Assembly (NCBI GenBank): GCA_042568205.1
Contig: JBHPJE010000007.1
Coordinates: 35 to 64,034, forward strand
Direction: 5' to 3'
DNA length: 64,000 bases
DNA from: Patescibacteria group bacterium
GTDB lineage: Bacteria; Patescibacteriota; Gracilibacteria; UBA1369; PNNO01
Part shown: positions 1-64,000 of the stretch, one piece after another
How the letters are laid out: each line of letters opens with the position of its first letter
Position numbering within the stretch: position 1 is the stretch's first letter
Program-made: the position numbers and the translations under genes
Notes under the pieces: generated by a model
Databases searched by the model: none
The model's input: only the letters and a program-made list of their open reading frames with translations
Told to the model about the DNA's origin: nothing

Positions 1-94
1 ACTAAGTTTAATGACTTTCAAAATCAAATCAAGAGCTTTTGCATTGCTCAAAAATGTACGTTATATATAATAGTCCTGCATTTAATGAATATTT

Positions 95-970
95 ATGAAG
101 AAAAATACACCTAAATTAAAAAAAGGACTCGCTCAAATGTTTAAAGGAGGAGTAATAATGGATGTTGTAACAGCTGATGAAGCAAAAATTGCTGAAGATG
201 CTGGAGCATGCGCTGTGATGGCTTTAGAAAGGGTTCCTTCGGATATTAGAAAAGATGGAGGAGTTGCTAGAATGAGTGATCCTAAATTAATTAAAGAAAT
301 ACAAAAAGCTGTGACGATTCCAGTTATGGCAAAAGTTAGAATTGGTCATTTTGTTGAAGCACAGATTTTAGAAGCGTTGAAAGTTGATTATATTGATGAA
401 AGTGAGGTTTTAACTCCGGCTGATGAAAAATTTCATATAAATAAACATGATTTCGATGTTCCGTTTGTTTGTGGATGTACTTATTTAGGTGAAGCTTTGC
501 GTCGAATTGATGAAGGTGCAATGATGATGAGAACAAAAGGTGAGGCAGGAACAGGAAATGTTGTTGAAGCAGTTCGTCATGCTCGCACAGTTAATGATGA
601 AATTTTAATGCTTCAAAAAGCCTCAGCAGATAAACGAAAAAAATGGGCAAAGGCTGAGCGTGTTCCAGTTGCACTAGTAAATGAAGTTTGTAAATTAGGT
701 AGATTGCCAATTGTAAATTTTGCAGCTGGTGGAATTGCAACTCCAGCAGATGCAGCAATGATGATGCAACTTGGTGTTGATGGAGTTTTTGTTGGATCAG
801 GAATTTTTAAATCTTCTCATCCAGAAAAACGAGCAAGATCAATTGTTGAAGCAACTACTCATTTTAATGATCCAAAAATATTAGCGAAAGTTTCTGAAGA
901 TTTGGGAGATTGTATGGAAAGTAAACAAATTTCTGACTTAGAACATCGTTATGCCGAAAGAGGTTGGTAA
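95..970 (+). CDS. pdxS: pyridoxal 5'-phosphate synthase, lyase subunit PdxS
   Basis: The 291-aa ORF carries the hallmark PdxS/SNZ signature [45 protein letters not shown]. It is followed by an overlapping pdxT. Confidence 0.95.
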
Positions 971-1490
971 ATTAAAGATAGGAGTTCTCGCATTACAAGG
1001 TGCATTTGCTGAGCATGTTGATATTTTAACGAATATTGGTGTACAAACTCGTGAAGTTCGCGTTAAAGATGATTTAAATGGTTTAGATGGATTGGTGATT
1101 CCAGGAGGAGAGAGTACGACAATGAATCTTTTGATTGGAGAGATTAAAAAAGCTATGAAAAAGCTTCCGATTTTTGGAACTTGTGCAGGTGCAATCATTT
1201 TAGCTCAGAATTTTATGGATATTGAAGTTGAAAGAAATGCTTACGGAAGCCAACTTGATAGTTTTGAAGATGATTTCCAGGTTTTAGGTCATAATTTTCA
1301 TGGAATATTCATTAGAGCTCCAAAAATTACAAAAGTTGGACCAGATGTTGAAGTTTTGGCGGAAAATTCCAAAGATGAAATCGTTTTAGTTCGCGAAAAA
1401 AATTATTTAGCATCAACTTTCCATCCTGAATTAACGGAAGATACAAAAATTCATGAGTACTTTTTAGAAATGATTACTCAAACTTCTTAA
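951..1490 (+). CDS. pdxT: pyridoxal 5'-phosphate synthase, glutaminase subunit PdxT
   Basis: The 179-aa ORF has [20 protein letters not shown], the catalytic Cys in FGTCAG and a C-terminal FHPE, as in a class I amidotransferase. It overlaps pdxS by 20 nt. Confidence 0.9.
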
Positions 1491-2388
1491 TAAGTTTACT
1501 TATATCAAAATGTTTTACCTCATTTGCTGGATTGCCTTTGTAGTCGCTTAAATAAGGCAATTTGTTAACGTAAGGAACTACGTTTTTATTTTCATAAAAG
1601 ACTCCAAGATAAACATTTTTCTCAAAATCTTTAATATATTTTTTAGCTTTTTCTAAATCATTAGCTTTCCAACCTTTAATATCTTCTAAATATTTAATTC
1701 TTTCCCAGTACCATTCTTGCGGAGTCACTTTATTATAAGTTGGGCAAGTTTGAAGTACTTCAACAAATGCAAATCCTTTATGATTAAGTGCTCTTCGGAA
1801 CATTTTAGTCATATGTTTCACATCTCCACTAAATGATCTGGCTACAAACGAAGGATTTAAATTTAAAACAAATTCTGAAGGATTCATTGGTTCTAAAAGT
1901 TGTCCGTCAGGAGATCCATTCATTGGACGACCAGGCAAAGTACAAGAAGAACACTGACCAGTTGTAAGCCCGTAATTGTGATTGTTATGCAAAATAAACA
2001 TGATTGGATATTCAGAACGTACACAATGTACTAAATGATTAATCCCTTCACTCATTGTTCCACCATCTCCAGCTGAAGCAATAATCTTTAAGTCAGTATT
2101 TCCCATTGCAGCACCTGCCGCGAGTGGCAAAGCACGTCCATGAAGTCCGTGAAAAGTATTCATAGCAATTTTATCTGAACCGTTTCCATTACATCCGATA
2201 TCAAAACTCATCATCACCTTGTCCGCAGTGTATCCTTCTAAAGTTAACGAACGTTTTAGAGCATTTTGGATTTGATAATTACCGCATCCACTACACCAAG
2301 TTATCACTTCATCATTAACATATCTCACATAAGAATCTTTTTTCTGTGAAAGTCCCTGCATTACTTTATTTATATCGTTTGTTGGCAT
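1474..2388 (-). CDS. 2-oxoacid:ferredoxin oxidoreductase, beta (TPP-binding) subunit
   Basis: The 304-aa ORF has an N-terminal CSGCGN motif and the TPP-binding motif SAGDGGTMSEGINHL. It lies downstream of the alpha subunit gene. Substrate (pyruvate, 2-oxoglutarate or other) cannot be assigned from sequence alone. Confidence 0.85.
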   Translation of the reverse strand: MPTNDINKVMQGLSQKKDSYVRYVNDEVITWCSGCGNYQIQNALKRSLTLEGYTADKVMMSFDIGCNGNGSDKIAMNTFHGLHGRALPLAAGAAMGNTDLKIIASAGDGGTMSEGINHLVHCVRSEYPIMFILHNNHNYGLTTGQCSSCTLPGRPMNGSPDGQLLEPMNPSEFVLNLNPSFVARSFSGDVKHMTKMFRRALNHKGFAFVEVLQTCPTYNKVTPQEWYWERIKYLEDIKGWKANDLEKAKKYIKDFEKNVYLGVFYENKNVVPYVNKLPYLSDYKGNPANEVKHFDISKLIKKFE

Positions 2389-2404
2389 ATTATTTAATTA
2401 ATGA

Positions 2405-2523
2405 GTTCGCTATCGCTCACACTTGGCTCGCGATACACTTCGTCGTACTTGATCATCCGATTCGCTACGCTCATACGCATGCTCAAGCATTTTTCGCTCG
2501 CTGGAGATTCGCTTTACGCTCAT
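2405..2523 (-). repeat. GC-rich interspersed repeat, copy 1, in the spacer between the two oxidoreductase subunit genes
   Basis: The 48-nt core at 2441-2488 is 44/48 identical to 6773-6820 when read on the minus strand. All four differences are transitions. The motif TGAGCG-N(1-3)-AGCGAA occurs three times (minus-strand sense) at 2506-2522, 2459-2473 and 2405-2419. Confidence 0.7.
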
Positions 2524-4256
2524 CTCTGTTTATCAATGTAATTCATAACATCTTCAAAATAGAATGGTCGGCCATCATATCTTAAGAATTTAGATTTAAA
2601 TTTCTTTCCAGTTTCAGCTTCGATCAATCTTCCGAGCTGTCCGTGAAGATTTCCTTCAATTAAATGCACATTTTTATTCTCTTTAAAGAATTTTAAAGCA
2701 GCTGTTTTGTTGATTGGCCAAACAAAATCAAAGTGCATGTAGTTTACTTTCTTTTTACTTGCCTTGATTGCATCTCTCATTGCATTAATCGAACTTCCCC
2801 AACCAATAAATGAAATATCTGCACCTTTTTTTACACCAAATACACGAGGTGCTGGCAAATTCTTTTTAATTGTTTCTGCTTTTCTAACATGACGTTTATG
2901 AATCATCTCTAAAACAGGTTTTATTTCTTCAGTTAAAGTTCCATCTGGTTCGTGTTCGTCAGAATTCGCATGATAGTGCGCTTTACTAGCTCCTGGAACC
3001 CATCTCGGAGACACACCTGACTTTGTAATTTTAAATCTATCTGCAGGAGTTAATTTTGCTAATTCAGATTTATTCGTAATTAATCCTCGTTTTATTGGTA
3101 TTTTTTTATGTTTAAATAGATCAACTGTCTGATGACAGTCGTAAACATGTTTTGAACTTAAAACCATTGTTGGTGTTTGATATTCTTCCGACCAATTAAA
3201 TGCATGTTGTATTAATTCATATGAGCTTTCCGGGTCTGAACATGCAAGAACTATTCTTGGAAATTCTCCATGACCTGAATTTATTACTAAATCTAAATCA
3301 CCCTGACAAGTCCAAGTAGGCAAACCGGTTCCAGGTCCTGGTCTTTGACCAACAATGATAACTAGTGGAGTTTCAGTAACTCCAGCGCAAGAAACTGTTT
3401 CTGTCATTAAATCAAATCCACCACCTGAAGTTGCAGTCATTGCTCGGCATCCAACATGCATTGAACCCATTACTAATTGTGCTGCAGTAATTTCATCTTC
3501 TGCTTGTTTCACAATCACTCCAGTTTCATGAGAAGTGTTTGCTATATAAGTTAAAATCCCACTTGAAGGACTCATTGGATAAGCATAATAAGCACGCATC
3601 CCAGCCTGAATTGCTCCAAGTGAAATTGCTTTAGATCCATCAATTAATATCTTTTTAAGTTTCGTTGAATTCTTCTTAAGTTTCATTACTGGAATATCCT
3701 TCAAATGTTTTTTAGGATTAAATCCATATCTAATACATTTAAGATCAATTGCTAATAGTTTTGGTTTAGATTTGAATTTTTTTCTTACATCATCTTCAAC
3801 TTCTTTAAGATCGAATCCTAGCATCTTCCATAATAGTCCCATTAAAACCATATTCACCATTAAACTGCTTCCACCTAGGCTGTAAGCGATTTCTCTAGCA
3901 GGTAAATAATAAATTTTCACACCTCTTGCTTTACATTTCTTAGCAAGTTCAGGAACCATTTGATGTTTTTCATATCCATGAATTAAAATTCCGCCTTTTT
4001 TAATATCATCAATGTACTCAACAAGACCATGACGATCTAAAGCCACACAAATATCAACTTTTTCACTCAGACTTCGAATTTCCTTTGTACTAAAATCAAT
4101 TTGAACATTTGAATATCCACCTTTAATCAGAGAAGGGAACTCACGATCAGAAACTACATAATATCCTAAATCTTTAAGAGCATTAGAAATTATCTGACCT
4201 ACACTAAGTAGTCCCATTCCACTTTCTCCTGCGATTTTTACAACTGTTCTATCCAT
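2520..4256 (-). CDS. 2-oxoacid:ferredoxin oxidoreductase, fused gamma-alpha subunit
   Basis: The 578-aa ORF has an N-terminal gamma-type domain (KIAGESGMGLLSVGQII). This is followed by an alpha domain with YYAYPMSPSS and TATSGGGFDLM. Confidence 0.85.
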   Translation of the reverse strand: MDRTVVKIAGESGMGLLSVGQIISNALKDLGYYVVSDREFPSLIKGGYSNVQIDFSTKEIRSLSEKVDICVALDRHGLVEYIDDIKKGGILIHGYEKHQMVPELAKKCKARGVKIYYLPAREIAYSLGGSSLMVNMVLMGLLWKMLGFDLKEVEDDVRKKFKSKPKLLAIDLKCIRYGFNPKKHLKDIPVMKLKKNSTKLKKILIDGSKAISLGAIQAGMRAYYAYPMSPSSGILTYIANTSHETGVIVKQAEDEITAAQLVMGSMHVGCRAMTATSGGGFDLMTETVSCAGVTETPLVIIVGQRPGPGTGLPTWTCQGDLDLVINSGHGEFPRIVLACSDPESSYELIQHAFNWSEEYQTPTMVLSSKHVYDCHQTVDLFKHKKIPIKRGLITNKSELAKLTPADRFKITKSGVSPRWVPGASKAHYHANSDEHEPDGTLTEEIKPVLEMIHKRHVRKAETIKKNLPAPRVFGVKKGADISFIGWGSSINAMRDAIKASKKKVNYMHFDFVWPINKTAALKFFKENKNVHLIEGNLHGQLGRLIEAETGKKFKSKFLRYDGRPFYFEDVMNYIDKQR

Positions 4257-4697
4257 TTATTTAAGTAGTTTAGATAATTTTGTAGCCCAATTTTTCACTG
4301 TAGTGTTAAGGTGAGGAACCGGAGATTTAACAATTCGTAAAGCAGTAGTTAAAACTTCTCCGTGTTTTTCTTTAATCGAATTTTCTAAAAGTTTTGCTGA
4401 CTCAACAACATACTCAACATTGTATTTTGGATCTCCTAAACCAATGGCCGCACATTTTTTTCCTTTCAATGACTTCAAATAGTACATAAATTTCAGCATG
4501 TGTTCTTGTAAGAGTCCCTGACCATATGTTGAAGAAGCAAAAATAATATATTTATATTTTGTAAGATCAGATTCTTTTGTTGATTCTGCTCGTTGAACTT
4601 TAACTGTATGTTTTGTCGATAAAACCTCAGCAACTTTGTCAGTTACAAGTTCGGTGTTACCTCCTGTGCTTCCAAAAATAATTAGAACTGAAGACAT
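4257..4697 (-). CDS. short-chain flavodoxin
   Basis: The 146-aa ORF has the N-terminal FMN phosphate-binding loop VLIIFGSTGGNTE. Its stop codon directly abuts the oxidoreductase alpha start (TAAATG at 4254-4259). Confidence 0.8.
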   Translation of the reverse strand: MSSVLIIFGSTGGNTELVTDKVAEVLSTKHTVKVQRAESTKESDLTKYKYIIFASSTYGQGLLQEHMLKFMYYLKSLKGKKCAAIGLGDPKYNVEYVVESAKLLENSIKEKHGEVLTTALRIVKSPVPHLNTTVKNWATKLSKLLK

Positions 4698-4765
4698 TAA
4701 CTTTGGTTAGTCTTTATTTATAATAGTGTTTCAATGTGATAAGGTCAAGTTTGATAAATTTATAC

Positions 4766-4794
4766 TTGTAAAAAAATTGATCATAAACTACAAT
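4766..4794 (+). promoter_or_regulatory. candidate sigma70-type promoter for the peroxiredoxin gene
   Basis: TTGTAA (4766-4771), a 17-nt spacer and TACAAT (4789-4794) lie 54 nt upstream of the ATG at 4848. Confidence 0.35.
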
Positions 4795-4800
4795 CTTAAT

Positions 4801-4815
4801 TGAGAATGATTATTA
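4801..4815 (+). promoter_or_regulatory. Fur/PerR-family box-like operator
   Basis: TGAGAATGATTATTA matches the 7-1-7 Fur box TGATAATnATTATCA at 12 of 14 defined positions. It sits just downstream of the putative -10 of a peroxide-detoxification gene. Confidence 0.35.
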
Positions 4816-4847
4816 ATATCTCGAATTATTATTTAACTAAAACAATT

Positions 4848-5420
4848 ATGGGATGTCACGATTCTGAAGGAGAATACTGTGGAGCCGGCGGATGTTGTTC
4901 AAAACTCCAAATAGGTCACCCTGCACCAAACTTTAAAATGGAAGGGTATTTTAGAGGAGAAAAAAAGCATTACCACTTAGAAGACTTTAAAGGGAAGTGG
5001 ACTGTTTTATTTTTCTACCCTTTGGATTTTACATTTGTATGTCCAACTGAGTTAATAGAGCTCAGCAAAAAACACAAGGACTTCGAAAATGAAAATGCAC
5101 AAGTTTTAGGAGTAAGTGTTGATTCAGTTTACTCTCACGAAGCATGGGCGAAAGATATCGGTGATTTAAACTATCCATTATTAAGCGACATGACTAAACA
5201 AGTTAGTTATGACTACAATGTTTTGATCCCAGAAGATGGGATTAGTTTAAGAGGAGCTTTCATTATTGATCCTGATGGAATTCTAAAAGCTTACATGGTA
5301 AATGATATTACAATCGGTCGAAATATCGATGAATTAGTAAGATTGATTAAAGCCTTCCAAACTGGAGATCTTTGTCCGGTTGGATGGAACGCAGGTGATA
5401 AGACACTTGGTAAAGCATAA
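4848..5420 (+). CDS. ahpC: typical 2-Cys peroxiredoxin (AhpC/Prx1 family) with a Cys-rich N-terminal extension
   Basis: The peroxidatic motif is FYPLDFTFVCPTE and the resolving Cys lies in GDLCPVGW. I chose the ATG at 4848 (MGCHDSEGEYCGAGGCCSK...). The ORF-track start at 4800 would add an implausible leader that overlaps the operator. Confidence 0.9.
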   Translation: MGCHDSEGEYCGAGGCCSKLQIGHPAPNFKMEGYFRGEKKHYHLEDFKGKWTVLFFYPLDFTFVCPTELIELSKKHKDFENENAQVLGVSVDSVYSHEAWAKDIGDLNYPLLSDMTKQVSYDYNVLIPEDGISLRGAFIIDPDGILKAYMVNDITIGRNIDELVRLIKAFQTGDLCPVGWNAGDKTLGKA

Positions 5421-5432
5421 ATTTTTAAGTAA

Positions 5433-5502
5433 GAGGCACAGATCTTTTACACATATATTGCTACGTGAAGTAGTGATAATATAGAGGTGTGATCTGCGCC
5501 TC
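5433..5502. other. 70-nt long imperfect hairpin just downstream of the peroxiredoxin stop
   Basis: Arms gaggcacagatc (5433-5444) and gatctgcgcctc (5491-5502) pair at 11 of 12 positions. Inner pairings are acac/gtgt, tatatt/aatata and gctac/gtagt around a gtgaa loop. Wobble and mismatch evidence for strand is conflicting. Confidence 0.5.
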
Positions 5503-5571
5503 AACGTATAGCTCAGTAATCTCCGATAGTGCCTCATCAATCGCTTAACGCAACTGGGACTCTGTGGGACT

Positions 5572-5662
5572 AAAGAGCGGTAGCATCAGGTTCGGCTAGA
5601 AGTCCTGTTACTAGTTGGCACTCTAAGTAACTTAGAAAAGTGCCAGCTCCCTACCGTTCTTT
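5572..5662 (+). ncRNA. candidate structured RNA: a three-helix junction closed by a 12-bp helix (unclassified)
   Basis: H1 pairs aaagagcggtag (5572-5583) with ctaccgttcttt (5651-5662) and has one G-U. H2 pairs ggctag (5594-5599) with ctagtt (5611-5616) and has two G-U. H3 pairs ggcact (5617-5622) with agtgcc (5639-5644), with an inner ctaag/cttag stem. The G-U pairs would be A-C mismatches on the other strand, which supports plus-strand RNA. Confidence 0.5.
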
Positions 5663-5680
5663 GGATGGGTTATTTATAAT

Positions 5681-5727
5681 GACGGTCCACCATCGTCTTT
5701 TTGTTTGTTTTTGTTTTTTTTTGTTGC
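5681..5727 (+). terminator. Rho-independent terminator
   Basis: Stem gacggt/atcgtc (5681-5686 and 5692-5697) has a ccacc loop. A long T-rich tract follows from 5698. Confidence 0.6.
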
Positions 5728-5790
5728 CCATATAAATATGGAGCAATTTTGTTTTTTGTTTCTTTTGTTTTTGATTTTTGAATCAAAGAA
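5698..5790. repeat. T-rich (TnG) low-complexity tract flanking a short palindrome
   Basis: Runs of T3-T9 interrupted by single G or C lie on both sides of ccatat-aa-atatgg (5728-5741). Confidence 0.6.
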
Positions 5791-5793
5791 CCT

Positions 5794-5927
5794 ACCATTC
5801 AAAAGTCCTAAAAGGGCTTAAGGAAGGAGGGTACTTTAGGTGGCAGTAGCCGACTGCCATCGAAAAGTAAGGAGGGGGTGATCATCAAGCAATTCGTTTT
5901 AATGGCTTAATAATCGGGACACTCCCG
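5794..5927 (+). ncRNA. second candidate structured RNA segment with two SD-like purine tracts (unclassified)
   Basis: The region is ORF-free. The segment ccatt(c)aaaa (5794-5803) can pair with ttttaatgg (5897-5905). Hairpins occur at tggcagt/actgcca (5841-5859) and cggga-cac-tcccg (5915-5927), and T-runs follow. AAGGAAGGAGGG lies at 5820-5831 and AAGGAGGGGG at 5869-5878. Confidence 0.4.
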
Positions 5928-6099
5928 GCTCATTCGTTTTTATTTCTGTTTTTTAATGAACTTTTTATATTTGCTTAATTAGAATATTATACCATTAATA
6001 AGGGAAAAATTCAACCCTCAAAGTAATGAAAATTTATTAGATAATGGTAATTTTCTAAATATTTACTATAATAGTTAAGCTTATCTTTAATCCTTTTTA

Positions 6100-6705
6100 A
6101 TGAGCAAAGAACAGGAACTTACAGGAAAACTAATAATAATTGCTGGACCTTCAGGAGTAGGCAAGGGGACTGTAATATCTCACTTAAAGGAACTTTATCC
6201 GGATTGGGAATTCCCAATATCCGCTACTACAAGGGAACCGCGAGAAGGAGAAGAAGATGGAATTGTATATCATTTTGTTGAAAGGTCTGAATTTGAAAGA
6301 ATGATTGAGGACGGGGAGTTATTAGAATATGCAGTAGTTCATCAGGAAGAATATTATGGAACCTTAAAAGCACCAATCATTGAAGCGCTTAAACAAGGCA
6401 AAATCGTAATTCGTGAAGTTGATATGCAAGGATTGGAATCAATTCAGGAAGTAATTCCAAAAGCGAATTTAGTATCGATTTTCTTAACAGTTCCAAATAA
6501 ACAGGATTTAATCGATAGAATTCAAAATAGAGGGAGTTTACCAGCTGAAGAAATTAAAAGGCGTATGGAGAGCGCTGAGAAGGAATTCGAAAAAGGCGGA
6601 GAAATAAGCGATTATCAGGTGCCAAGCTTAACAAATCAAATTGCAAAGTGTGTTAGCGATGTTGAAAAAGTCATTCTAGACGAAACTAAATTTATTGGGG
6701 TGTAG
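6100..6705 (+). CDS. gmk: guanylate kinase
   Basis: The 201-aa ORF has the P-loop GPSGVGKGT and the motif ATTREPREGEEDGIVYHFV. Confidence 0.93.
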   Translation: MSKEQELTGKLIIIAGPSGVGKGTVISHLKELYPDWEFPISATTREPREGEEDGIVYHFVERSEFERMIEDGELLEYAVVHQEEYYGTLKAPIIEALKQGKIVIREVDMQGLESIQEVIPKANLVSIFLTVPNKQDLIDRIQNRGSLPAEEIKRRMESAEKEFEKGGEISDYQVPSLTNQIAKCVSDVEKVILDETKFIGV

Positions 6706-6770
6706 CCAAGTGGTAAGGCAACGGGTTCTGGTCCCGTGACTCGGGGGTTCGAATCCCTCCACCCCAGCCA
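6696..6770 (+). tRNA. tRNA-Gln (anticodon CUG), CCA encoded
   Basis: It folds by hand as UGGGGUG UA GCC AAGUGGUAA GGC A ACGGG UUCUGGU CCCGU GACUC GGGGG UUCGAAU CCCUC CACCCCA G CCA. It has the U1-A72 pair and overall layout of E. coli tRNA-Gln. Confidence 0.9.
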
Positions 6771-6772
6771 AT

Positions 6773-6842
6773 GCTTAAGCATGCGTACGAGCGTAGCGAG
6801 TCGGATGATTAAGTACGACGGAGCGATAGCGGAGTGTGCGAA
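6773..6842 (+). repeat. GC-rich interspersed repeat, copy 2, immediately 3' of tRNA-Gln
   Basis: The core at 6773-6820 is 44/48 identical to the reverse complement of 2441-2488. GAGCG-N(1-2)-AGCG motifs occur at 6789-6800 and 6821-6832. Confidence 0.7.
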
Positions 6843-6869
6843 GTAATTAAATCGTTACTACGCTTTTTT
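6838..6869 (+). terminator. Rho-independent terminator after gmk and tRNA-Gln
   Basis: Stem gcgaagtaa (6838-6846) pairs with ttactacgc (6855-6863) with one mismatch. A T6 run follows at 6864-6869. Confidence 0.55.
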
Positions 6870-7024
6870 ATAGAATGACATGCATAATTAACACCCTACT
6901 TGCTAAAAGTTTGTTTTTGGTGTATTGTTATCTTTGCTTGTTAGGTTCGCATTTTCATCTTCGGGGAAAAACGGTGTATTTGTTTTCACTTTTGAGCAAT
7001 TGCCATATTTTTTAATATATATTT

Positions 7025-8008
7025 ATGCACTCCACGAAGAAAATCAACAAAAACATTGAAATTGTTGTAACGGGTATTGATGGATTGAACCTTATGTCAA
7101 AAAGAACTTGTAATATGATTTATGAAGTTCTAATAAAAAATTATACAAATGTTTGTATAACAAAGATAGAAAAAGAAATTGATTTAGAAGAATTAGTTAA
7201 AAGATCACCTGATTTAGTATTTTCAAGTATTAAATGTGTGAAATTTAAAGATAAAGATGGTAAGAAAACCAAGAGAATTTGGTTATCAGAATATTTAGAT
7301 AAATTTAATATTAAATACACTGGCTCTCCAAAGGAAGCTTTAAAATTAGATTTTGATAAAAGTAAGGCTAAGGAAATACTTCAAAAAGCAAATATTGATA
7401 CTTCTATATTTTTTATTGCTGTGCCTGATCAATTTTTAAAAAGCAAAGATTTGCCAATTCCATTCCCACTTTTTATCAAACCTTTATGTCAGGGTGGGGG
7501 AAAAGGAATTGATTTTGATTCTATAGTCAATGACTTCGAAAGTTATCAGAAAAAAGTTAAAGAAATTTTTGGACAAACTAAAACGCCTGCTTTAGTGGAA
7601 AAGTATTTAAGTGGGCGGGAATTTACAGTAGGAATAATTGGAAACGACTATAAAAATCTCACAGTAATGCCTATAGAGATAATTCCTGTTCCAAATTCTG
7701 CTCAAGAGAAAGTACGTGGCTCACTAGTAAAAAAAGCAGACACTGAAAAGCCTCTTTATATAAAAAACAAGAAGGTATGGAAGAATGTGTCTAAGCTAGC
7801 GGAAAATGCTTTTAAAGCTCTAGGAGCTCACGGTTATGGTCGAATTGATATAAGGATGGATGGAAAAGAAGTACCATATTTTCTTGAAGCAAATTTAATA
7901 CCAGGTTTGGATAGAAACTATGGCGACCTTCCACGGTCATGCAAAATAAATAATGTTATGACTTATGAAGCTATGATTTTAGAAATTGTTAATCTTGGAT
8001 TAGCATGA
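7025..8008 (+). CDS. ddl: D-alanine--D-alanine ligase family ATP-grasp enzyme
   Basis: The 327-aa ORF has an ATP-grasp core (PLFIKPLCQGGGKGI, VEKYLSGREFTVGIIG, GRIDIRMDG..YFLEANLIPGL). The N-terminal region is divergent from canonical Ddl, so the symbol is tentative. Confidence 0.65.
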   Translation: MHSTKKINKNIEIVVTGIDGLNLMSKRTCNMIYEVLIKNYTNVCITKIEKEIDLEELVKRSPDLVFSSIKCVKFKDKDGKKTKRIWLSEYLDKFNIKYTGSPKEALKLDFDKSKAKEILQKANIDTSIFFIAVPDQFLKSKDLPIPFPLFIKPLCQGGGKGIDFDSIVNDFESYQKKVKEIFGQTKTPALVEKYLSGREFTVGIIGNDYKNLTVMPIEIIPVPNSAQEKVRGSLVKKADTEKPLYIKNKKVWKNVSKLAENAFKALGAHGYGRIDIRMDGKEVPYFLEANLIPGLDRNYGDLPRSCKINNVMTYEAMILEIVNLGLA

Positions 8009-9045
8009 GTGAAATAAGAATAAATCTTAAGAAAATTGCGGAAAATTATCTTACGTTAAAAACATATTTAAAAGCTAAGAAATTAAATATTACACCTGTT
8101 GTAAAAGTAGTTGCAGGTGATGTTAGGATTGTAAAAATTATTGAAGAGAATGGTGCCGACTCTATAGGCGACTCAAGAATTAAAAATATTAAAAAATTTA
8201 AAAAGGCAGGAATAAAATCAAAATTTCTTCTTTTAAGACTTCCATCTAAAACTGAAATTGATGAAGTAGTTGAATTCGCTGACTATAGCCTTAATAGCAG
8301 TATTGAAATTATTTCAATGATCGATAATGAAGCAAAAAAACAAAAAAAACATCATGGGATAGTATTGATGATTGAAATGGGAGATCTAAGAGAAGGAATT
8401 GATTCTGAAAAAGCATTAGAGATTTCAAAAAAAATATCTAAAATGAAGAATGTATATCTAAAGGGGATTGGTGCTAATTTTGCTTGTTATGGGGGAGTAA
8501 TTCCTTCAGATCAGAAAATGCGGATGCTAAGCTCTATTTCAAAAAGTTTCCCTAATATTGATTGGGTTTCTGGTGGTAATTCAGCAAATATCAGTTGGGT
8601 GAGAAATTCAAAAGATATGTACAAGATAAATCATTTACGATTAGGTGAATCTATAATGCTTGGTTGTGAAACTTTGCTCCGAAAGCCAATACCAGACTTA
8701 AATCTTGATGCCTTTGTATTAACAGCTGAAGTTATTGAATTCGAGAAAAAAAAGTCAGCTCCTGATGGAGAAATTGCGCAAAATGCTTTTGGTGAAATTC
8801 CACAAATTCAAGATGAAGGGTTAATTTATCGAGCAATACTTGATATTGGTAGGCAGGATATTGATTGTGATGGGATTACTCCCTTAAAGAAGAATATAAA
8901 AGTATTAGGTGCAAGTAGTGATCATTTGATTATAAAGAGCGATTCAATCCTTAAAATAGGAGATAAAATAAAATTCATCCCAAATTATTCTGCTTTGCTA
9001 AGGATTATGACGTCACCTTATGTTAAAAAGGCGTATACTGTATAA
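8005..9045 (+). CDS. PLP-dependent amino-acid racemase, alanine-racemase N-terminal fold (COG3457/ornithine-racemase-like)
   Basis: The 346-aa ORF has a candidate PLP lysine in PVVKVVAG and a TIM-barrel-like pattern. It lacks the canonical Alr VVKANAYGHG motif. It overlaps the ligase gene by 4 nt (ATGA). Confidence 0.65.
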   Translation: MSEIRINLKKIAENYLTLKTYLKAKKLNITPVVKVVAGDVRIVKIIEENGADSIGDSRIKNIKKFKKAGIKSKFLLLRLPSKTEIDEVVEFADYSLNSSIEIISMIDNEAKKQKKHHGIVLMIEMGDLREGIDSEKALEISKKISKMKNVYLKGIGANFACYGGVIPSDQKMRMLSSISKSFPNIDWVSGGNSANISWVRNSKDMYKINHLRLGESIMLGCETLLRKPIPDLNLDAFVLTAEVIEFEKKKSAPDGEIAQNAFGEIPQIQDEGLIYRAILDIGRQDIDCDGITPLKKNIKVLGASSDHLIIKSDSILKIGDKIKFIPNYSALLRIMTSPYVKKAYTV

Positions 9046-9081
9046 TGTATTTCAAGAAATATAGTATTAACAATAATTACA

Positions 9082-9456
9082 ATGGCAAAACATTTCGATG
9101 ACAAACCAATGCGTGAAACTGATGCAACTGCAGGTTCTGCTGCGGATGATCGTTTTGAAGAAATTATTGAAAGAGTAAAAGCTTCAGGTGCCGAAATTAT
9201 GAATGATACAACTGGACCTCTTTATATTGATTTTGATCGGGAGGAAATTGAGATCGGAGAACAAAGAATTGTTGAATTCAATCTTAATAAAATGGACTTT
9301 CAGATTATACGTAACGTGAAAAATGTAAGAATAACTGGCGATGGATTTAACAAAAGTCTTGAAGACCTTGAAAGGCCAATTAATGAAATTAAGTTAAAAC
9401 GTAAGCCTGAATTAGAAGATGATTGGGTAGTTATGGATTTGGATGATATGTTTTAG
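9082..9456 (+). CDS. hypothetical acidic protein (124 aa)
   Basis: This is a long ORF with the local coding orientation. I recognise no motif. Confidence 0.5.
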   Translation: MAKHFDDKPMRETDATAGSAADDRFEEIIERVKASGAEIMNDTTGPLYIDFDREEIEIGEQRIVEFNLNKMDFQIIRNVKNVRITGDGFNKSLEDLERPINEIKLKRKPELEDDWVVMDLDDMF

Positions 9457-9536
9457 TTGACACGAGCTGAGCGGTTTTTATTGTTTATTACAGCGTTTTT
9501 TGTTATAAAGATATATAGTAATTAACCTCATTCTTA

Positions 9537-10640
9537 ATGAAGAAATCTCAATTAACAGTTCCAAATTTTGCAGCATATTTTTTGTTGGCAGCTTTGGCTT
9601 TGTTATTTTATTTACTTTATGTTTTATATCAACCGTTTTTAACGGCTTTGATTTTCGCAGTTTTCTTTGCGACTATTTTCTATCCTATGCATAAGTTTAT
9701 ATATAAAATTATAGGAGGGCATAGTAGAGTAGCATCGTTAATATCCTGCTTATTAACACTTTTAATAATTGCAGTGCCATTAACATTTTTTGTAACAGTA
9801 TTATTAATTGAGGCTGTTAATGCATCTTTTGATATAGCTATTAAGTTTCAAAGTGGTTTCTTTAATCAATATTTTGAATGGTGGAAAGAAGGAAATATAT
9901 TATATGACCAGTTTATGGCTTTTTATCCAACAATTCAGGAAAAAATGGGTGGTAATTTATTAAACTTTGATGTTATTGGAAAAATTGCTCAAACAGCTCA
10001 GGAAGTTGGTTCAAATTTATTAACAGTAATTAGTACAATTTTCAATAATATCTTAATGTTTTTCTTAGGTATTGTTGTGTTCTTCTTTGCACTTTATTAT
10101 TTTTATAAAGATGGGGATGATATTTTAGATAGAATAATGTTCATTACTCCACTTCCAAGAAAACACGATAAAGCTATTTTTAAAAAGTTTAAAGAAGTAA
10201 GTTTGGCCATGTTATTTGGTATATTCTTTACAGCAATTATTCAGGGAACTTTAGCAGGTATTGGTTATGCAATTGTAGGAATTGATAATCCAATTTTTTG
10301 GGCTACAGCAACTGCTTTGTTCTCACTGGTACCTTTGTTTGGAACAGCAATAATTTGGGTGCCTGCTTCTATATTTTTACTTATTTCCGGAAATGTTATT
10401 GGAGGTGTTGGTCTGTTATTATGGGGAACATTAATTGTAGGAACAGTTGATAACTTTATTCGTCCTTACTTAATAGAAGGACGCGCACCTGTTCATCCAT
10501 TATTAACATTTTTAGCAGTTTTAGGTGGAATCTTTGCTTTTGGTTTAAAGGGAATTATTTATGGTCCAATAATTCTTAATTTACTATTAGCATTTTTACA
10601 TATTTATGAATTGGAATATGCAAAAGTATTAAAAGATTAA
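9537..10640 (+). CDS. AI-2E family transporter (PerM/UPF0118)
   Basis: The 367-aa polytopic membrane protein has the family-typical C-terminal region (VPLFGTAIIWVPASIFL.., DNFIRPYL). Confidence 0.8.
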   Translation: MKKSQLTVPNFAAYFLLAALALLFYLLYVLYQPFLTALIFAVFFATIFYPMHKFIYKIIGGHSRVASLISCLLTLLIIAVPLTFFVTVLLIEAVNASFDIAIKFQSGFFNQYFEWWKEGNILYDQFMAFYPTIQEKMGGNLLNFDVIGKIAQTAQEVGSNLLTVISTIFNNILMFFLGIVVFFFALYYFYKDGDDILDRIMFITPLPRKHDKAIFKKFKEVSLAMLFGIFFTAIIQGTLAGIGYAIVGIDNPIFWATATALFSLVPLFGTAIIWVPASIFLLISGNVIGGVGLLLWGTLIVGTVDNFIRPYLIEGRAPVHPLLTFLAVLGGIFAFGLKGIIYGPIILNLLLAFLHIYELEYAKVLKD

Positions 10641-10650
10641 CCTATTAAAT

Positions 10651-10863
10651 ATGCAGATAGAAGTTGATCAAAATAAATGTATAGGTTCACAGCCATGCAC
10701 AAAAATCTCTCCTACTGTATTCAAACTTGGTGATGATGGAAAAGCTTATATACTTGATCCAAAGGGAGATACAGATGAACAAATTCAAATTGCTGCAAAA
10801 GCATGTCCTGTTGGTGCAATTATTCTAAAAGATGAAGATGGGAATGTTGTTTTTCCTAAATAA
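10651..10863 (+). CDS. small single-cluster ferredoxin
   Basis: The 70-aa ORF has the Cys pattern C-IGSQP-C ... ACPVGAI seen in monocluster Fe-S ferredoxins. Confidence 0.8.
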   Translation: MQIEVDQNKCIGSQPCTKISPTVFKLGDDGKAYILDPKGDTDEQIQIAAKACPVGAIILKDEDGNVVFPK

Positions 10864-12799
10864 AACTCTTTTTAAATTTAGAATAGTAATAATTTATACC
10901 AAAATAACTTAGGATGTGAAATCCTACAGCTTCTATTGGGTGTAAAATTAGGCCTGTAAAAGGCGCAAAAGCACCAGCTGCAATTGGTATCAATAAAATA
11001 TGATATAAACTTAAAACAAAAATAGTTTTTTTAGAAAAGTCAGTAATTAATTTTGAATTTTCAAAAACATTTTTAATTTTATTAAGATCATTTTTAATAA
11101 TAGTTACATCATTTTTATGTTCAGAAATATTAATTGAGGCACCAACGGCAATTCCAACATCAGAAGCATCTAAAATTTCTTTATCTTTTAATCCGTGACC
11201 AATTGAGGCTACGATTTCTTTTTCTTCCTGAAATTTATTAACTGTTTCAACTTTTTCTCTATGTTTTAATTCTCCAATATATTCTTTAATGCGTAATTCA
11301 TTAGCAATTGCCCTTGTAATTATCTCATTATCTCCAGTTATTAATGTGATTTTAAAGTTCTTGTTTAAGTAATGCATACCTTCTTTAGCATGATCATTTA
11401 TGCTATCTGCAATGCCGATTAATCCGATTAACTCGCGGTTACGAGCAATAAAAACAGGACTTTTAATATTTCGCGACATTACCTCAGCTTTACTAACAAG
11501 TTCATCTATCATTTGAACATTAGAATCTTTCATTAATTTTAAATTTCCAATAATTATTTCCTGATTATCCACTGTTCCAATTATTCCGTGTCCTTCGAAA
11601 AATCTATGATTTTGAACTTTTGTTACAGCTATCTTTTGTTCTTTGCAAAAGCGTGTAATTGCTTCAGCAAATGGGTGAGGGGATAAACTTTCTAAAGCAG
11701 CAACAAGTATTAAAAGTCTTTTTTCGTTATATCCAATTTTAGGAATTATATTTGTAATTTCCGGCTTACTTGCAGTAATAATCCCAGTCTTGTTTAAAAT
11801 TAATCTATTTACACTGGATAGTTTTTCAATTGCTCTTCCACCTTTAAATAGTATTCCATCTTGTGAAGATTTATTAATTCCAAATCTATAATATCGTTTT
11901 ATAATTGTATAAAAATTTTCAGGTGAAACAATTAATAGTAAACTAACAAAAATCATTATCGAAGAATGTACTGGACCGTTTAGCAAAATCCAAACTGTTA
12001 GAACCAATAAAGATAAAATTAAAAACAACAATGTTAGAATCTTTTCACTCTTTTTTACTTTTTTTTCTGTATTACTTAAATTCTCTGTTCGCTTTTTAAG
12101 AATTGAAATAATTTGTGAAATGCTGGAATCTTCATCAATTTGTGTGACTTTAATTAGAATTCGGTTTTCCATATTTTTAGCACCTTCAACTATTTGATCT
12201 CCGACTTTTTTTTCTGTCATTGATTCGTTCACTAATGTGTTCCCTTCAATAATAATTCCATCAGCAGCTACCATTTCACCTGATTTAACCTCTATTACAT
12301 CCCCAATTTTTAGTTCTTCTAATTTAAGTTCATGGATTTTATCATCTCTAAGTATTCTTACAAATTCAGGATGTTTAAAATCAAATGAATGTATAAATTT
12401 CTTGTATTTATTCTCCTTAACATACTTATAAAAATCAAATCCACATAAGAATAAAATAATTAAAGTAATAGTTATATATAGAAATGGTCGAGAAACCTCC
12501 TCAACCATTGATGGAAATAAAGTAAGTGTAAAACTATAAAAATAAAGAGTTATAATTGCAAAACCATTCAAACTTTCAGATACAAGCTTAAGCCTTCTAA
12601 TACTTTTAAAAGTTGTTTTTAAAATTCCAATACTTCCAAAAGCAACAATTAAAGTAACAAGCAAAAAAGCTGAAATAGATTGAATTAATAAAGGAATACT
12701 TTCAATTTGACTAAAAGTAATTAAACCCGCAGCTAATATTGCTGTTAAAACAGCTAAAATAATCACTTTATTTCGCAGTTTTTTTTTCGATTTTTGCAT
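10856..12799 (-). CDS. P-type (P1B-like) ATPase homologue with degenerate catalytic motifs
   Basis: The 647-aa ORF keeps the overall P1B layout, with TM helices, an actuator-like GDVIEVKSGEMVAADGIIIEG segment, LITGDN and DVGIAVG. DKTGT is replaced by NKTGI (11779-11800). TGES is absent (VNESMTEKKVGD). The TM CPC motif is SPE (11918-11926). GDGIND is GHGLKD. No N-terminal HMA domain is present. Confidence 0.75.
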   Translation of the reverse strand: MQKSKKKLRNKVIILAVLTAILAAGLITFSQIESIPLLIQSISAFLLVTLIVAFGSIGILKTTFKSIRRLKLVSESLNGFAIITLYFYSFTLTLFPSMVEEVSRPFLYITITLIILFLCGFDFYKYVKENKYKKFIHSFDFKHPEFVRILRDDKIHELKLEELKIGDVIEVKSGEMVAADGIIIEGNTLVNESMTEKKVGDQIVEGAKNMENRILIKVTQIDEDSSISQIISILKKRTENLSNTEKKVKKSEKILTLLFLILSLLVLTVWILLNGPVHSSIMIFVSLLLIVSPENFYTIIKRYYRFGINKSSQDGILFKGGRAIEKLSSVNRLILNKTGIITASKPEITNIIPKIGYNEKRLLILVAALESLSPHPFAEAITRFCKEQKIAVTKVQNHRFFEGHGIIGTVDNQEIIIGNLKLMKDSNVQMIDELVSKAEVMSRNIKSPVFIARNRELIGLIGIADSINDHAKEGMHYLNKNFKITLITGDNEIITRAIANELRIKEYIGELKHREKVETVNKFQEEKEIVASIGHGLKDKEILDASDVGIAVGASINISEHKNDVTIIKNDLNKIKNVFENSKLITDFSKKTIFVLSLYHILLIPIAAGAFAPFTGLILHPIEAVGFHILSYFGINYYYSKFKKSFI

Positions 12800-12806
12800 A
12801 GCTTAG

Positions 12807-13538
12807 TTATTCAAGCTCGCTTTCGATCAAAGCCTTAAATGATTCATAACTTTGTGGTACACCTCTAATAATTTTTCCATTCACAAACAGTGTTGGAGTA
12901 CCTTTCGCACCTGAAGCAAGTGCATCAATTCTATCTTTTTCAACTTCTTCTAAATACTTCTCATCATTTAAACAAGACGAGAATGTAGCTTTATTAAGCC
13001 CTAATTCAACTGCATATCCAATTAATGTCTCGTTTAATTCTACAGCACGACCCCATTCGCTTTGTTTCTCAAATAATAATTCATGCATTTCCCAATAACT
13101 ATTTTGATCTCCAGCACACTGCGCTGCCTGAGCAGCATTTTTTGCAGGTGGATGAATATTTAAAGGGAAATCCCTATAAACGTATTTAACTTTATTAGTA
13201 TCTAAAAAGTCCTTTTTAAATTCAGGGAAAATATTTGTATAGAATTTTTTACAGAAAGGGCACTGGTAATCACTGAAGTCTATTATTACAACTTGAGCAT
13301 TTTCAGGTCCTAAAAAAGGATCATCATCAACCGTTGCATCTTTTAACTCTATCTCTGGAACTGTGTCAGTTTTTTTATCTTCTTCTTCAACATTAGTATT
13401 CTTTGTGGTTTCATCAGAGATACTAATTGTTGTAAGTTCGAATCTGCCCACCATATAGCCTAAAAGTGCTCCAATTAATATTAGGGCAACTGTTTTCCAT
13501 ATATTAGAATTCATAATTATTGGGTTAAATAACGTCAA
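12807..13538 (-). CDS. membrane-anchored DsbA-family thiol:disulfide oxidoreductase
   Basis: The 243-aa ORF has an N-terminal TM helix and the thioredoxin-fold active site CPFC (SDYQCPFCKKF). The C-terminal GTPTLFVNG is typical of DsbA-like proteins. Confidence 0.8.
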   Translation of the reverse strand: MTLFNPIIMNSNIWKTVALILIGALLGYMVGRFELTTISISDETTKNTNVEEEDKKTDTVPEIELKDATVDDDPFLGPENAQVVIIDFSDYQCPFCKKFYTNIFPEFKKDFLDTNKVKYVYRDFPLNIHPPAKNAAQAAQCAGDQNSYWEMHELLFEKQSEWGRAVELNETLIGYAVELGLNKATFSSCLNDEKYLEEVEKDRIDALASGAKGTPTLFVNGKIIRGVPQSYESFKALIESELE

Positions 13539-13555
13539 TAATTATGCCCTATTTT

Positions 13556-15547
13556 CTAAGCATTCACAAATTTAATTAAATTGAACTTCTTAATTCCAAA
13601 ATAACCTCCAACGCCAAGCCCACACAGTAATAGAAAATAAATAATATAACTATAATTAAAACTTTCGTGATTTTCTATTGGAGGTTCAGAAATAATTTTA
13701 AATTCATCAAGAATATTTTCGCTATTGGTTGTGGCACTAATAATTGCACCCTTTTTAAATATTTTTCCATACATTGAAGTACCATCATCAATATATTTTA
13801 TTGATATTTGCTCTTCAGAATCAGCTTGTTTAAGAGAAACATATGCTTCTTTGTCATTTATTTCAATAATTTCTCCTTCGTATATATATAATTTTGGATT
13901 TTCTTCTCCTGGAGTTATTTCCGAAGTCCATTCCCATTTATAATCATCACTTTCATTAAAATTTATTTTAGAAAAAGACGAGTTTTCTTCAGATTTTTCA
14001 TATTCAATTTCATCAACTAAATTTTTTTGGAAATCCAGGAGTCGCACCTTCCCATTTGAGTTTTTTAATGAGAATCCCAACTCTGCGTCATTAATGAGAA
14101 GGTGCATTTGCTTTTCTAGGGCCCTATTCGGAAAAATATATTTAGTTTTCGTATTTTCACCAGTATCTAAAGTCCAATTTCCTAAATTTACAGCTTCATC
14201 AGATTCATTTACTATTTCAATCCATTCTTTACCTTTATCTGACCCTTCAGGATTTGGAAAAATTTCATTAATTTTAATTTGATTTGAAAGATCTCCATTT
14301 GGAATCACGATTTCCTTTTTTTCTTCCTCTTCTTCCTTTTCATCTATTTCTTCTTCAAAATCTTCTTCGATTTCAATTAAATTTTCGGTTAAAGGAGTGA
14401 TTGTTTTGGTCCAGACAAAGCCATCTTCGGCGCTTGCAAAGCTCTCGTCTTCAGAAGTTTCTTTATATATTATTTCATCAATTAAATTTTCTTCTGGATT
14501 GAATAATCTCACTGAATCATCTGAATTATTTAAATTTATTTTTGTTTGCCATGATGGAAGTATAATAAATCCATTAGAATTTATTTCATGTATATATAAT
14601 AAAGTATAAGGTTTGCTTCCATCTTCTTCATCATCAATTTGCCAACCTTCTAAGCTACATTTTTCATTTCCGATATTTATTAGCTCGATCCATTCCTGTC
14701 CGTTATCTTTTCCTTTTGGATTTGGATAGACTTCATTAATCATTATGTCTTTTTCGCATATATTTTTATTTATTTCCTCTTCAATTATAGCTTCACATTC
14801 CTGTTCAGGCTCGGGTTCTTCCTCTTCGGGTTCAGGAAAATCAAAAACTAGTTCAGGTAGTTCAACCTCGGGTAATATTTCTTCCTCAGGCTCTGGTTTT
14901 GACGCTTCTTGTGAGAAATTTTTTGTTCCAGGAGTAGGAATGTTTAAAATTTCCCAATCATCTGGTGAATTTGTATCATCAGAATCTTTTCGAGCAATTG
15001 AATCGGTTTTTAAAACCTGATCACTATTAATACAACTTTCAATATTGCCGAAAGCCCAACCTCCATTACTAGCAAATTCTTCAAATTCAGAGACCTCTCC
15101 AGAAGTAGGGGAGGAATTTCTCCAACAAACCATATCAACAATTTCATTATTTGGATTTTTTATTACAACTTGTTCTGTGGTGCCTGTTAAGCCTGATTTT
15201 GCATCTTGGATAATTAAAAGATCATCATCATATCCAATTAAATCTTCATCAGCTTTGAAATAAATTAGAATAAAATCACCTGAATTAATCTGAATATTAT
15301 TTTCAATTTCAATAAATGCTCCATCGTCAAAAATCTTCATGCCCTGAATTGAGCCGCTTTCTATAGCTAATATTTCAATCCAATCATGTTCAGTGTTTTT
15401 AAAACTCACTTCGTTGATCATAATTTTTGGAAAGGGGATGATAGTTGGATCAGGAGTAGCAGGGGAATCCGCTACTACTTTATTAATAAAGAAAATATAT
15501 AGAATCAAAATAGATAAAAGTCCGTAGATTTGTGCCTTATTAAGCAT
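13556..15547 (-). CDS. lamin-tail-domain (LTD) repeat surface protein with N-terminal signal/anchor and C-terminal TM helix
   Basis: The 663-aa ORF has three LTD-type repeats (MINEVSF..DWIEILA; MINEVYPNPKGKDNGQEWIELIN; KINEIFPNPEGSDKGKEWIEIVN). They are separated by acidic linkers. The C-terminal segment is hydrophobic. Confidence 0.75.
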   Translation of the reverse strand: MLNKAQIYGLLSILILYIFFINKVVADSPATPDPTIIPFPKIMINEVSFKNTEHDWIEILAIESGSIQGMKIFDDGAFIEIENNIQINSGDFILIYFKADEDLIGYDDDLLIIQDAKSGLTGTTEQVVIKNPNNEIVDMVCWRNSSPTSGEVSEFEEFASNGGWAFGNIESCINSDQVLKTDSIARKDSDDTNSPDDWEILNIPTPGTKNFSQEASKPEPEEEILPEVELPELVFDFPEPEEEEPEPEQECEAIIEEEINKNICEKDIMINEVYPNPKGKDNGQEWIELINIGNEKCSLEGWQIDDEEDGSKPYTLLYIHEINSNGFIILPSWQTKINLNNSDDSVRLFNPEENLIDEIIYKETSEDESFASAEDGFVWTKTITPLTENLIEIEEDFEEEIDEKEEEEEKKEIVIPNGDLSNQIKINEIFPNPEGSDKGKEWIEIVNESDEAVNLGNWTLDTGENTKTKYIFPNRALEKQMHLLINDAELGFSLKNSNGKVRLLDFQKNLVDEIEYEKSEENSSFSKINFNESDDYKWEWTSEITPGEENPKLYIYEGEIIEINDKEAYVSLKQADSEEQISIKYIDDGTSMYGKIFKKGAIISATTNSENILDEFKIISEPPIENHESFNYSYIIYFLLLCGLGVGGYFGIKKFNLIKFVNA

Positions 15548-15681
15548 AAAAAAATATTAAGGACTCCAATCCTATCAAACACTTTTAAAATTTTTCTAAA
15601 AAATTCTTAAAAAAATATATTGATTTTTGTAATGAACAAGGTAAAATCTCGTTTTGTAATTAGATTAATCAAAAATAATGT

Positions 15682-16851
15682 TTGGAAGAGTTTTTCAAAA
15701 ACCCTCAAGTGCGATTAAAGAAATTGAAACACCAGATACAATGGTGTCAGAATTACTTATGGGAGAACAAGGAAGAGATTTTTTTTTCAGCAAATAGGAT
15801 TCAAAGTTTGGTAAGAGGCACGAATTTAGTAAGAATGGCAGGTCAGAAACTTTATTATCCAATCAAAATAACTGATTTCCCGGAAAGAGTTCTTTGCGAA
15901 CGTTTTGAAGTTTTACAATTATTAATGGCAAACTACGAAAGGCTTCAAGCAGTGGTTTCAGATGCCTTGGTTGATCTTGGTTGTGATCCTTATTGTGTTA
16001 TAGATCCTGAATTCGAAAGGGAAGATCTTTTGGGCACAGGTTTTTCAAGAGTAAGAGGAAAAAATAATTTATTATTAAAAGAAGGAAAAACTGAAAATGG
16101 TATCCCTGAAAAGGATTTAGTAATTCCTGGATGCCAATATTCTGTACAGGAAAGACTTGTTAGATGTTTAGGTCCGAGAGGAGATTTGAAATTTTTAAAA
16201 ATTGTAGACAATTTAGCAGGATGTGAATATTTAGGAGAAACAAGCCATTATTCATTAGAACAAAATATGCAGGTATTATTAGATGCAATGAGAAAAAGTG
16301 AAGAAGATCATATGCATGGTAAAGTTGATAGAGATATTAAAAGCGAAAATATTTTAGTTCAGCCTGATCCAACAAGAGCCCTGGGAGTTAGAGGAAGGCG
16401 TTGTGATAGGGAATTGCAATTAGAAGAAGGTCAAATTCCATGTGACCCTGGAACAAATATGAGAATATGTAGAGGAACTCCTTCTCACTTTGATATTGCA
16501 TATTATGTATATCCTCAAATTGAAACTCTAAGTGCTAGAACATCTGTTGATGTTTTTGCCTATGGAATAACTTTATTAACGCTTTATTTAGGTAAAGGAT
16601 ACGATGATTTTTTAGAGGAATTTCATAAAGAGATAAAAGATGATGAAGGTGAATTTACAACTTTTTTACCTTATGAAAAAGCTATAACAAAGGAAGATAT
16701 TTTTGGTGCAATGAAAAGAGCTAAAGTTGAAGCTGATATTCCTGAGAGAATGTTATATTTAATTATAAGCATGTTAAAAAAGAATAGAAGTTTAAGACCA
16801 ATACTTCGGGTAGTTATGAGAATTTTAAAAGAAGAGTATAATTTAGAGTAG
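15682..16851 (+). CDS. atypical eukaryotic-like protein kinase-fold protein
   Basis: The 389-aa ORF has a Gly-loop-like GTGFSRV (from 16033), the catalytic-loop-like VDRDIKSENILV (16324-16359), GTPSHF and DVFAYGITLL. I see no DFG motif. The track start is TTG, so the real start is uncertain (ATG at 15835 is possible). Confidence 0.55.
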   Translation: MEEFFKNPQVRLKKLKHQIQWCQNYLWENKEEIFFSANRIQSLVRGTNLVRMAGQKLYYPIKITDFPERVLCERFEVLQLLMANYERLQAVVSDALVDLGCDPYCVIDPEFEREDLLGTGFSRVRGKNNLLLKEGKTENGIPEKDLVIPGCQYSVQERLVRCLGPRGDLKFLKIVDNLAGCEYLGETSHYSLEQNMQVLLDAMRKSEEDHMHGKVDRDIKSENILVQPDPTRALGVRGRRCDRELQLEEGQIPCDPGTNMRICRGTPSHFDIAYYVYPQIETLSARTSVDVFAYGITLLTLYLGKGYDDFLEEFHKEIKDDEGEFTTFLPYEKAITKEDIFGAMKRAKVEADIPERMLYLIISMLKKNRSLRPILRVVMRILKEEYNLE

Positions 16852-17048
16852 CGAACGTTGACTTAAGTAGTGAATTTCCAGTATAGTTATATTGATCGAA
16901 AGATTATGAAAACTGGTTTAAGTTATTACGATTTATCGCTTAATATAAAAGAAATTAGATACATTAATATATACTAAAGCTCGGCACTAGAATTGTGCTT
17001 CTAAAAGCGTGTATGACTTAAGTCAGTGTATAACACTAACTATTTTTT

Positions 17049-18575
17049 ATGGAAACACTAACAATTTTGCTAGCATTAGTAGGATTGGGTGCTGGAGTGG
17101 CAGTAGGGTATGTCTATCGAAAAAAACTTGTTGAAACAAAAAACAAGGATTTATCTGAAAAAAGCCAGAATCTAATCAAAGATGCGCAAAACAAATCAAA
17201 AGAAGTTTTATTTGAAGCTAAAAATGAAGCATTTAAGGTTTTAGATGAAGCTAAAAAAGAAGAAAAACGAAAACGTGAACAATTACAAAAAATTGAAGAA
17301 CGTTTAGTTTCAAAAGAACAAGGTCTTGATAAGAAGTCTGAAGATGCAGATAAGCTTAAAGAAGAGCTTGAAAACAAAGTAACTTCTGTTAAACGTCTTC
17401 GAGAAGAAGTGCAAAAAATTCAGGAATTACAAGAAGCAGAACTTGAAAAAGTTGCACAGCTTTCAAAAGACGATGCAAAAGAAATCCTTCTTAAAAAAGT
17501 AGAAGAAGATACAAAAGAAGTATTAGTTGAGCAGATTAGAAAGACTGAAAAAGAAGTTAATGAACAAGCAGCAGATAAAGCTAAATTTGTTATTGCTGAG
17601 GCAATTCAAAAATATGCAGCTGAAACTACAGTTGAATCAACTGCAACAATGGTAACTCTGCCTTCTGATGATATGAAAGGTAGAATTATTGGTCGCGAAG
17701 GTCGTAATATTAATACATTTGAAGAAATCACTGGTATTGATGTAATTGTTGATGATACTCCAGGTTCAATTGTTATTTCTGGATTTGATCTTGTGCGTCG
17801 ATATGTTGCTAAAATTACACTTGAGCGATTAATTGAAGATGGACGAATCCACCCTGCAAGAATTGAAGAAACTTATATAAAAGTTAAAGAAGAAGTTAGC
17901 AAATTAATTAAAGAATTAGGTGAAAAAGCTGCATTTGATGTAGGTGTTGCAGGACTTCATCCAAATCTTATTAAATTATTAGGAAGACTTAAATTTAGAG
18001 TTAGTTATGGTCAAAATGTTTTAAAGCATTCAATGGAAGTTGCGCATTTGGCTGCTAACTTAGCTAGCGAACTTGGTGCAGATGCTAATTTATGTAAAAA
18101 AGCAGCATTACTTCATGATATTGGAAAAGCTGTTGATCATGAGATTCAGGGTCATCACGCTGCGATTGGTCGTGATATTGCAAAGAAATTTGGATTAGAT
18201 AAGAGGGTGATACATTGTATTGAAGCTCATCATGGAGACCCTCAGCCAGAAACTGTTGAAGCTATGATTGTTGCTGCTGCGAATGCAGTTGCAAATGCTC
18301 GTCCAGGCGCTAATAAAGATAATTTAGATAATTATGTTAAGAGACTTGAAGAGTTAGAAAATGTTTGTACTTCATTTGAAGGTGTTAAAAAAGCCTTTGC
18401 AATTCAAGCAGGAACAGAAGTGAGAATCTTTGTTAATCCTGAAGATGTTGATGATTTAGGAGCAGTTAAAATGTCTCATGAAATCACTCGAAAGATTGAA
18501 CATGATTTACAATATCCTGGTCAGGTAAAGGTTAATGTGATTAGAGAGACACGTAGCGAAGAGTTTGCAAAATAG
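17049..18575 (+). CDS. rny: ribonuclease Y
   Basis: The 508-aa ORF has an N-terminal TM helix and a long Lys/Glu coiled coil. A KH domain (GRIIGREGRNI) and an HD domain (LLHDIGKA..HH) follow. Confidence 0.93.
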   Translation: METLTILLALVGLGAGVAVGYVYRKKLVETKNKDLSEKSQNLIKDAQNKSKEVLFEAKNEAFKVLDEAKKEEKRKREQLQKIEERLVSKEQGLDKKSEDADKLKEELENKVTSVKRLREEVQKIQELQEAELEKVAQLSKDDAKEILLKKVEEDTKEVLVEQIRKTEKEVNEQAADKAKFVIAEAIQKYAAETTVESTATMVTLPSDDMKGRIIGREGRNINTFEEITGIDVIVDDTPGSIVISGFDLVRRYVAKITLERLIEDGRIHPARIEETYIKVKEEVSKLIKELGEKAAFDVGVAGLHPNLIKLLGRLKFRVSYGQNVLKHSMEVAHLAANLASELGADANLCKKAALLHDIGKAVDHEIQGHHAAIGRDIAKKFGLDKRVIHCIEAHHGDPQPETVEAMIVAAANAVANARPGANKDNLDNYVKRLEELENVCTSFEGVKKAFAIQAGTEVRIFVNPEDVDDLGAVKMSHEITRKIEHDLQYPGQVKVNVIRETRSEEFAK

Positions 18576-18668
18576 AGAGGATAGAAATTGAATCTGGCAA
18601 TAAGTATATGTAATAATGTATTATATATATCGTTTTAATTAGTGAACTTACCCTTTAACTACAAACGC

Positions 18669-19613
18669 ATGAAAAAACTCATCGCACTCATTGCTTCAGT
18701 GGCGGTTTTGGCAGTATTCTTGCCAACAACTTATGCAACTGACATCTGTGCTGCTGAACCATTAACGGTTCGGAATTTTAATGCAGAAATTACATCTGCA
18801 GTTCATTTAAGAACTGTATCTTGTATGCAGGAATCAACAGTGATTACTACTCTTTCTGGTGGAGAAATTGTTCAGGTTATCGGAACAACTGAAGGTTGGC
18901 ATAAAGTTAAACGTGCTGACGGTACTGAAGGTTGGATTTGGGAAACTTTCCTAACACCAACGGATAAAGCATTTAATCCTTCACAACCAGATCCTGAGCC
19001 GGAACCGGAACCAACACTTTATGTTGAACCAGAACCTGTTGAATACGTAGCAATGCGTGATATTTCTGGTCATAAATATGAAGACGCGATTTGGTTTGTT
19101 TATAATAATGATATTGTTCAGGGTTATGATGATGGATCTTACAAACCTGACCAAACAATTAATCGTGCAGAATTATTAAAGATTATTGTTGAAGCGAAAT
19201 ATACTAATGAGTTTGAAGCTTATGATGATAAAGGATGTTTTACTGATGTAGCTGCAAGCCAGTGGTATTCAAAATATGTTTGTTTTGGAAAAGATAAATA
19301 CGTTGTAGAAGGATATACTGATGGATCTTTCAAGCCAGCTGATGATGTAAATTTTGTTGAATCATTAAAGCTTGCACTTATAGGATTCGGAATCGGTTAT
19401 GAAGAAGGGGATCCTTGGTATAAAAAGATCGTCGATGAAGCTTCAGAAGCTAATTTGATACCTTTAGATGTTGATAAATTTGATGATATTTTAACAAGAG
19501 GTCAGATTGCTGAAATGATTACAAGAATAATGAAATATGAAGATGAAACTTTAGAGGATTATCTTGGTGCAATGGCAAGCGCGAAAATTACTTATGAGAT
19601 GTTGGAGAATTAA
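18669..19613 (+). CDS. secreted SH3b plus S-layer-homology (SLH) domain protein
   Basis: The signal peptide is MKKLIALIASVAVLAVFLPTTYA. An SH3b-like segment (GEIVQVIGTTEGWHKVKRADGTEGWIW) precedes a PE-rich linker. SLH-like repeats follow (VQGYDDGSYKPDQTINRAELLKII; VEGYTDGSFKPADDV). I chose the ATG at 18669 over the GTG at 18642. Confidence 0.7.
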   Translation: MKKLIALIASVAVLAVFLPTTYATDICAAEPLTVRNFNAEITSAVHLRTVSCMQESTVITTLSGGEIVQVIGTTEGWHKVKRADGTEGWIWETFLTPTDKAFNPSQPDPEPEPEPTLYVEPEPVEYVAMRDISGHKYEDAIWFVYNNDIVQGYDDGSYKPDQTINRAELLKIIVEAKYTNEFEAYDDKGCFTDVAASQWYSKYVCFGKDKYVVEGYTDGSFKPADDVNFVESLKLALIGFGIGYEEGDPWYKKIVDEASEANLIPLDVDKFDDILTRGQIAEMITRIMKYEDETLEDYLGAMASAKITYEMLEN

Positions 19614-19642
19614 TGTAATGAAAATTTAATAATTTCTTTATA

Positions 19643-19676
19643 AAAAGCAGGGAATAAACCTCCTGCTTTTTTTTTA
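19643..19676 (+). terminator. Rho-independent terminator
   Basis: The stem is aaagcagg/cctgcttt around the loop gaataaacct. A T9 run at 19667-19675 forms part of it and follows it. Confidence 0.65.
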
Positions 19677-19683
19677 AAATATT

Positions 19684-20508
19684 ATGTTAGAAAAACAGCC
19701 AAACGGATTAGTAGATATACATGTATTACAAGAGCAAACTGAGTATTTGCTTTCTATTGAGGATCCGGAAGAAATTGAAGAACACAAAGAACTAGCAATT
19801 GAAGTTGAAAGTGCTTTAAGAGAACACGCTAATTTAATTCTTGAACGACTTAAGGATGAAGCAAATTCAATTTTTCTTTTTAATAAAGCAAGTTTAATTA
19901 GACAAAAGTTTTTAGGATCTCAAGATAGATGGAGTCAAAAGAAAAGAATACATTATTGTGGTGAATTTTATGATCCCATTAAAGTAGATTCATGTGATGC
20001 AATTGACGAAGAGGCTCCATTTAGAATTATAGGATGTATTTCTGGTAGCATTTTTCAATGCTTATTTAGGAAGAAGATGACAGTTGTTAATGGAATTTTT
20101 GTTGTAGCTTCACATGACAGGGACGAAGAAGATAGTAAAACATATTTTTTTGGACCTCCTCAAGATAGATTTCGAAAGAAAAGTCATAGAACTATTAGGA
20201 GTGATTATGCTATTGGGCATTTGTTAAGGAGCGGTATTGATGCTGGGATAGTATCCCCTAAAGGGCAAATACATATTTGTGAGACTTTTGAGGATAGTAA
20301 AGGATATTTAGATGAAGGTAGGCTTACTTTTAATCCTGAATTGAGAATACCTTATGATCCTCAATCCCTTCTTTGTTGTCGACCAGAAGCAATTTCCGCT
20401 TATGTTAAAGATGCTTTTTTAGATAGAGTTGAAAAACTGGAAAGATTAAAAAAAGATGAATTGTTATCATCAATGCGTGAAGCATTATTAAAAAGAGGTG
20501 GATTTTAA
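19684..20508 (+). CDS. hypothetical cytosolic protein (274 aa)
   Basis: This is a long ORF with no signal peptide and no motif I recognise. Its composition is relatively rich in Cys, His and Arg. Confidence 0.5.
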   Translation: MLEKQPNGLVDIHVLQEQTEYLLSIEDPEEIEEHKELAIEVESALREHANLILERLKDEANSIFLFNKASLIRQKFLGSQDRWSQKKRIHYCGEFYDPIKVDSCDAIDEEAPFRIIGCISGSIFQCLFRKKMTVVNGIFVVASHDRDEEDSKTYFFGPPQDRFRKKSHRTIRSDYAIGHLLRSGIDAGIVSPKGQIHICETFEDSKGYLDEGRLTFNPELRIPYDPQSLLCCRPEAISAYVKDAFLDRVEKLERLKKDELLSSMREALLKRGGF

Positions 20509-20523
20509 TTATTAATTTTTCTC

Positions 20524-20563
20524 TTGACTCTATCTGCTAGCACTTTATAATGTCGAGTGCTAA
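20524..20563 (+). promoter_or_regulatory. groESL promoter with CIRCE (HrcA) operator
   Basis: TTGACT (20524-20529), a 16-nt spacer and TATAAT (20546-20551) form the promoter. The CIRCE inverted repeat is CTAGCACTT-N9-GAGTGCTAA (20537-20563), against the consensus TTAGCACTC-N9-GAGTGCTAA. Confidence 0.85.
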
Positions 20564-20587
20564 TTTAAGTTATTTAACCTTATACAA

Positions 20588-20878
20588 ATGGCAAATATCC
20601 AACCAACAGCTGATCGAATAGTGGTGGAACCTCTTGAAGAGCAAACTACTGCTTCTGGAATTATTATTCCTGATACAGCAAATAAAGAAAAACCCCAAAA
20701 AGGTAAAGTTATCGCAGTAGGACCAGGAAAAATCGGTGATGATAACGAAAGAATTAAAATGGAAGTTGCTGAAGGGGATACTGTCCTTTTCACAAAATAT
20801 GCTCCAAATGAAATTAAAGTAGAAGGCAAAGAGCTTTTTGTTTTAAATGAGTCAGATGTACTCGCAATCCTTAAATAA
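20588..20878 (+). CDS. groES: co-chaperonin GroES
   Basis: The 96-aa ORF has the motifs PTADRIVVEP, SGIIIPDTA and GKVIAVGPG. Confidence 0.95.
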   Translation: MANIQPTADRIVVEPLEEQTTASGIIIPDTANKEKPQKGKVIAVGPGKIGDDNERIKMEVAEGDTVLFTKYAPNEIKVEGKELFVLNESDVLAILK

Positions 20879-20886
20879 TAATCTAA

Positions 20887-22542
<1,656 letters not shown>

Positions 22543-22650
22543 GCACAAAGTTTTAAATTAAAAAAAGGGCCTATTTATCTGGGCTCTTTTTTTATTGAAC
22601 AGAAACTATAGTAGATGTTATAATGACTTGGAAATTAACGCAGAACAATT

Positions 22651-23037
22651 ATGGCTAGAACTAAAAAAGAAAAATCCATTGATGGACCATCTAAATCAAA
22701 AGGTAATAATAATCTTTCTCTGAAAGAAGAGGAATTTGTTGTACATCACATTGATGAAGAAGAAGCTGATATTAGAGGAACAGTTGTTGATAAAATGCCT
22801 ACCGTAGCTGAGAAAGTTACTGTAAAGTTTGGTAATTTTGTTAACTTAGTTGCAAATCATGATTATGATAGCATTCTTGATAAGAATAGTAATGAAGAAG
22901 TAATTATGAGTAGTGATTTGTTGGCTGATCTTGCAAATGCGCATGAACAAGGTGAAGAAAAACGAATTCCTGCAATTTTCATTATTGGAGTTGTACTTGG
23001 AATCGTAATAACTTATATTCTGTTAACTTTTGATTGA
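22651..23037 (+). CDS. hypothetical tail-anchored membrane protein (128 aa)
   Basis: The ORF has a single C-terminal TM helix (IPAIFIIGVVLGIVITYILL). Its stop overlaps the pyrH start. Confidence 0.5.
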   Translation: MARTKKEKSIDGPSKSKGNNNLSLKEEEFVVHHIDEEEADIRGTVVDKMPTVAEKVTVKFGNFVNLVANHDYDSILDKNSNEEVIMSSDLLADLANAHEQGEEKRIPAIFIIGVVLGIVITYILLTFD

Positions 23038-23750
23038 TGGCTAAAGTAAAATATAAACGTATTCTCCTCAAAATGTCAGGTGAAGTTCTGCAGGGGGATC
23101 GCAGTTCTGGTATAGATGCAAAAAGAGTGAATGAATTAGTAAAAGAAATTGCTGAAGTTAAAAAACTTGGTGTTCAAATTGGAATTGTTGTAGGTGGAGG
23201 GAATATCTGGAGATATCGTGACTTTAAAGACACTGGAATTGAAAGAATCATGTCAGATAATATGGGAATGATGGCAACTGTTATGAATGGAAGTGCTTTA
23301 AAAAGTGCTTTTGAAAAAGCTGGTATCGAATGTAGAGTTTGCTCAGCATTAAGAGCAGAACAGGTTGCTGAAAATTATGTTCCACCAAAAGCAAGACATC
23401 ATTTAGATCAAGATAGAGTAGTGATTTGTGTTGGAGGAACTGGGAATCCATATTTCACAACTGATTCTGCAGCAGCTTTAAGAGCTCTTGAATTAAATTG
23501 CGATGTTTTATTAAAAGCAACTAAAGTTGATGGTGTTTATACAGCAGATCCTGTGAAAGATAAGAAAGCAAAAAAGTTTGATAAAATTTCATATAATAAA
23601 GTATTATCGATGGATCTTAAATTTATGGATCTTGCATCGGTTGCGCTTTGTAAAGATGGAGGAATGCCTATCCTTTTATTTAATCTTAATAAAAAAGGAA
23701 ATATTAAAAAGGCAGTTATGGGAGAAAAACTTGGAACAATAATTTCTTAA
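23037..23750 (+). CDS. pyrH: UMP kinase
   Basis: The motifs KRILLKMSGE and GIVVGGGNIWRY are present. I chose the ATG at 23037, because the track start at 23034 is TTG. Confidence 0.93.
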   Translation: MAKVKYKRILLKMSGEVLQGDRSSGIDAKRVNELVKEIAEVKKLGVQIGIVVGGGNIWRYRDFKDTGIERIMSDNMGMMATVMNGSALKSAFEKAGIECRVCSALRAEQVAENYVPPKARHHLDQDRVVICVGGTGNPYFTTDSAAALRALELNCDVLLKATKVDGVYTADPVKDKKAKKFDKISYNKVLSMDLKFMDLASVALCKDGGMPILLFNLNKKGNIKKAVMGEKLGTIIS

Positions 23751-23760
23751 CTTAAATATT

Positions 23761-24321
23761 ATGCCAACTACACCTCATTTTAATACTGCAAAAGATGAAT
23801 TTGCAAAAGCTATAGAACATTTGAAGGTTGAATACGGAAAACTCCAAATTGGACGTGCATCATCTGCTTTGATTGAAGATGTTAAAGTTGATGCTTACGG
23901 TACACAGCAGCCATTAAAAGCCTGTGCTTCAATTTCAGTACCGGATCCAAAAACAATTCAGATTCAACCATGGGATAAAGGAATTTTAAATCAGATTGAA
24001 GCTGCAATTCAAAATGCAGGTCTAAATTTGAATCCTGTTAATGATGGAAACTTTGTAAGAATTAATATTCCACCATTAACTGAAGAAAGAAGAACTGATT
24101 TAACTAAACATGTTCACAAATTAGCTGAGGATGCGAGAATTTCTGTGAGAAATGCTCGGCAAGTTGCACATGAAGCTTATAAAAAACTTGAAGGAGATAA
24201 AGCGATTTCTGAAGATGACATGCATCATGCAAATAAACAACTTCAAGACGAAGTTGATAAGACTAATAAAGATATCGAAGAGCTCGCAAAGGCTAAGGAA
24301 ACCGACATAATGACTGTTTAA
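23761..24321 (+). CDS. frr: ribosome recycling factor
   Basis: The 186-aa ORF has LKVEYGKLQIGRAS, PPLTEERR and ISEDD. Confidence 0.95.
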   Translation: MPTTPHFNTAKDEFAKAIEHLKVEYGKLQIGRASSALIEDVKVDAYGTQQPLKACASISVPDPKTIQIQPWDKGILNQIEAAIQNAGLNLNPVNDGNFVRINIPPLTEERRTDLTKHVHKLAEDARISVRNARQVAHEAYKKLEGDKAISEDDMHHANKQLQDEVDKTNKDIEELAKAKETDIMTV

Positions 24322-24333
24322 TCTTGATATAAT

Positions 24334-25776
24334 ATGGATTTAATAATTTCCGGAATTGCGTTTGTTGTAATTTTTTCCCTTATAATTTTAATACATGAGT
24401 TTGGTCATTTTTATATGGCGAGACGTGCCGGAATTAAAGTTGAAGAGTTTGGTATTGGATTACCTCCAAGAATTTGGGGTAAGAAATTCAAAAAAAACGG
24501 AATATTGTGGTCAATAAACTGGATTCCGTTTGGAGGATTTGTGCGATTATATGGTGAAGATGCGACAGATGAAAAAATGATTAAGGATAATAAAAGTTTT
24601 GCTAGCAAACCTTTAAGAAAAAGAATGGCAGTTGTGGTTGCAGGTGTATTTATGAATTTCTTATTAGCATTTGTTTTACTTGTTATTGGATTTACAGCTG
24701 GTATCCAACCATTAATTGTTAATTCAGATGACGTTTTGTCAGCTTTAGACAGCGGTATAATTGAGCTTGGCTATGATAAGGATTTAGCAAAACCTTTATC
24801 AGCTGAAGAAAGAGAAATGGAGCAGATTATTAATTTGCCAAGAGTTGTTATTAGAGAAGTTGAAGAAGGAAGTGATTCTAAAGTTGCTGGTTTGGAAATT
24901 GACGATGTGATTTTAAAAATGAATGGAGAAAATATTTATTGGGTTTCTGATTTTCAAACAATTATTAATAGTCAGAACAAAATAGATTTTGAGATTTTGC
25001 GGGATTTTGAACCTATGAATATCACTGTTGATTTTAGTACAAAGCAGAGGGTGATTATTGCTAATGTTGTGCCTGAAGCCCCTGCTAGCAAAGCAGGATT
25101 TCAAGAAGGGGATATTGTGCTAAGTATCAATGATGAGCCAGTTTATATAGCTCAGGATTCAATAAATATGACTGCGGAAAATATTGGAAAAAATCTAACT
25201 TACAAAATTGATAGAAATGGAGAAGAACTTGAAATTGTAGTTGCTCCAAGTGAAGAAGGACGGATTGGCGTTGGGATTATTACAATGACATCTTATAAGA
25301 ACAATCAGCTAAGTGTTTATAATCGTGATGTTCCTGCAAAAGTAATAAAAATAAATGATGTTCAGTATCCTTTTCATCAAGCAATAGGCCAGGCATGGAA
25401 TGAATGTGGAAGATTGGCTCTGTTAACTGTTGATATGTTTGGAAATTTGGTTAAATCAATATTTAGTAAATTTACTGTTCCTGAAGGGGTTGCTGGTCCA
25501 GTTGGTATTGCAACAATGACTCATATGTTTGTTCAGGAAGGATTATTAGCATTACTAAGATTTACTGCGCTTCTATCATTAAGTTTGGCAGTGATTAATA
25601 TTATTCCTTTCCCTGCATTAGATGGTGGAAGGCTTTTATTTCTTTTAGTTGAGGCAGTTCGAGGTAAACGAATTCCTGCTAAATGGGAAGCATTAATTCA
25701 TGCATTTGGATTCATTCTTCTAATTGGATTGATATTCTTTATAACTTATAGCGACATTCTTAATATTTTTTCATAA
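24334..25776 (+). CDS. rseP: RIP metalloprotease RseP (site-2 protease, M50 family)
   Basis: The 480-aa ORF has HEFGH in TM1, internal PDZ-like segments and the C-terminal NIIPFPALDGG motif. Confidence 0.88.
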   Translation: MDLIISGIAFVVIFSLIILIHEFGHFYMARRAGIKVEEFGIGLPPRIWGKKFKKNGILWSINWIPFGGFVRLYGEDATDEKMIKDNKSFASKPLRKRMAVVVAGVFMNFLLAFVLLVIGFTAGIQPLIVNSDDVLSALDSGIIELGYDKDLAKPLSAEEREMEQIINLPRVVIREVEEGSDSKVAGLEIDDVILKMNGENIYWVSDFQTIINSQNKIDFEILRDFEPMNITVDFSTKQRVIIANVVPEAPASKAGFQEGDIVLSINDEPVYIAQDSINMTAENIGKNLTYKIDRNGEELEIVVAPSEEGRIGVGIITMTSYKNNQLSVYNRDVPAKVIKINDVQYPFHQAIGQAWNECGRLALLTVDMFGNLVKSIFSKFTVPEGVAGPVGIATMTHMFVQEGLLALLRFTALLSLSLAVINIIPFPALDGGRLLFLLVEAVRGKRIPAKWEALIHAFGFILLIGLIFFITYSDILNIFS

Positions 25777-25799
25777 AATTTTTATGAAATTTTCATAAA
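25770..25799. repeat. overlapping AT-only palindromes at the rseP stop
   Basis: The perfect 9-1-9 palindrome ttcataaaa-t-ttttatgaa lies at 25770-25788. It overlaps a second palindrome, ttatgaaa-t-tttcataa, at 25782-25798. Confidence 0.6.
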
Positions 25800-26034
25800 A
25801 TAAGTTGCATGGGTTTTGATAATGATGCATAACCTCCATTGCGCGGTATTTCATTATGTTTTGTGGGAGTGTATGTATAACTACATCTAGTAGTGTATAG
25901 GCGATGATAAATCCTACATTTAGGATCAAAAAAATTGAACTACTTACCCTTGTATTAGTCTCAAAATACAAATAGTATGAGGTTCCACTCGCAAGGGTGA
26001 ACAATTTTTCTAGGCCCCCTAAACTACATATCAA

Positions 26035-27462
26035 ATGTCCCACAAAGATCTATACAGAAATATTTTGTTACGCTTAAAACCAACATTTAAACTACCTTTA
26101 TTTAAAACTTGGTTTGCAGATACAGGAATAATTGAAAAAGGGGACGACTATATAGTAATTGGACTTCCAACTCCATTCGCAAAGCAATGGGTTTTAGATA
26201 AATATCATATTAAAGTTTTACAAGCTGCTCAGGAAGAAGATCCATCAATAAAAGAAGTACAATATAAAGTACATTCTGAATTTGCTAATGAAGATTCTCC
26301 TCATAAAGTAAATCTTGAAAGTATTTTAGGAACTGACGATATTAAACAGGTAAGAAAAGTAAGAAATAAAGATAATGAAGTTCATGTTGGTAAAAAAGGA
26401 TTGAAAAGCCGAAAATTAAGCATCAAACATACTTTAGACAACTTTGTGATTGGTAAAGATAACAAACTTGCTCATACTGCTTGTCTTGCTGTTTCAAATA
26501 TGCCAGGAGGTATTTATAATCCTTTATACATCTTCTCAGGTGTTGGGCAGGGTAAGACTCATCTTTTACAGGCGACAGGACGAGAGATCTTAAAGAATGA
26601 TCCAGATGCTCGAATTGTTTATATGACTGCAGAACAATTTACTAACGAAATTATTGAAGCTATTGGAAAAAGAAGAACTAAACAGTTTAAAGATAAATAT
26701 AGAACAGTTGATTGTTTCATTCTTGATGACATTCAATTTTTAGAGAATAAAGATATGAGTCAAATGGAATTCTTCCATACATTTAATGATTTATATGACT
26801 CTAATAAGCAGATTATCCTTTCATCTGATACTCCACCAAAAGATCTGAATGGATTTAAAGAAAGACTGATGGGTAGATTTGGAATGGGTACAGTTGTTGA
26901 AATTCTACCTTCTGATTATGAAACGCGCTTAGCAATTCTTAAACAAAGATGCTCTGATCTTCAAATGATAATTGATGATGATGTTTTAGAGTGTATTGCT
27001 TTCCATGTTGAAACTAATGTTAGAGATTTAGTTGGAGTTTTGATGCAAGTAATTTCACATTCTAATTTAAATGGGGCAGATCCTACAAAAGAGCTGGTTG
27101 CAACGATTTTAGAAACTCAACATCAGATTCAGGTTACACATAATGGTGTTTCAGTTGCTTCGATGAATGCAAAAGGTAAAACTATTCAGGAAATTATTGA
27201 TTCAGTTGCTCATTATTTTCATATTTCAAACGATGATCTGATTGGACCTCTTCGAAAAAAAGAAGTTATGATGCCTCGTCAAGTTTGTATGTACCTGATT
27301 AAAAGAGAGCTTGATCATTCATATGAAAAAATTGGTGAAGTTTTTGGTGGACGGAATCATTCAACAGTTTTACATGCTTTCAACACCATTTCTAGGAAGA
27401 TAAAAACAGACCCAAGACTTTTGCGTGATGTACAAGCCATAAAGCAAGGTCTTGGATTTTAA
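26035..27462 (+). CDS. dnaA: chromosomal replication initiator DnaA
   Basis: The 475-aa ORF has the AAA+ Walker A GVGQGKTHLL, DDIQFL and the C-terminal DNA-binding domain (GGRNHSTVLHA). Confidence 0.95.
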   Translation: MSHKDLYRNILLRLKPTFKLPLFKTWFADTGIIEKGDDYIVIGLPTPFAKQWVLDKYHIKVLQAAQEEDPSIKEVQYKVHSEFANEDSPHKVNLESILGTDDIKQVRKVRNKDNEVHVGKKGLKSRKLSIKHTLDNFVIGKDNKLAHTACLAVSNMPGGIYNPLYIFSGVGQGKTHLLQATGREILKNDPDARIVYMTAEQFTNEIIEAIGKRRTKQFKDKYRTVDCFILDDIQFLENKDMSQMEFFHTFNDLYDSNKQIILSSDTPPKDLNGFKERLMGRFGMGTVVEILPSDYETRLAILKQRCSDLQMIIDDDVLECIAFHVETNVRDLVGVLMQVISHSNLNGADPTKELVATILETQHQIQVTHNGVSVASMNAKGKTIQEIIDSVAHYFHISNDDLIGPLRKKEVMMPRQVCMYLIKRELDHSYEKIGEVFGGRNHSTVLHAFNTISRKIKTDPRLLRDVQAIKQGLGF

Positions 27463-27582
27463 ATGTATAAAAAAATTATACAAAATTTTGGGAATAAACT
27501 TTACAATAAATCAAATGGTTCTTATACTGTTCGATGTCTTTTCTACAAGGCTTTTTTTCAAAATTAGTTAATCAAAATTATT

Positions 27583-29124
27583 ATGCCTCGATTACCTCGT
27601 AAACGACCGATTGATTATATCCTTCCATTTTTAATCATGATTTGTGCAGGAGTTATTGTTGTTCTTGCATTCCAACTTTTTCAATCTTTGAATCAAACTG
27701 ACGATGATAAGGAAATGTATATGTACATGGCTAAAGGTAATGCCAAAGTACTTCAATGGGGATCAGGAGAATGGGAGAAAGCATATAATGGTACAAAAAT
27801 CCTTCAGGGAGATTCTTTAAAGACTCAAAGAGGAGGAAGATTAGTAGTTGAATTGTTTAATGATCACTATTTAAGAATGGATCAAAGTTCTGAAATTGTA
27901 TTTAGTGAAATAAAAAAGAATGGAGATGCTTATGATATTAATTTGATATTAAGAGAAGGTAAGGTTTGGATTAATAATGATGAAAATTCAGAGACTCCTG
28001 TTAAATTTATGGTTAAAACTGATCATACAATTGTGAAAACAGTTTCAACTATATATGAAGTTGAGCAAGATGAAGACGAAGAGGTTATTCGCGTAATTAA
28101 AGGAAGTATTGTAGCTGACATTATGGTTGAAGAAGATGGTGAAAAACGAAATGTTGAATCTATTCAGATTGGAGTTGGTCAGGAAGCAGTAATAAATGAT
28201 TCAGATGTTGCAGCTTATGCTGACAGAGAGAGTCCTTCTGTAATAGAAGCAATTTCTAATAATTTTAGAGAGACAACTTTCTATAAATGGAACATGGCAG
28301 AGGATAAAAATCCTACTGATTATTCAATTAAAACTAGTACTGACGATGAATTTGATTTTGATGAAGAAGAAGATGAGGAAGACGGAGAAAGTGACTTAGC
28401 TAAGCCTGAAATCGAGACTCCTTCTACTTTGAATTTTACAACAAATGAAGATTCTTTAACTATTAGAGGTACGACTTCAACAGAAACAAAGAAAATGATG
28501 GTTGATGTGGTAAGCGATGGTGTAGACAATACTTATGAACTTAATTTATATGTTCCTGGCGGAACTGATTGGAGCTTTGCTATATCAGAAGATGCTGGAA
28601 CTCTTGCTGGAGGTGTTAACACATATGAATTTTATTCAATTTCTCAAAACGATGCAGAATCAAAGAAAACTAAGCTTACAGTTAATTTAGGTGATGTTCA
28701 TGCCGAAGATGAAGATCCAGAAGACGATGAAGAAGAAGATGATGAGGAAGAATTAGATTTACCACCTTTAGTAGCTCCAACTGTTGATACTTATAATGGA
28801 GGGGAATCAAATGAAGATGATACAGGTTCAGTAACTGTGTTAGGTTCAGTTGAAGGTGCAGAAAAGATAATCGTAGATGGATACACATTGTCTGCATTTG
28901 AAGCCGGGGATACATCATGGAGTTACAATGCTCGTGAAGCTTTAGGAAATTTAGAAGCAGGTGAAAATACTTATGAAGTTGAAGCAGTTGCACCAGATGG
29001 ATCAACTAAATCAACTCAATTCACAATAATCTACACTCCTTCAGAAGAAGAAGAGGAAGAAGAGCCAGCTGATGATGAACCTGTTGAAGATGATCCTGCT
29101 ACTGAAGAGCCAGCAACTGAATAG
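27583..29124 (+). CDS. membrane-anchored FecR-domain-like protein with acidic repeats
   Basis: The 513-aa ORF has an N-terminal TM helix and a FecR-like beta segment (LRMDQSSEIVFSEI..VWINN). Asp/Glu-rich linkers and Ig-like C-terminal modules follow. Confidence 0.55.
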   Translation: MPRLPRKRPIDYILPFLIMICAGVIVVLAFQLFQSLNQTDDDKEMYMYMAKGNAKVLQWGSGEWEKAYNGTKILQGDSLKTQRGGRLVVELFNDHYLRMDQSSEIVFSEIKKNGDAYDINLILREGKVWINNDENSETPVKFMVKTDHTIVKTVSTIYEVEQDEDEEVIRVIKGSIVADIMVEEDGEKRNVESIQIGVGQEAVINDSDVAAYADRESPSVIEAISNNFRETTFYKWNMAEDKNPTDYSIKTSTDDEFDFDEEEDEEDGESDLAKPEIETPSTLNFTTNEDSLTIRGTTSTETKKMMVDVVSDGVDNTYELNLYVPGGTDWSFAISEDAGTLAGGVNTYEFYSISQNDAESKKTKLTVNLGDVHAEDEDPEDDEEEDDEEELDLPPLVAPTVDTYNGGESNEDDTGSVTVLGSVEGAEKIIVDGYTLSAFEAGDTSWSYNAREALGNLEAGENTYEVEAVAPDGSTKSTQFTIIYTPSEEEEEEEPADDEPVEDDPATEEPATE

Positions 29125-30123
29125 TTAAAGATACTTCGCTTTATTCACATTATGCTCATCATTATTTCGGGCATATTTAACTTCGCCTGTGTCTAAAGTT
29201 GTAAGGTAGTACCAATATTCAGAATCTTCTGGGTGCATTGCTGCTTCGATATGCTCAATATCAGGATTTGAAATAGGCCCAGGAGGCATTCCAACATATA
29301 AACGAGTATTATATGGAGAATCCAGCTCAAGGTCAGCTGCGTTGATTGTAGTCTTTTTAGTGACGTAAAGAATTGTAGCGTCTGCACCAATGTGCCAGTT
29401 TGAATCTAGGCGTTTCCATAAAATCCCAGAAACAAGCCCAAAATCTTGAGGAGTTCGTACTTCTCTTTGAAGGATTGAAGCCATAGTTATAGTGTCGTGC
29501 ATAGAATTTCCCCAGGAATCGATTGGAGATTTTAAAGTTTCAATTTTTTTCTGAAAATTATCTAAAAGCAATAGAATAAATGCATCTGAATTAAAATCAA
29601 CAGTATCAATAAAGTAAGTGTCTGGGTAAAGATAACCTTCTAAAGGCAAATCAAGCTCAGATTGAATTTCAGGGCTTAAAAACCAATAATCATCGTAAGA
29701 ATCAAAGTTTCTTACTGCTTTTTCAAATTCTCCATCATGAATAACATCCATTTCAACTAATTTATCTTCAATTTGACTGATTGTGAGTCCTTCCTGGATT
29801 GTAATTGTTGCTTCAGATGATCCTATTTTTGAAATTTGTTCAATAATATCGGGAACATTCATTGATTTATTGAGGTCATAACGACCTGCAATGATATCTT
29901 TGTCTGCACCGATGATTCTTGTGTAACCGTAGAACAAAGTTCGATTTTTGATTAGCCCGTTTTCTGTTAAAATATCAGCCACATCATTGGCATTTGATCC
30001 CTTTTTAATATTTATAGAAATATTTTCAGAATCAGAAACATCAACAGGATTATAAATTGAATTATGCACATAAAATCCGCCAATAATTAGCACAACTAAA
30101 ATAAGGAATAAGAATTTTTTCAT
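29125..30123 (-). CDS. mltG: endolytic murein transglycosylase MltG (YceG family)
   Basis: The 332-aa ORF has an N-terminal anchor and the YceG motifs ASILQREV and SGILWKRL. Confidence 0.88.
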   Translation of the reverse strand: MKKFLFLILVVLIIGGFYVHNSIYNPVDVSDSENISINIKKGSNANDVADILTENGLIKNRTLFYGYTRIIGADKDIIAGRYDLNKSMNVPDIIEQISKIGSSEATITIQEGLTISQIEDKLVEMDVIHDGEFEKAVRNFDSYDDYWFLSPEIQSELDLPLEGYLYPDTYFIDTVDFNSDAFILLLLDNFQKKIETLKSPIDSWGNSMHDTITMASILQREVRTPQDFGLVSGILWKRLDSNWHIGADATILYVTKKTTINAADLELDSPYNTRLYVGMPPGPISNPDIEHIEAAMHPEDSEYWYYLTTLDTGEVKYARNNDEHNVNKAKYL

Positions 30124-30135
30124 ATATAAAGTTTT

Positions 30136-30429
30136 TTACATTCCAGGCATTCCACCAAGTCCCATATCACCCATAACATCTTTCATTTCTTCTGCTCCGT
30201 ATTGTTGAGACCTTTTAATTGCTTTATTCATTGCTTTTTCAATGCTATCTTCAAGTTTTTTCTTGTTCCCCATAGCTTCATCAGTAATGTTGATTGAAAC
30301 AATTTCCTGTTGTCCGTCTACAGTCACAGTTACACCTTCAACTTCGGCTTCAATATGCGTATTTTGAAGCTTTTTCTTGATTTGTTTTGCTTGCTTTTGA
30401 AGTTGATATAAATCTTTAAATTTATTCAT
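30136..30429 (-). CDS. ybaB: nucleoid-associated protein YbaB/EbfC
   Basis: The 97-aa ORF has the family pattern (KQAKQIKKKLQ.., VTVDGQQEIVSI) and a Gly/Met-rich tail. Confidence 0.88.
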   Translation of the reverse strand: MNKFKDLYQLQKQAKQIKKKLQNTHIEAEVEGVTVTVDGQQEIVSINITDEAMGNKKKLEDSIEKAMNKAIKRSQQYGAEEMKDVMGDMGLGGMPGM

Positions 30430-30553
30430 TATTTTTGGATTATTTATTACACGAAAAACATGATACCGTCATACGGATTTTTAGTAAAGATAGACTTGCT
30501 TTTAGGGGTCTTTTTAGCTAAACTTTCACAGCAATATTACTAATTTAGATAAA

Positions 30554-31267
30554 ATGGAAACGATAACATTAGAAGTAAAGACTCGTGATGCAGGTTCTGC
30601 TCGCGAAATTAGATCTCAAGGAGCAATTCCTTGTAATTATTATGGTGAAGGCAAAGAAAACCAAGTTTTCGCTGTAGATTATCAAACTTTTAGAAGAATT
30701 TTCGAAAAAGGTGGAGGAAATACTGTACTTGAACTTGATATTGATGGGAAAGAAAAGATAAACGTGCTAGTTCATGATGTTGATTATGACCCAGTTTCAG
30801 ATCTTTTTACTCACATTGATTTTAAATTTGTTGATTTGGATAAAGAAGTTACAACTGATGTTCCACTAATTGCTACTGGAGAATCTAGAGCAGTACGTGA
30901 AGAAGGTGGTACATTAATGCAAAATAGAGATGCTCTTACAGTTAAGTGTATTGCGAGAAATATCCCGCATGAACTTGAATTCGATATTAGTGTTCTTGAA
31001 GACTTCCAATCTTCTATTCACGTTGGCGACATTAAACTTCCAGAAGGTGTTGAAGCAGTTGATGATGAAAAATTAACAATTGCTACAGTTATTGCTCCTA
31101 GAGCTGAAGAAGAAGAACCAGAAGAAGAAGTAGTTGAAGGCGAAGAAGGTGCTGAAGGCGAAGAAGGTGCTGAAGGTGGTGAAGCTAAAGAAGGTGGAGA
31201 AGAAAAGAAACCTGAAGGAGAAGCTAAAGAAGGTGGAGGAGAAAAGAAAGAAGAAGGCGGAAAGTAA
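30554..31267 (+). CDS. rplY: 50S ribosomal protein L25 / general stress protein Ctc, with a Glu/Gly/Lys-rich tail
   Basis: The 237-aa ORF has the L25/Ctc fold pattern (RDAGSAREIRSQGAIPCNYYG, HIDF). The tail is encoded by tandem 18-bp repeats around 31135-31170. Confidence 0.88.
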   Translation: METITLEVKTRDAGSAREIRSQGAIPCNYYGEGKENQVFAVDYQTFRRIFEKGGGNTVLELDIDGKEKINVLVHDVDYDPVSDLFTHIDFKFVDLDKEVTTDVPLIATGESRAVREEGGTLMQNRDALTVKCIARNIPHELEFDISVLEDFQSSIHVGDIKLPEGVEAVDDEKLTIATVIAPRAEEEEPEEEVVEGEEGAEGEEGAEGGEAKEGGEEKKPEGEAKEGGGEKKEEGGK

Positions 31268-31289
31268 AGAAAGGCCCTTAACTTCTTAT

Positions 31290-32357
31290 ATGGAAAGAAA
31301 AAGACTTAATCTAATCCTTTATGGTGCCGCTGCATTATTAGTAATAATAGTGTTAGCAGTTTGGTTTACTGCATTTTCACTTCCAGTGGAGCCTGTTGAA
31401 GAAGATGTTGAAGTTACAGAAGAAACCGAGTCAGATTTACCTAAAATTGATAGTGCAAATGAATCTTTAATTGATGGATTGCCTATTAGAGAAGAAAAAG
31501 AGCAATCAGTTGCTGTGATTATTGAAAATCATACTGATGCTAGAAGGCAGCAGGCAGGTTTAGGAGATGCAAGTTTGGTTATTGAAGCAGAAGCAGAAGG
31601 TGGAATTACTCGCTTTTTAGCAATTTTCCCATATCAAAAAACTGAAAAAGTAGGACCAGTCAGATCTGCACGTCCTTATACTGTAAGATGGGCTGAAATG
31701 TTTGATAGTGCTTTTGTACATGCTGGAGGCAGTGACCTTGGATTTAGTACAATTTATAGTAGTGGGAGAATCTTAGATTTAGACGGGCTTGCTTTAGAAG
31801 GTGGTTTGAAATATTTCACCCGAGATCATCTTTATTATGCTCCTCATAATCTTTTTGCGAATTTGGTAGAGTTGCGAGAACTGGCTGAAGAAAGAGGTTG
31901 GGATAGTGAAGTGGAAGAGCCTGTATTTAAATTTGGATCTTCTTTAGATAACGGGGAGGTTATTGAAACAGCAGATACTGTGCGAATTTATTATCCTTGG
32001 CCTCAATATTACGTTCGATATGAATATGATTCAGAAGATAATGTGTATAAACGATATCAGGCTGGTGAAACTCATATTGATAAAAACACTGGAGATCAAA
32101 TTGCACCTTCTAACGTGGTTGTTATGATCACAAATTATTACCCTACAGATGAAGAAGGTCGTTTATATATGAAAACAGAAGGAAAAGGGGATATGTATCT
32201 ATTTAGAAATGGTAAAGTTTTCCCTGGAACATGGGAAAGATACACAACAAGCGATGTTTTAAAGTTTTATGCTGAAGATGGAGAAGAATTAAACTTCGAA
32301 AAAGGTCCAACCTGGATTTCAGTAGTAAATCAAACAGGTGGTATGCAATGGGAATAG
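31290..32357 (+). CDS. DUF3048-family secreted/anchored protein
   Basis: The ATG at 31290 gives MERKRLNLILYGAAALLV (TM helix). The family signature is AVIIENHTDARRQQAGLGDASLVIEAEAEGGITRFLAIF. The track start at 31134 lies in an alternate frame of the L25 tail. Confidence 0.8.
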   Translation: MERKRLNLILYGAAALLVIIVLAVWFTAFSLPVEPVEEDVEVTEETESDLPKIDSANESLIDGLPIREEKEQSVAVIIENHTDARRQQAGLGDASLVIEAEAEGGITRFLAIFPYQKTEKVGPVRSARPYTVRWAEMFDSAFVHAGGSDLGFSTIYSSGRILDLDGLALEGGLKYFTRDHLYYAPHNLFANLVELRELAEERGWDSEVEEPVFKFGSSLDNGEVIETADTVRIYYPWPQYYVRYEYDSEDNVYKRYQAGETHIDKNTGDQIAPSNVVVMITNYYPTDEEGRLYMKTEGKGDMYLFRNGKVFPGTWERYTTSDVLKFYAEDGEELNFEKGPTWISVVNQTGGMQWE

Positions 32358-32367
32358 TATTAAAGTA

Positions 32368-32596
32368 GCGCCAGGTCAGAACGCTATTGGTGTTCTGCCC
32401 GTGTTGTTTGCGTCGGTCGCGTCTCCCCTCGAGAGGGAGGCCCACTAACTGCCCAACCTTTGAAGCGCACGGTTGTGCACTTTTCCGCGACGCACAGCTT
32501 TTGTTGCACCTCACCATCACGGTAAGCATGCAACCCGTGGTGTGCGTACAAACGGGTACACGAGGCATTACACTAACAAACGAACTGACCTGGCGT
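32368..32596. ncRNA. 229-nt GC-rich structured element closed by a 12-bp helix (unclassified, strand uncertain)
   Basis: The closing helix pairs gcgccaggtcag (32368-32379) with ctgacctggcgt (32585-32596). Rod-like continuation pairs are ttggtgt/acactaa, tgcc/ggca, cgtgt/acacg and gtttg/caaac, with internal hairpins. By hand count, 32401-32460 is about 60% G+C. The G-U pairs favour the plus strand, but the promoter and flanking tRNA context favour the minus strand. Confidence 0.45.
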
Positions 32597-32670
32597 TAGG
32601 CGGTACCGGATTTGAACCGGTGTCCTTCGGGTTCCTAGCCCGACGAGCTACCAGACTGCTCCAACCGCCA
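32597..32670 (-). tRNA. tRNA-like gene with an initiator-type body and anticodon loop CUAGGAA (anticodon AGG), no encoded CCA
   Basis: The minus strand folds as UGGCGGU UG GAGC AGUCUGGUA GCUC G UCGGG CUAGGAA CCCGA AGGAC ACCGG UUCAAAU CCGGU ACCGCCU A. All stems are perfect except a U1-U72 mismatch. It has A11:U24 and three G:C pairs closing the anticodon stem, as in bacterial tRNA-fMet. Confidence 0.7.
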
Positions 32671-32828
32671 CTAACGGAGTCCAGAAGAACTCCTTGATGA
32701 ACTTGATCGAGAAAGGAGGAGCGACATCCCCACAATTAGGGATGCCCTTTTGCGCCACACCCGTGGCTTGCGGAACCCCAAACAACAACCGACCGATCTT
32801 GTTCACAAGAAATACTCTGAACTCCTAT

Positions 32829-32914
32829 TCGAGGCGAGAGGATTTGAACCTCCGACTTCTGGAGTAGTTAGATGATAATAACTCCAGTGCGCTACCAGAA
32901 TGCGCCACGCCTCG
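32829..32914 (-). tRNA. tRNA-like gene with a Pro-type body and a 12-nt-expanded anticodon arm, no encoded CCA
   Basis: The minus strand folds as CGAGGCG UG GCGC AUUCUGGUA GCGC A CUGGA GUUAUUAUCAUCUAACUAC UCCAG AAGUC GGAGG UUCAAAU CCUCU CGCCUCG A. Acceptor, D and T arms are canonical (C1:G72 and A73, as in bacterial tRNA-Pro). Between the 5-bp anticodon stem strands there are 19 nt instead of 7. Confidence 0.5.
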
Positions 32915-32966
32915 TATAGGTTTTTACACAATGAAAAAGAACAATGGTAAAGAACCATGGACGCTT

Positions 32967-32994
32967 ATTATAAGACTTCGCTTGCCAAAGTCAA
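32967..32994 (-). promoter_or_regulatory. consensus sigma70-type promoter driving the RNA island
   Basis: On the minus strand, TTGACT (32994-32989), a 16-nt spacer and TATAAT (32972-32967) lie 52 nt upstream of the 5' end of the tRNA-like gene at 32914. Confidence 0.55.
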
Positions 32995-33005
32995 GGAATA
33001 ATATT

Positions 33006-33293
33006 CTAATTAACTAATTCCTCTAATAATTGTCTCATTTCATGTTGTTTTAGCTCTTTTTCATGAGTCTTTTTTATTTGTAAAACTTTTTCTTCTTTGT
33101 TTTTGAAATCAAGGTTAACAATGACTTCGTCGCCAGGTTGAATTCCTTTAGGGAGCCTTTCCTCTGGCCAAAAGAAGACATCTCCATCATGCATTTCTTC
33201 TTCATTATTAAAAGAGCCGCAGAAGACGAACTCAGCGAGTCCGTCCTCTACGGTAATTAATTTTGCTTCTTTTAATTCGTTACTTTCAGTCAT
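33006..33293 (-). CDS. small hypothetical protein (95 aa, possibly DUF3006-like)
   Basis: The ORF lies immediately downstream of hppA. The N-terminal beta-rich region followed by a charged helical tail only loosely resembles DUF3006. Confidence 0.45.
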   Translation of the reverse strand: MTESNELKEAKLITVEDGLAEFVFCGSFNNEEEMHDGDVFFWPEERLPKGIQPGDEVIVNLDFKNKEEKVLQIKKTHEKELKQHEMRQLLEELVN

Positions 33294-33321
33294 TTGTAAT
33301 TAGTAAATCTAAGGTTCTATC

Positions 33322-35400
33322 TTAACCCCAAATCACAAGTCCTGCAATCATTGGTGCAATAATTAGTGAAATAGTGTTGATAACCTTTATCAACGCATTC
33401 AATGCAGGGCCTGCTGTATCCTTATATGGATCACCAACAGTATCACCAACTACTGCAGCTTTGTGAGCGTCTGATCCTTTTCCACCAAAATGTCCGTCTT
33501 CAATATATTTTTTAGCGTTATCCCAAGCTCCTCCACCTGTTGACATGCTAATCGCCATTAAGAATCCAACCACGATTACACCAACAAGCATTCCTCCAAG
33601 AGCCAAAGGCCCTAAGAAAACACCAACTAATATTGGTGAAAGAACAGCTAAGATACCTGGGAAAAGCATTTCTCTAAGAGCAGCTTTAGTAACGATATCT
33701 ACACATTTTCCATATTCTGGTAAAGCTTTACCAGTCATGATCCCTTTAATTTCTCTAAATTGTCTTCTAACTTCTAATACTACTTGGTGAGCAGCTTTTC
33801 CAACAGATTCCATCAATGAAGAAGCGAATATAAATGGTAAAAGTCCTCCAATGAATAAACCAATTAATACCCAGTGATTATTTAAAGAGAAAACAAATTC
33901 GCTACCAGATTTTGCAAGTTCTTCAGTATATGCCTGAAATAATACAAGTGCAGCAAGTGCAGCAGATCCAATAGCATATCCTTTAGTTACAGCTTTTGTA
34001 GTGTTTCCAACTGCATCTAAAGCATCAGTGTTCTTTCTAACTTTTTCAGGTAGATTTGCCATTTCAGCGATTCCACCAGCGTTATCAGTAATTGGACCAT
34101 AAGAATCAGTTGCAATAACTAATCCAGTAGTTGAAAGCATTGCTACAGCAGCGATTGCGATACCATAGATTCCGTTTTCAGCTGAAGATTGCATACCAAA
34201 GTAGTAAGCAACGATAATTGCTACAACGATCAATACAACTGGTAAGAACGTACTTTCAAGTCCAACTGCTATTCCAGAAATAATGTTTGTTCCAGCTCCA
34301 GTTTCAGATGCTTTTGCGATTTTTCTAACTGGTTTATATTCAGTTGAAGTATAGTATTCAGTAATAACATTAATGAATAGAGTAACAAAAAGACCAACGA
34401 TGGCAGCTAAGAAAATCCAGATGTCACCAATCATATAATAAGTAACACCATAGAACCCTGCAGCAGATATAAGTCCTGTTACAATCATTCCTTTATATAA
34501 AGCTCCCATAATATTTCTCTTCTTCTTTCCAAGTCTTACAAACCAAGTTCCAATGATCGAAGCAATTACAGCAACTGCACCAAGAGCCATAGGATATTCA
34601 ATTCCTGGAATTCCAAGTGTAGTAGTTAATGTAGAAGCAGCTAAAATCATTGCTGCAATTAAAGTAACTGCATAAGTTTCAAATAAATCTGCTCCCATTC
34701 CTGCACAATCACCTACGTTGTCACCAACGTTATCAGCGATTACAGCCGGATTTCTTGGATCATCCTCAGGAATTCCTTTTTCAATTTTTCCCACTAAGTC
34801 TGCTCCAACATCTGCAGCTTTTGTGAAGATCCCTCCACCAACACGTGCAAATAATGAAATTAAAGATGCACCAAAACCAAATCCAATTAATAGATTTGGA
34901 GCGTCACCAGCTGGCACACCAAGTCCTACAGTAAATAAATAATAAAATCCTGCTACTCCTAAAAGTGCAAGACCTACAACAGCAAGTCCAGTTACAGCAC
35001 CACCTTTAAAGGCAACATCCATACCTTCTCTTAGACTTTTTGAAGCTGCTTGAGCAGTTCTGACATTTGCTCTAACTGAAACGCTCATTCCAATATATCC
35101 AGCAAGTCCTGAGAAAACAGCACCTACAAAAAATCCAACAGCTAATAAAATTCCGTTATTGTAGTCTCCAGCTGGAATTGTAAAAGCTAGAATAAGAAAT
35201 ACGAGCACAGCAAAAACTAAAACTGTGAGTGATTGTCTATGAAGGTATGCTGATGCTCCTTCTTGAATAGATTTTGCAATCGATTGCATCTTTTGCGTTC
35301 CACTATCTTTCTTTAACACGTGGATAGTTAATCCAACCGCATAAATTAAAGCAAGTATAGCTACCGCAATTGAGATGATCGGTACATCAAAGATGTTCAT
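33322..35400 (-). CDS. hppA: membrane-bound ion-translocating pyrophosphatase (K+-dependent type)
   Basis: The 692-aa polytopic protein has the signature motifs [19 protein letters not shown] and [23 protein letters not shown] has Ala at the K+-dependence position. Confidence 0.95.
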
Positions 35401-35582
35401 AACGATAGTTTGTTAAAAGAAATAAATAAATTTAAGACCGCCAACCATATTAGCGAAGACAAGCGCAAAAGTGAAGCTCATAGCATATAAAAGATTTGCC
35501 TAAAATAGAGTTTTGTTGGACAATTATTTCACTTATCATAAAAAATTCATTAAAATCTAATTATTATTAATAATTTATTTAT

Positions 35583-36254
35583 ATGGATGAACACCAACAC
35601 CATAATTTAGGAGAAGATATAAAAGATGAATTCAATGAAGCAACAGAAACTATAAAAGAAATGGCTCCTTCAGGAAAATTTGATGTTATGAAAGAATTAA
35701 AAGATGCAGTTGAAGTCGTAAAAATGAAAACTGAGAAAATCCACACAGTTGCAATGAGAAAAAGTGCAGCATTACCAGCGTTATTAATTATTTTAGCAGG
35801 AATTATAGCAATATTAGCAGGTGAATATTTAAATATTATTAGATTAAGTATGATGAGCCCTTTATTAGTTGCACCTACACCTATTTTAATGTTGCTTACT
35901 TCATTTTTAATATATTTAGTATCAACATTAGGAATAATTTTTGTTTATGAATTAATTGGAACACATATTTTTAAAGGAAAAGGGGATTTTGGACAATTAT
36001 TTAGAGTTATTGGATATGGAAATTTAATATTGATTGCTGCAATTGTACCTATTTTAAGGGGCGTTGCTCTTGTTTGGTATGGAATTATTGTATATGAAGC
36101 AATTAAACACATTAAACAACTTGAACCAATAAAAGCAGTTTTAACTATTATTATTTCAATGATTGTAGTTAGTTTGATTGCTGCAGTGATTTCATTACTA
36201 TTTGGGAATATAGTTATGGATATATATGGGTTGGGATTGTCTTATTTTAGATAA
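35583..36254 (+). CDS. Yip1-family integral membrane protein
   Basis: The 223-aa ORF has a soluble N-terminus and then five hydrophobic helices. The layout is typical of YIP1-domain proteins. Confidence 0.6.
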   Translation: MDEHQHHNLGEDIKDEFNEATETIKEMAPSGKFDVMKELKDAVEVVKMKTEKIHTVAMRKSAALPALLIILAGIIAILAGEYLNIIRLSMMSPLLVAPTPILMLLTSFLIYLVSTLGIIFVYELIGTHIFKGKGDFGQLFRVIGYGNLILIAAIVPILRGVALVWYGIIVYEAIKHIKQLEPIKAVLTIIISMIVVSLIAAVISLLFGNIVMDIYGLGLSYFR

Positions 36255-36324
36255 AAAGGTAAGATTAAGCCTTCAAAAAACGTTAATTTTATGCTATAAT
36301 TAACTGATTATAATGTTTTTATAA

Positions 36325-38091
36325 ATGGCTGAAGAAGAAGACAAAAAAAATCAGCAAAATAATCCAGCAAAACCTGTAAAAGATCAGGGTAGTAAACCTG
36401 TGTCTGATGATCAGGCTAATTTTAAGAAAAAGCGTAGAAGAAGACCTAGAAAAAAGAAAAAACCAAGTACAGAAGCTGAGGTAAAAGAAACCCCTAAAAC
36501 TCGACCTGAGCCAGAACAGGAAAATATACCCAAAAAGAAACGAAGAAGACGTCCTAGAAAAAGAAAACCAAAAACAGAAGAACCTGTAGAGGAATCACCT
36601 TTTGCTGATGAAGATATTTTTTCAATAGATGATGAGCAAGCTCCAGAAGAGAAAGCACCCACTATTGATGAGGAAGTCCCATTGGATACTTCAATGGACG
36701 AGGATACTTCAATGGATGAGGATATATTTTCAGACGAAGAAGTAACTTCAGAAATTGAACCAGAAATTGAAACAGAAATTGAAACAGTGGAAGAAGATAC
36801 AGATGAACAATTTCTTGCTAGTGATGATAGTACAGATTCAACTGAAGAAGAATTGCTTGAAGAACCAGCTGCGACTCCTTCAGTACCAGCTGAAGTTCAA
36901 CCTCCTCCAGAATTACCTGATGAAATTGCACCTGAAGAACCTACGCCAGAAAAAGATAAATCTTCAGATTTTGCTTTAAAAGAAGAAGAAGCACAAGGAC
37001 CTGTTGGATGGAATCAACTAAAAGATGCAATAAAACAAGATCATGTAGAAACAGAGCAACAAATGGATGCAGGAGTTATGCCTGTTCCAGTCCCAGTTGC
37101 TGAAACTGCAGAGCCTGAAGAAGAAGCTCCTGAAGAAGAAACTTTTGTAGAACCTGCATCTGAACCTGAGGCGATTCCTGAAGTAGAGCCAGTACCTATT
37201 ACAGAACAACCTGCTGAAGAATTAGCAGCAGATGAAGATGCTGAGAAACAAGAAATAGTTAAAATAATTATAAAGTATGCTTTAGGAGGATGCGCAGTAA
37301 TTGCGATTATTGCAGGTATTTTCTTATTCAAAATTCCCCAAACAATCATAGGATTTTCACAAGATTTACTAAATGATGGTGAAACAAAACAAATTGATCA
37401 AGTTGAAGATACAGTTTCTGATATAACATCAAAACCTGATACTACAAGACCTGATTCAGATATTAAAGATGGGACAGGAACAGCATTGATTTCTGGAGAT
37501 CAGATACCAAAAGTAAAAAAGGTTCCAACATCTGTTCAAACAGTATTTAAAATTGGACTTCCAGAGGTTCAAGTTTCAGATTCGGATAGAATTGCGACTT
37601 ATTTAAACGTTCTCAATGAACTACAAAATGGCTTTGAGACTGATATAAATCAATTGTTAGACGCTGCTAATAACAGAGCTAGTGCAATTTCTATTCATTT
37701 ACGTGAACTTAATGGACTTTTAGCTGAAGCTCAGTTTACTTATGAAAATTTAAAAGAAGAAGCTGATGAAATTAAAGTTCAATACAATAAAGTTTCAAAT
37801 GAAAAAGACATTTTAGAGGAATCATTCTTTGTTTCTTTAGATAGTCTTCAATCAAATGAATCAAACCAAATTCTTAATGAATTTGTTGAAATTTCAAAAG
37901 CTCAAATTAATTTAAAAGCCGAATTTAATGCTCTTACTAAGATATCTGGCATGTACGATACTGCACTTAATAATATGGAGGCGAGAATTAAAGATATCCA
38001 GGCAAATAAAGAAGCATTGGTTAAAGGAGTGAAAATTGTGGACATTAAAGGATCTGATTTAGATTTGATTATTCAAGAAGGGGAACTATAA
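36325..38091 (+). CDS. hypothetical bitopic membrane protein with a polybasic/acidic disordered N-terminus and a coiled-coil C-terminus
   Basis: The 588-aa ORF has a duplicated KKKRRRRPRK patch (36424-36465 and 36532-36572). It also has acidic repeats (TSMDEDTSMDED, EIEPEIETEIET) and one TM helix (ALGGCAVIAIIAGIFLF). The C-terminal half is heptad-like. Confidence 0.55.
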   Translation: MAEEEDKKNQQNNPAKPVKDQGSKPVSDDQANFKKKRRRRPRKKKKPSTEAEVKETPKTRPEPEQENIPKKKRRRRPRKRKPKTEEPVEESPFADEDIFSIDDEQAPEEKAPTIDEEVPLDTSMDEDTSMDEDIFSDEEVTSEIEPEIETEIETVEEDTDEQFLASDDSTDSTEEELLEEPAATPSVPAEVQPPPELPDEIAPEEPTPEKDKSSDFALKEEEAQGPVGWNQLKDAIKQDHVETEQQMDAGVMPVPVPVAETAEPEEEAPEEETFVEPASEPEAIPEVEPVPITEQPAEELAADEDAEKQEIVKIIIKYALGGCAVIAIIAGIFLFKIPQTIIGFSQDLLNDGETKQIDQVEDTVSDITSKPDTTRPDSDIKDGTGTALISGDQIPKVKKVPTSVQTVFKIGLPEVQVSDSDRIATYLNVLNELQNGFETDINQLLDAANNRASAISIHLRELNGLLAEAQFTYENLKEEADEIKVQYNKVSNEKDILEESFFVSLDSLQSNESNQILNEFVEISKAQINLKAEFNALTKISGMYDTALNNMEARIKDIQANKEALVKGVKIVDIKGSDLDLIIQEGEL

Positions 38092-38141
38092 TAGTAGTTC
38101 CAACGACCTGTTAATTAGTTGGATGTAACTTTTTTTATTTT

Positions 38142-40337
38142 ATGGATCCGGAATTCAAATCACTTTTAAAAAGGGTAAAAGAATATAATAGCGCAGCAGA
38201 CTTAGAACGCTTAGAATCTGCGTATAACTATGCAAAAAAGAATTATGAAGGACATGTGAGAAAGTCTGGAGATCCTGTTATTTTACACACTTTAGAGACA
38301 GCTAAGATTCTTACAACTCAAAAAGTTGATGATGATACGCTTGTAGCTGCTTTATTGCATGAACTTCCAGGTTATACAAATATTAAATCTAAAGATGTAG
38401 GAAGCAAATTTGGACATAAAGTAGGAGTTTTAATATCTGCTTATGAAAAAATGAGCTCTATTAAAACGTCAAAAGAAGCAAATGAGTTAGAAACTCTTAG
38501 GAAAATGTGTTTAGTAATGGCAAAAGATCTTAGAGTTGTGTTAATTAAGCTTGCTGATCGTTTGCATAACTTACAAACACTTGAATCTTTACCATCTGAT
38601 GAAAGAAAAAAAATTGCAAAGGAAACTTTAGATATTTTTGTGCCAATTGCATCAAGATTAGGTGTTTATAGACTTCGATCTATAATTGAAGATCTTTGTT
38701 TTAAATTTTTAAATGAAAATGAGTATAAAAATATTCAGGATCAATTAAAAATTCTTGGTAAAAAACGGAAAAACAGTATTGATGAAATTACAACTGCTGT
38801 GAAGGACTTTTTAGAAGAAAAAAGTATTGATGCTCGAGTTGCAGGAAGAATAAAAAACAGTTATAGCATCTATAAAAAGCTCAAGAAGAAGGGAAAAAGT
38901 TCGATTGATGAAATTCATGATATTTTTGCGATAAGGATTGTTATTCCAACAAAAGAAAGCAAGGATGGCGAAGAAAGTGTCGCATCTTTGTATGAATTAA
39001 TTGGGAATTTTCATAATAAATGGAAACCTTTACCAGGAAGATTCAAAGATTATGTTGGATTTCCAAAACCTAATGGATATAGAAGTTTACATACAACTGT
39101 AATTGGCCTTGCTCCTCACTCTTTTAAGGAACCGGTAGAAATTCAGATTAGAACTGAAAAAATGCATGAGGAAGCTGAATATGGTGTTGCATCGCATTGG
39201 TTATATAAAGAATCAAAAGGTAATGCAGGTGTGCATAAGGCTCATGTTGAGTGGATTAAAAGTCTTGCTCAATTTAGTGAAAACATGGAGTCAGATAATA
39301 AAGATGAAGTAATGAATGAGCTAAAAGTTGATATTTTTCAGGATAGAATTTTTGCATTTACACCAAATGGTGATGTTAAGGATTTGCCTGCAGGATCAAC
39401 TCCAATAGACTTTGCCTATGCAATTCATTCGGATGTAGGAAATAAGTGCGTAATGGCAAAAGTTAATAGCAATGTGGTGCCATTAAATTATGAATTACAA
39501 AATGGAGATGTTATTGAAATAATTACTAGAAATAATACTAAACCAAAACTTGAATGGCTTTCTTTTATTAAAACTTCAAGTGCGAAAACTAAAGTTAAAT
39601 CATTTTTTAATAGTTTTGATCAAGATCAGAATTTTCGACAAGGTAAAGAAATTCTAAATAATAAACTTGAACAATTTGGTAAACCAAAACTTGATCCAAA
39701 GTTAACAGTTTTGAAAAATGTCGGTGATAAACGATTAAATTTTAAAGAACGTGAAGAAATGGTCAAGCAGATTGGAAATGGTTCGATCTTGCCTTCTTCA
39801 GTTATTTGGAAGGTGTATTCTTATGAAGATTTCGTGAGTAGTAAAAGTGAAAATATTGTTAATAAATTATCAGTTGAACCCACTGAAAAGGACTTCGGTA
39901 AGCATATAATGGTTGGTGGTGAAAAAGGATTACCAATTAAAATAGCACAATGTTGCAAACCCGCATTTGGTCAGCCAATTGTTGGATATATTACTCGTGG
40001 AAGAAATACATCTATTCATAAAAAGAACTGTAAAATTCTCAAATTAAGCAATGATGAAAGAAAATTAAGTGCTAAATGGATTGGCGCACCTGAGGAAGAA
40101 TTAAAACAAGTCTCATTAGTTGTTGAAACAATTGGAGATACTTTAATTATGCGTGAGGTAACTAAGGCAGTTAATAAATGTAATGGAAATATTTTAAATT
40201 TTCATATAGAAAAACAGGAAAGTAATAAAATTTTGTGGGATTTGATTATTGAAATTGAAGAGTTCATGCAATTTGAAAAAATTCTAGATGAAATATTAAA
40301 TTCACCTGGAGTAAGATCTGTTAGAAAGAAGAATTAA
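38142..40337 (+). CDS. relA: RelA/SpoT-family (p)ppGpp synthetase with a degenerate hydrolase HD motif
   Basis: The 731-aa ORF has intact synthetase motifs (RIKNSYSIYKKL, DIFAIRIV, GYRSLHTTV, EIQIRTEKMHEEAEYG) plus TGS and ACT regions. The hydrolase signature LHDVVEDT reads LHELPGYT (from 38355). Confidence 0.88.
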   Translation: MDPEFKSLLKRVKEYNSAADLERLESAYNYAKKNYEGHVRKSGDPVILHTLETAKILTTQKVDDDTLVAALLHELPGYTNIKSKDVGSKFGHKVGVLISAYEKMSSIKTSKEANELETLRKMCLVMAKDLRVVLIKLADRLHNLQTLESLPSDERKKIAKETLDIFVPIASRLGVYRLRSIIEDLCFKFLNENEYKNIQDQLKILGKKRKNSIDEITTAVKDFLEEKSIDARVAGRIKNSYSIYKKLKKKGKSSIDEIHDIFAIRIVIPTKESKDGEESVASLYELIGNFHNKWKPLPGRFKDYVGFPKPNGYRSLHTTVIGLAPHSFKEPVEIQIRTEKMHEEAEYGVASHWLYKESKGNAGVHKAHVEWIKSLAQFSENMESDNKDEVMNELKVDIFQDRIFAFTPNGDVKDLPAGSTPIDFAYAIHSDVGNKCVMAKVNSNVVPLNYELQNGDVIEIITRNNTKPKLEWLSFIKTSSAKTKVKSFFNSFDQDQNFRQGKEILNNKLEQFGKPKLDPKLTVLKNVGDKRLNFKEREEMVKQIGNGSILPSSVIWKVYSYEDFVSSKSENIVNKLSVEPTEKDFGKHIMVGGEKGLPIKIAQCCKPAFGQPIVGYITRGRNTSIHKKNCKILKLSNDERKLSAKWIGAPEEELKQVSLVVETIGDTLIMREVTKAVNKCNGNILNFHIEKQESNKILWDLIIEIEEFMQFEKILDEILNSPGVRSVRKKN

Positions 40338-40960
40338 GAAGCTAATGCTAAGAAATTATCAGTAGTTTGTTTGAGTTGTTCTTTTTGCTGTTTGTTTAAT
40401 CTTACATTTTGGATATTTTCATACGTAGCACTATATAAAGTATTCAAAGTTTGCTTTAAGCTCTCATCAAAATGTTGAAATTCAGTATTTTTCAAATCCT
40501 CTAAATCTGGCAGAGAGCCTAGTAAATCGCAGAATTTAATTTTAAAAGATTCAAAGATTACATCTTCTTTTGGATATTTTTCTAATGCATTAAAAGTTCC
40601 AATGCATAAATTGTAAATATCTTCTGAATTTTCATTTTCATTTGTAAATTTTATTAAAATTTTAGCAATAAGTGATGAAAAGAAGAATTTTTTTAAATCT
40701 TTGCTAAAATTTGGGAAGTTTTTTTTGAGACTGCATTCCGTGACTATGTTACTTCCGGGTCCATCATAGATTTCAAAGTCACAAACATTCAAAAGGTCGA
40801 GGTGTCCGGTAAATTTGCTTTTAATATTACGTGCACCTTTTGCATATGCATCAATTTTTCCAAAAAACGGACTTAATATTAAAACAGCACAATTTTTTTC
40901 ATTAACTGCGTTTTTTCTAATTACTATTCCAGGCGTTTTCTTTGTACGCATGGTTATCAA
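40334..40960 (-). CDS. recO: DNA repair protein RecO
   Basis: The 208-aa ORF has an N-terminal OB-fold pattern (GIVIRKNAVNEKNCAVLILSPFFGKIDAYAKGAR). It is short, as in reduced genomes. Confidence 0.75.
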   Translation of the reverse strand: MITMRTKKTPGIVIRKNAVNEKNCAVLILSPFFGKIDAYAKGARNIKSKFTGHLDLLNVCDFEIYDGPGSNIVTECSLKKNFPNFSKDLKKFFFSSLIAKILIKFTNENENSEDIYNLCIGTFNALEKYPKEDVIFESFKIKFCDLLGSLPDLEDLKNTEFQHFDESLKQTLNTLYSATYENIQNVRLNKQQKEQLKQTTDNFLALAS

Positions 40961-41928
40961 TCAAGTATTAATTTAGTTCGAAGATATCTGTAAACCGCTA
41001 TAAAGCTGCAAATAATTCCTAAAATAACTGTTGCTGCCAGTTCAATTGCGAAAAGAGTAAGGAAAGGAATATTTCCCAGATATTCACTTATATTGACTTG
41101 AGCAATATTAATCTGACTAATCATAACTGCAGTTAAGCCTGTAGAAAGCAGAATAGCTATGAGTCCATAAAATAATCCTTCAAATAAAAACGGCAGGCTT
41201 ATGAAGTGTTTAGTTGCACCTACAAGTCTCATTATATAAATTTCTCTTTGTCTGTTATATATAGTAAGTTGAATTGAATTTGAAATAATTAATACGGATC
41301 CTAAAATAAATACAACAAAAACCCAAAACACAATTTGATTTGAAGTTTTGGATAAATTAATAAGATTTTCAGTCACTGCATCCATTGCAGAAGACTTTTC
41401 TTCAGATTCAGAAATTACATTTGCCAATAAATGCCTGTATTTTTCCTGATTTAAAAATTGCTGTACCAGAAGGTGATATTCAGGTTTTTCTGTAGTCACA
41501 TTTATACTTGGTGGTAGGGGATTATCAACTCCGTATCTACTTAAAAATTCAGCTGTTTTTGGATGAGTCTTTGAAACTATTTGAAGTGCTTCTGTTTTTG
41601 AAGTGTATGTTACATCTGTAATTTCATTTAAAGCTTCCATTTCATTAATCATCTGTTGTACCTCGTAATACTCAACATTATCTTTTAAATAAACTACAAT
41701 ATCTACTTTTTGAGTTAAATCCGTTAAAGCAGATTGAGTAACAAAGTGAATTCCTAAAACAATATTAAAAATAAAAATCAAAACTGACATAACTAAAATA
41801 GTTGCAGCAGATAAAAACTTATTTCTCCACATATTCGCAAAACTAAGCTTTAGAGCTCTTAATACTGGTTCGTGCAGTGTATATTTCTTAATATCCACCT
41901 TTTTAAGCGATTTCTTCTTTTTCTTCAT
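40957..41928 (-). CDS. ftsX: cell-division permease-like protein FtsX
   Basis: The 323-aa ORF has an FtsX-type N-terminus (ANMWRNKFLSAATILVMSV), a large extracytoplasmic loop and three C-terminal TM helices. No ftsE lies next to it. Confidence 0.78.
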   Translation of the reverse strand: MKKKKKSLKKVDIKKYTLHEPVLRALKLSFANMWRNKFLSAATILVMSVLIFIFNIVLGIHFVTQSALTDLTQKVDIVVYLKDNVEYYEVQQMINEMEALNEITDVTYTSKTEALQIVSKTHPKTAEFLSRYGVDNPLPPSINVTTEKPEYHLLVQQFLNQEKYRHLLANVISESEEKSSAMDAVTENLINLSKTSNQIVFWVFVVFILGSVLIISNSIQLTIYNRQREIYIMRLVGATKHFISLPFLFEGLFYGLIAILLSTGLTAVMISQINIAQVNISEYLGNIPFLTLFAIELAATVILGIICSFIAVYRYLRTKLILD

Positions 41929-42352
41929 TCTGAATTTTTAATAAAGTTGATTTATAGATTCCAGGTTTATACGGATCAAGTCGAATAATTTCTGTATCCA
42001 TATTCTCATCTATTATCATTTTATTCAACTTATAAGTAAATACAAATTGATCATAGCCGAGTGCAATTACATTTGGTTTGAACTTTTTGATCACTCTATA
42101 CTTATCATCATTGTATCCAATCACAACTTTATCAGCAATTTCAGTTTCCCTGACGGCATTTGCACGCTTTTTTTCAGTGCCTTGAGGATATTCACCTTTT
42201 ACATTCTTTACAGTTGCATCACGAGCAATTACAGCAATCAAATAATCACCTAGTTCTCGTGCTTGTTGTAAAAAATGTTCGTGTCCGGCATGAAAGACAT
42301 CAAAAGTCCCAAAAACCATAACAATTTTTTGTGTCTGTTCTGCGTGAGTCAT
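41903..42352 (-). CDS. cytidylyl/adenylyltransferase-family protein, archaeal RibL-like FMN adenylyltransferase
   Basis: The 149-aa ORF has GTFDVFHAGHEHFL..ARELGDYLIAVIARDATVKNVKG...KPNVIALGYDQ. This aligns by eye with the archaeal RibL pattern GTFDxxHxGH..LGDxLIVxVARDxTVK..KG...KPDxIxLGxDQ. A TagD-like cytidylyltransferase is the alternative. Confidence 0.55.
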   Translation of the reverse strand: MTHAEQTQKIVMVFGTFDVFHAGHEHFLQQARELGDYLIAVIARDATVKNVKGEYPQGTEKKRANAVRETEIADKVVIGYNDDKYRVIKKFKPNVIALGYDQFVFTYKLNKMIIDENMDTEIIRLDPYKPGIYKSTLLKIQNEEKEEIA

Positions 42353-42705
42353 TAGAATCTGTCAGGAATAAATAAATTAAGGTACACAAGTATAGCAAAA
42401 AGTATGATAATTAAAACCAAAAATACCAAATTGCTGATTTTATGGTTTTTTTCAGAAGTTGTGAAGCTTAGTTTGATGCTAATAAAGCCGTAAACAGCAG
42501 CTGTTAATATGAAGGGTATTTCTAAAATCTTCTTTGCTGTAAGTGCTAAATCGTACGCATAGTCATTTAAAATCATTAAATGAGCAAGAATATGGACGAA
42601 TCCAATCAATAAAAAGAAAATAAGTGCGACTTTTTGTATATTTTTTTCGAGTTTCATGGGACTTGGTTGAATGCTATATCCAAAATGACTGCAAAAATCA
42701 TTCAA
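42352..42705 (-). CDS. hypothetical small membrane protein (117 aa)
   Basis: The ORF has three hydrophobic helices. It is the first gene of the co-directional ribL-like/ftsX/recO string and overlaps the next gene by 1 nt. Confidence 0.45.
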   Translation of the reverse strand: MNDFCSHFGYSIQPSPMKLEKNIQKVALIFFLLIGFVHILAHLMILNDYAYDLALTAKKILEIPFILTAAVYGFISIKLSFTTSEKNHKISNLVFLVLIIILFAILVYLNLFIPDRF

Positions 42706-42807
42706 ATTTGATATAGGAGTTGAGAGTCAAACTCACTTTGGCATTATAAAATTATTAACATTTTTTGTAAATTGCGCTAAACTGCCTTTTGTATATAGTT
42801 TTTTATT

Positions 42808-43098
42808 ATGATTTCAGAAGAACAAGTAAAACACGTCGCAAAATTAGCCCGATTAAACTTAACTGATGAAGAAGTTAAGACATTTTCTGGGCAGTTTGAG
42901 GAAATTTTTGGATACATCGAAATCTTAGATGAAATCGATACGTCGGATGTTAAAGAAACGTCTCAGGTAACTGGTTTAGAGAACGTTGCTGAATCTGACG
43001 AAGTTGTTCGAAAATGTTCAGGAGATGACCTTTTAGCATGCTCTCCTTTACCAAAAGAACGAAAACAAATTCGAGTAAAACCAGCAATTAAAAAGTAA
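42808..43098 (+). CDS. gatC: Asp/Glu-tRNA(Asn/Gln) amidotransferase subunit C
   Basis: The 96-aa ORF has VKHVAKLARLNLTDEE and lies immediately upstream of gatA. Confidence 0.9.
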   Translation: MISEEQVKHVAKLARLNLTDEEVKTFSGQFEEIFGYIEILDEIDTSDVKETSQVTGLENVAESDEVVRKCSGDDLLACSPLPKERKQIRVKPAIKK

Positions 43099-43099
43099 T

Positions 43100-44527
43100 A
43101 TGGATTTATCAAAATTAACTATAGAACGAGTTCACGAGGGCCTTAAAAATAAGGAGTTTTCTTGCGTTGAATTAACGAAAGCTCACTTAGAGCAAGCAAA
43201 GGCTGAAAACGAGAAATTTAATTTTATGGTAACGATTACTGAAGAAGAAGCGCTTAAACAAGCGGAAAAAGTTGATAAAAAGATCGCTGACGGAGAAGAG
43301 ATCGGTCTTTTAGAAGGAGTTCCTTATTGTTTAAAGGATATTTTTTGTACAAAAGGTGTAAAAACTACGTTTGCTTCGAATATTGCTAAGGATTTTGTGC
43401 CTCCATACGATGCAACAGTTGTTAGAATGTTGAAAGATGAGGGTTGTGTTTTGATTGGTAAGACAAATATGGATGAATTTGCGTGCGGAGCTTCAACAGA
43501 ATATTCAGTTCATGGTCCTGCAAAGAATCCTATTAATCCAGAGTATGTTACTGGAGGTTCATCAGGAGGATCAGCAGCTGCAGTCGCAACTAATTCATGT
43601 GTTTTTAGTTTAGGAACTGATACTGGAGGTTCGATTAGACAACCTGCTAGTTTTTGTGGGATTGTAGGGCTTAAAAATACTTACGGAAGAGTTTCGCGAA
43701 GTGGAGTTAATTCCATGGCATCATCTTTAGATACAATTGGTCCTTTTGCAAGAAATTGTAAAGATGCAGCTTATGTTTTAAGTAAAATTGCAGGTCAAGA
43801 TGTGAATGATTCAACAACGGTGCCAGAAGAAGTACCTGATTATGTTGGAAAAATCGATGGAGATATTCGTGGACTTAAAATCGGAGTTCCAAAAGAGTTT
43901 TTTGACGATAAAGTTGATAAAGAAGTGAGCGATGCGGTTAAAGATGCTTTGAAAAAGTTGCAAGATAACGGTGCAGAGCTTATTGAAGTTGATTTCCCAT
44001 CTATTAAATATGCGATTGCAGTTTATTATATTCTTTGTCCAGCTGAATTAAGTGCAAATCTTGCGCGATTCGATGGAATTCGATACGGAAGCAAACCAGA
44101 AACCGAAGGAGATGGGCTTGTTGATTATTATTTCAATGCTCGTGGTGAAGGATTCGGACAAGAAATCAAACGTCGAATAATGATTGGTACTTATGTATTG
44201 AGTGCAGGATATTATGATGCTTACTATAAAAAGGCGCAAAAAGTGCGAACAATGATTATTGAAGAAGTGAATCGAATTTTCGAAAAAGTTGATGTGATGG
44301 TTGGACCAACTTCACCATTCCCAGCGTTTAAAATAGGCTCAAAGTCGGGTGATCCACTCCAGATGTACCTTGCGGATGCCTTAACTGTGCCAATAAATAT
44401 TGCAGGAGTTCCTTCATTGAATATTCCGGTTGGGGAAAATGGTGAGGGTTTGCCGATTGGAATGCAAATTATTGGACCTCAATTTTCAGAAGATTTGATT
44501 TTGAAGGTGGGAAATAAGTATTCGTAA
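43100..44527 (+). CDS. gatA: Asp/Glu-tRNA(Asn/Gln) amidotransferase subunit A
   Basis: The 475-aa ORF has the amidase signature GGSSGGSAAAVA..LGTDTGGSIRQPA. Confidence 0.95.
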   Translation: MDLSKLTIERVHEGLKNKEFSCVELTKAHLEQAKAENEKFNFMVTITEEEALKQAEKVDKKIADGEEIGLLEGVPYCLKDIFCTKGVKTTFASNIAKDFVPPYDATVVRMLKDEGCVLIGKTNMDEFACGASTEYSVHGPAKNPINPEYVTGGSSGGSAAAVATNSCVFSLGTDTGGSIRQPASFCGIVGLKNTYGRVSRSGVNSMASSLDTIGPFARNCKDAAYVLSKIAGQDVNDSTTVPEEVPDYVGKIDGDIRGLKIGVPKEFFDDKVDKEVSDAVKDALKKLQDNGAELIEVDFPSIKYAIAVYYILCPAELSANLARFDGIRYGSKPETEGDGLVDYYFNARGEGFGQEIKRRIMIGTYVLSAGYYDAYYKKAQKVRTMIIEEVNRIFEKVDVMVGPTSPFPAFKIGSKSGDPLQMYLADALTVPINIAGVPSLNIPVGENGEGLPIGMQIIGPQFSEDLILKVGNKYS

Positions 44528-44529
44528 CT

Positions 44530-44790
44530 ATGAAAAATATTATGAAAAAATCTAAAATATATTTAGTCATCATATTTGTAATTATTCTTTTAATTGCTAT
44601 TGATTTAGGATTATTTAGAAAATTTGCTCCTAACAATTATTCAGTAATAAGACATTTATACTGCATTACAGTAAAGCAGGAAAATTACGATCACATTTCG
44701 TCGTCATATCGCTCATCTGATTCTTCAGTAGATTATATGGGTATTTATCAATGTGGAAATGAGTATCATGATACTCATCCTCTTGTTTAG
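44530..44790 (+). CDS. hypothetical small membrane protein (86 aa)
   Basis: The ORF has one N-terminal TM helix. Support is weak. Confidence 0.35.
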   Translation: MKNIMKKSKIYLVIIFVIILLIAIDLGLFRKFAPNNYSVIRHLYCITVKQENYDHISSSYRSSDSSVDYMGIYQCGNEYHDTHPLV

Positions 44791-45521
44791 TTTCTAAACT
44801 GCCCCGCAAACTCCCAGACCATTTTAAATATGGTTCTTTGCGTTTCTGCTATTTCTGTTGATTTGATTATCATGCCGATTAGGCCTTCGTTGAAGGAGAT
44901 GATTGAGATTTTATTATCGTAAATATTGATTTCGTTTGAGAAGTTGTATTTGTTTCGGGGAATTAGACGAATATTTCTGTTGTATTTGCGGTTTTCTTTT
45001 TTAACTTTAAGTCCGGCTTCGTCGAGTGGGGCGATTCCGCGAAGATAGATTCCTTTTTTTGCACGTTTTTCAACATATTCTTTGTCATAATCTGGCCAGA
45101 ACTCACGAATTTCCTCAGAATTGGCGTAATTGAGGATTTCAGTCTTGCTCCTGAGTGTATCTTCATAAATTGCTTTAATACCGTTAATACCTTCAAAATA
45201 ACGTATAGTTGGATGAGGTGTTTCACCATGCAATCGTTTTAATTCAGGAAGAACGTTTTTTAGATCATTAGTTCGTTGGTGGGTGATTTTATAAATCGTA
45301 TCTGGTTTAACAGCTGTAAAATATTTTATTTTATTTTTTGTGAAATAATTTATATAACCTTTCTTAATTAACTTTTCTAAAATGTCATAAGTTGTAACTC
45401 TGTTTACATGAGACTGTCTGGCAATATCTGAAACAGGGGATGATCCTAATTCTAAATTTGCTAAATAAATGTTTGCTTCTTTCTCTGTTAGTCCTAGATT
45501 TTTTAGAACATCGATGATCAT
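44787..45521 (-). CDS. TrmB-family transcriptional regulator
   Basis: The 244-aa ORF has the N-terminal winged-helix pattern LGLTEKEANIYLANLELGSSPVSDIARQSHVNRVTTYDILEKLIKKG. It is divergent from glnA. Confidence 0.75.
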   Translation of the reverse strand: MIIDVLKNLGLTEKEANIYLANLELGSSPVSDIARQSHVNRVTTYDILEKLIKKGYINYFTKNKIKYFTAVKPDTIYKITHQRTNDLKNVLPELKRLHGETPHPTIRYFEGINGIKAIYEDTLRSKTEILNYANSEEIREFWPDYDKEYVEKRAKKGIYLRGIAPLDEAGLKVKKENRKYNRNIRLIPRNKYNFSNEINIYDNKISIISFNEGLIGMIIKSTEIAETQRTIFKMVWEFAGQFRN

Positions 45522-45713
45522 TCAGGTCAAGTTAATATTTGTTGTAGAAATTTTCGACAGCGACATAGTACCATGAAATTTTTTATTTGAAAAGAAAGGG
45601 AATAGATGTGGTTGTAAGTTCTTTCGACACTGGTTTTCGGCTTGTGTAAAAGCTATTGCAAAGGTTCGTGAAAGTAATAAATTAAAGGTTGTATTATTAT
45701 TAATCCTGAAAAA

Positions 45714-47132
45714 ATGGAACCAGCAACAATCCCAATGGCAAAAGTTCATACTTTGTCAGGGACACGATCGAAACTCTCAAAGATTGCACATGACGATCCA
45801 AAACTGTTAAAGGAAAAAATCCTCGAAATTATAAAAAAAGAGGAGGTAGCATATTTTAAATGTCAATTTACGGATCTAACTGGTGTTATCAAATCAATTA
45901 CAATGCCGATTTCAAAAGTAGAAGATGCAATTGAAAGTAATGTTTGGTTTGATGGTTCTTCTATTGAAGGATTTACTCGAATATTTGAGTCAGATATGTA
46001 CCTTAAACTTGATTTAAGTACTTTTGCGATAATCCCATGGTCTCGCGACAGAGGACGCGTTACAGCGCGATTTATTTGTGATGTTTATACTCCTGATGGT
46101 GAACCTTTTGAAGGGGATCCAAGATATATCCTAAAAAAACAGATTGAACGTGCAAAAAAACTTGGTTTAACTTTTTATACTGGTCCTGAGTTAGAATTTT
46201 TTCTATTTAAAAAAGAAAATGGAGAAATAAAAACTCTTCCACATGATAAAGCTGGTTATTTTGATTTTTCAACTGACTTGGCAGTTGATATTCGTAAAGA
46301 AATCACAGATTGTTTAATTGATTTGGATATTGATGTAGAAACTTTACATCATGAAGTTGCAGAAGGACAGCATGAGATCAATTTTACTTATTCTGATGCT
46401 TTAACAACTGCTGATAACGCTGCAACTCTTAAGTTTACAGTTAAGGCGGTTGCTCAAAAATATGGCTTACATGCAACATTTATGCCAAAACCTATTATGG
46501 GTCAAAATGGATCAGGAATGCATATCCATCAATCAATCTTTAAAAACGGTGAAAATGCATTTTTTGATGAAAATAGTGAAACAAAACTATCAACTATGGC
46601 TCATAATTTTATTGCTGGGCAGTTAAAACACATCAAAGGAATGGCTGCGATTCTAAATCCAATTGTGAATTCATATAAAAGACTCGTTGCTGGTTATGAA
46701 GCTCCAACTTATATTGCTTGGGGGAATACAAACCGTTCAGCATTGATTAGAATTCCTCGATATACGCCTGGTCGTGAAAAATCAACGCGTGCAGAGCTTA
46801 GAAATCCAGATCCAAGTTGTAATCCATATCTTGCGTTTGCTGTAATGCTAGCTGCAGGACTTGATGGGATTGAAAATGAAATAAATCCACCTGCACCTGT
46901 AGATGAAGATATTTATGAGCTTAATGAAGCGCGTGCAAAAGAGCTTCAAATAGATAGTTTGCCATATAATTTATGGGAAGCTACAAAAGAATTAGAAAAA
47001 GATGATGTGATTCGTGCTGCATTAGGAGAACATGCATTTCAATCTATTTATAGCGCAAATAAAGCACAATGGTTTGATTATAAAACCTATGTAACTAAGT
47101 GGGAGTATGATAAATACTTAATGAACCACTAA
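45714..47132 (+). CDS. glnA: glutamine synthetase, type I
   Basis: The 472-aa ORF has the motifs FDGSSIEGF, KPIMGQNGSGMHIHQS and NRSALIRIP. The start could alternatively be the Met 7 codons downstream. Confidence 0.94.
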   Translation: MEPATIPMAKVHTLSGTRSKLSKIAHDDPKLLKEKILEIIKKEEVAYFKCQFTDLTGVIKSITMPISKVEDAIESNVWFDGSSIEGFTRIFESDMYLKLDLSTFAIIPWSRDRGRVTARFICDVYTPDGEPFEGDPRYILKKQIERAKKLGLTFYTGPELEFFLFKKENGEIKTLPHDKAGYFDFSTDLAVDIRKEITDCLIDLDIDVETLHHEVAEGQHEINFTYSDALTTADNAATLKFTVKAVAQKYGLHATFMPKPIMGQNGSGMHIHQSIFKNGENAFFDENSETKLSTMAHNFIAGQLKHIKGMAAILNPIVNSYKRLVAGYEAPTYIAWGNTNRSALIRIPRYTPGREKSTRAELRNPDPSCNPYLAFAVMLAAGLDGIENEINPPAPVDEDIYELNEARAKELQIDSLPYNLWEATKELEKDDVIRAALGEHAFQSIYSANKAQWFDYKTYVTKWEYDKYLMNH

Positions 47133-48118
47133 TTAACACAGACATTAAGAACGAACTGCTCTAAAGCCAATCTGATTTCTTTCTTATCATCCGCAAGCAT
47201 TCGAATCTTACCTGTTTTAATTCCTATATCAATCCCTAGCAAAGTCTCATATATACCATGCAAAGTCTCAGCTGAAAAGTTGGGACTTTGTTGCATTGTT
47301 GTTGAAATTGTATATGGATGTTCTTTAATTTTGCTGATAATTTCTGGTTTTGGATTGCCGCGGTCAACAAGATCTTTAACCTGAATCAAAATTCTAAAGT
47401 GACGAACAATCATAAAGATAATTTTCATAATATCTTCACCACTTTCAATTAAAATATTTAAAGTTCGCAGTGAACCCTTGGCGTTTCTTTGCGCTATGTA
47501 ATCAGTAAATTTGAAAATCGAAGTTGTAAGGTTAGGATGAACAAGCTCATCTATTGCTTCTGGTGTAATTGGCTGAGTTTTACTGTAAGTTTTTAACTTA
47601 TGAAGCTCATTATTAAGATTCCAGAGATCGCTGCCAGCAACTTCTCCTAAATAATTTGCTGTTTTTGAGTCCAGATTAAATCCAATCGCTTTAGCACGAT
47701 CATTTATCCATCTATTTAGTTCAGGGCCCATTAAGGCCTTATATTCATCCAAATTTCCTACTTTATTTAGCTTCTTATATAAAGATGCACGCTTATCTGG
47801 CAATTTTATTGTTTCAATAAAAATTAAAATGCAAAAATCAGGGATTTCTCCTTCTAAAATTTCAGCAACCTTCTTTTGTTCATCTTTTGAACCTTTTGCT
47901 AAGAAATCTTTAACAATAACCATGCGTTTCTCTGCTAAAAACGGTGTAGATTGAATGTCTGACTCTAGATTCTTAGATTCTAAACCTTTGCCTTCTAATA
48001 CAGCAATATTGATATCACCTTCGTATTTTTTTTCAAATTGATCACGCCAATAGTTCAACTTTTGAGTTGATGAATATGTGTCTTCTCCAAAAAATAAATG
48101 TACGTTCTTTTTAGGCAT
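47129..48118 (-). CDS. holA: DNA polymerase III subunit delta
   Basis: The 329-aa ORF has the HolA N-terminal pattern (HLFFGEDTYSSTQKL, PFLAEKRMVIVKD) and a helical C-terminal domain. Confidence 0.82.
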   Translation of the reverse strand: MPKKNVHLFFGEDTYSSTQKLNYWRDQFEKKYEGDINIAVLEGKGLESKNLESDIQSTPFLAEKRMVIVKDFLAKGSKDEQKKVAEILEGEIPDFCILIFIETIKLPDKRASLYKKLNKVGNLDEYKALMGPELNRWINDRAKAIGFNLDSKTANYLGEVAGSDLWNLNNELHKLKTYSKTQPITPEAIDELVHPNLTTSIFKFTDYIAQRNAKGSLRTLNILIESGEDIMKIIFMIVRHFRILIQVKDLVDRGNPKPEIISKIKEHPYTISTTMQQSPNFSAETLHGIYETLLGIDIGIKTGKIRMLADDKKEIRLALEQFVLNVCVN

Positions 48119-48149
48119 ATATTATTTAGTAGGGGACAGAAGTATAATT

Positions 48150-48184
48150 AAAAAAGCCCTGCTGAGCAAGTCAGCAGAGCTTTT
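48150..48184 (-). terminator. Rho-independent terminator (bidirectional hairpin) after the giant-gene operon
   Basis: Stem gc(c)ctgctga/tcagcag(a)gc (48156-48180) has a gcaag loop. It has a T6 run on the minus strand (plus-strand A-run at 48150-48155) and a T4 run on the plus strand. Confidence 0.65.
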
Positions 48185-48202
48185 GACTAGGACTTTCGCA
48201 AA

Positions 48203-51200
48203 CTAGAACACTTCAGAAGTTACATTTACTAATTCTCCAAGGATTGGAGGAGTGTTTAAATAGATTCTATTATCGAATCTAATTAAGATTGCAGCTTCTT
48301 CTTTGGTAGGATCACCAGCGAATGTTCTGTATTTAAATAAATGTTGGATATCACCATAGATTGATCCATAGTGAACTAATGGATTTTCATTATATTGTTC
48401 GTTTTCAGCACAAGTTCCTTCACACATTCTTCCACCTTCACCATTTTCACCCTCTTGAACGAAGAACACACCATTAGTTTCTTCAACTCCAGGAGCTACT
48501 AAGATATCTCCTCCAATAACAATTAATGCTAATGAAGGGATTTGTCTTGGATCAGTTAGATCAGAAGGATCTCTGAATTTAATATCTTCAGTGATTTCAA
48601 CATCACCACCAATTACTACGATAGTTTGTGCACCATTACTGAATTCACCACCTAATTTTAGTTTTCCAGTATTTTTCTTTACATAAACTTTACTAGAACT
48701 ATCAGGCAATGAATTGCTTCCATTAATTTCTGTTTTATTATCAAGAACTCTATCGTATCTTGCAAATAGATCAATATTTCGTGCGATATTCTGAACAATT
48801 GCAAATTGAGTTAAGTCATCAGAAGTTTTAAGAGTAATTTCACAAATTAATGATGAAATTCTTTCAATATCTTCATATCCTTCAATTTCTTGGTCTTTAT
48901 CTTTACATAATCTATCACTAAATGCAGATAGAATACTTTCACCTTCACCAGATTTAACTAAATCAGGAGTATCAATATCAGGTCTGATAATAGGAACTGG
49001 TACATTTTCGATTTCTGAACAAGATAAAGTATCAACACCATAATCAAATGGATTTTCTAAGAATACTTCACCACCAGATCTAACAATGATGAAAGGACAA
49101 GGGATAATAACTTCAGCTTCGTTATTATAATCTTTGTCATTTTCATCGAATCCAGCTTCATCATCAAATCTAGCAACATTTGGATAGATTTCACCACAAA
49201 CTCCTTGATCAGTTAGATCATGATCTTGATCACTACAGTTAGATGGACTAACTACTGTATCAACATCACCACTATAAGTGATAAGAACTTCTCTTCGTGG
49301 TGGAACATTTTCAATTTCAACACCTGAACGATCTCCAATATCTCCGTTGTAACAAAGATCATCAGAAGTATCATCACAATCTTCAATAATTCCTTCACCT
49401 TCTACCCATATTTCCATTGAACCTTCATCATAATAGATTCTTCCACCTTCTGGTGCATCATCTAAATCTGACATAGTACTTGCAATGTAACCTTGGATAT
49501 AACCATCACGACCAATTGTGTCAGTGATTGTTACATCTTGTTCTTCATCATTTCTGTGTTCGTACATAATTCTGTAATCAACATTGTTATCACTAAAGTT
49601 GATTGCAGCTCTTGAACTAAATGAAGCAGAACCTGCATCTTCATCTTTTACATTTTTATCAAATTGAGGAGGATAAACAACTCTATCTAAATCATCATTA
49701 CATTCATCTTCCCATTCAGGTACCCAAACTTCTACATGATCAGCACCTTCAAGGTCTTCTTCTTCAATAATGAAGCAGTCATCTTCATCAACATCTACTA
49801 AGAATTCATCGTCTCCATCTACAGAAACATAAACTCCAGTAGATTGAACTGGCCAATCTGTATCATCTACACAGATTTCATTATCACGACCTCTTTCAAA
49901 TTCTTCTTCTTCAAGTCTGAATCGTTCACATTCACGTTCAGGACTTGTGATTTCATCTTCACAATCTTCATCATTATATTCAATTAAAGCTTTAGCTTCT
50001 AAAATATCCTCAGGAATTGATCCTGGGAAATTGAAATCATCGAAATCAATACAAGGATCACCTTGAGTATTAGTACTAAATACTATTTCTCCGTCTCTAA
50101 TTACATTCCATTCAATTTCATTGTTATAACCTTGAACAGTTGTTTCAACGTTAATATCTACGCAATATTCTTTTTCTTCATCTGTATCGAATACATCATA
50201 TTGAGGACGGAAGTCTAAATCTAAACAAACACCTCCATATTGATGTTCTTCAGTTTCATAACTGTCTGCACAAGCTGCAACATCAGTATCAAGTACATCA
50301 ATTGTCATTGTTCCTTGTTCTTGAGCTCTTGCTTCAATTTGAACATTTGCAGGAGCAATAGCACATTGAGGACTTGTTACCCAAATTGAATCTCTAAAGT
50401 CTATATTAGTATTAGAGTAACAATATTTGATTAATGGTTGCTCACCTTCAAACATGAATGGATTATTATCTGTATCAGTTGGTCCTTCTAGAACAATAGG
50501 TACCCAATTATTTAACTCTACTAATGCAGTATTTAATTTACCTGGATTAGTTTTAAGTTCTTTACATTCAGGTGGCTCAGTGTCTGGTTGATAAATAATT
50601 TTAATTGAATCTCCACAAGGAAGTTCCCAGCTTTCTTCATCATTAATATCATTGATTGCTGTAATTCTAATAATTGAACTAGTTTTTGCAGGATTAGGTA
50701 ATCCATTTAAATAAACAGTTCTACTAGTAGTTACTAAATCTTCAGATCCAGGTCCTCCTGGAGTTTCTGAAATAGTGATTCCTCCACGTTTTGAAGGATC
50801 TACATAATATCTATAACCTTCAATTACATTAGGATCAGAATCTAATCTAACTTCTAATGGTTCGTTAACTAAAGGTTCATCAACTGTGATAGTTGCAGGT
50901 ACAAATACTGCACCTTTCCCATCATCAGCTTCAGTTGGTCTGACAATTTCTAATAAATTACAATATCCTGGTTCGTCATCATCTGGTGGTTCTGGAGTTG
51001 CTTCGAATTCAAGGTAAATTACTACATAATAATCTTGAGATGAATTAAACCATCCATTTTTACTACTTCCTGTTCTAACAGTTACACCTTCATGAGTTAA
51101 AGAAGTTAAATCTGCAGGTGCTAAATGTCCATAACCTTCTAATTTACTAATATGCGCATCTACTGGTTGAAGAGTAAATGGCACTCCATTAGAAGTGATA

Positions 51201-51769
51201 TCTACGTCTGCCCAAATTTTTCTTGGTTTTGTATTATCTGCAGAAATTAATGCTCTTGGGCTAAATGATGTTTGTGGAGTTGAACTTCCCCAATGATCTA
51301 CTTTTAATCCAACGCCTTTTGCATAAATATCATCTCCACCTATTGCATTGTTATGCATATAAATCCACAATCCGAATTTTTTTGTTTCATTTGGATCTCC
51401 CGAAAAATATAGTTCATGTCGAATATCATCCTGGTCAAACTGATATGAAGGATAATTATCCCATGGAGATGGATAAGGCATTCCAGCGAACTGAGCTCTT
51501 GCTTTTTCAATATAAACAAACTGCCTTTCATCATATAATCTACCATCTTCAGTTGGGTAGTTATAATAATTGTTGAAAGAAGGAAAGCTTAAACCTGTAC
51601 CATAAGGCCCATTAAAACTAATTCCATCGTTATGGAAATCTTGACAGCTGCCTCCTGGGCAAGAAGAAGATTCATTCGTAGCTCCATAATCAGCAACAGC
51701 AACAGATGCAGTTAGCATAGTTGCAATTGAGAGAGCTCCGATAATGAGTAATTTAATTTTTGTTTTCAT
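48203..51769 (-). CDS. 1,188-aa acidic, Cys-rich secreted protein of unknown function
   Basis: The Sec signal peptide is MKTKIKLLIIGALSIATMLTASVAVA. The mature part is strongly Asp/Glu-rich with many Cys. The C-terminal region has beta-helix-like repeats (IVVIGGDVEITEDI; LIVIGGDILVAPGV). I recognise no catalytic motif. Confidence 0.7.
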   Translation of the reverse strand: MKTKIKLLIIGALSIATMLTASVAVADYGATNESSSCPGGSCQDFHNDGISFNGPYGTGLSFPSFNNYYNYPTEDGRLYDERQFVYIEKARAQFAGMPYPSPWDNYPSYQFDQDDIRHELYFSGDPNETKKFGLWIYMHNNAIGGDDIYAKGVGLKVDHWGSSTPQTSFSPRALISADNTKPRKIWADVDITSNGVPFTLQPVDAHISKLEGYGHLAPADLTSLTHEGVTVRTGSSKNGWFNSSQDYYVVIYLEFEATPEPPDDDEPGYCNLLEIVRPTEADDGKGAVFVPATITVDEPLVNEPLEVRLDSDPNVIEGYRYYVDPSKRGGITISETPGGPGSEDLVTTSRTVYLNGLPNPAKTSSIIRITAINDINDEESWELPCGDSIKIIYQPDTEPPECKELKTNPGKLNTALVELNNWVPIVLEGPTDTDNNPFMFEGEQPLIKYCYSNTNIDFRDSIWVTSPQCAIAPANVQIEARAQEQGTMTIDVLDTDVAACADSYETEEHQYGGVCLDLDFRPQYDVFDTDEEKEYCVDINVETTVQGYNNEIEWNVIRDGEIVFSTNTQGDPCIDFDDFNFPGSIPEDILEAKALIEYNDEDCEDEITSPERECERFRLEEEEFERGRDNEICVDDTDWPVQSTGVYVSVDGDDEFLVDVDEDDCFIIEEEDLEGADHVEVWVPEWEDECNDDLDRVVYPPQFDKNVKDEDAGSASFSSRAAINFSDNNVDYRIMYEHRNDEEQDVTITDTIGRDGYIQGYIASTMSDLDDAPEGGRIYYDEGSMEIWVEGEGIIEDCDDTSDDLCYNGDIGDRSGVEIENVPPRREVLITYSGDVDTVVSPSNCSDQDHDLTDQGVCGEIYPNVARFDDEAGFDENDKDYNNEAEVIIPCPFIIVRSGGEVFLENPFDYGVDTLSCSEIENVPVPIIRPDIDTPDLVKSGEGESILSAFSDRLCKDKDQEIEGYEDIERISSLICEITLKTSDDLTQFAIVQNIARNIDLFARYDRVLDNKTEINGSNSLPDSSSKVYVKKNTGKLKLGGEFSNGAQTIVVIGGDVEITEDIKFRDPSDLTDPRQIPSLALIVIGGDILVAPGVEETNGVFFVQEGENGEGGRMCEGTCAENEQYNENPLVHYGSIYGDIQHLFKYRTFAGDPTKEEAAILIRFDNRIYLNTPPILGELVNVTSEVF

Positions 51770-51794
51770 TTTATAAAGTTAAATAAATAATTAA

Positions 51795-52325
51795 TTAAAG
51801 ATTGCCAAGACCTTCGGTCTTTTCATTTCCTTTGTTTTCTTCTCTAGCTGGAATAATTCCTAAAGTTAATTCCAAATCTTTTGTTTTTTCTAAAGAAACA
51901 TCTTCTCCGCCTATATTAAGGTATGAACTTTCATCTACTTCAAAATTAACAATACTTTGTTTAACGACATCAAACTTTAAAGTTGCTAATGTTGTTGTTT
52001 TGCTATCAAAATACTCTTTTGATAAATCATAAGAAATTGTATCTCCTATTGTTGCTACTGACACGCCATCAGCAGTTTCATTTTTTAGAATTTTTAAAGA
52101 TTCATTATCGAAAGTTACTTTGATTTTTCCGGATTTAGCTTCTTTTGGATTAAGAAGATTAATTTGTACTTCCGGATTATCTTTTTCGAAGTAGAAATCG
52201 CTTTCGCTGACTACTTCTACTGTAGAAGGTTGTGCATTCATATAAAACCAACCGCCAACTAGTATAACTAGTGCAATGACTGCTAGTGATATGAATCCAT
52301 TTCGTTGTTTTGTAGATGATTTCAT
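51795..52325 (-). CDS. 176-aa N-terminally membrane-anchored beta-rich protein of unknown function
   Basis: The ORF has the TM helix FISLAVIALVILVGGWFY followed by a ~130-aa beta-sandwich-like region (TLATLKFDVVKQ). It ends in KTEGLGNL. It lies 25 nt upstream of the 1,188-aa gene and 40 nt downstream of the 2,024-aa gene. Confidence 0.6.
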   Translation of the reverse strand: MKSSTKQRNGFISLAVIALVILVGGWFYMNAQPSTVEVVSESDFYFEKDNPEVQINLLNPKEAKSGKIKVTFDNESLKILKNETADGVSVATIGDTISYDLSKEYFDSKTTTLATLKFDVVKQSIVNFEVDESSYLNIGGEDVSLEKTKDLELTLGIIPAREENKGNEKTEGLGNL

Positions 52326-52365
52326 TTTTTTATTTTGTTATAAATATAATTAATTTTATTTAAGT

Positions 52366-55300
52366 TTATAAATTTCCTGTACCTTCAGTTTGAGGACCTT
52401 GAACAGCTGTATCAGGTTGTGGATTTTGTGGAGTTCCACCTCCTGTTGTTTGATCTTGAGTAGGAGCTCTATGTTGAGTAGGAGTTTTGTGTGGTGTTTC
52501 TCTTCTTGGTGGGGTTGGAGTCTTTCTTCTTTTAAATTTATGTCCTGAGTAAATTCCAGCGGTAAATTGACCATAAGCTTTCTTTTCTGTTCTACCAACT
52601 CTGATATTTACATCAGCTCCAGCACCAAATAATCTTCCTCGTTTCACCCCTTTAAGAGTGATTCCGATTCTTTGATGAACAGCTACTGTTCCATTTCCAC
52701 ATTTTAAGTATGGACCAGCATAGATTTTAGTTTCAGCTACATGGAATATGTATTTATTATCGAATGTATATGTTGATTCTCCATTTAACTGGGCGTTTCG
52801 GATTCCAAGAACAATTGTCTTGAAGTCGTTAAATGCAGCTGCGTGAGTTTTTAATACTGTTTCTAAATTCTTTCCATTTAGATTTTGAATTATCTTTGTT
52901 AATCCTTTAAATTTTGGAACTCCAAGTATTGATAATAATGGTGAAACACCATTTCTATCGTACATTGAAAGTAAAAGTTGAGATAATTCAGATTCTAAGA
53001 ATTTCTTCTTAACACTTGTTTTTTCAAGATTCTTAGTTGGAAGAGGAGACATCATTCTTAATATAAGATTTGCTGCTGCTCTTTCATTTGCATCCGGAGA
53101 ATTTACATTAAGCCTGGTTGGTTTAATCATTTTTAATGTATCTTTGAATGCCTTATTGTCAGTATCTGAACCAAATGCTGTAGGCATTGATTGTAAGCTT
53201 CCGAATCTATGTGTATATGAACCATATTTAATACCTGCCTTCAAAGGAAGACTCTTTTTACTTTTTAGGAATTTTTGTAATTGTTCATGATTTTGCGGCA
53301 TACAAAGTAAAAGATAGTTTGCTATCCCATTAACTGAAGCTCCTTTATATTTTTTTCTAATTTCTTTCCATTGATCTCTATTATTTTCAATGAATTTTCT
53401 AATAAATCTCTTCATATATCTCATAAATAATCTGTTCCTAACTTGTAATCTTCGAGTGATTACTTTTGGATATTTTTTATTATGATCAAGAAGTTTCGTG
53501 AAACTCTTATCTAATAAATAAGAATAAATAAGATTTTTTTCTTGTTCATTCAAGGATGCAAGTTTCGTGCCTTTCGTATAAATGCCGTTTTGCTTTGCAT
53601 ATTGTTTATATCTTGCAGCAATTGTTCTAAACCATGTTGTTTTAAATTTATTTTCTCCATCTGGTGTTTTTAATTTTCCAACACCAATGTTGAAAGGTCT
53701 TCTGAATTTTTTATCAGCATAAATTAAATCACCAAATTTCTTTAACTGTAATTTTTTAGTTCGAACACGTTCAATGTTTCTATATTTCATTGCATCATGT
53801 AAGTCAGTAGTCATTTTTTGAGCCTGAGGCCTTGTATAATCAGCTTTAAGGTCAATAAATGATTCATGATTTCTTTTGCTGTTTTTATATTCAGCTAAAG
53901 TCATTACATTTGAAGGTCTTTTTGTCATAACAGGTCTTCCATTTACAAGTTTTGTATCGTAGTGTTGCCTTCCTAATGCTTCATTTTTTACCCTTTGATA
54001 TTTTTCACCTTTGAATTTGTATAACGACCAAGGTGAAGAATTTCTTATAGTTCCATTATCAAGATCCGGATTTGCTTTGAATGCAATTACATGCAAATTC
54101 ATTGCTCCTCTTTTTTGGAATGGATATCTATAAGTACTTCTTGTTACATATAAATCTTTAACTAAATTAGCTGAAAGTAAGAACCTGTTATTTGCTCTAT
54201 CAAGAATCAATCCTCTCGCTTTCATTGCAGGATCCATTAAAACTTCAACATTACTATCCATAGTTTGTAATGGTGTTAAAGCAAGTAACCATCCTTTTGG
54301 ATTTCTTGGATCTTTTACTTTTTCAACGTGAATGTTTAATTTAGAAAAAGTTTTTTTAGCTAATTCAAAAGTACTTTGGAAAGTATCAACTTGTCCTTTT
54401 TTCTTTGGTTTTTTGTTTGGACCTTCTTGACCACTTCCTCGACTATATTTACCATCAGCAATATTTGCACTTTTTTCACCAGTTCTTCTTGCAACACCTG
54501 ATCTTCCTAAATTTGAATCAAAATATAAAATTCCACTCGTAGCTTCAATTACATATGGTGCAATTTTAAAATTTCTTAATCCTTGTTTTCTTAGTTTTTG
54601 TCTTAATTCAAATTCAACAGCTTTTCGTTGCATGTAATCTGAATATTTTGGATGCGCATGCCTAACTACATAAGTAACTTCAGTTCCTGGTATTTTAAAA
54701 GTGATATATGCACCAACACCAACTGAAGCAAGTTTTCCTGATTTCGCATCAATACCTAGAAATGCACCAGCACCAATTCCAAGCAGCCAAGGTACTTTCA
54801 TCTTTCTTTTTGCATATTCAACCCAATCTTTTCTGGCTTCTTTATAAAGATCAACTATAGTTGCATTGTCTTTTATTTTTGCCTTCGTTTTAATTTTCTT
54901 CATTACTCTACCAAAAGTCGGATGATTAAGAATTAATGAAGCTGCTTTATCAATTTTTCCATCATCAATGGCTCTATCAATATCTTTGATATTTCTTAAT
55001 TCCATACTTTCTTTAACTTGACGTTTTTCTGATCTATCTCTGTCCCATATGCCACCAACAGCACCACCTACACCTACAGTCTTTCCTTTATAATCAGCTC
55101 CTGCACTTATACTGAAATACAAATTATAATCTGTTTTTCCAATAGGCATTTCAAGCCCTATTGCAGCACCTGCAAAAGTAGCTGTAGCACCTACTGTATA
55201 TCTGAAACTTAATTTTTTACCTGCTTTAATTGCACCGTTAATTCCTAAAAATGGAATACATCTTTCTTGAATTGTTCTTCCTTGCTGACCAAATACACCA

Positions 55301-58300
55301 AATGTAAAATATTGTGGCTGTCCATTAATTTCAAATAATTTTACTGAAGCAGTCATCCCGGCACCAAATCTTTGAGTTCTTACGTTTGCAGGAATTGTAC
55401 CATTTGTAATACCAATAACAGCTAAACGAACTTTTTGTTCTACTGCTTTTAATAGATAAACAGGGCATCCATTTTTTAGTGCAGCTAATTGAGCTTTTCT
55501 TTCTAATGGTCTGGTTGAAAGATTTTTATTCATAACTTCTGACCATTTTTTAGATGTTTCAATTTTTCTACCTAACATAAATCCAACTCTAATTAACTTT
55601 AATAGAGCAGTTTTACCTTTTAATTGGTCTGGTTCAATGTTATTTAGTTTCAATGCCTTATATAGGACATCTAGTATTTCAACCTTATCAAGATTCAATA
55701 ATGAATTCATATCCATTCCAATTTTATTTTCAATTCCTAATTCTTTAACTAATTTTGGAATAACTTTATGAAAATTTGCATCAGTAGCATTCATTATTAC
55801 TGAAGTCAGTCCATATTCAATATAATCATTTGTTTTATTTAATACTTTTGTTGGATTAGGCTGATAAACTGTAGTTCCAGGAGCTCTGTGAGAAGTTTTT
55901 TCTAGCATATCCAGATAACCTCTATCCTGAGCCATGAATTTTTCAAATTCACTTGGATTAATAGTGATTTGACCTAAATGAGCCATTGTAATTTTTTTGC
56001 CTTTTTTCCAAACAGCTCTTCCATGCCATAATCCTTGCCACCAGTTAAAGTTTTCTTTAACCACTGAACCAGTAGGTGTAAAGATAGATCTAATAAATAA
56101 TCTGGCTTTCATCCCCGCGCTTAATGAAGCTCTAACTTTTTCCCATTTTTTAAAGTCTGCTTTAGCATGTTCTCCTTTAACCCAAAGTCTAGCTTTTGTT
56201 TGTTGGATTGTAGCTAATGCTTCCAGCCATCCAAATTTTGGTAACTTAACTAATACATATTTATTATCATTAACTTTTTTAAGACATTTTTCAGCAAGAA
56301 GTTTTCTTAGACCAAATGCCATGAATAATAATTTTAATCCGCCATTTGATTTAAGCATTTCACCCGGATTAAAATCAGGGCTTTCTTGTTTATAGAATTG
56401 TTCTTTAATTTTTGCCTGCATTAAATTACTAGCACCAATATCTATAGATGTAGGTGCGTTATCTTCTTTATGAAGAAGTGAACCTAAACTATAATAATTT
56501 AGCCCTTGTGGTTCTTTTTCAATTTGTTCTACACCAGCAAGCATTGGTCTATACACATCAGTCTTTGTTTCTCGATGGACCTTAAATGCTTCAGGTTTTT
56601 TAAATTCCTCTAAAGCATCAAATATTCGTGCAATACCTAAAGCAATAGTTCTTAGTTTTCTCCATTCTTTAACAATTGCTTTTTCTTCTTTCCCAATAGG
56701 ATTATCTTCGTTGATATGTCTAACCATCATCTGCTTTTCAACTCGATAATAATCTTTAATAAATTGTTTATATCCACCCTCATATAATTCTCTTTTACCA
56801 TCTAAGCTAACTTTGAAAAAGTCTTCTGCATATAATCTTGAATTCAATTGTTTTTGAATAATTTCCTGAATATAATGTCTTTTTTGTGTAGGTGACATCG
56901 GATGAAAAGGAGGATTTTCTAAAATTGGGCCAATATATCTTCCTACTTTTTTCCAGATATCAACGTTTTTAAAATGTTCATCATTTCTTAATTGTTCTGG
57001 TACGTCATATTGAGCATTTTGAAAGATATAACCGTAATAAAAATCGTCAATTAAACTATCCGCTGCTTCTCTTTTTCTTTCTCTTTCTCTCTCTGCAGCT
57101 GTCTCTTTTAATTTAATATGATCAGGGAATGAGATTTTATAAGTAACCGCAAGTTCTTTTAATTTTTTATCAATTTCTATTAACAATTTATTTTTATCAG
57201 CTTCTTTTTCAAGACCGTAAGCTTTGTTAATTATTAGTTGAATTGAATTCAAGGTTTTTCCATATTCGGTTTTATTTTTTATATTTTCTGTTTCTTCGAT
57301 AAAGTAATCTAATCTTTTTTGATTCAATATAATCTTTTCATCTGCTGTTCCCTGATTTGTTTCAGTAGCCACATTCAGCTTAGCTGCGCTTTTAGCTTTT
57401 GGTTTTTTAGTAATTGGCTTTGCTGCATCAGGATTATATGCACCAGCTTCATATTTAATATTGCTAATTACAGTATTATGAAAAATTCTTACTCTTTGAG
57501 GTCTTTTATTTCCTTTTAGAGATGATTTAATATAAAAAGTTCCTGAACCTTTATGGTATACAGCCTCTTCTTTAAACTTTCTTCCACCTGGGCTTACACC
57601 ACTTACCGTGAAGCTAATATGAATATTTCCACCTTGCAGTTTACTTAAATCAAACAGGTCATGAATTCTAACTGTCTTTTCAGCTTTTCTATCAATTCTA
57701 CCTTTGGGAGTTAAAAATTTAACAATGTAACCCTTCTTGTGTTTGTGTAAGTACTTTTTATTTGTAACTAATTGATCAACTGCTTTTGTTGGGTCCTCTT
57801 TTAGCATTTTTTGTACATTCTTTTTCAATACTTTTTTCTTTGCTTTTGTTCTTTTTACAACTGCTTCTTTCTTTTTACCCAGTTCTGCTCTTAGTTTTCT
57901 TATATCTTCAATGATTGCTCTACGAATATCTAAACTGTTCGAAGCTTCTTTCAAATCAACTTTCCAAAATGTTCCTTTTTTATTATGAAATGTTAATTTA
58001 CCACCTTCATCCAAAGTGACAGTACATGGTTTGTTATCTCCAACTTTTTTTGCATTTTTCCCAATAAGATAATTAAGATCTTTAAATGCTGTTTTAAAGA
58101 ATCTTAAAAATGCTTTAGATTTTTTTACGTGTTTAGGTAATTTTTTAAAACTTCTTGAAAGTAAACCTAATGCAATTTTTCCTGAATCTAGTCCTCTTCC
58201 TTTAATTTCAAAAGTTGATTTGTTTTTTATGTATTTGTCGAATCCTTCTTCATAACCTTCTAATTCATCATTTATTTGTTTTATGGTTTGTTTCTTTCTT

Positions 58301-58440
58301 TCAAGTTTATCTTCTTTTTGTTCCCTAGGCGATTGAATTAGAACACCTAAAGGTTTTTTAAAGACATGTTTTGATTCGCCAGTTAAAAGATTTTTACTAG
58401 CGAAATAATTCAGTAAATGAATGTAGTTTTTGTTTATCAT
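52366..58440 (-). CDS. 2,024-aa lysine-rich giant protein of unknown function
   Basis: This is an uninterrupted 6.1-kb ORF with no N-terminal signal peptide or TM helix. It is very Lys/Arg-rich and has three Gly/Ala-rich glycine-zipper-like segments. Its Pro/Thr-rich tail ends in QTEGTGNL. Confidence 0.7.
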   Translation of the reverse strand: MINKNYIHLLNYFASKNLLTGESKHVFKKPLGVLIQSPREQKEDKLERKKQTIKQINDELEGYEEGFDKYIKNKSTFEIKGRGLDSGKIALGLLSRSFKKLPKHVKKSKAFLRFFKTAFKDLNYLIGKNAKKVGDNKPCTVTLDEGGKLTFHNKKGTFWKVDLKEASNSLDIRRAIIEDIRKLRAELGKKKEAVVKRTKAKKKVLKKNVQKMLKEDPTKAVDQLVTNKKYLHKHKKGYIVKFLTPKGRIDRKAEKTVRIHDLFDLSKLQGGNIHISFTVSGVSPGGRKFKEEAVYHKGSGTFYIKSSLKGNKRPQRVRIFHNTVISNIKYEAGAYNPDAAKPITKKPKAKSAAKLNVATETNQGTADEKIILNQKRLDYFIEETENIKNKTEYGKTLNSIQLIINKAYGLEKEADKNKLLIEIDKKLKELAVTYKISFPDHIKLKETAAERERERKREAADSLIDDFYYGYIFQNAQYDVPEQLRNDEHFKNVDIWKKVGRYIGPILENPPFHPMSPTQKRHYIQEIIQKQLNSRLYAEDFFKVSLDGKRELYEGGYKQFIKDYYRVEKQMMVRHINEDNPIGKEEKAIVKEWRKLRTIALGIARIFDALEEFKKPEAFKVHRETKTDVYRPMLAGVEQIEKEPQGLNYYSLGSLLHKEDNAPTSIDIGASNLMQAKIKEQFYKQESPDFNPGEMLKSNGGLKLLFMAFGLRKLLAEKCLKKVNDNKYVLVKLPKFGWLEALATIQQTKARLWVKGEHAKADFKKWEKVRASLSAGMKARLFIRSIFTPTGSVVKENFNWWQGLWHGRAVWKKGKKITMAHLGQITINPSEFEKFMAQDRGYLDMLEKTSHRAPGTTVYQPNPTKVLNKTNDYIEYGLTSVIMNATDANFHKVIPKLVKELGIENKIGMDMNSLLNLDKVEILDVLYKALKLNNIEPDQLKGKTALLKLIRVGFMLGRKIETSKKWSEVMNKNLSTRPLERKAQLAALKNGCPVYLLKAVEQKVRLAVIGITNGTIPANVRTQRFGAGMTASVKLFEINGQPQYFTFGVFGQQGRTIQERCIPFLGINGAIKAGKKLSFRYTVGATATFAGAAIGLEMPIGKTDYNLYFSISAGADYKGKTVGVGGAVGGIWDRDRSEKRQVKESMELRNIKDIDRAIDDGKIDKAASLILNHPTFGRVMKKIKTKAKIKDNATIVDLYKEARKDWVEYAKRKMKVPWLLGIGAGAFLGIDAKSGKLASVGVGAYITFKIPGTEVTYVVRHAHPKYSDYMQRKAVEFELRQKLRKQGLRNFKIAPYVIEATSGILYFDSNLGRSGVARRTGEKSANIADGKYSRGSGQEGPNKKPKKKGQVDTFQSTFELAKKTFSKLNIHVEKVKDPRNPKGWLLALTPLQTMDSNVEVLMDPAMKARGLILDRANNRFLLSANLVKDLYVTRSTYRYPFQKRGAMNLHVIAFKANPDLDNGTIRNSSPWSLYKFKGEKYQRVKNEALGRQHYDTKLVNGRPVMTKRPSNVMTLAEYKNSKRNHESFIDLKADYTRPQAQKMTTDLHDAMKYRNIERVRTKKLQLKKFGDLIYADKKFRRPFNIGVGKLKTPDGENKFKTTWFRTIAARYKQYAKQNGIYTKGTKLASLNEQEKNLIYSYLLDKSFTKLLDHNKKYPKVITRRLQVRNRLFMRYMKRFIRKFIENNRDQWKEIRKKYKGASVNGIANYLLLCMPQNHEQLQKFLKSKKSLPLKAGIKYGSYTHRFGSLQSMPTAFGSDTDNKAFKDTLKMIKPTRLNVNSPDANERAAANLILRMMSPLPTKNLEKTSVKKKFLESELSQLLLSMYDRNGVSPLLSILGVPKFKGLTKIIQNLNGKNLETVLKTHAAAFNDFKTIVLGIRNAQLNGESTYTFDNKYIFHVAETKIYAGPYLKCGNGTVAVHQRIGITLKGVKRGRLFGAGADVNIRVGRTEKKAYGQFTAGIYSGHKFKRRKTPTPPRRETPHKTPTQHRAPTQDQTTGGGTPQNPQPDTAVQGPQTEGTGNL

Positions 58441-58581
58441 GATTTTTGTTTTTAATATTTATTTAAACTATTACTATATTTTATCAAATTTTTGGCTTTA
58501 CGTCAACGATATTAGGTAGGTTTTTCTGTAAATATGCTTTATTTTCTTGTACAGTGAAGTTAATAACTAACAAATTGTGAG

Positions 58582-59241
58582 ATGAATCTTCCAACAATAA
58601 TTGTAAATTTTAAAACTTACGAGTCTGCGACTGGGCAAAAAGCTCTTGAATTAGCTAAAATTCATGAAAAGGTAGCGAAGGAGTTAGAGGTAAGTATGGG
58701 TGTTTGTGTGCAGCTTGCTGATCTTAAAATGATTGCTGATGCTGTCTCGATTCCTGTTTTTGCTCAACATATTGATCCTGTTGGATATGGATCTAATACA
58801 GGTCATGTAATGCCAGAGGCTGTAAAAGAGGCTGGGGCATATGGAACTTTACTTAATCATGCTGAAAGGCAAATCCCAATGGATGTATTGGAAAAGTCTA
58901 TCAATAGCGCAAAAGAAGCTGGATTATACACAGTTGTTTGTGCAAATACTCCTGAAACTGGAGTTGAAATTGCAAAACTTGGACCTGATTTAATTGCAGT
59001 TGAACCACCTGATTTAATTGGTGGAGATGTTTCAGTGTCTTCTGCTGAGCCTGAAATTATTACAAAAGCATGTGATTTAATAGGAGGTGAAAAATTATTA
59101 GTAGGAGCAGGAGTTAAGACAGGGGAGGATGTTAAGACTTGTATTGAGCTTGGCTCAACTGGTGTGCTTTTAGCATCTGGAGTTACTAAAGCCGAGGATC
59201 CGGAAGCAGTTTTGAGGGACCTTGCAAATGGCTTAAAATAA
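58582..59241 (+). CDS. tpiA: triosephosphate isomerase, short archaeal type
   Basis: The ORF is only 219 aa. IIVNFKTYESATG, LNHAERQ, IAVEPPDLIG and GVLLASGVTKA align along the full length with the Methanocaldococcus-type TIM pattern as I recall it. This is not the ~250-aa bacterial type. Confidence 0.88.
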   Translation: MNLPTIIVNFKTYESATGQKALELAKIHEKVAKELEVSMGVCVQLADLKMIADAVSIPVFAQHIDPVGYGSNTGHVMPEAVKEAGAYGTLLNHAERQIPMDVLEKSINSAKEAGLYTVVCANTPETGVEIAKLGPDLIAVEPPDLIGGDVSVSSAEPEIITKACDLIGGEKLLVGAGVKTGEDVKTCIELGSTGVLLASGVTKAEDPEAVLRDLANGLK

Positions 59242-59275
59242 GCCTATAATTTTTATTACTTTAATCATTTATACT

Positions 59276-59851
59276 ATGCGAATCCAAATTTTAAGTCAGT
59301 CTGTTAGCTTAGGGGATAATCAAAAAGAATATATTGAATCTAAAATTGAAAATCTTAAAAAATACGGAGAAAGAGTTGCTGATGAAGCTACAAAAGTTAG
59401 AGTTGATGTTGAAATGACAAAAGTTCGATCTGGTGATCAAAAAGTTAAAACTCAGATAACAATGTATTTACCAAATTCAGTTATTAGATCTGAAGTTAAT
59501 GGAATGACAGTTGAAGAAACTGTGGATTTGTCAGTAGAAAAGCTTAAAAAGCAAATCGAAAGATATAAGACAAAAAAACATAGAAGAAATAATGAAGGTG
59601 CATGGATCCCTGAATCAACTTTAGAAAATGTAACTAAAGAAGGATTAACTGAAGAACAGATTGAAGGAATTGTTAGAAGGAAAAAATATGGAGATGTTAA
59701 ACCAATGAGAGAAGATGAAGCAGTTGAGCAAATGGAGCTTCTAGATCACGATTTTTACGCTTTTATAAATCAGGATACAGATTTATTTTCAGTAATTTAC
59801 AGACGTAATAATGGTGACTATGGTTTGATTGAATTAGAAAAAAAACAATAA
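59276..59851 (+). CDS. hpf: ribosome hibernation-promoting factor, long form
   Basis: The 191-aa ORF has an S30AE/RaiA-type N-terminal domain. The long-HPF C-terminal dimerisation domain is present (MELLDHDFYAFINQDTDLFSVIYRRNNGDYGLIE). Confidence 0.88.
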   Translation: MRIQILSQSVSLGDNQKEYIESKIENLKKYGERVADEATKVRVDVEMTKVRSGDQKVKTQITMYLPNSVIRSEVNGMTVEETVDLSVEKLKKQIERYKTKKHRRNNEGAWIPESTLENVTKEGLTEEQIEGIVRRKKYGDVKPMREDEAVEQMELLDHDFYAFINQDTDLFSVIYRRNNGDYGLIELEKKQ

Positions 59852-59865
59852 TTTAACAATTTAAT

Positions 59866-61263
59866 ATGCCTGTTGAATATTATTTTTACATATTACTTTA
59901 TGCTATCTGGATAGCAATTGTTTTTAAAAATCTCCGAGTATCAATTCTTCTTTTGCCATTATTTTTCCCAATGTATTTAATGAAATTTGATGTGTTTGGG
60001 ATTCCAATTTATTTTATTGAAGGATTAATTTTAATATCTGCAATTCCTTTATTTATAGGCAAATTATCGGGTCATTATGAATTAAATGATAAAAATTTAC
60101 CTGGTAAAGTTATTCATACTTTTAAAGTTTTAGTTGCTCCAAAAAAACAGCCAATTATAAATTTTTTAAAGTCATATTCTTTGCCGGTTGTTTTATTTTT
60201 ACTAGCTTGTTCGATTGCAGTTTTAACAGCAAAAGGTGATTCATCGGCACTTCATTCACTTGGAATTTTAAAAAGTTGGGTGATTGTACCGATAGTTTAT
60301 TTTTATATTTTAATGTCAGCTGTTCGGGATAAAAAAGATATTAATTTTTCAATGTACTCATATCTGGGATCAGCGATATTCCTTAGTCTATGGGGATTAT
60401 TCCAGGCCATCACAAAGCAGTATATTACAATTGATGATAGAGTTTCTGGCCCATTTGAGTCAGCAAATTACTTGGCAATTTATTTAGCACCAGCATTAAT
60501 TTTTGCTTCAGTAAGATTTATTCAAACTTTTCTAATGAGTTCATTTCATCCAGCTGGAAAAAGATGGAATATTCTTGAACGAAGAGTTTTTATAAGTTTT
60601 GCAGTTGCAATTATTTTTATGGCATTAGTACTTTCTCAATCTTACGGAGGAATTTTAGGAGTGTTTGTTGTGTTATTAATTTATATTGTGTTCGAGCGCT
60701 TTAGGGCTAATGCTAAACAAATAAAGAAGTTTTTTAATCGTATACTTTTAGCTATTCTTCTAATTATAATTATTGGGGGCGGGATGGCAGCTTCATTAAA
60801 TTCAGAAAAATTTCAAAACTTAACTCGATTTGATGAACACACTTCTGTTGCAACCCGACTTGAAATTTGGCAGGTTGGGGGACACCTAATTAAAGAAAAT
60901 CCTTTATTTGGAATTGGTTTAGGAATGTATCAGGAAAATTACAATCTGAGAGCTGAAGAGATTTTACAAAGAAAACCATTAGAAGAAACTCGCTTGCATT
61001 CTCATAATGTATTTATGGAAACATGGCTTAATGCAGGGCTTTTGGGACTTGTAAGTTTTGTTTGGTTGATTGTTCTGGCTTATTTCCAAATTCTTAAAGT
61101 TAAAAACAAAGAAGATAAATTAATGTTATATGCTGGAATTGCAATGCTTACATATATAGTAGTGCATGGTTTAATTGATGTAACTTTTTGGAAAAATGAT
61201 TTAGCTTTAATCTTCTGGTTAATAATGGGTGTAATATTTTCACTTAAAAAAGATGATGTTTGA
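59866..61263 (+). CDS. O-antigen ligase/polymerase family (Wzy_C-like) membrane protein
   Basis: The 465-aa polytopic protein has a periplasmic-loop pattern with the conserved His (HSHNVFMETWLNAG), typical of the O-antigen ligase family. Confidence 0.72.
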   Translation: MPVEYYFYILLYAIWIAIVFKNLRVSILLLPLFFPMYLMKFDVFGIPIYFIEGLILISAIPLFIGKLSGHYELNDKNLPGKVIHTFKVLVAPKKQPIINFLKSYSLPVVLFLLACSIAVLTAKGDSSALHSLGILKSWVIVPIVYFYILMSAVRDKKDINFSMYSYLGSAIFLSLWGLFQAITKQYITIDDRVSGPFESANYLAIYLAPALIFASVRFIQTFLMSSFHPAGKRWNILERRVFISFAVAIIFMALVLSQSYGGILGVFVVLLIYIVFERFRANAKQIKKFFNRILLAILLIIIIGGGMAASLNSEKFQNLTRFDEHTSVATRLEIWQVGGHLIKENPLFGIGLGMYQENYNLRAEEILQRKPLEETRLHSHNVFMETWLNAGLLGLVSFVWLIVLAYFQILKVKNKEDKLMLYAGIAMLTYIVVHGLIDVTFWKNDLALIFWLIMGVIFSLKKDDV

Positions 61264-61627
61264 TTTAAATGGAAAAGTTGAAAAAGGTATTGGATTAGGG
61301 GGAAAATTAGGTTATCCAACTTTAAATATTCTTTTGGATAAGCCTTCAAATGAGCGCGGTGTGTTTGTATGTGAAATAAATCTTAATGAACATATATATA
61401 AAGGTGTAATGCATTTGGGTCCAAAAAGTTTTGGAACAGATGATTCAAAGAAAATATTTTGTGAAGTCCATGTGTTTGATTTTAATAAGGACATTGAATC
61501 TGGACAGGTATATATTAAAGTATTGAAAAAAATCCGTGATGTGAGAGAATTTGAAAGTACAGACGAGCTAGTTGCTCAAATTTCCCAAGATATCAATATT
61601 GCTAAAAAACACTTCAAAGATGCTTAA
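61253..61627 (+). CDS. stand-alone riboflavin kinase (RibF C-terminal domain type)
   Basis: The 124-aa ORF has GKVEKGIGLGGKLGYPTLNI, GVF and EVHVFDFNKD..G. The pattern REF.S.DELV.QI..D also matches bacterial riboflavin kinase domains. Confidence 0.75.
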   Translation: MMFDLNGKVEKGIGLGGKLGYPTLNILLDKPSNERGVFVCEINLNEHIYKGVMHLGPKSFGTDDSKKIFCEVHVFDFNKDIESGQVYIKVLKKIRDVREFESTDELVAQISQDINIAKKHFKDA

Positions 61628-62924
61628 TTTATTACGAAAATTCATGTCGGATACAAACCCTTTAAGATTGCTTTATCACCGTCTTAAAGCGACTTTAGCG
61701 GTTATTATTTATTGGTTTCCTTCAAAAAATTTAAATGTAATTGGAATTACAGGAACTAATGGGAAAACAACAACTGTTAACTTAACTGCAAAGATTTTAG
61801 AAGAAGCAGGATATAAAGTTGGAATGGCTTCAACAATCAATTTTCAAATAGGAGATGATAAATGGACTAATAATACAAAGCAAACAACAATGAGCCCATT
61901 TGTTTTGCAAAAAATGCTTAGAAAAATGGTTAAAGCAAAATGCACCCACTGTGTTTTAGAAGTATCATCGCATGCAATTACACAGTCACGGGTAATGGGG
62001 GTGAATTTTGATACTGCAGTTTTTACAAATGTAACTGAAGATCACATTGAATATCATGGGAATTTCCAAATGTATTTGCAGGCAAAAGGTGGCTTGTTTA
62101 AACGCTTAAATCGGGCAAAACGAAAGATCGGAATTCCTAAAGTATCTATTTTAAATTCAGATGATCCAAATTTTGATTATTTTGATCAATTTATTGTTGA
62201 TAGAAAATTTACTTACAGTTTAGATAAAGGAACTTGCTATGCCAGTAATATTGAATTAAGTCCAGAAGGGTCAAAATTTATTTTAAATATTCCAAATAAT
62301 TCAATTGAAGTTAATTTAGAGATTCCAGGAGAATTTAACATTCATAATGCATTAGCTGCCGCAACCGTGGCATTAGCTAATAATATAAAATTAGAAGCTG
62401 TTAAAAGAGGATTGGAAGGTTCACATGGAGTAAAAGGCAGACTTGAGGTTGTTGATTTAGGTCAGCCATTTTCAGTGATTGTAGATTATGCTCATTCTAC
62501 TGATTCGCTTCAAAAATTACTTGAGTTATATAAGAAGTTAACTGCTGGAAAGTTGTTTGTAGTTTTTGGTGCAACTGGTGGAGGAAGAGATAAAGCAAAA
62601 CGTCCTAAAATGGGTGCAATTGCTGACAAATTAGCAGACTTTATTATTTTAACAAATGATGATCCTTATGAAGAAGATGAATGGAAGATTATTGAAATGA
62701 TTGCAGAAGGTATTAAACGTAAAGAAGGGGAGAATTTATGGAAAATTCCACATAGATATGAAGCTATTAAATTGGCTTTAACTATGGCAAAAGAAGGGGA
62801 TACTGTAGTAATTCCAGGATTAGGAGCGCAGGAGGTACAGGTTGTTGGTAAAGAAATGATTCCATGGAGTGATCAATCAGCAGTTAGGGAGATTTTAAGC
62901 AGAGAACATGTAGTCCAACTTTAA
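61620..62924 (+). CDS. murE: Mur ligase, MurE-like (UDP-MurNAc-tripeptide synthetase)
   Basis: The ORF has the ATP site GITGTNGKTT and a middle domain (VLEVSSHA, DYAHSTDSL). The MurE-like motif is LTNDDPYEEDEW. I chose the ATG at 61620, which overlaps the preceding stop. The N-terminal domain is short. Confidence 0.72.
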   Translation: MLNLLRKFMSDTNPLRLLYHRLKATLAVIIYWFPSKNLNVIGITGTNGKTTTVNLTAKILEEAGYKVGMASTINFQIGDDKWTNNTKQTTMSPFVLQKMLRKMVKAKCTHCVLEVSSHAITQSRVMGVNFDTAVFTNVTEDHIEYHGNFQMYLQAKGGLFKRLNRAKRKIGIPKVSILNSDDPNFDYFDQFIVDRKFTYSLDKGTCYASNIELSPEGSKFILNIPNNSIEVNLEIPGEFNIHNALAAATVALANNIKLEAVKRGLEGSHGVKGRLEVVDLGQPFSVIVDYAHSTDSLQKLLELYKKLTAGKLFVVFGATGGGRDKAKRPKMGAIADKLADFIILTNDDPYEEDEWKIIEMIAEGIKRKEGENLWKIPHRYEAIKLALTMAKEGDTVVIPGLGAQEVQVVGKEMIPWSDQSAVREILSREHVVQL

Positions 62925-62925
62925 T

Positions 62926-63795
62926 ATGAAATACGGATTTTTAAATATTTATAAACCAAAAGGGATTACATCATTTGATGTGATTTTTAAGCTTAGGAAA
63001 ATACTTCAAATTAAAAAAATGGGCCATACTGGGACTTTAGATCCAATGGCTGAAGGAGTTTTAATAGTTGCACTCAGTGAAGCTACAAAAATTATTGAAT
63101 TTATGATGCAACATGATAAAGCATATTCTGCAGAGATTATTCTTGGTTCTGAATCTACGACCTATGATGCTGAAGGAGAGCTTAAAAAAGTGGGTAGTCA
63201 AAAACCTGACTTTGATGAAGTACAAGCCGTTATTGAAAGCTTCGAAGGGGAGGTTGACCAAGTACCTCCAATATATTCTGCTCTTAAAATTAATGGTAAA
63301 AAAGCATATGAATTAGCACGTGAAGGTAAAAAAGTTGAAATGAAGTCACGTAAAGTAACAATTCACGATATTGTGCTTATTGACTACAAATATCCAAATT
63401 TAACTATCGACGTTGAGTGTTCAAGTGGCACCTATATTCGTAGTTTAGCCCATGATATAGGTAAAAAACTTGAAACTGGAGCATATTTAAATGCACTTAA
63501 ACGTACAAAAGTTGGACATTTTTTAGTAGAAGATAGTGTGAAACTTGAAGATTTAGAAGAAGATGGTCTAGATAAGCATTTAATACCAATTGAGGCCTTA
63601 TCTATAAATTTCCCATCTCTTGAAATATCCCGCAATGAACTTAATAAACTCAATTTAGGTCAATTTATTGAGCGCGAAGACATAAAAGAGGAGAATGTTT
63701 GTGCCTTTCATGAAAAAAAACTTGTTGGTATACTTGAAAAGGTAAAAGATACTGACAAACCTTTATATAAGTATAAGAAAAAGATAAACACATGA
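62926..63795 (+). CDS. truB: tRNA pseudouridine(55) synthase TruB
   Basis: The 289-aa ORF has GFLNIYKPKGITSFDV, KMGHTGTLDPMAEGVL (catalytic Asp) and PPIYSALKINGK. Confidence 0.93.
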   Translation: MKYGFLNIYKPKGITSFDVIFKLRKILQIKKMGHTGTLDPMAEGVLIVALSEATKIIEFMMQHDKAYSAEIILGSESTTYDAEGELKKVGSQKPDFDEVQAVIESFEGEVDQVPPIYSALKINGKKAYELAREGKKVEMKSRKVTIHDIVLIDYKYPNLTIDVECSSGTYIRSLAHDIGKKLETGAYLNALKRTKVGHFLVEDSVKLEDLEEDGLDKHLIPIEALSINFPSLEISRNELNKLNLGQFIEREDIKEENVCAFHEKKLVGILEKVKDTDKPLYKYKKKINT

Positions 63796-64000
63796 TCCAA
63801 TACCTAATTCCTGCAGCATTTTCATTCATTTTAACGCTAATTTTGACTTATATAGCGCTAAAATTATTCCCAAAGTGGAAAATGATGGATCGTCCGCATA
63901 AGTATGGGCTTAAGCGTAAGCCGATTCCATATTATGGAGGCTTAATTTTTGTATTTGTGTTTATTCTAGGCACTCTTTTGTTTGTTCAACTTGATATTCG
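63792..64000 (+). CDS. glycosyltransferase family 4 polyprenyl-phosphate sugar-1-phosphate transferase (WecA/TagO/MraY family), 5' partial
   Basis: Hand translation gives MIQYLIPAAFSFILTLILTYIALKLFPKWKMMDRPHKYGLKRKPIPYYGGLIFVF. This carries the D-x-P-x(5)-K-x-K-P-x-P-x(2)-GG motif. The start overlaps the truB stop (ATGA), and the ORF runs off the window. Confidence 0.7.
   Translation, partial: MIQYLIPAAFSFILTLILTYIALKLFPKWKMMDRPHKYGLKRKPIPYYGGLIFVFVFILGTLLFVQLDI

Follow-up and report, generated by a model that had tools for sequence, protein, structure and literature searches.

A tRNA-like-punctuated, G+C-rich island conserved in a Peregrinibacteria-like CPR lineage as a candidate noncoding RNA operon

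Near the middle of the window (the whole stretch of DNA analyzed, 64 kb), positions 32368 to 32994 hold an island of structured sequence that we tentatively interpret as a selected, independently transcribed noncoding RNA operon of a Peregrinibacteria-like CPR bacterium, in which tRNA-like modules may be the cut sites for RNase P and RNase Z. The features of the island are listed in Table 1. A near-consensus sigma-70 promoter would give rise to a single untranslated transcript, and the body of this transcript would be an array in which each unit comprises a tRNA-like element and, no more than 1 to 5 nt after it, an RNA whose ends are paired in a long-range helix. The original prediction of a self-promoted, multipart structured-RNA locus is supported by comparison, since eight loci share the promoter, the leader, tRNA-like modules, and helix-closed elements. 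The RNA family is new and narrowly distributed (one subclade).

Table 1. Features of the island (positions are those of the window)
Feature	Position(s)	Strand	Sequence or basis
Sigma-70-type promoter	32967..32994	-	-35 TTGACT (32994-32989), 16-nt spacer, -10 TATAAT (32972-32967)
Conserved leader, predicted to be transcribed	32915..32966	-	Alignments of relatives
Leader palindrome/hairpin	32958-32944	-	AUGGUUCUUUACCAU
Leader boxA-like element	32943-32932	-	UGUUCUUUUUCA
Leader boxC-like element	32931-32924	-	UUGUGUAA
tRNA-like element 1 (class P)	32829..32914	-	ARAGORN; Rfam RF00005, 53.6 bits
Element A, 158-nt RNA	32671..32828	-	Closing helix, fold, homologues in L081 and L095
Element A closing helix	32825-32815 / 32686-32676	-	GGAGUUCAGAG / UUCUGGACUCC
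tRNA-like element 2 (class initiator-like)	32597..32670	-	ARAGORN; Rfam RF00005, 61.3 bits
Element B, 227-nt RNA	32369..32595	-	Closing helix, fold, covariation
Element B closing helix, perfect 11 bp	32595-32585 / 32379-32369	-	CGCCAGGUCAG / CUGACCUGGCG
Element B inner motifs, partly conserved, mutually paired	32556-32541, 32497-32480	-	CCCGUUUGUACGCACA, CUGUGCGUCGCGGAAAAG
Weak U-rich tail	32358..32368	-	CUACUUUAAUA; follows closing helix, adjoins DUF3048 stop

The G+C content of the island is 52.0% (56% within its core), versus 33.1% over the 64-kb window, and a scan of the window revealed no other G+C peak of such height. The jump in G+C content had been noted before in this AT-rich genome, and the earlier count of 37/60 for positions 32401 to 32460 is exact. 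The reported lack of a credible ORF was also borne out: there are overlapping mechanical ORFs of 41 to 121 aa on both strands, none of which can be conserved, because the length and content of the island vary among the relatives. The self-complementarity that had been seen by eye is evident in comparisons with shuffled sequences, with z scores ranging over the folds from -5.3 (element A) through -5.4 (element B) to -7.4 (whole island). Large bacterial RNAs are known to occur in association with tRNAs, and this association, together with the whole-island z score of -7.4, would suit a single unprocessed ornate RNA of the GOLLD, ROOL, or OLE type, in which the whole ~600-nt transcript is one molecule and the tRNA-like folds are its domains. 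We regard this as very unlikely, however, as no large-RNA model was matched and the predicted whole-island fold is modular, with no long-range pairs joining the units. In addition, close relatives differ in whether they have one or two units, in which tRNA-like modules they carry, and in how large the interiors are, and such variation does not fit a single defined three-dimensional architecture.

Islands of this kind were identified in seven syntenic relatives (eight loci including the window), located between a DUF3048 gene and a small ORF that adjoins an H+-pyrophosphatase gene. The recurrence of the same architecture in seven syntenic loci places the island beyond chance. It is absent from four other syntenic relatives, suggesting that it is dispensable or resides elsewhere in those genomes. 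The parts common to the loci are the promoter, the leader, one or two units (each a tRNA-like element and a helix-closed RNA), and a U-rich tail. The G+C content of the gap region is 42% to 52% per locus, versus 33% for the genome, and this high G+C content persists between the more distant loci, where synonymous sites are close to saturation. None of 185,579 species genomes contained an exact 25-mer taken from tRNA-like element 2, the leader pattern was found in a metagenome collection only in one already-known contig and in no viral contig, and phage and plasmid collections yielded matches to the initiator-like tRNA body only. A BLAST search with every module against the window and 99 loci detected no copies outside the syntenic islands. 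As for population variants, duplicate contigs were identical.

The near-perfect minus-strand promoter predicted earlier (TTGACT-16-TATAAT, 32994 to 32967) has 11 of 12 matches, and its layout is identical in all eight loci: a 16-nt spacer separates the two hexamers, the -10 element matches TATAAT at 6/6 positions, and a conserved ATGG lies exactly 8 nt past the -10 element. The identity of the leader between the window and relative locus L081 is 0.80, versus 0.60 to 0.75 at the four-fold sites of neighboring genes. A hairpin (AUGGU/ACCAU) and the UGUGU motif are present in all loci; in the window, CCUAU stands at the leader end, directly 5' of the first tRNA-like element. The leader core, G(U/C)UCUUU, is a partial match to the boxA consensus GYTCTTTAANA (PMC5725501), agreeing with it at 7 to 10 of 11 positions; hand counts gave 10/11 for L084 (GUUCUUUACUA), 9/11 for the window (GUUCUUUUUCA), and 8/11 for L097 (GCUCAUUUUUA). 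The Escherichia coli rrnH leader reads UGCUCUUUAACAA...UGUGUGGG, and the island leader likewise has a hairpin 5' of the box and UGUGU 3' of it. Compared with the published consensus and the E. coli rrnH leader, the island leader is a candidate antitermination site, similar in its arrangement to the boxB/boxA/boxC site of rRNA operons. A leader of this type could allow RNA polymerase to pass the ~600 nt of GC-rich hairpins.

Two other readings of the leader are a palindromic operator and a near-leaderless mini-ORF of 11 to 14 codons, which is out of frame in the window; its ATG lies 8 nt past the -10 element and its stop is at GUG-UAA. That the island is a cis-regulatory device, in which such a mini-ORF or operator controls read-through antisense into the convergent DUF3048 gene, seems scarcely credible to us. 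The distance from the -10 element to the ATG is indeed fixed in all eight loci, that from the ATG to a TAA or TAG stop is 36, 36, 36, 36, 36, 39, or 45 nt in seven of them, and the RNA would end within ~10 nt of the DUF3048 stop, with no strong terminator in the window. However, the mini-ORF of the window measures 35 nt, out of frame, and where indels change the frame (L081 and L088), the palindrome is conserved but the peptide is not. The mini-ORF also lacks the TTAA motif found before most genes here, and such a device would leave ~550 nt of conserved structure without a role.

Two tRNA-like genes had been proposed, at 32914 to 32829 and 32670 to 32597, and both ARAGORN and the Rfam tRNA model RF00005 place them at the same positions. 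All 11 tRNA-like elements of the eight loci score above the curated RF00005 threshold of 29 bits (37.5 to 61.3 bits overall; 37.5 to 58 bits in the relatives). They match the tRNA model but are not ordinary tRNAs, as they have abnormal anticodon arms, encode no CCA, and are nonorthologous in close relatives. In tRNA-like element 1, the acceptor, D, and T arms are canonical, and the anticodon arm is enlarged to 29 nt (a 7-bp stem and a 15-nt loop region). The body of element 2 is ~87% identical to bacterial initiator tRNAs. Its anticodon stem contains three G-C pairs, and a U1xU72 mismatch is present, yet its anticodon is AGG. It alone has a canonical 17-nt anticodon arm; the other 10 arms span 15 to 42 nt, and the ARAGORN calls include 4-base "anticodons." The set of features of a canonical tRNA anticodon (5-bp stem, 7-nt loop with U33 and a purine at 37, and the same anticodon in orthologues) was not found in these elements, and a 3' CCA is encoded by none of the 11. 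The genuine tRNA-Gln of the window (6696 to 6770) ends in G-CCA, and its trailer is unstructured (z = 0.19), for which reason a generic tRNA trailer was rejected as the source of the structure in the island.

The upper half of the tRNA shape, in turn, is under clear structural selection. The sequence GGUUC(A/G)AAUCC is kept in all 11 elements, and the acceptor stem, T arm, and elbow are maintained through compensatory changes, which in the five class-S elements affect 6 of 7 acceptor pairs and 2 of 5 T-stem pairs. The bodies fall into four classes that are differently positioned in close relatives; for instance, the closest relative of element 1 of the window is the second, not the first, tRNA-like element of L081. 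Any tRNA-shaped module thus seems to serve. The CCUAU/AUAGG pairing of the flanks is found around the first module only and is not general.

RNase P, RNase Z, and the CCA-adding enzyme recognize the acceptor stem, the T arm, and the D/T elbow. These are the parts that the tRNA-like elements keep, whereas a usable anticodon arm is lost. Because the enzyme-recognized half is kept, the decoding arm is lost, and CCA is absent, we infer that the elements are processing punctuation rather than decoders. The 5' end of each element would be the site of cleavage by RNase P, and RNase Z would act just 3' of the discriminator base, which lies 1 to 5 nt from the closing helix. Together, these putative cuts would set elements A and B free as stable hairpin RNAs whose ends are defined.

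The tRNA-like RNAs could instead be the products themselves, that is, nondecoding mimics acting, for instance, as nonribosomal aminoacyl carriers, as decoys for enzymes or toxins that bind tRNA, or as structural partners, which we consider unlikely. This would agree with the fact that the clearest structural selection is on the upper half of the tRNA shape and that several modules resemble tRNAs of type II (serine-like), a type that SerRS charges without reading the anticodon in known systems. However, the modules are of four unrelated tRNA classes, with positions swapped between close relatives, and neither a common acceptor identity nor a G3:U70 pair was found, which indicates that no single charging or binding specificity is kept. 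If the mimics were the products, elements A and B would be mere stabilizing spacers and an overgrown terminator hairpin.

Element A corresponds to what had been described as a hairpin-rich spacer of ~158 nt. It is 158 nt in length and has a predicted folding energy of -64.4 kcal/mol (z = -5.3 against shuffles), and the stems named earlier (CAUCCC/GGGAUG, GGAGU/ACUCC, and GCCAC/GUGGC) are all present. The automatic alignment mis-registers the interior, and in the consensus fold the closing helix alone is reliable. The 12-nt block CCUCCUUUCUCG (32719 to 32708) is the sole perfectly conserved interior block; it lies 3' of a hairpin (32745 to 32724), and its nucleotides are predicted to be single stranded. 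This block, with CCUCCUUUCU, resembles the 3' tail of 16S rRNA, a resemblance limited to 10 to 13 nt. That a specific 12-nt block is kept in A argues against a mere spacer.

The last element had been described as a 229-nt helix-closed structure. The closure is supported (11 bp; z = -5.4), whereas the size is not fixed, the counterparts being ~60 to 300 nt. Across seven loci, 92% of the cells in the closing helix are paired, and compensatory changes occur in 5 of the 11 pairs. The covariation score was reached by none of 500 shuffles, and shifted registers collapse; with at most eight related loci, such statistics are weak evidence on their own. Covariation in relatives had been proposed as a check, and compensatory changes are seen in the closing helix as well as in the stems of the tRNA-like elements. 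Over its 3' half, B is 88% identical to its counterpart in L081; this is the best-conserved segment between the two loci, which is unexpected for a mere spacer between mimic products. The interiors of A and B evolve fast, and the B equivalents range from ~60 to 300 nt among the loci; an RNA with one set molecular task would not usually behave in this way, which counts against the operon with cut sites. In L096, the tRNA-like module is followed by just a 62-nt perfect hairpin. In L095, L097, and L088, the equivalent helix is directly followed by U5 to U6, as in a terminator. The last two observations favor the mimics as products. In most loci, the "loop" enclosed by the helix is 60 to 300 nt, far longer than that of a normal terminator. 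In the window, no intrinsic terminator was called in a scan; the tail there is CUACUUUAAUA, and the stop codon of the convergent DUF3048 gene is at 32355 to 32357.

No known RNA family accounts for A or B. With Rfam, tRNA was the only match in the window at gathering thresholds, in the island at E values of ≤10, and in the seven relatives at E values of ≤1, and neither A alone nor B alone had a match at E values of ≤10. ARAGORN detected no tmRNA. The original prediction had failed to fit RNase P, SRP, tmRNA, or 6S signatures, and in agreement with this, none of these models matched the island or B alone at E values of ≤10; the Rfam search thus gave no housekeeping RNA that would explain the non-tRNA part. 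Nor does the size suit a housekeeping RNA, since the B counterparts span ~60 to 300 nt and the island is missing in four relatives. The RNase P RNAs of CPR bacteria are reported to have diverged but to remain detectable by the model at lowered thresholds (PMC8172020). RNase P RNA was rejected as a candidate: CGGAAAAGUGC in B is faintly like the conserved GGAAAGUCC, and there is no model match, a variable local hairpin follows, and the size is not conserved. A relic of 5S, 23S, or 16S rRNA was rejected as well, the best local matches to E. coli rrnH being within the shuffle range; three rrnH matches near the 5S gene were judged coincidental because the pairings differ. Inside the putative processing stems, no 16S, 23S, or 5S rRNA was detected (Rfam, E values of ≤10, A and B). 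One BLAST match runs from the initiator-like module into B, against a tRNA cluster of a Peribacillus plasmid. The 5' end of B, for which a tRNA-Asp origin was considered, is weakly similar to tRNA-Asp (shuffle P of ~0.02, one of 11 tests, uncorrected), a similarity that was not reproduced with L081.

These comparisons bear on whether the island could be a decaying, presently functionless relic of a redundant tRNA or rRNA operon from which the large RNAs have been deleted, a reading that we find distinctly unlikely. What survives would be the promoter and a nut-like leader, along with the stems for processing, the tRNAs of the spacer, and a remnant of the 16S 3' tail. Several traits are in line with such an origin: (i) the leader is rrn-like, and the long-range closing helices resemble pre-rRNA processing stems; (ii) A and B are separated by a tRNA-like element, much as a tRNA is found in an rRNA spacer, and A has CCUCCUUUCU after a hairpin, like helix 45 and the 16S tail; (iii) the island is present in some relatives and absent in others, and the orders X-P, P-initiator-like, and initiator-like-S are consistent with a single ancestral array that was differentially lost; and (iv) tRNA-Asp, to which the 5' end of B is weakly similar (P of ~0.02, uncorrected, 11 tests), follows the initiator tRNA in the Peribacillus plasmid cluster. 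However, A and B have no similarity to rRNA or 5S RNA (Rfam, E values of ≤10; alignment to the E. coli rRNA operon within shuffles), and a pseudogene would be expected to drift toward A+T and to lose its promoter. Instead, the promoter is kept perfectly in all eight loci, and the G+C content is still ~20 points above that of the genome despite near-saturated neutral sites. Moreover, the stem changes are compensatory, not random, and the damage is limited to the anticodon arms rather than spread across the tRNA body.

Returning to the operon with tRNA-like cut sites, we can extend it to a wider and more speculative picture, which as a whole is unlikely to be right. The island might represent a bacterial form of tRNA-like-punctuated RNA biogenesis combined with an rRNA-style antitermination leader, in which swappable tRNA copies with disabled anticodons would be retained solely as handles for RNase P and RNase Z, to release fast-evolving hairpin RNAs, and element A would display a free 16S anti-Shine-Dalgarno tail. 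To our knowledge, tRNA-like-punctuated RNA biogenesis has so far been known from MALAT1/mascRNA and the herpesvirus TMERs. Shine-Dalgarno sites were found before none of 42 genes, and the genome appears not to use them; an A-type RNA could therefore act very selectively on those few mRNAs or proteins by which that sequence is recognized. We know of almost nothing on CPR noncoding RNAs except for the diverged housekeeping RNAs. The island would provide a new and experimentally tractable CPR RNA family with a strong promoter, and its leader would suggest that rRNA-type antitermination is used outside rRNA. tRNA copies kept for their shape and stripped of decoding would be a natural bacterial case of the tRNA as a processing handle, the principle on which the tRNA-guide-RNA arrays of synthetic biology rely. 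The turnover of such an array (module swapping, loop expansion, and loss) is visible among close relatives.

Among known systems, rRNA operons share with the island a strong promoter and a leader in which a hairpin, a G(Y)UCUUU box, and a UGUGU box occur. They also give, as predicted for the island, an untranslated and highly structured transcript, in which long-range helices enclose RNAs that are separated by tRNA-shaped modules; the CCUCCUUUCU block after a hairpin in element A is a further likeness. Unlike rRNA operons, the island has no detectable rRNA similarity, a tRNA-like module precedes its first enclosed RNA, and its enclosed RNAs are variable and 60 to 300 nt long. Long noncoding transcripts protected by boxA, such as CRISPR arrays, are also known (PMC7862264, PMC5725501). 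The island resembles CRISPR arrays in that its leader has a boxA-like element and would open a long transcript that is untranslated, repetitive, and structured; it differs from them in having no repeats, spacers, or cas genes, and its boxA-like match is partial and putative. GOLLD and ROOL, to which the island had been compared at the outset, are likewise GC rich, ORF free, and near tRNAs. This likeness holds as an analogy of neighborhood, whereas membership does not: the island has no Rfam model match, and its size, modularity, variability, and rapid turnover do not fit.

In MALAT1/mascRNA and in the tRNA-miRNA-encoded RNAs (TMERs) of murine gammaherpesvirus 68, cuts by RNase P and/or RNase Z at a tRNA-like fold define the ends of the neighboring RNA. 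In the island, too, a nondecoding tRNA-like fold directly adjoins a structured noncoding RNA. Those systems are eukaryotic or viral and depend on polymerase II or III, whereas the island is bacterial and has a sigma-70 promoter; its neighboring RNAs are unrelated to theirs in sequence, and cleavage is putative. Bacterial pseudo-tRNAs and tRNA mimics include the tRNA-like domain of tmRNA, the Y RNA YrlA, and tRNA-Other of Bacillus cereus. Unlike tmRNA and Y RNA, the island has no match to their models, and its mimic is a complete cloverleaf preceding a separate RNA instead of being embedded in one. Like these pseudo-tRNAs and mimics, the tRNA-like elements of the island keep the upper half of the tRNA, with the anticodon arm replaced or extended.

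The original prediction described a GC-rich island in an AT-rich genome, and the island (32368 to 32994, minus strand) indeed has a G+C content of 52.0% versus 33.1% for the window, the sole such peak in 64 kb; the count of 37 G+C in the 60 nucleotides from 32401 to 32460 was exact on recount. The proposed minus-strand promoter is present, both tRNA-shaped genes were placed by ARAGORN as well as by the Rfam tRNA model, and the last element is, as suggested, closed by a helix. The hairpin-rich 158-nt spacer (element A) folds far better than shuffled controls (z = -5.3), and the last piece of ~230 nt (element B) and the whole transcript gave z values of -5.4 and -7.4, respectively, against such controls. 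That the transcript is one large unprocessed RNA we consider improbable. As for the absence of any credible ORF, mechanical ORFs do overlap the island, but they cannot be conserved, because the island varies among relatives.

Features of the window, with the basis of each assignment
Feature	Position	Strand	Basis or remark
Promoter	32994-32967	-	TTGACT-16-TATAAT
tRNA-like element 1	32914-32829	-	ARAGORN, Rfam tRNA model
tRNA-like element 2	32670-32597	-	ARAGORN, Rfam tRNA model
Closing helix of element B, 11 bp, perfect	32595-32585 with 32379-32369	-	Sequence
dnaA ORF	26035-27462	+	L081 homologue matches Bac_DnaA; ~5 kb from island
Largest ORF, 2024 aa	52366-58440	-	
tRNA-Gln(CTG), genuine, CCA encoded	6696-6880, including trailer	+	

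Rfam returned tRNA only, at every threshold tried, and ARAGORN found no tmRNA, in agreement with the original prediction, which could fit no RNase P, SRP, tmRNA, or 6S signatures here. RNase P RNAs of CPR bacteria are reported to be diverged yet detectable with the family model (PMC8172020); element B was rejected as an RNase P RNA, as it gave no model signal and varies in size. An rRNA operon identity was also discarded, the similarity to such an operon not being significant. The locus, with its shared anatomy, selection on structure, and exclusion from known families, is a real, conserved, previously uncatalogued structured RNA with a narrow distribution.

The neighboring genes are ordinary bacterial ones (dnaA, a FecR-domain protein, YceG, YbaB, ribosomal protein L25, and a DUF3048 protein). 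The DUF3048 gene is convergent with the island (stop codon at 32357), and homologues of its product are labelled Peregrinibacteria or Patescibacteria; the window is therefore a CPR chromosome fragment. The position of dnaA places the island near a probable replication origin region. Upstream of the island, on the same strand, are a 95-aa ORF and an H+-pyrophosphatase gene. This small ORF (33006 to 33293, minus strand; 91 to 102 aa among homologues; no Pfam match) always follows the H+-pyrophosphatase gene, also where the island is missing and in the distant contig L001 (7157 to 7435; "Gracilibacteria"), and its product is a conserved small partner protein. Elsewhere in the window, the tRNA-Gln(CTG) gene begins within the end of ORF 6100-6705, and its ~100-nt trailer ends in a U6 run and is no more structured than shuffles (z = 0.19).

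Syntenic loci were collected via graded DUF3048 homologues. The window shares the position of its island with seven relatives: L081 (DUF3048 84% identical), L095 (77%), L084 (71%), L087 (70%), L096 and L097 (69%), and L088 (67%). It is absent from L098 (67%), L091/L092 (57%), and L093 (54%), where the two flanking genes abut, so its presence at this position is restricted to a subclade and is not a universal requirement. L090 (61%) carries an unrelated A+T-rich insert of ~600 nt (4080 to 4691), in which a 91-aa ORF is called and tRNA-like elements are lacking, and given this insert the intergenic site between the convergent genes seems insertion-prone. Neither the rest of the window nor the 99 fetched loci contained further copies. 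Phage, plasmid, and viral collections held no homologues except to the initiator-like tRNA body, and searches of genome and metagenome collections with an exact 25-mer of tRNA-like element 2 and with the leader pattern returned nothing beyond already-known contigs. The source annotation of L095 has a 190-aa ORF (3636 to 4208, plus strand) running across the island on the opposite strand; it lacks a Pfam match, and the GC-rich RNA probably misled the gene caller.

The common anatomy is a unit in which a tRNA-like element is followed, after 1 to 5 nt, by an RNA enclosed by a long-range helix, and a U-rich tail adjoins the DUF3048 stop codon. There is one unit in L084, L087, L088, L096, and L097 and two in the window, L081, and L095. 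After its B-type element, L084 has three more hairpins (5082 to 5200, minus strand), among them a perfect palindrome (UCCUGGCCCGGGCCAGGA) and a terminator of canonical form (GUGGUACUAGUACCAC and then UUUU), all absent from the window.

All 11 tRNA-like elements pass the Rfam tRNA threshold and keep the T-loop GGUUC(A/G)AAUCC. They form four sequence classes (X, P, initiator-like, and S), and class S (n = 5) shows compensatory double changes in six of seven acceptor pairs and two of five T-stem pairs. Unlike the genuine tRNA-Gln, none of them encodes CCA. A canonical 17-nt anticodon arm occurs only in element 2 of the window, which has an initiator-tRNA-like body (1:72 mismatch and three G-C pairs) but the anticodon AGG; the remaining arms, of 15 to 42 nt, have 3- to 5-nt loops, 8-nt loops (read by ARAGORN as four-base anticodons), or inserted hairpins. 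The class slots differ even in close relatives (X then P in L081, P then initiator-like in the window, and initiator-like then S in L095), an order that would fit either differential loss from an older X-P-initiator-S array or module exchange. Under either origin, selection maintains the upper half of the tRNA shape but not the decoding end, and the identity of the tRNA from which the shape comes seems immaterial. It is unlikely, in our view, that the tRNA mimics are themselves the products.

In the seven loci having the closing helix of element B, its CAGG/CCUG core is invariant and is flanked on both sides by compensatory changes (G-C to U-A, C-G to U-A, and G-C to A-U). Pairing holds in 92% of cells across these loci, with double changes at 5 of the 11 pairs; the covariation score was reached by none of 500 shuffles, and a register shift destroys the pairing. 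The helix closing element A is a recognizable variant of it, so the two units look like tandem paralogues. The enclosed RNA of L096 is a plain 62-nt hairpin. Its stem is continuous with the basal stem of the 250-nt element of L084, an indication that the interior grew outward from the apical loop. Interiors of type I (window, L081, L084, L095, and loosely L087) share the mutually pairing CCCGUUUGUACGCACA and GCCGUGCGUCGCGGAAGAG, and type II interiors (L088, L096, and L097) share AGCCACCCAUAUGG. The first ~40 nt of element B (32585 to 32540) resemble the 5' half of a tRNA-Asp on a Peribacillus asahii plasmid (L100, 474 to 520), where the tRNA-Asp directly follows an initiator tRNA, as element B follows the initiator-like module; the resemblance is statistically weak (p about 0.02, one of 11 tests).

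In a comparison of the window with L081, the 3' half of element B is 88% identical and its 5' half 56%, the tRNA-like elements and element A are 60 to 63% identical, and four-fold degenerate sites of neighboring genes are 60 to 75% identical. Most of the island thus turns over at a roughly neutral rate while its fold is kept and its G+C content stays 10 to 20 points above that of the genome, so that it is mainly the fold on which selection acts. That the locus is a decaying relic of a tRNA or rRNA operon appears doubtful.

The sole perfectly conserved interior block of element A, CCUCCUUUCUCG (UCACCUCCUUUCU in L081 and CUCCUUUCU in L095), is predicted to be single-stranded, sits after a hairpin, and resembles the 3' tail of 16S rRNA, whose core is CCUCC (PMC6288834). 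Shine-Dalgarno sites seem to be unused in this genome, none of the 42 long ORFs of the window having GGAG, GAGG, or AGGA at -18 to -6. The block therefore does not act as a sponge for ribosome-binding sites in general, and may represent mimicry, selective regulation, or an inherited remnant. In about half of these ORFs, TTAA begins between -16 and -13, and 23 of the 42 have it within -20 to -10 (shuffled mean, 9.3; maximum, 19), suggesting that this CPR lineage marks its ribosome-binding sites with another signal.

In all eight loci, the -10 element is TATAAT, the spacer is 16 nt, and a conserved ATGG begins 8 nt past the -10 element; the -35 element reads TTGAC(T/C) in six of them and TTGAAG in the other two. 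In the latter (L088 and L097), it falls among the final codons (...LLEELVN) of the small ORF upstream, and the RNA promoter therefore overlaps coding sequence. The conserved leader of 45 to 55 nt (80% identical between the window and L081) contains, in order, AUGGUU-loop-UUUACCAU, (U/C)G(U/C)UCUUU..., (U/A)UG(U/C)GUAA, and A(C/U)CUA. The succession of hairpin, G(U/C)UCUUU, and UGUGU is the boxB, boxA, and boxC order of rRNA operon leaders, such as that of Escherichia coli rrnH (UGCUCUUUAACAA, then UGUGUGGG). By hand count, the eight leaders match 8 to 10 of the 11 positions of the published boxA consensus, GYTCTTTAANA (PMC5725501); a functional CRISPR-array boxA is GTTCTTTAAAA, and boxA elements are described as promoting transcription of long non-coding RNAs (PMC7862264). 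That this transcript may use Nus-factor antitermination is thus a reasoned but tentative lead. The leader can also be read as a near-leaderless mini-ORF, open in frame in seven of the eight loci. We rank this coding reading low, because the window is out of frame and because, where indels shift the frame, the palindrome is conserved and the peptide is not. A leader-ORF or antisense regulatory device is highly improbable.

The conserved parts of the tRNA shape are precisely those that RNase P and RNase Z recognize, and precursors lacking CCA are substrates of RNase Z. Our preferred reading, held tentatively and at somewhat short of even confidence, is a processing-punctuated operon, for which we infer transcription, antitermination, cleavage, and the identity of the functional products. 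The strong promoter would yield one untranslated transcript, the nut-like leader would keep the polymerase moving through the dense hairpins, and the tRNA-shaped modules would recruit RNase P and RNase Z, whose cuts would release tRNA-like RNAs together with hairpin RNAs A and B. The locus is close in kind to known tRNA-linked non-coding RNA arrangements. Its combination of features is unusual: tRNA copies that are interchangeable and anticodon-disabled, a leader resembling that of rRNA, and helix-closed RNAs that evolve fast. The proposed logic, a tRNA-shaped module serving as a cut site, would be that of MALAT1 and its tRNA-like mascRNA, of the tRNA-miRNA-encoded RNAs (TMERs) of a herpesvirus, murine gammaherpesvirus 68, and of engineered tRNA-guide arrays.

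What the first reader, a model, noticed from the sequence alone, without database searches (positions are those of the whole stretch)
32597..32670. Initiator-type tRNA body carrying a proline anticodon (AGG)
Seen in sequence: this tRNA has perfect stems and all three hallmarks of bacterial initiator tRNA. These are a mismatched 1:72 pair (U-U), A11:U24 in the D stem, and three consecutive G:C pairs closing the anticodon stem (UCGGG/CCCGA). It is near-identical in layout to E. coli tRNA-fMet. Its 7-nt anticodon loop, however, is CUAGGAA, so the anticodon is AGG rather than CAU.

Established knowledge: MetRS reads the CAU anticodon. ProRS uses G35, G36 and A73, all of which this tRNA has. A34 tRNAs are rare in bacteria.

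Inference: it is either a recently decayed initiator copy or a tRNA with a non-standard role. Possible roles are proline-charged initiator-like tRNA, regulatory tRNA or a decoy. Perfect stem maintenance argues against simple decay.
Basis: partly seen in the sequence, partly recalled or inferred. Interest (0 to 1): 0.65.

Follow-up and report, generated by a model that had tools for sequence, protein, structure and literature searches.

The report
Initiator-derived tRNA-like module, not a working tRNA
The sequence really is an initiator-tRNA body with an AGG loop, but it is probably not a decoding tRNA: it is one cloverleaf module in a strain-variable non-coding RNA locus of a Peregrinibacteria-like (CPR) bacterium, where the tRNA shape is conserved and the anticodon is not.

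Summary
Observation confirmed, with one correction: the gene is on the minus strand (32670->32597). It scores 61 bits on the Rfam tRNA model. It has U1xU72, A11:U24, three G:C pairs closing the anticodon stem and the loop CUAGGAA. It is 85% identical to the E. coli initiator genes.

The tRNA is the second of two cloverleaf modules in a GC-rich (51% against 33%) non-coding locus of about 620 nt. The order is: strong promoter, conserved leader, module 1, closed domain A, module 2 (AGG), closed domain B.

Relatives with the same gene order either lack the locus or carry it with other modules. Every other module has a non-decoding loop: 6 nt, 9-31 nt, or 7 nt without U33. None has AGG or CAU.

The modules evolve fast (63-72% identity, flanks 83-88%) and mostly by two-sided compensatory changes. 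A genuine tRNA-Gln is 96% conserved and encodes CCA; no module does. No other AGG initiator-like tRNA turned up in 185,579 species genomes, the JGI metagenomes or the viral contigs.

Best reading: a non-decoding tRNA-shaped handle or scaffold in a composite ncRNA, probably an RNase P/Z processing signal. A strain-specific extra tRNA-Pro(AGG) is not excluded. There are no RNA data, and no reads confirm the loop.

The parts
32967..32994 (-). Sigma-70-type promoter TTGACT-16 nt-TATAAT (11 of 12 matches). It sits directly after the stop codon of the 95-aa ORF and is conserved in every relative that carries the locus.
   Evidence: scan; alignment shows TTGAC..TATAAT conserved in L105, L112, L113, L116, L118 and L122.
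32915..32960 (-). Conserved leader of about 45 nt: CCAUGGUUCUUUACCAU (5-bp hairpin AUGGU/ACCAU) ... UGUGUAAAAACCUAU. It starts with an AUG about 8 nt after the -10 box. In 6 of 7 versions this opens an 11-codon ORF (MV.YH..F.IV*); in the window it is frameshifted by a 1-nt deletion.
   Evidence: alignment and sequences; motif occurs exactly once in the window; reading frames read directly from the sequences.
32829..32914 (-). tRNA-like module 1. All four stems are intact (one G:U in the T stem). The halves of the body best match E. coli tRNA-Pro genes. There are 19 nt between the 5-bp anticodon stem strands (or a 7-bp stem plus a 15-nt loop), so no usable anticodon. ARAGORN's 'Asn-ATT' call is nominal.
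   Evidence: 53.6 bits; structure; pairs; halves hit tRNA-Pro.
32671..32828 (-). Domain A: a structured spacer of about 158 nt closed by a 5'/3' helix of about 20 bp (GGAGUUCAGAG.../...CUUCUGGACUCC). It contains an internal hairpin and an unpaired anti-Shine-Dalgarno-like stretch CUCCUCCUUUCU (32721-32710).
   Evidence: RNAalifold on 5 versions: 42 pairs, 16 with two-sided compensatory changes; coordinates.
32597..32670 (-). tRNA-like module 2, the finding itself: an initiator-type body with loop CUAGGAA (32638-32632), nominal anticodon AGG (32636-32634), U1xU72, A73 and no encoded CCA.
32369..32596 (-). Domain B: a structured RNA of about 228 nt that begins right after module 2 and is closed by the 11-bp helix CGCCAGGUCAG (32595-32585) / CUGACCUGGCG (32379-32369). 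Against L118 the outer frame is 86-89% conserved and the centre is hypervariable (42%). It is followed by U-rich CUACUUUAAUACUAUU, which runs into the 3' end of the convergent DUF3048 gene.
   Evidence: 57 pairs, 6 compensatory, 2 sequences.

Best explanation
**What it is.** The 74-nt element is a real, well-folded cloverleaf descended from a bacterial initiator tRNA. It is probably not used to read codons.

**Where it sits.** It is one module of a composite non-coding RNA locus (window about 32994 to 32369, minus strand) in one Peregrinibacteria-like (CPR) sub-lineage. The locus lies between a conserved 95-aa gene and the convergent DUF3048 gene.

**How the locus is built.** One strong promoter and a conserved leader drive one or two tRNA-shaped modules. 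Each module is followed at once by a structured domain whose 5' and 3' ends pair.

**What selection keeps.** Selection keeps the tRNA shape: the acceptor, D, anticodon and T stems and the elbow nucleotides. It does not keep the anticodon loop, the acceptor sequence or the isoacceptor type.

**Proposed mechanism (inferred, not shown).** The modules serve as tRNA-shaped handles. RNase P would cut at their 5' ends and RNase Z or another 3' nuclease at their 3' ends. This would release and/or stabilise the flanking closed domains, which would be the functional products. The modules may also act as folding scaffolds.

**What AGG means on this view.** It is the loop sequence of a module that has lost CAU, not a proline anticodon in use.

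**Shown:** the anatomy, the variability, the covariation, the absence from relatives and the uniqueness of AGG.
**Inferred:** transcription, processing and lack of aminoacylation.
For: **1. Context.**
- The promoter TTGACT-16-TATAAT lies upstream.
- The same promoter and leader occur in all seven versions of the locus.
- The locus is 50.8% GC in a 33.1% GC window, as expected for structured RNA under selection in an AT-rich genome.

**2. Every module folds as a tRNA.**
- All 12 modules found match the Rfam tRNA model. Eleven exceed the 29-bit gathering score (37.5-61.3 bits); L112 module 2 scores 28.5.
- 11 of the 12 have loops that cannot decode:
  - 6 nt: UGCAAG, UACAAG, CGAAAG.
  - 9-31 nt.
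  - 7 nt without U33: CAACAAC.
- ARAGORN's nominal calls are Asn, Cys, Val, Leu, Ser and '????', so no decoding identity is conserved.

**3. Not conserved.**
- The locus is absent from syntenic relatives L108-L111 and L115, where the flanking genes are 2-22 nt apart.
- The positional orthologue of module 2 is a class II body in L112, L113 and L116. In L118-L121 it is a non-initiator body with a 23-nt loop. L105-L107 and L122 have no module 2.

**4. Fast, structure-preserving evolution.**
- Window against L118: module 1 is 63% identical and module 2 is 72%, while PPase, the small ORF and DUF3048 are 83-88%.
- A genuine tRNA-Gln is 72/75 identical between the window and L123, where the flanking genes are 74-87% identical.
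- In seven class I modules, 144 of 147 stem cells pair and 16 of 21 pairs show two-sided changes.
- Module 2 against its L118 orthologue shows 8 two-sided changes and 0 one-sided changes.

**5. No CCA.** No module encodes CCA. The genuine tRNA-Gln does, in both genomes.

**6. Module types swap position.** The initiator-like type is module 2 here but module 1 in L113. The GCGC-D-stem type is module 1 here but module 2 in L118.

**7. The flanking domains are conserved structures.**
- Domain A has 42 predicted pairs, 16 with compensatory changes.
- Domain B keeps an 11-bp closing helix, and its outer frame is 86-89% conserved.

**8. Uniqueness of AGG.** An initiator-type anticodon arm with AGG was not found in 185,579 species genomes (0 of 104 hits to CGTCGGGCTDNNAACCCGAAGG). 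The JGI metagenomes gave one non-tRNA fragment. The viral contigs gave none.

**9. Precedent.** B. cereus tRNAOther is a pseudo-tRNA that acts as a tRNA-like element inside a larger regulatory RNA (PMC3399842).
Against: - There is no transcript, end-mapping or aminoacylation evidence. No RNA run holds the stretch.
- Module 2 of this window is the one module with a fully canonical 7-nt loop (C32, U33, A37, A38) plus G35, G36 and A73.
- If three changes fell at random in a 7-nt loop, exactly the three anticodon positions would be hit 1 time in 35 (my arithmetic). This hints at selection on the anticodon itself.
- RNase P and RNase Z do not need an anticodon stem, yet that stem is kept in all modules. 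The pure 'handle' idea does not explain this.
- The hypervariable loops and domain centres could be functional specificity elements rather than unconstrained sequence.
- Only seven distinct versions were available, all from metagenome assemblies.
Confidence: 0.55

Rival explanations
1. A working, strain-specific extra tRNA-Pro(AGG). An initiator tRNA copy switched anticodon (alloacceptor recruitment). It would be matured with CCA, charged by ProRS through G35/G36/A73, and would read the abundant CCU codon as an elongator.
For: - The 7-nt loop is canonical, with U33 and A37, and the stems are perfect.
- G35, G36 and A73 are present.
- All 3 anticodon bases changed against 5 of 55 elsewhere.
- CCU is a major codon: 316 CCU, 351 CCA, 20 CCC and 43 CCG in 18,591 codons.
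- The initiator D-arm (9-nt D-loop, stable 4-bp stem) is the EF-P recognition motif shared with tRNA-Pro. Pre-charged Pro-tRNAfMet(CGG) works in elongation in vitro (PMC4890201).
- AGG read as Pro would cause no mistranslation.
Against: - It is not conserved in any relative. Positional orthologues have non-decoding loops.
- No CCA is encoded, unlike the genuine tRNA-Gln.
- An unpaired 1:72 end weakens EF-Tu binding, and U72 replaces the G72 used by bacterial-type ProRS (established knowledge).
- A34 is not used for proline in bacteria.
- The same arm with AGG was not found in 185,579 species genomes.
- It is embedded between structured domains in a locus whose other modules cannot decode.
Confidence: 0.15
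2. A functionless remnant: the locus is a decaying cluster of duplicated tRNA genes, and the AGG module is a pseudogene caught early in decay.
For: - The locus is dispensable and absent from several syntenic relatives.
- Content varies from strain to strain.
- Loops carry indels.
- The leader ORF is frameshifted in the window.
Against: - 98% of stem cells are still paired, and 16 of 21 pairs show two-sided compensatory change.
- GC is 51% in a 33% GC genome.
- The promoter and leader are conserved in all seven versions, including the more distant L122.
- The closing helices and domain frames are conserved.
- Neutral decay would break stems and drift towards AT.
Confidence: 0.13
3. A tRNA mimic that binds a tRNA-recognising partner (for example ProRS, formyltransferase, the EF-P/30S P site, a T-box leader or a nuclease). 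It would act as a decoy or regulator, with the loop as the specificity element.
For: - The shape is conserved while the loops are hypervariable.
- Several modules keep the tRNA-Pro/tRNA-fMet-type D-arm: 9-nt loop and stable 4-bp stem (PMC4890201).
- Domain A carries an unpaired anti-SD-like CUCCUCCUUUCU.
- Bacterial YrlA Y RNAs mimic tRNA in order to bind proteins (PMC4201824).
Against: - No candidate partner gene co-varies with the locus. The neighbours are the same with and without it.
- Module type is not conserved (initiator-like, Pro-like, class II), which argues against one specific partner.
- No Rfam family, YrlA included, matches.
Confidence: 0.12
4. An initiator-like tRNA charged with proline (or another residue) that starts translation at CCU codons.
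For: - The 1:72 mismatch, the three G:C pairs and A11:U24 are all kept.
- Initiator anticodon mutants are known to initiate at complementary codons in E. coli (established knowledge).
Against: - It is not conserved in any relative.
- 3:70 is G:C instead of the C3:G70 formylation determinant.
- No CCA is encoded.
- Nothing in the window suggests CCU starts. Long ORFs start with ATG, GTG or TTG.
Confidence: 0.02
5. An assembly or sequencing error in the loop, or a chimeric join at a conserved tRNA segment.
For: - There is a single assembly, and no reads were available for the loop.
- Initiator tRNA segments from other organisms are very abundant in the same kind of sample.
Against: - Both flanks of the module (domain A and domain B) are collinear with L118-L121, so the join is genuine.
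- The acceptor stem (UGGCGGU/ACCGCCU) is unlike the foreign initiators and pairs perfectly with itself.
- Three adjacent substitutions are not a typical Illumina or assembly error.
Confidence: 0.03

Closest known systems
Bacterial initiator tRNA (E. coli metZWV/metY tRNA-fMet)
   Same: - The D arm (GAGC-AGYCUGGUA-GCUC with A11:U24), the anticodon stem UCGGG/CCCGA with three G:C pairs, the variable loop, the T arm and the unpaired 1:72 end are all shared.
- Overall identity is 85%.
- The core is 87% identical to initiator bodies of unrelated bacteria.
   Different: - The anticodon is AGG, not CAU.
- The mismatch is U1xU72 rather than C1xA72.
- 3:70 is G:C, not C:G.
- No CCA is encoded.
- It is not conserved in relatives.
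- It is embedded in a composite ncRNA locus.
B. cereus tRNAOther, a pseudo-tRNA inside a larger regulatory RNA (PMC3399842)
   Same: - Both are tRNA-derived cloverleaves that do not work in translation.
- Both are expressed as part of longer RNAs.
- tRNAOther was proposed to supply a tRNA-like structural element. This is the closest analogue to the reading proposed here.
   Different: - tRNAOther is a single element beside a genomic island and is iron-regulated.
- Here there are one or two modules in tandem with closed structured domains, a dedicated conserved promoter and leader, shuffling of module types between strains, and a CPR host.
- There is no experimental evidence here.
Bacterial Y RNAs of the YrlA type (PMC4201824)
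   Same: Both are non-coding RNAs with a domain that mimics tRNA (acceptor, T and D arms). YrlA is handled by tRNA enzymes.
   Different: - In YrlA the tRNA-like domain is fused to a Ro60 (Rsr)-binding helix, and the gene sits beside rsr.
- Here the cloverleaves are complete and separate, no rsr is nearby, and the Rfam scans returned nothing but tRNA matches.
tRNA-like processing signals (mitochondrial tRNA punctuation; MALAT1-mascRNA; viral tRNA-miRNA precursors). From my own knowledge.
   Same: Cloverleaves inside a longer transcript mark RNase P/RNase Z cleavage sites and release the neighbouring RNAs. No decoding is needed.
   Different: These systems are eukaryotic, organellar or viral. 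Processing is not shown here. The bacterial context and the strain-variable module types have not been described, to my knowledge.
Engineered tRNAfMet carrying a proline anticodon (tRNAfMet-CGG; PMC4890201)
   Same: The design is the same: an initiator body with an NGG anticodon. The engineered tRNA shows that such a molecule, once carrying Pro, can act in elongation and recruit EF-P through the shared D-arm.
   Different: It is artificial and was charged by flexizyme. Its anticodon is CGG, not AGG. It says nothing about natural charging, or about the effect of the U1xU72 end.

Membership tests
Bacterial initiator tRNA (tRNA-fMet) | CAU anticodon (MetRS identity; reads AUG/GUG/UUG in the P site) | tested here: not met
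   The loop is CUAGGAA, so the anticodon is AGG.
Bacterial initiator tRNA (tRNA-fMet) | Unpaired 1:72 end | tested here: met
   U1xU72. The canonical mismatch is C1xA72.
Bacterial initiator tRNA (tRNA-fMet) | Three consecutive G:C pairs at 29-31:39-41, and A11:U24 | tested here: met
   UCGGG/CCCGA and GAGC/GCUC are identical to E. coli.
Bacterial initiator tRNA (tRNA-fMet) | Formylation determinants G2:C71 and C3:G70 | tested here: inconclusive
   G2:C71 is present, but 3:70 is G:C instead of C:G. The effect on the formyltransferase cannot be tested here.
Bacterial initiator tRNA (tRNA-fMet) | Essential gene, conserved in close relatives | tested here: not met
   The locus is absent in L108-L111 and L115. 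Other modules occupy the same position in L105, L112, L113, L116, L118 and L122.
Bacterial tRNA-Pro | G35 and G36 in the anticodon, and A73 | tested here: met
   A34 G35 G36 and discriminator A.
Bacterial tRNA-Pro | C1:G72 pair (G72 is a determinant for bacterial-type ProRS) | tested here: not met
   U1xU72. Which type of ProRS this organism has could not be checked.
Bacterial tRNA-Pro | Body of the tRNA-Pro type, and anticodon UGG, GGG or CGG | tested here: not met
   The best matches are initiator tRNA-Met genes. A34 is not a bacterial proline anticodon (established knowledge). The tRNA-Pro-like body is the neighbouring module 1.
Bacterial tRNA-Pro | Aminoacylation with proline and use on the ribosome | not testable with these tools
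   Needs charged-tRNA sequencing or in vitro charging.
Genuine tRNA gene of this genome (any isotype) | Near-identity among relatives, and an encoded 3' CCA as in the window's tRNA-Gln | tested here: not met
   tRNA-Gln is 72/75 identical with CCA encoded in both genomes. The modules are 63-72% identical and none encodes CCA.
tRNA pseudogene (neutral decay) | Stem-breaking changes, loss of expression signals, drift towards genome composition | tested here: not met
   20 of 21 pairs are intact here and 144 of 147 across seven modules. The promoter is conserved. GC is 61% in the module against 33% in the window.
tRNA-like element within a larger ncRNA (tRNAOther-type) | A cloverleaf that cannot or does not decode, embedded in a longer conserved structured transcript | tested here: inconclusive
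   The embedding, the shared promoter and the structured flanks are shown. This module's own loop looks decodable. Co-transcription is inferred, since no RNA data exist.
YrlA / Y RNA | Ro60-binding helix, neighbouring rsr gene, match to the Rfam model | tested here: not met
   No Rfam match down to E = 10. The neighbours are PPase, a 95-aa ORF, DUF3048, L25, YbaB, YceG and DnaA.

The most novel reading that the evidence does not exclude
The finding may be the visible tip of an undescribed class of composite bacterial ncRNA. In it, cassettes of the form 'tRNA-shaped module plus closed structured domain' are driven by a strong promoter with a conserved, possibly antitermination-like or leaderless-ORF leader. 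The modules are recruited from tRNA-fMet, tRNA-Pro and class II tRNAs.

The cassettes are shuffled between strains. Their apical parts (the anticodon loops and the domain centres) are hypervariable on a conserved scaffold. This could mean diversifying selection on recognition elements, for example a translation-directed regulator or decoy carrying an anti-SD-like motif. On this reading the AGG module might be charged and still not decode.
Probability: 0.3. Interest if true: 0.7.

Novelty: new variant of a known kind. Interest (0 to 1): 0.5.

Why it matters
Taken at face value, this would be a bacterial initiator tRNA reassigned to proline, which would be a striking exception in translation. 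The evidence points elsewhere.

tRNA genes (initiator, Pro-like and class II) appear to have been recruited as shape-only modules in a fast-evolving, strain-variable ncRNA locus of a CPR bacterium. This matters in two ways:

- **Annotation.** tRNA finders will report phantom 'Pro-AGG', 'Asn-ATT', 'Cys-ACA' and similar genes in these genomes. That distorts inferences about tRNA sets and genetic codes in CPR metagenome-assembled genomes.
- **Biology.** The locus is a natural case of tRNA exaptation, with clear covariation and a conserved expression context. It offers a tractable entry point to structured ncRNAs in an uncultured, reduced-genome lineage where almost none are known.

Tried and rejected
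**1. Mini or degenerate rRNA operon.**
- The idea came from the strong promoter, the GUUCUUU boxA-like repeats, the long closing helices and the CACCUCCUUUCU stretch in L118.
- Local alignment of every domain against a whole E. coli rrn operon gave no significant or consistent match (z <= 2.7, scattered positions).
- Rfam rRNA models gave nothing.
- I dropped it as a homology claim. The boxA-like and anti-SD-like motifs remain untested leads.

**2. Phage or mobile origin.**
- Viral contigs gave no match for the AGG arm, the leader or domain B. The one leader hit, L117, is a chance match in a high-GC contig.
- The neighbourhood is housekeeping chromosome close to dnaA.

**3. Known ncRNA families.** Rfam at E <= 10 returns only tRNA.

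**4. Introns in the long loops.** The inserts lack any triplet that fits the body type (there is no GG in module 1's loop). The 6-nt loops cannot be repaired by splicing.

**5. Antisense targets of the module 1 loop.** Matches in the window are no more than chance: 8 found against 6.2 expected.

**6. The 95-aa ORF as RNA rather than protein.** Rejected. Substitutions are biased to the third codon position and the peptide is conserved.

**7. Independent confirmation by reads, and expression data.** No run covers the loop and no RNA run exists.

Full report
**1. The observation**

ARAGORN finds three tRNAs in the window. One lies at 32597-32670 on the minus strand with anticodon AGG. Rfam's tRNA model scores it 61.3 bits against a gathering score of 29.

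Read 5'->3' it is:
UGGCGGU UG GAGC AGUCUGGUA GCUC G UCGGG CUAGGAA CCCGA AGGAC ACCGG UUCAAAU CCGGU ACCGCCU A.

- U1xU72, with all other stem pairs Watson-Crick.
- A11:U24.
- Three G:C pairs closing the anticodon stem.
- A canonical 7-nt loop with U33 and A37.
- A73.

The body is of the initiator type:
- BLAST against 5,426 E. coli genomes hits tRNA-Met genes at 85% identity, with a median of four places per genome.
- The top hit lies in a cluster of three tandem tRNA-Met genes, which I take to be metZWV.
- Phage-collection hits are all tRNA-Met.
- Against E. coli, positions 8-65 differ at 5 of 55 non-anticodon positions and at all three anticodon positions (P = 0.0018).

Two limits apply. No CCA is encoded. 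No public reads cover the loop, so the AGG rests on this one assembly.

**2. The organism and the neighbourhood**

The window is housekeeping chromosome. It carries:
- DnaA, YceG, YbaB and ribosomal protein L25.
- A DUF3048 protein.
- A membrane pyrophosphatase.
- RelA/SpoT, RecO, FtsX, GatA, GlnA and HolA.

Its GC content is 33%. The best named homologues of the pyrophosphatase come from Candidatus Peregrinibacteria, Gracilibacteria and Patescibacteria.

The tRNA lies in a 650-nt gap. On one side is a conserved 95-aa protein gene (33006-33293, minus strand); it is truly coding, since its substitutions are biased to the third codon position. On the other side is the convergent DUF3048 gene, which ends at 32357.

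**3. What the gap holds**

On the minus strand, in order:
- A near-consensus promoter, TTGACT-16-TATAAT (32994-32967).
- A leader of about 45 nt.
- A first cloverleaf (32914-32829, 53.6 bits). Its body halves best match E. coli tRNA-Pro. It has 19 nt between the anticodon-stem strands.
- A 158-nt structured spacer, domain A.
- The AGG cloverleaf.
- A domain B of about 228 nt. It is closed by the 11-bp helix CGCCAGGUCAG/CUGACCUGGCG, which starts one base after the tRNA's discriminator.

The locus is 50.8% GC. Rfam at E <= 10 finds nothing but the two tRNAs.

**4. Relatives**

I looked up exact homologues of the pyrophosphatase and of the 95-aa protein. This recovered syntenic loci from independent assemblies.

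Three lineages lack the locus. They are L108-L110, L111 and L115, with 84-86% pyrophosphatase identity. In them the two flanking genes are 2-22 nt apart.

Six other distinct versions carry it, always with the same promoter and leader:

| Locus | Module 1 | Module 2 |
|---|---|---|
| L118-L121 | 12 nt between the anticodon-stem strands | Non-initiator body; loop CAAGGAA plus a 16-nt hairpin insert |
| L112 | 20 nt between the anticodon-stem strands | Class II body, 6-nt loop UGCAAG |
| L113 | Initiator-like body, loop CGUAAAG on a 6-bp stem | Class II body, 6-nt loop UACAAG |
| L116 | 9-nt loop | Class II body, 6-nt loop CGAAAG |
| L105-L107 | Single module, loop CAACAAC without U33 | None |
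| L122 | Single module with a 31-nt loop | None |

The L118-L121 version is the same sequence in at least nine contigs from several samples.

Every module matches the Rfam tRNA model. All but one exceed the gathering score of 29 bits; L112 module 2 scores 28.5. None carries AGG or CAU in a usable loop. ARAGORN's nominal isotypes differ in each version. The window's module 2 is therefore the only one of twelve with a canonical loop.

**5. How the modules evolve**

- Between the window and L118, the pyrophosphatase, small ORF, promoter/leader and DUF3048 are 83-88% identical in DNA. Module 1 is 63% and module 2 is 72%.
- As a control, the genuine tRNA-Gln(CUG) of the window is 72/75 identical to its orthologue in L123. 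Its anticodon loop is identical and CCA is encoded in both. Its flanking genes are 74-87% identical.
- In seven class I modules, 144 of 147 stem positions pair, and 16 of 21 pairs show two-sided changes.
- Module 2 against its positional orthologue in L118 shows eight two-sided changes and no one-sided changes.
- Module types also change place. The initiator-like type (core 85-87% identical to true initiators) is module 2 here and module 1 in L113. The 'GCGC D-stem' type is module 1 here and module 2 in L118.
- No module encodes CCA.

This is the signature of selection for tRNA shape. It lacks the constraints of a decoding tRNA: synthetase identity, anticodon, and fit to EF-Tu and the ribosome.

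**6. The flanking domains**

- Domain A has a closing helix of about 20 bp and inner helices. RNAalifold predicts 42 pairs in five versions, 16 of them with compensatory changes.
- Domain A also has an unpaired CUCCUCCUUUCU stretch. It reads CACCUCCUUUCU in L118 and resembles the 3' end of 16S rRNA.
- Domain B has an outer frame that is 86-89% conserved and a centre that is only 42% alike.
- A second type of domain B occurs in L105 and L116.

**7. How unusual the AGG arm is**

- The pattern CGTCGGGCTDNNAACCCGAAGG was scanned across 185,579 species genomes. It gave 104 matches and none with AGG.
  - Most are genuine tRNA-Arg, tRNA-Lys or tRNA-Asn genes that share the stem.
  - 19 are initiator bodies with a single change at C34.
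- The JGI metagenome collection gave one hit, a high-GC fragment that is not a tRNA.
- The viral contigs gave none.

**8. Interpretation**

The most economical reading is that the AGG cloverleaf is an initiator-derived, tRNA-shaped module of a composite ncRNA and not a decoding tRNA.

By analogy with tRNA punctuation and with B. cereus tRNAOther (PMC3399842), I propose two roles for the modules. They mark RNase P and RNase Z cleavage sites, and/or they stabilise the transcript. Domains A and B would be the products. This step is inferred. There are no RNA data.

The main rival is a strain-specific, supernumerary tRNA-Pro(AGG). In its favour:
- The loop is canonical.
- All three anticodon bases changed and little else did.
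- G35, G36 and A73 are present.
- CCU is a major codon.
- The initiator D-arm is the EF-P recognition motif shared with tRNA-Pro, and a pre-charged tRNAfMet with a Pro anticodon works in elongation in vitro (PMC4890201).

Against it:
- It is not conserved in any relative.
- No CCA is encoded.
- The 1:72 end is unpaired, and U72 stands in place of G72.
- The company it keeps: every other module in this locus cannot decode.

Plain decay, an initiator that starts at CCU, a protein-binding decoy and an assembly error are each rated lower, for the reasons given under rival explanations.

**9. Verdict**

- The more interesting object is the locus, which no Rfam family covers. It is a new variant of the 'pseudo-tRNA inside a larger RNA' theme.
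- Interest is moderate. The anatomy is clear and unusual, but there is no expression or functional evidence and only seven versions from metagenomes.

Noticed in passing
window 32829-32914 (minus strand): A second aberrant tRNA lies 158 nt upstream of the finding. ARAGORN calls it 'Asn-ATT', but the body halves best match E. coli tRNA-Pro. The anticodon arm is a 7-bp stem with a 15-nt loop (UAUUAUCAUCUAACU). It belongs to the same locus.
   Followed up: yes
window 32915-32960 (minus strand); L105, L112, L113, L116, L118, L122 leaders: The leader begins with AUG about 8 nt after the -10 box, so it is nearly leaderless. In 6 of 7 versions it encodes an 11-codon ORF (MV[LFIN][YF][HT]..[FL].[IN]V*) of constant length, despite compensating indels in L118. 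In the window a 1-nt deletion shifts the frame. The same stretch contains two GUUCUUU repeats that resemble rRNA boxA. It is unclear whether this is a peptide, an antitermination site or only a 5' hairpin.
   Followed up: partly
window 32710-32721 (minus strand), within domain A: An unpaired CUCCUCCUUUCU stretch (CACCUCCUUUCU in L118) follows a hairpin and resembles the anti-Shine-Dalgarno 3' tail of 16S rRNA. It is kept in 4 of 5 versions. There is no wider similarity to an rRNA operon.
   Followed up: partly
window 32369-32596; L118 3700-3909: Domain B has a conserved outer frame (86-89% identity) and a hypervariable centre (42%). This mirrors the conserved stems and variable loops of the tRNA-like modules. 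A second, unrelated domain B type occurs in L105 and L116.
   Followed up: partly
L112 about 3945-4100; L116 about 5985-6185: Two relatives carry about 200 nt more between the locus terminator and the DUF3048 stop. The stretch is rich in short GC palindromes (for example CCCCGGGG, CTGGGCCCAGGCCCAG, CCCTCCCGGGAGGG). Its nature is unknown.
   Followed up: no
L008, L010, L012, L013, L016, L024-L026, L045, L057-L059, L063, L073, L085, L090, L096, L102 (genome-contig scan): 19 initiator-type anticodon arms across diverse genomes carry a single change at C34 (TAT x12, AAT x5, GAT x2). Examples are a Shigella flexneri copy (GAT, with a 1-nt deletion in the T loop) and Arsenophonus and Enterovibrio symbiont copies. 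Several are truncated. They are probably pseudogenes or att-site remnants.
   Followed up: no
L104 about 200-235 (minus strand): The only metagenome match to the AGG arm is a high-GC fragment, TCGTCGGGCTAGGAACCCGAAGGTCG, with no cloverleaf around it. A tRNA 3' half lies at the contig end about 190 nt away. It may be an integration-site remnant.
   Followed up: partly
window 33217-33253 (minus strand), inside the 95-aa ORF: A 17-bp hairpin followed by CTCTTTTAAT lies within the coding sequence, just downstream of the pyrophosphatase gene. It was the only terminator-like site in the scan.
   Followed up: no
window 36325-38091, 48203-51769, 52366-58440: These are large ORFs of 588, 1188 and 2024 aa. 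The first two have no Pfam match. The 2024-aa ORF was not scanned.
   Followed up: no
window 6696-6770: The genuine tRNA-Gln(CUG) encodes its CCA. It starts inside the last codons of the upstream ORF listed at 6100-6705; the syntenic gene in L123 carries a guanylate kinase domain (PF00625). It served as the control for tRNA conservation.
   Followed up: yes

Follow-up and report, generated by a model that had tools for sequence, protein, structure and literature searches.

A fast-evolving three-gene cassette with shared C-terminal tags, possibly a cell-envelope complex of Peregrinibacteria

Introduction

The CPR accounts for a large part of the diversity of bacteria, and its members are believed to live attached to other cells, although, to our knowledge, almost nothing is known of the molecules of this interface beyond the type IV pili of Saccharibacteria. 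A locus of ~10 kb found in the present window, i.e., a stretch of 64,000 nucleotides from a Patescibacteria group bacterium, raises the question of what two giant proteins and a small membrane protein are doing side by side in a genome of roughly 1-1.4 Mb. The original prediction took them for an orphan operon dedicated to the envelope or to host contact, and a host-contact function is plausible.

Organization of the operon

All three genes lie on the minus strand and begin with ATG, that is, ORF1 (52366..58440; 2024 aa), a core cassette member which has no signal peptide, ORF2 (51795..52325; 176 aa), and ORF3 (48203..51769; 1188 aa). The coordinates confirm the predicted gaps of 40 nt between ORF1 and ORF2 and of 25 nt between ORF2 and ORF3. 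All of the reading frames are maximal and, given that the ORF1 frame cannot be extended, a hidden upstream signal peptide is excluded for this protein.

The operon had also been described as bounded by a divergent region upstream and a hairpin downstream, and matching signals were found at both ends. In the divergent intergenic region between tpiA and ORF1, upstream of the latter, a promoter-like site (58478..58506, minus strand) combines TTGACG, 17 nt, and TG-TAAAAT, which is the top-scoring sigma-70-like candidate of the region, with 10/12 matches plus the TG extension, as a match to the consensus only. Directly after ORF3, the operon is closed by an intrinsic terminator (48152..48184, minus strand) with a 14-pair stem, a 5-nt loop, and a T-run. 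Judged by these signals, the three ORFs are a single transcription unit, as had been proposed. They are also real genes rather than chance ORFs: 16 related loci, i.e., 16/16 of the closer ones, carry homologues of all three in an unchanged order.

Conservation of the cassette

The order tpiA / ORF1 / (ORF2) / ORF3 / holA recurs in the loci L001, L003, L004, L014, L015, L016, L017, and L018, and in each of the related Peregrinibacteria/Peribacteria loci that were examined, ORF1 and ORF3 stand as a pair with tpiA on one side and holA on the other. The loci with the cassette belong to the uncultured Peregrinibacteria, Peribacteria, or Patescibacteria, and the source of the window is likewise a CPR bacterium (Candidatus Peregrinibacteria/Peribacteria). 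The same housekeeping genes flank the site even at 51-57% TpiA identity, and envelope genes (Mur ligase, Wzy_C, MraY-like glycosyltransferase) adjoin the slot. The ORF1 homologues, of 22-69% identity, always lie directly upstream of an ORF3-family gene. By this evidence, ORF1 and ORF3 form an obligate pair across the lineage, and the cassette is vertically inherited at a fixed chromosomal site. Co-occurrence in relatives was the test set by the original prediction, and the gene order proved to be conserved in every related locus, while the term "orphan" holds for annotated relatives, of which there are none, but not for the many unannotated ones, such as those of the ORF3 module.

On the other hand, ORF2 was found only in the wider clade around the window sequence, being absent from the distant cassettes L014, L015, L016, and L018, whereas in L017 an unrelated 69-aa lipoprotein takes its place, so that the core of the cassette is the ORF1+ORF3 pair. 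The proteins of the cassette also change at a far higher rate than the housekeeping proteins encoded next to them, with L001 identities of 63/62/69% for ORF1, ORF2, and ORF3 versus 90/90/92% for TpiA, HolA, and GlnA, and L007 identities of 29/34/45% versus 74/74/85%.

Features of the three proteins

The account of ORF1 as a Lys/Arg-rich protein with neither a signal peptide nor a transmembrane helix agrees with its composition (K+R 18.9%, D+E 10.0%, pI 9.99) and its hydropathy, given that no 19-residue window of the protein encoded here exceeds a Kyte-Doolittle value of 1.22. The more distant homologues have pI values of 6.2-8.1, however, so that the basic charge is clade-specific and "oppositely charged giants" are not a conserved trait of the system. 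Conservation in the family starts at about residue 440, following a variable region that is preceded by an N-terminal motif, HLLNYFA..NLL..ESK.VF (residues 8-27; 58360..58419, minus strand), which the alignment also recovers in distant homologues.

The best-conserved feature of the ORF1 family is a hydrophobic, Gly-rich core, and no part of the protein has a higher beta-moment or a lower charge than three Gly/Ala-rich blocks, all encoded on the minus strand. Block a (residues 1005-1140; 55021..55428), a Gly/Ala-rich amphipathic beta-strand region, is the most hydrophobic and least charged stretch of ORF1, with the top beta-moment, and its homologues reach Kyte-Doolittle values of up to 1.9. 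Block b (residues 1214-1262; 54655..54801) is Gly-rich and reads VPWLLGIGAGAFLGI...VGVGAYITF, and block c (residues 1900-1975; 52516..52743), also Gly-rich, contains the invariant K-C-x-N-G, whose Cys is the only invariant one in ORF1, unlike the Cys-rich ORF3. The protein ends in a disordered Pro/Thr/Gln-rich tail (52369..52515, minus strand).

The hydropathy of ORF2 (pI 4.64) reveals a single strong segment at residues 11-29 (2.36), following K2, K6, and R8, which is predicted to be an N-in signal anchor (52239-52295, minus strand), while the ectodomain is beta-sandwich-like, with weak Ig-like, cohesin, or arrestin matches. This bears out a single-pass protein with a beta-rich ectodomain, whose C-terminus would lie outside the cell by the positive-inside rule. 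The part assigned to ORF2 as the membrane anchor of the system is supported by these features in the window, but fails in the distant cassettes, where it is missing or, in L017, replaced.

ORF3 is, as described, a Sec-type, Asp/Glu- and Cys-rich protein (D+E 20.3%, 26 Cys, pI 4.05), with a signal peptide at residues 1-26 (51692-51769, minus strand) composed of MKTKIK, a hydrophobic stretch, and an AVA/D cleavage pattern; both ORF3 and the ectodomain of ORF2 are accordingly predicted to be extracellular. The pI is 4-5.6 throughout its family, and 24-26 of the Cys of ORF3 are conserved. In the AF2 models, beta-sandwich domains are strung together in tandem, and the conserved C-terminal module comes after them. 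The family-defining C-terminal region (residues 700-1188; 48206..49672, minus strand), modelled with a pLDDT of 76 and a pTM of 0.67, comprises an Ig-like sandwich (about 702-897) as well as a terminal module rich in beta-strands (about 1014-1164), whose sequence ends ...RFDNRIYLNTPPILGELVNVTSEVF.

The last ~400 aa of ORF3 define a large family without annotation, 425 clusters (at 50% identity) matching ORF3, nearly all of them in the C-terminal part only. The module is always C-terminal, on signal-peptide proteins of 1,000-2,600 aa with an N-terminal part of variable length, and membership of the family is marked by a module that closes a protein with a signal peptide, by an ORF1-family gene directly upstream, and by an ending of the form ...(R/K)(F/Y)D.R(I/V).(L/I)NTPP.L. 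In Foldseek, the best matches of residues 702-897 were the Ig-like adhesin folds of RspB, Bbp, SdrE, CNA, and RrgA, all of them weak (E 1e-3 to 3e-2, TM<=0.2), and no structural relative of the terminal module (about 1014-1164) was found.

Searches for known families

No homology was found to tape-measure or tail-fibre proteins, RHS/Tc toxins, known adhesin families, or defence systems, and Pfam, NCBIfam, PHROGs, PADLOC, and PDB returned no significant match to any of the three proteins. In PHROGs, ORF1 and ORF3 had no match and ORF2 only weak ones (E>=0.02), while tblastn of ORF1 against 50,697 phage records gave no match, and Foldseek of the ORF3 C-terminal region against BFVD gave nothing at E<1e-3. 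Neither RHS/YD repeats, TcA/TcB, nor toxin domains were found in ORF1 and ORF3 with Pfam and NCBIfam, and the PADLOC anti-phage defence models matched none of the three ORFs.

Sortase and an S-layer are among the Gram-positive-type features that have been described for the lineage. Type V secretion finds no support in ORF1, which has no signal peptide and no Autotransporter or ShlB/POTRA domains in Pfam. The best match to PF13505 (OMP_b-brl) reached 22.1 bits (E 1.8e-4), below the gathering threshold of 28.7 bits, and was seen in 2/8 homologous ORF1 segments, the window's own segment having none, so that an OmpA/OmpX-like barrel was rejected and the resemblance is taken as compositional only. 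Cohesin matches remained below threshold as well (E 0.0018 in 1/12 ORF2 homologues; E 1.2 in PDB), and Pfam detected no dockerin repeats in the cassette proteins. ORF3, which ends ...NTPPILGELVNVTSEVF, has neither an LPXTG nor a hydrophobic tail, and no SLH or other known S-layer domain was found with Pfam and NCBIfam.

Shared C-terminal tags of ORF1 and ORF2

The shared, fast-changing C-terminal tag of ORF1 and ORF2 is a new finding of this analysis. On the minus strand, the tail of ORF1 carries a motif A, TPPRRE (52498-52515), and a terminal tag, TEGTGNL (52369-52389), which are echoed in ORF2 by IPAREE (51837-51854) and TEGLGNL (51798-51818), and within the window the tag is carried by these two proteins only. 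The tails co-vary between genomes, with the last residue of ORF1 being that of ORF2 in 12/16 genome pairs and in 8/9 non-redundant pairs, a matching for which permutation tests gave p<=2e-4. The terminal residues among the pairs are diverse (L, F, R, H, V, I), and within clades they switch together in both proteins. At the identical tail positions, 38/53 residues are encoded by different synonymous codons, and the tag, which differs between genomes, is maintained at the level of the protein. A sorting signal of the sortase or exosortase type was rejected, given that both tails remain hydrophilic up to their very end and that the motif varies between genomes.

Possible functions of the cassette

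The reading that is tentatively preferred, while falling somewhat short of being probable, is that the cassette encodes a lineage-specific cell-envelope complex of Peregrinibacteria. ORF3 would be exported by Sec as a disulfide-rich stalk of Ig-like beta-sandwiches, with its variable N-terminal part facing outward and its conserved C-terminal module docked on the conserved core of ORF1, which would itself be attached to the membrane, or embedded in it, through the three Gly/Ala-rich hydrophobic beta-strand blocks, with its C-terminal part and tail outside the cell. ORF2 would be an accessory, signal-anchored Ig-like protein, and the matching tails of ORF1 and ORF2 may both fit a single receptor site, for which ORF3 is the likeliest place, a coupling that would tie the secreted ORF3 to the cell. 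Such a complex is likely to serve in attachment to surfaces or in contact with other cells, although it is nearly as likely to have a purely structural role in the envelope.

The outside topology of ORF1 is drawn from the tag that it shares with the tail of the ORF2 ectodomain and from its moderately hydrophobic segments, whose Kyte-Doolittle values peak at only about 1.2 in the window protein, and the single invariant Cys would also fit a cytoplasmic location. The tags change fast, unlike the highly conserved C-terminal module of ORF3, so that the tag receptor may lie elsewhere, and the absence of ORF2 from the distant cassettes means that tag-based coupling cannot be a universal principle of assembly. 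It would also be unusual for adhesins to occupy a fixed housekeeping location, and this, like the weakness of the structural matches (Foldseek E>1e-3, TM<=0.2), counts against the preferred reading.

A more far-reaching version of the envelope complex, for which the chances are modest, is a hitherto unrecognised envelope-spanning machine, peculiar to Peregrinibacteria, in which ORF1, with no signal peptide, inserts into its own or a partner membrane via glycine-rich beta-hairpins and the parts are assembled by lineage-specific, co-evolving C-terminal "address tags". If true, this would be a new principle of assembly and possibly the long-sought physical interface between CPR symbionts and their hosts.

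Somewhat less probable again is a structural layer, in which ORF3 would form an S-layer-like surface lattice anchored by ORF1 and ORF2, as housekeeping rather than host contact, by analogy with the canopy of SlaA and the stalk of SlaB in Sulfolobus. This would suit the fixed, vertically inherited slot adjoining envelope genes, the presence of the cassette in every relative examined, and the acidity of the ORF3 family, S-layer proteins being typically acidic. They are usually also Cys-poor, however, in contrast with the 24-26 conserved Cys of ORF3, which has no SLH or known S-layer domain in Pfam or NCBIfam, and an exposed interaction surface fits its fast evolution and length-variable N-terminal part better than a lattice does.

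Two further possibilities, both improbable and to the same degree, turn on ORF1. If it were exported by an unknown route, perhaps with its conserved N-terminal motif as a non-Sec export signal, its beta-hairpins could form a pore or conduit in a partner membrane while ORF3 adheres, a delivery device that would befit bacteria which rely on partners for lipids and cofactors (PMC4736985). The high beta-moment and low charge of the three blocks, the OMP_b-brl resemblance in 2/8 homologues, and the non-significant PDB leads to a designed transmembrane beta-barrel and a bacterial gasdermin point this way, but every one of these similarities is below significance and the idea is built on heuristics of composition; moreover, no toxin, pore-former, or injection-system family was matched, and no exporter gene lies near the cassette in the window locus, L001, L003, or L004. 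Alternatively, ORF1 may be an intracellular giant, whether scaffold, cytoskeleton-like, or nucleic-acid-binding, comparable in role to the HMW proteins of Mycoplasma, with a merely genetic link to ORF3 and with tags that are recognised by some general reader of C-termini, for instance a PDZ protease. The missing signal peptide and canonical transmembrane helix, the very basic charge in the window clade, and the single invariant Cys are all consistent with this, but the basicity is not conserved, the best-conserved part of the family is hydrophobic, and the tag is common to a C-terminus of ORF2 that is predicted to lie outside the cell.

Finally, a polymorphic toxin cassette or a remnant of a prophage or other mobile element (ORF1 tape-measure-like, ORF3 a tail fibre) hardly deserves credence and is effectively refuted, since the size of both proteins, the Ig-like domains of ORF3, and the Gly-rich hydrophobic segments of ORF1, which tape-measure proteins also contain, are outweighed by phage searches (PHROGs, tblastn, BFVD) that gave no support, the lack of RHS, Tc, or toxin domains, the unchanging housekeeping flanks, and the absence of an integrase or other phage genes alongside.

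Comparison with known systems

For the preferred envelope complex, the Gram-positive fibrillar adhesins of the MSCRAMM/CNA type (SdrG, Bbp, CNA, RrgA, RspB) are secreted stalks of Ig-like beta-sandwiches, as ORF3 may be, and the tags could be read in the way in which MSCRAMMs capture linear peptide tails, namely by strand insertion. ORF3, however, shares no sequence homology, LPXTG, or known adhesive domain with them, and differs in its Cys content, its unique C-terminal module, and its giant partner without a signal peptide. The cohesin-dockerin system of the cellulosome is alike in concept, given that short modules at the C-termini of different proteins fit a single receptor, which sits on an anchored scaffold, and that the matching is lineage-specific, and the ORF2 ectodomain has cohesin-like matches, albeit far below threshold; the tags of the cassette are nevertheless linear peptides of 5-7 residues rather than folded modules, and no dockerin repeats accompany them.

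A very large surface protein with an anchoring or scaffold partner is also found in the SlaA/SlaB operon of Sulfolobus and in the P1 operon, with HMW scaffold proteins, of Mycoplasma pneumoniae, i.e., in organisms with a small genome, no wall, or an atypical envelope. No homology to the cassette was detected and the domain content is different, and we know of no use of shared C-terminal tags in either system.

A parallel by class comes from Peribacteria, for which large, Cys-rich extracellular proteins with signal peptides and no functional prediction have been proposed to mediate attachment (Anantharaman et al. 2016, PMC4736985). ORF3 belongs to the same phylum and the same general class, a comparison made by the description of the class, which is given there in general terms (a 14-gene cluster, 20 proteins); that account includes neither the pairing of ORF1 with ORF3 at tpiA-holA, nor the family module at the C-terminus, nor the shared tags. 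A surface structure that defines a lineage would be expected to show just such a profile, with retention at one locus across the whole lineage, fast evolution, and no annotated relative. The co-varying tags offer a concrete handle for mapping binding partners, and the ORF3 C-terminal module, as a family model, could annotate hundreds of giant proteins now labelled "hypothetical".

Organization and genomic context of the cassette

The three genes occupy the minus strand at 58440..52366 (ORF1, 2024 aa), 52325..51795 (ORF2, 176 aa) and 51769..48203 (ORF3, 1188 aa), exactly where the original prediction had placed them, and are separated by gaps of 40 nt (ORF1-ORF2) and 25 nt (ORF2-ORF3). Among the sigma-70-like sites of the region, the best one, the promoter-like TTGACG-17-TAAAAT with TG, is found at 58506-58478 on the same strand, and a terminator composed of a 14-pair hairpin and a T-run (48184-48152, minus) lies directly 3' of ORF3. 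GC skew falls over 48-58 kb simply in line with the minus-strand orientation of these genes. The flanks consist of ordinary chromosomal genes, i.e., tpiA, hpf, the gene of a Wzy_C protein, ribF, a Mur ligase gene and truB on one side, and holA, glnA, trmB and gatA on the other, while dnaA, groEL, RNase Y, H+-PPase and relA/spoT are located elsewhere in the window. With dnaA at 26035-27462 (+), the probable region of the replication origin is some 20-30 kb away from the cassette.

Other features of the window were also recorded. The 663-aa product of 13556-15547 (-) bears two Lamin Tail Domains (PF00932) and is likely another surface protein, and a 588-aa ORF directly 5' of relA/spoT (36325-38091, +) has no Pfam match at E ≤ 1e-5. 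Two minus-strand tRNAs at 32597-32670 and 32829-32914, confirmed as such by Rfam, lie in the 2-kb block with the highest GC content of the window (0.41) and received the unusual ARAGORN anticodons Pro(agg) and Asn(att), calls which look doubtful; the second is 86 nt long, a length typical of tRNAs with a long variable arm.

Conservation and divergence of the locus

The absence of known families was upheld, as searches of Pfam, NCBIfam, PHROGs and PADLOC with all three proteins returned nothing above threshold, Pfam over the whole homologue sets gave no match above threshold, and PDB profile searches with ORF1, ORF2, ORF3 and the Gly/Ala-rich block a of ORF1 found nothing significant. The term "orphan" did not hold, given that unnamed homologues occur in the same gene order in the loci of relatives. 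A search of 5.8 billion clustered proteins recovered close homologues of ORF1 (n=4) and ORF3 (n=9), all unnamed, and a repeated search with the ORF1 profile added just one further protein. The contigs of these homologues present the order of the window, i.e., tpiA (divergent), ORF1, ORF2, ORF3 and holA. An alignment-based scan in which each GTDB species was represented by one genome yielded nine loci, titled Candidatus Peregrinibacteria, Candidatus Peribacteria or Patescibacteria group, and the same scan with a single ORF3 sequence as query had no match. The conserved co-occurrence that the original prediction set as a test is borne out, as the triad keeps its order in all nine of these loci and in five more metagenome loci.

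The ORF3 profile, run as a full HMM search against 1.84 billion representatives, matched 425 clusters, 178 of them below 1e-30, and nearly all of them align only to profile positions ~785-1166. The match is always at the extreme C-terminus of the carriers, which have 1,000-2,600 aa and begin with signal peptides; Pfam recognized essentially nothing in 24 of these proteins, none of which has a name. For all four distant members that were looked up, the gene immediately upstream encodes a giant of the ORF1 family and has tpiA as its neighbor. The layout is unchanged in L014, a further distant locus found by way of the ORF1 homologue P0016, and holA follows the cassette in L015 and L016, the two loci whose downstream flank shows it.

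ORF2 is missing from four of these five distant loci (L014, L015, L016 and L018) and is replaced in L017 by an unrelated 69-aa lipoprotein, so the predicted membrane anchor belongs to the triad in the closer loci only. The opposite charge of the two giants, evident in the window (pI 9.99 versus 4.05), is likewise not general, given that the distant ORF1 homologues are not basic (pI 6.2-8.1), while those of ORF3 remain acidic and Cys-rich. The conserved unit is therefore the obligately linked pair of ORF1 and ORF3, and possession of ORF2 and strong basicity of ORF1 are traits of the window's subclade. The L017 lipoprotein (L017:8318-8527) has the lipobox LSGC, and its tail PNRDLPDTTV loosely resembles the tail of the local ORF1-like protein, PGREPPPTTM, a likeness that alone is not significant.

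The cassette proteins evolve far faster than the products of the neighboring genes. In comparison with the closest long relative, L001, the identities of TpiA, HolA and GlnA are 90, 90 and 92%, and those of ORF1, ORF2 and ORF3 are 63, 62 and 69%; in comparison with L007, the respective values are 74, 74 and 85%, and 29, 34 and 45%. The ORF3 homologue of L011 (L011:7532-12799) is broken into three ORFs, possibly owing to a frameshift, pseudogenization or misassembly, and that of its sister genome (L013:9983-15310) is enlarged to 1775 aa with 32 Cys. Near the cassette of L001, the region 3' of trmB (L001:23478-24800) contains a short RVT_1 reverse-transcriptase ORF of 138 aa, another ORF of 150 aa and the gene of a bAvd accessory protein, a group resembling a diversity-generating retroelement or what is left of one; the window has no counterpart between its trmB (44787-45521) and amidase genes.

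Features of the three proteins

The computed pI, charge and hydrophobic segments agree with the composition and hydropathy originally described. ORF1 is Lys/Arg-rich (K+R 18.9%), and its conservation starts at about residue 440, apart from a short conserved motif at the extreme N-terminus. Its most distinctive features are Gly/Ala-rich blocks at residues 1005-1140, 1214-1262 and 1900-1975, which have the top hydrophobicity, the lowest charge and the highest beta-type hydrophobic moment of the family profile, reaching Kyte-Doolittle values of 1.4-1.9 over 19 residues in the homologues; no segment of ORF1 in the window exceeds 1.22. In composition, the blocks resemble membrane-inserting beta-hairpins, a likeness that is not a family assignment, and Pfam OMP_b-brl matched two of eight block-a segments below threshold (22 bits versus a 28.7-bit cut-off). 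Just 5' of the ORF1-like giant of L015, a 225-aa protein (L015:2411-3088) is a weak colinear paralogue of the first ~190 residues of the giant (blastp E 0.017), with the N-terminal motif ...R.(V/I)FEV.G common to both, which suggests that the N-terminal module of ORF1 can exist as a separate protein.

ORF2 is a single-pass membrane protein, as predicted, with one strong hydrophobic segment at residues 11-29, and the three basic residues ahead of this segment indicate an N-in, C-out orientation. The sub-threshold matches of its ectodomain are all to Ig-like sandwich families (GMP-PDE delta, pAdhesive_8, cohesin and arrestin).

ORF3 has the expected classical Sec signal peptide, with cleavage after AVA26, and is acidic and Cys-rich (D+E 20.3%, 26 Cys). 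The full-length AlphaFold2 model, from a 10-sequence alignment, is poor (pLDDT 51.7), yet it shows a string of beta-sandwich domains, and its Foldseek matches to complement C3 and fibronectin are informative only as "tandem beta-sandwiches". A model of residues 695-1188, from a 40-sequence alignment including distant family members, is better (pLDDT 76.3, pTM 0.67), with a well-defined beta-sandwich region (~702-897), a helix-bearing linker of low confidence and a beta-rich terminal module modelled with confidence (~1014-1164), for which Foldseek found no structural relative in PDB or BFVD. The matches of this model in PDB are weak (E ≥ 1.2e-3, TM ≤ 0.2), lie over the sandwich region and are predominantly Ig-like domains from bacterial adhesins (RspB, CLIPPER, Bbp, SdrE, CNA and RrgA).

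Matched C-terminal tags

ORF1 and ORF2 end in matching peptides, ...TEGTGNL and ...TEGLGNL in the window, that occur in none of its other ORFs and vary in step between genomes (n=16). For example, the respective tails are ...PPSRH and ...APSRH in L007, ...AAGRR in both proteins of L011, ...AQGRR and ...GGGRR in L013, ...TDF and ...IDF in L003, ...NDL and ...LEL in L020, ...STF and ...KSF in L012, ...DSI in both proteins of L021, and ...SSV and ...FGV in L010. The last residue (L, F, R, H, V or I) is the same in 12 of the 16 pairs, and in 8/9 once relatives with >50% ORF2 identity are removed; when the pairings are shuffled, the observed similarity of the last 1, 2, 3 or 5 residues is seldom or never attained (p ≤ 2e-4). 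A second element, [P/A]-P-x-R/D-x, just past the last beta-strand of each protein, also co-varies (PPRRE/IPARE, PPSRH/APSRH, PGGRR/AGGRR, VPDRN/TPDRS, PPDRH/APDRE, PPSDD/IPSDE and PPPRI/VAGRI). Switches recur within clades (F/F versus L/L at 70% ORF3 identity; H/H versus L/L).

A DNA repeat or gene conversion is ruled out as the source of the tags, because synonymous codons differ at 38 of the 53 identical tail positions (e.g., Ser AGC versus TCT, Arg AGG versus CGT). The domains that precede the tails are unrelated (hhalign probability 0.1%), and a reading of ORF2 as a copy of the C-terminal domain of ORF1 was rejected on this ground. Double-glycine leader and SH3-ligand readings of the terminal motifs were dropped by eye, as neither is kept across homologues. 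The simplest reading of the co-variation is that a single co-evolving partner recognizes both tails. As ORF2, by its topology, has its tail outside the cell, such recognition would place the ORF1 C-terminus outside as well.

Proposed assembly and alternatives

The analysis shows the operon structure, the obligate linkage of ORF1 and ORF3, the export signals, the co-variation of the tags at the protein level and the rapid evolution of the cassette. We tentatively favor an envelope complex built from the cassette products, for which we infer the topology of ORF1, the binding partners and the biological role. ORF3 would be exported by Sec and stabilized by disulfides, with its variable Ig-like stalk distal and its conserved C-terminal module docked on the co-conserved core of ORF1, which the Gly-rich blocks would hold in the membrane. 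ORF2 would be an accessory anchor, and the common tags would tie all of these components to a single receptor, which would probably be located in ORF3.

An S-layer-like structural layer of the envelope is unlikely. It is also quite improbable that the cassette encodes a pore- or conduit-forming device, with beta-hairpins of ORF1 inserted into a partner membrane. A similarly low probability is given to an intracellular scaffold role of ORF1, in which a general C-terminus-binding factor would recognize the tags. The remnant of a mobile element is effectively refuted by the synteny and the lack of phage or toxin similarity, including the absence of tblastn matches of ORF1 to phages.

Comparison with known systems

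Many unexplained giant surface proteins are expected by CPR specialists; a pair kept lineage-wide at a fixed locus and bearing address tags that co-evolve is nevertheless unusual. With such a pair, the way in which these cells build their interface becomes directly testable. Large Cys-rich extracellular proteins were noted in Peribacteria, with a proposed role in attachment (PMC4736985). In the literature searched, neither the ORF1-ORF3 pair and its fixed locus nor the tags or the family's C-terminal module were found to be described.

The nearest functional analogies are the fibrillar adhesins of Gram-positive bacteria, cohesin-dockerin assembly, SlaA/SlaB and the P1/HMW apparatus of Mycoplasma, and the defining features tested for these systems were not found in the cassette, except that the beta-sandwich string modelled in ORF3, with its weak Foldseek matches, would be a candidate for the tandem Ig-like stalk of the fibrillar adhesins. 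That it represents something categorically new is rather doubtful, and the cassette is rated as an anchored surface-protein complex that is known in kind, new and non-homologous.
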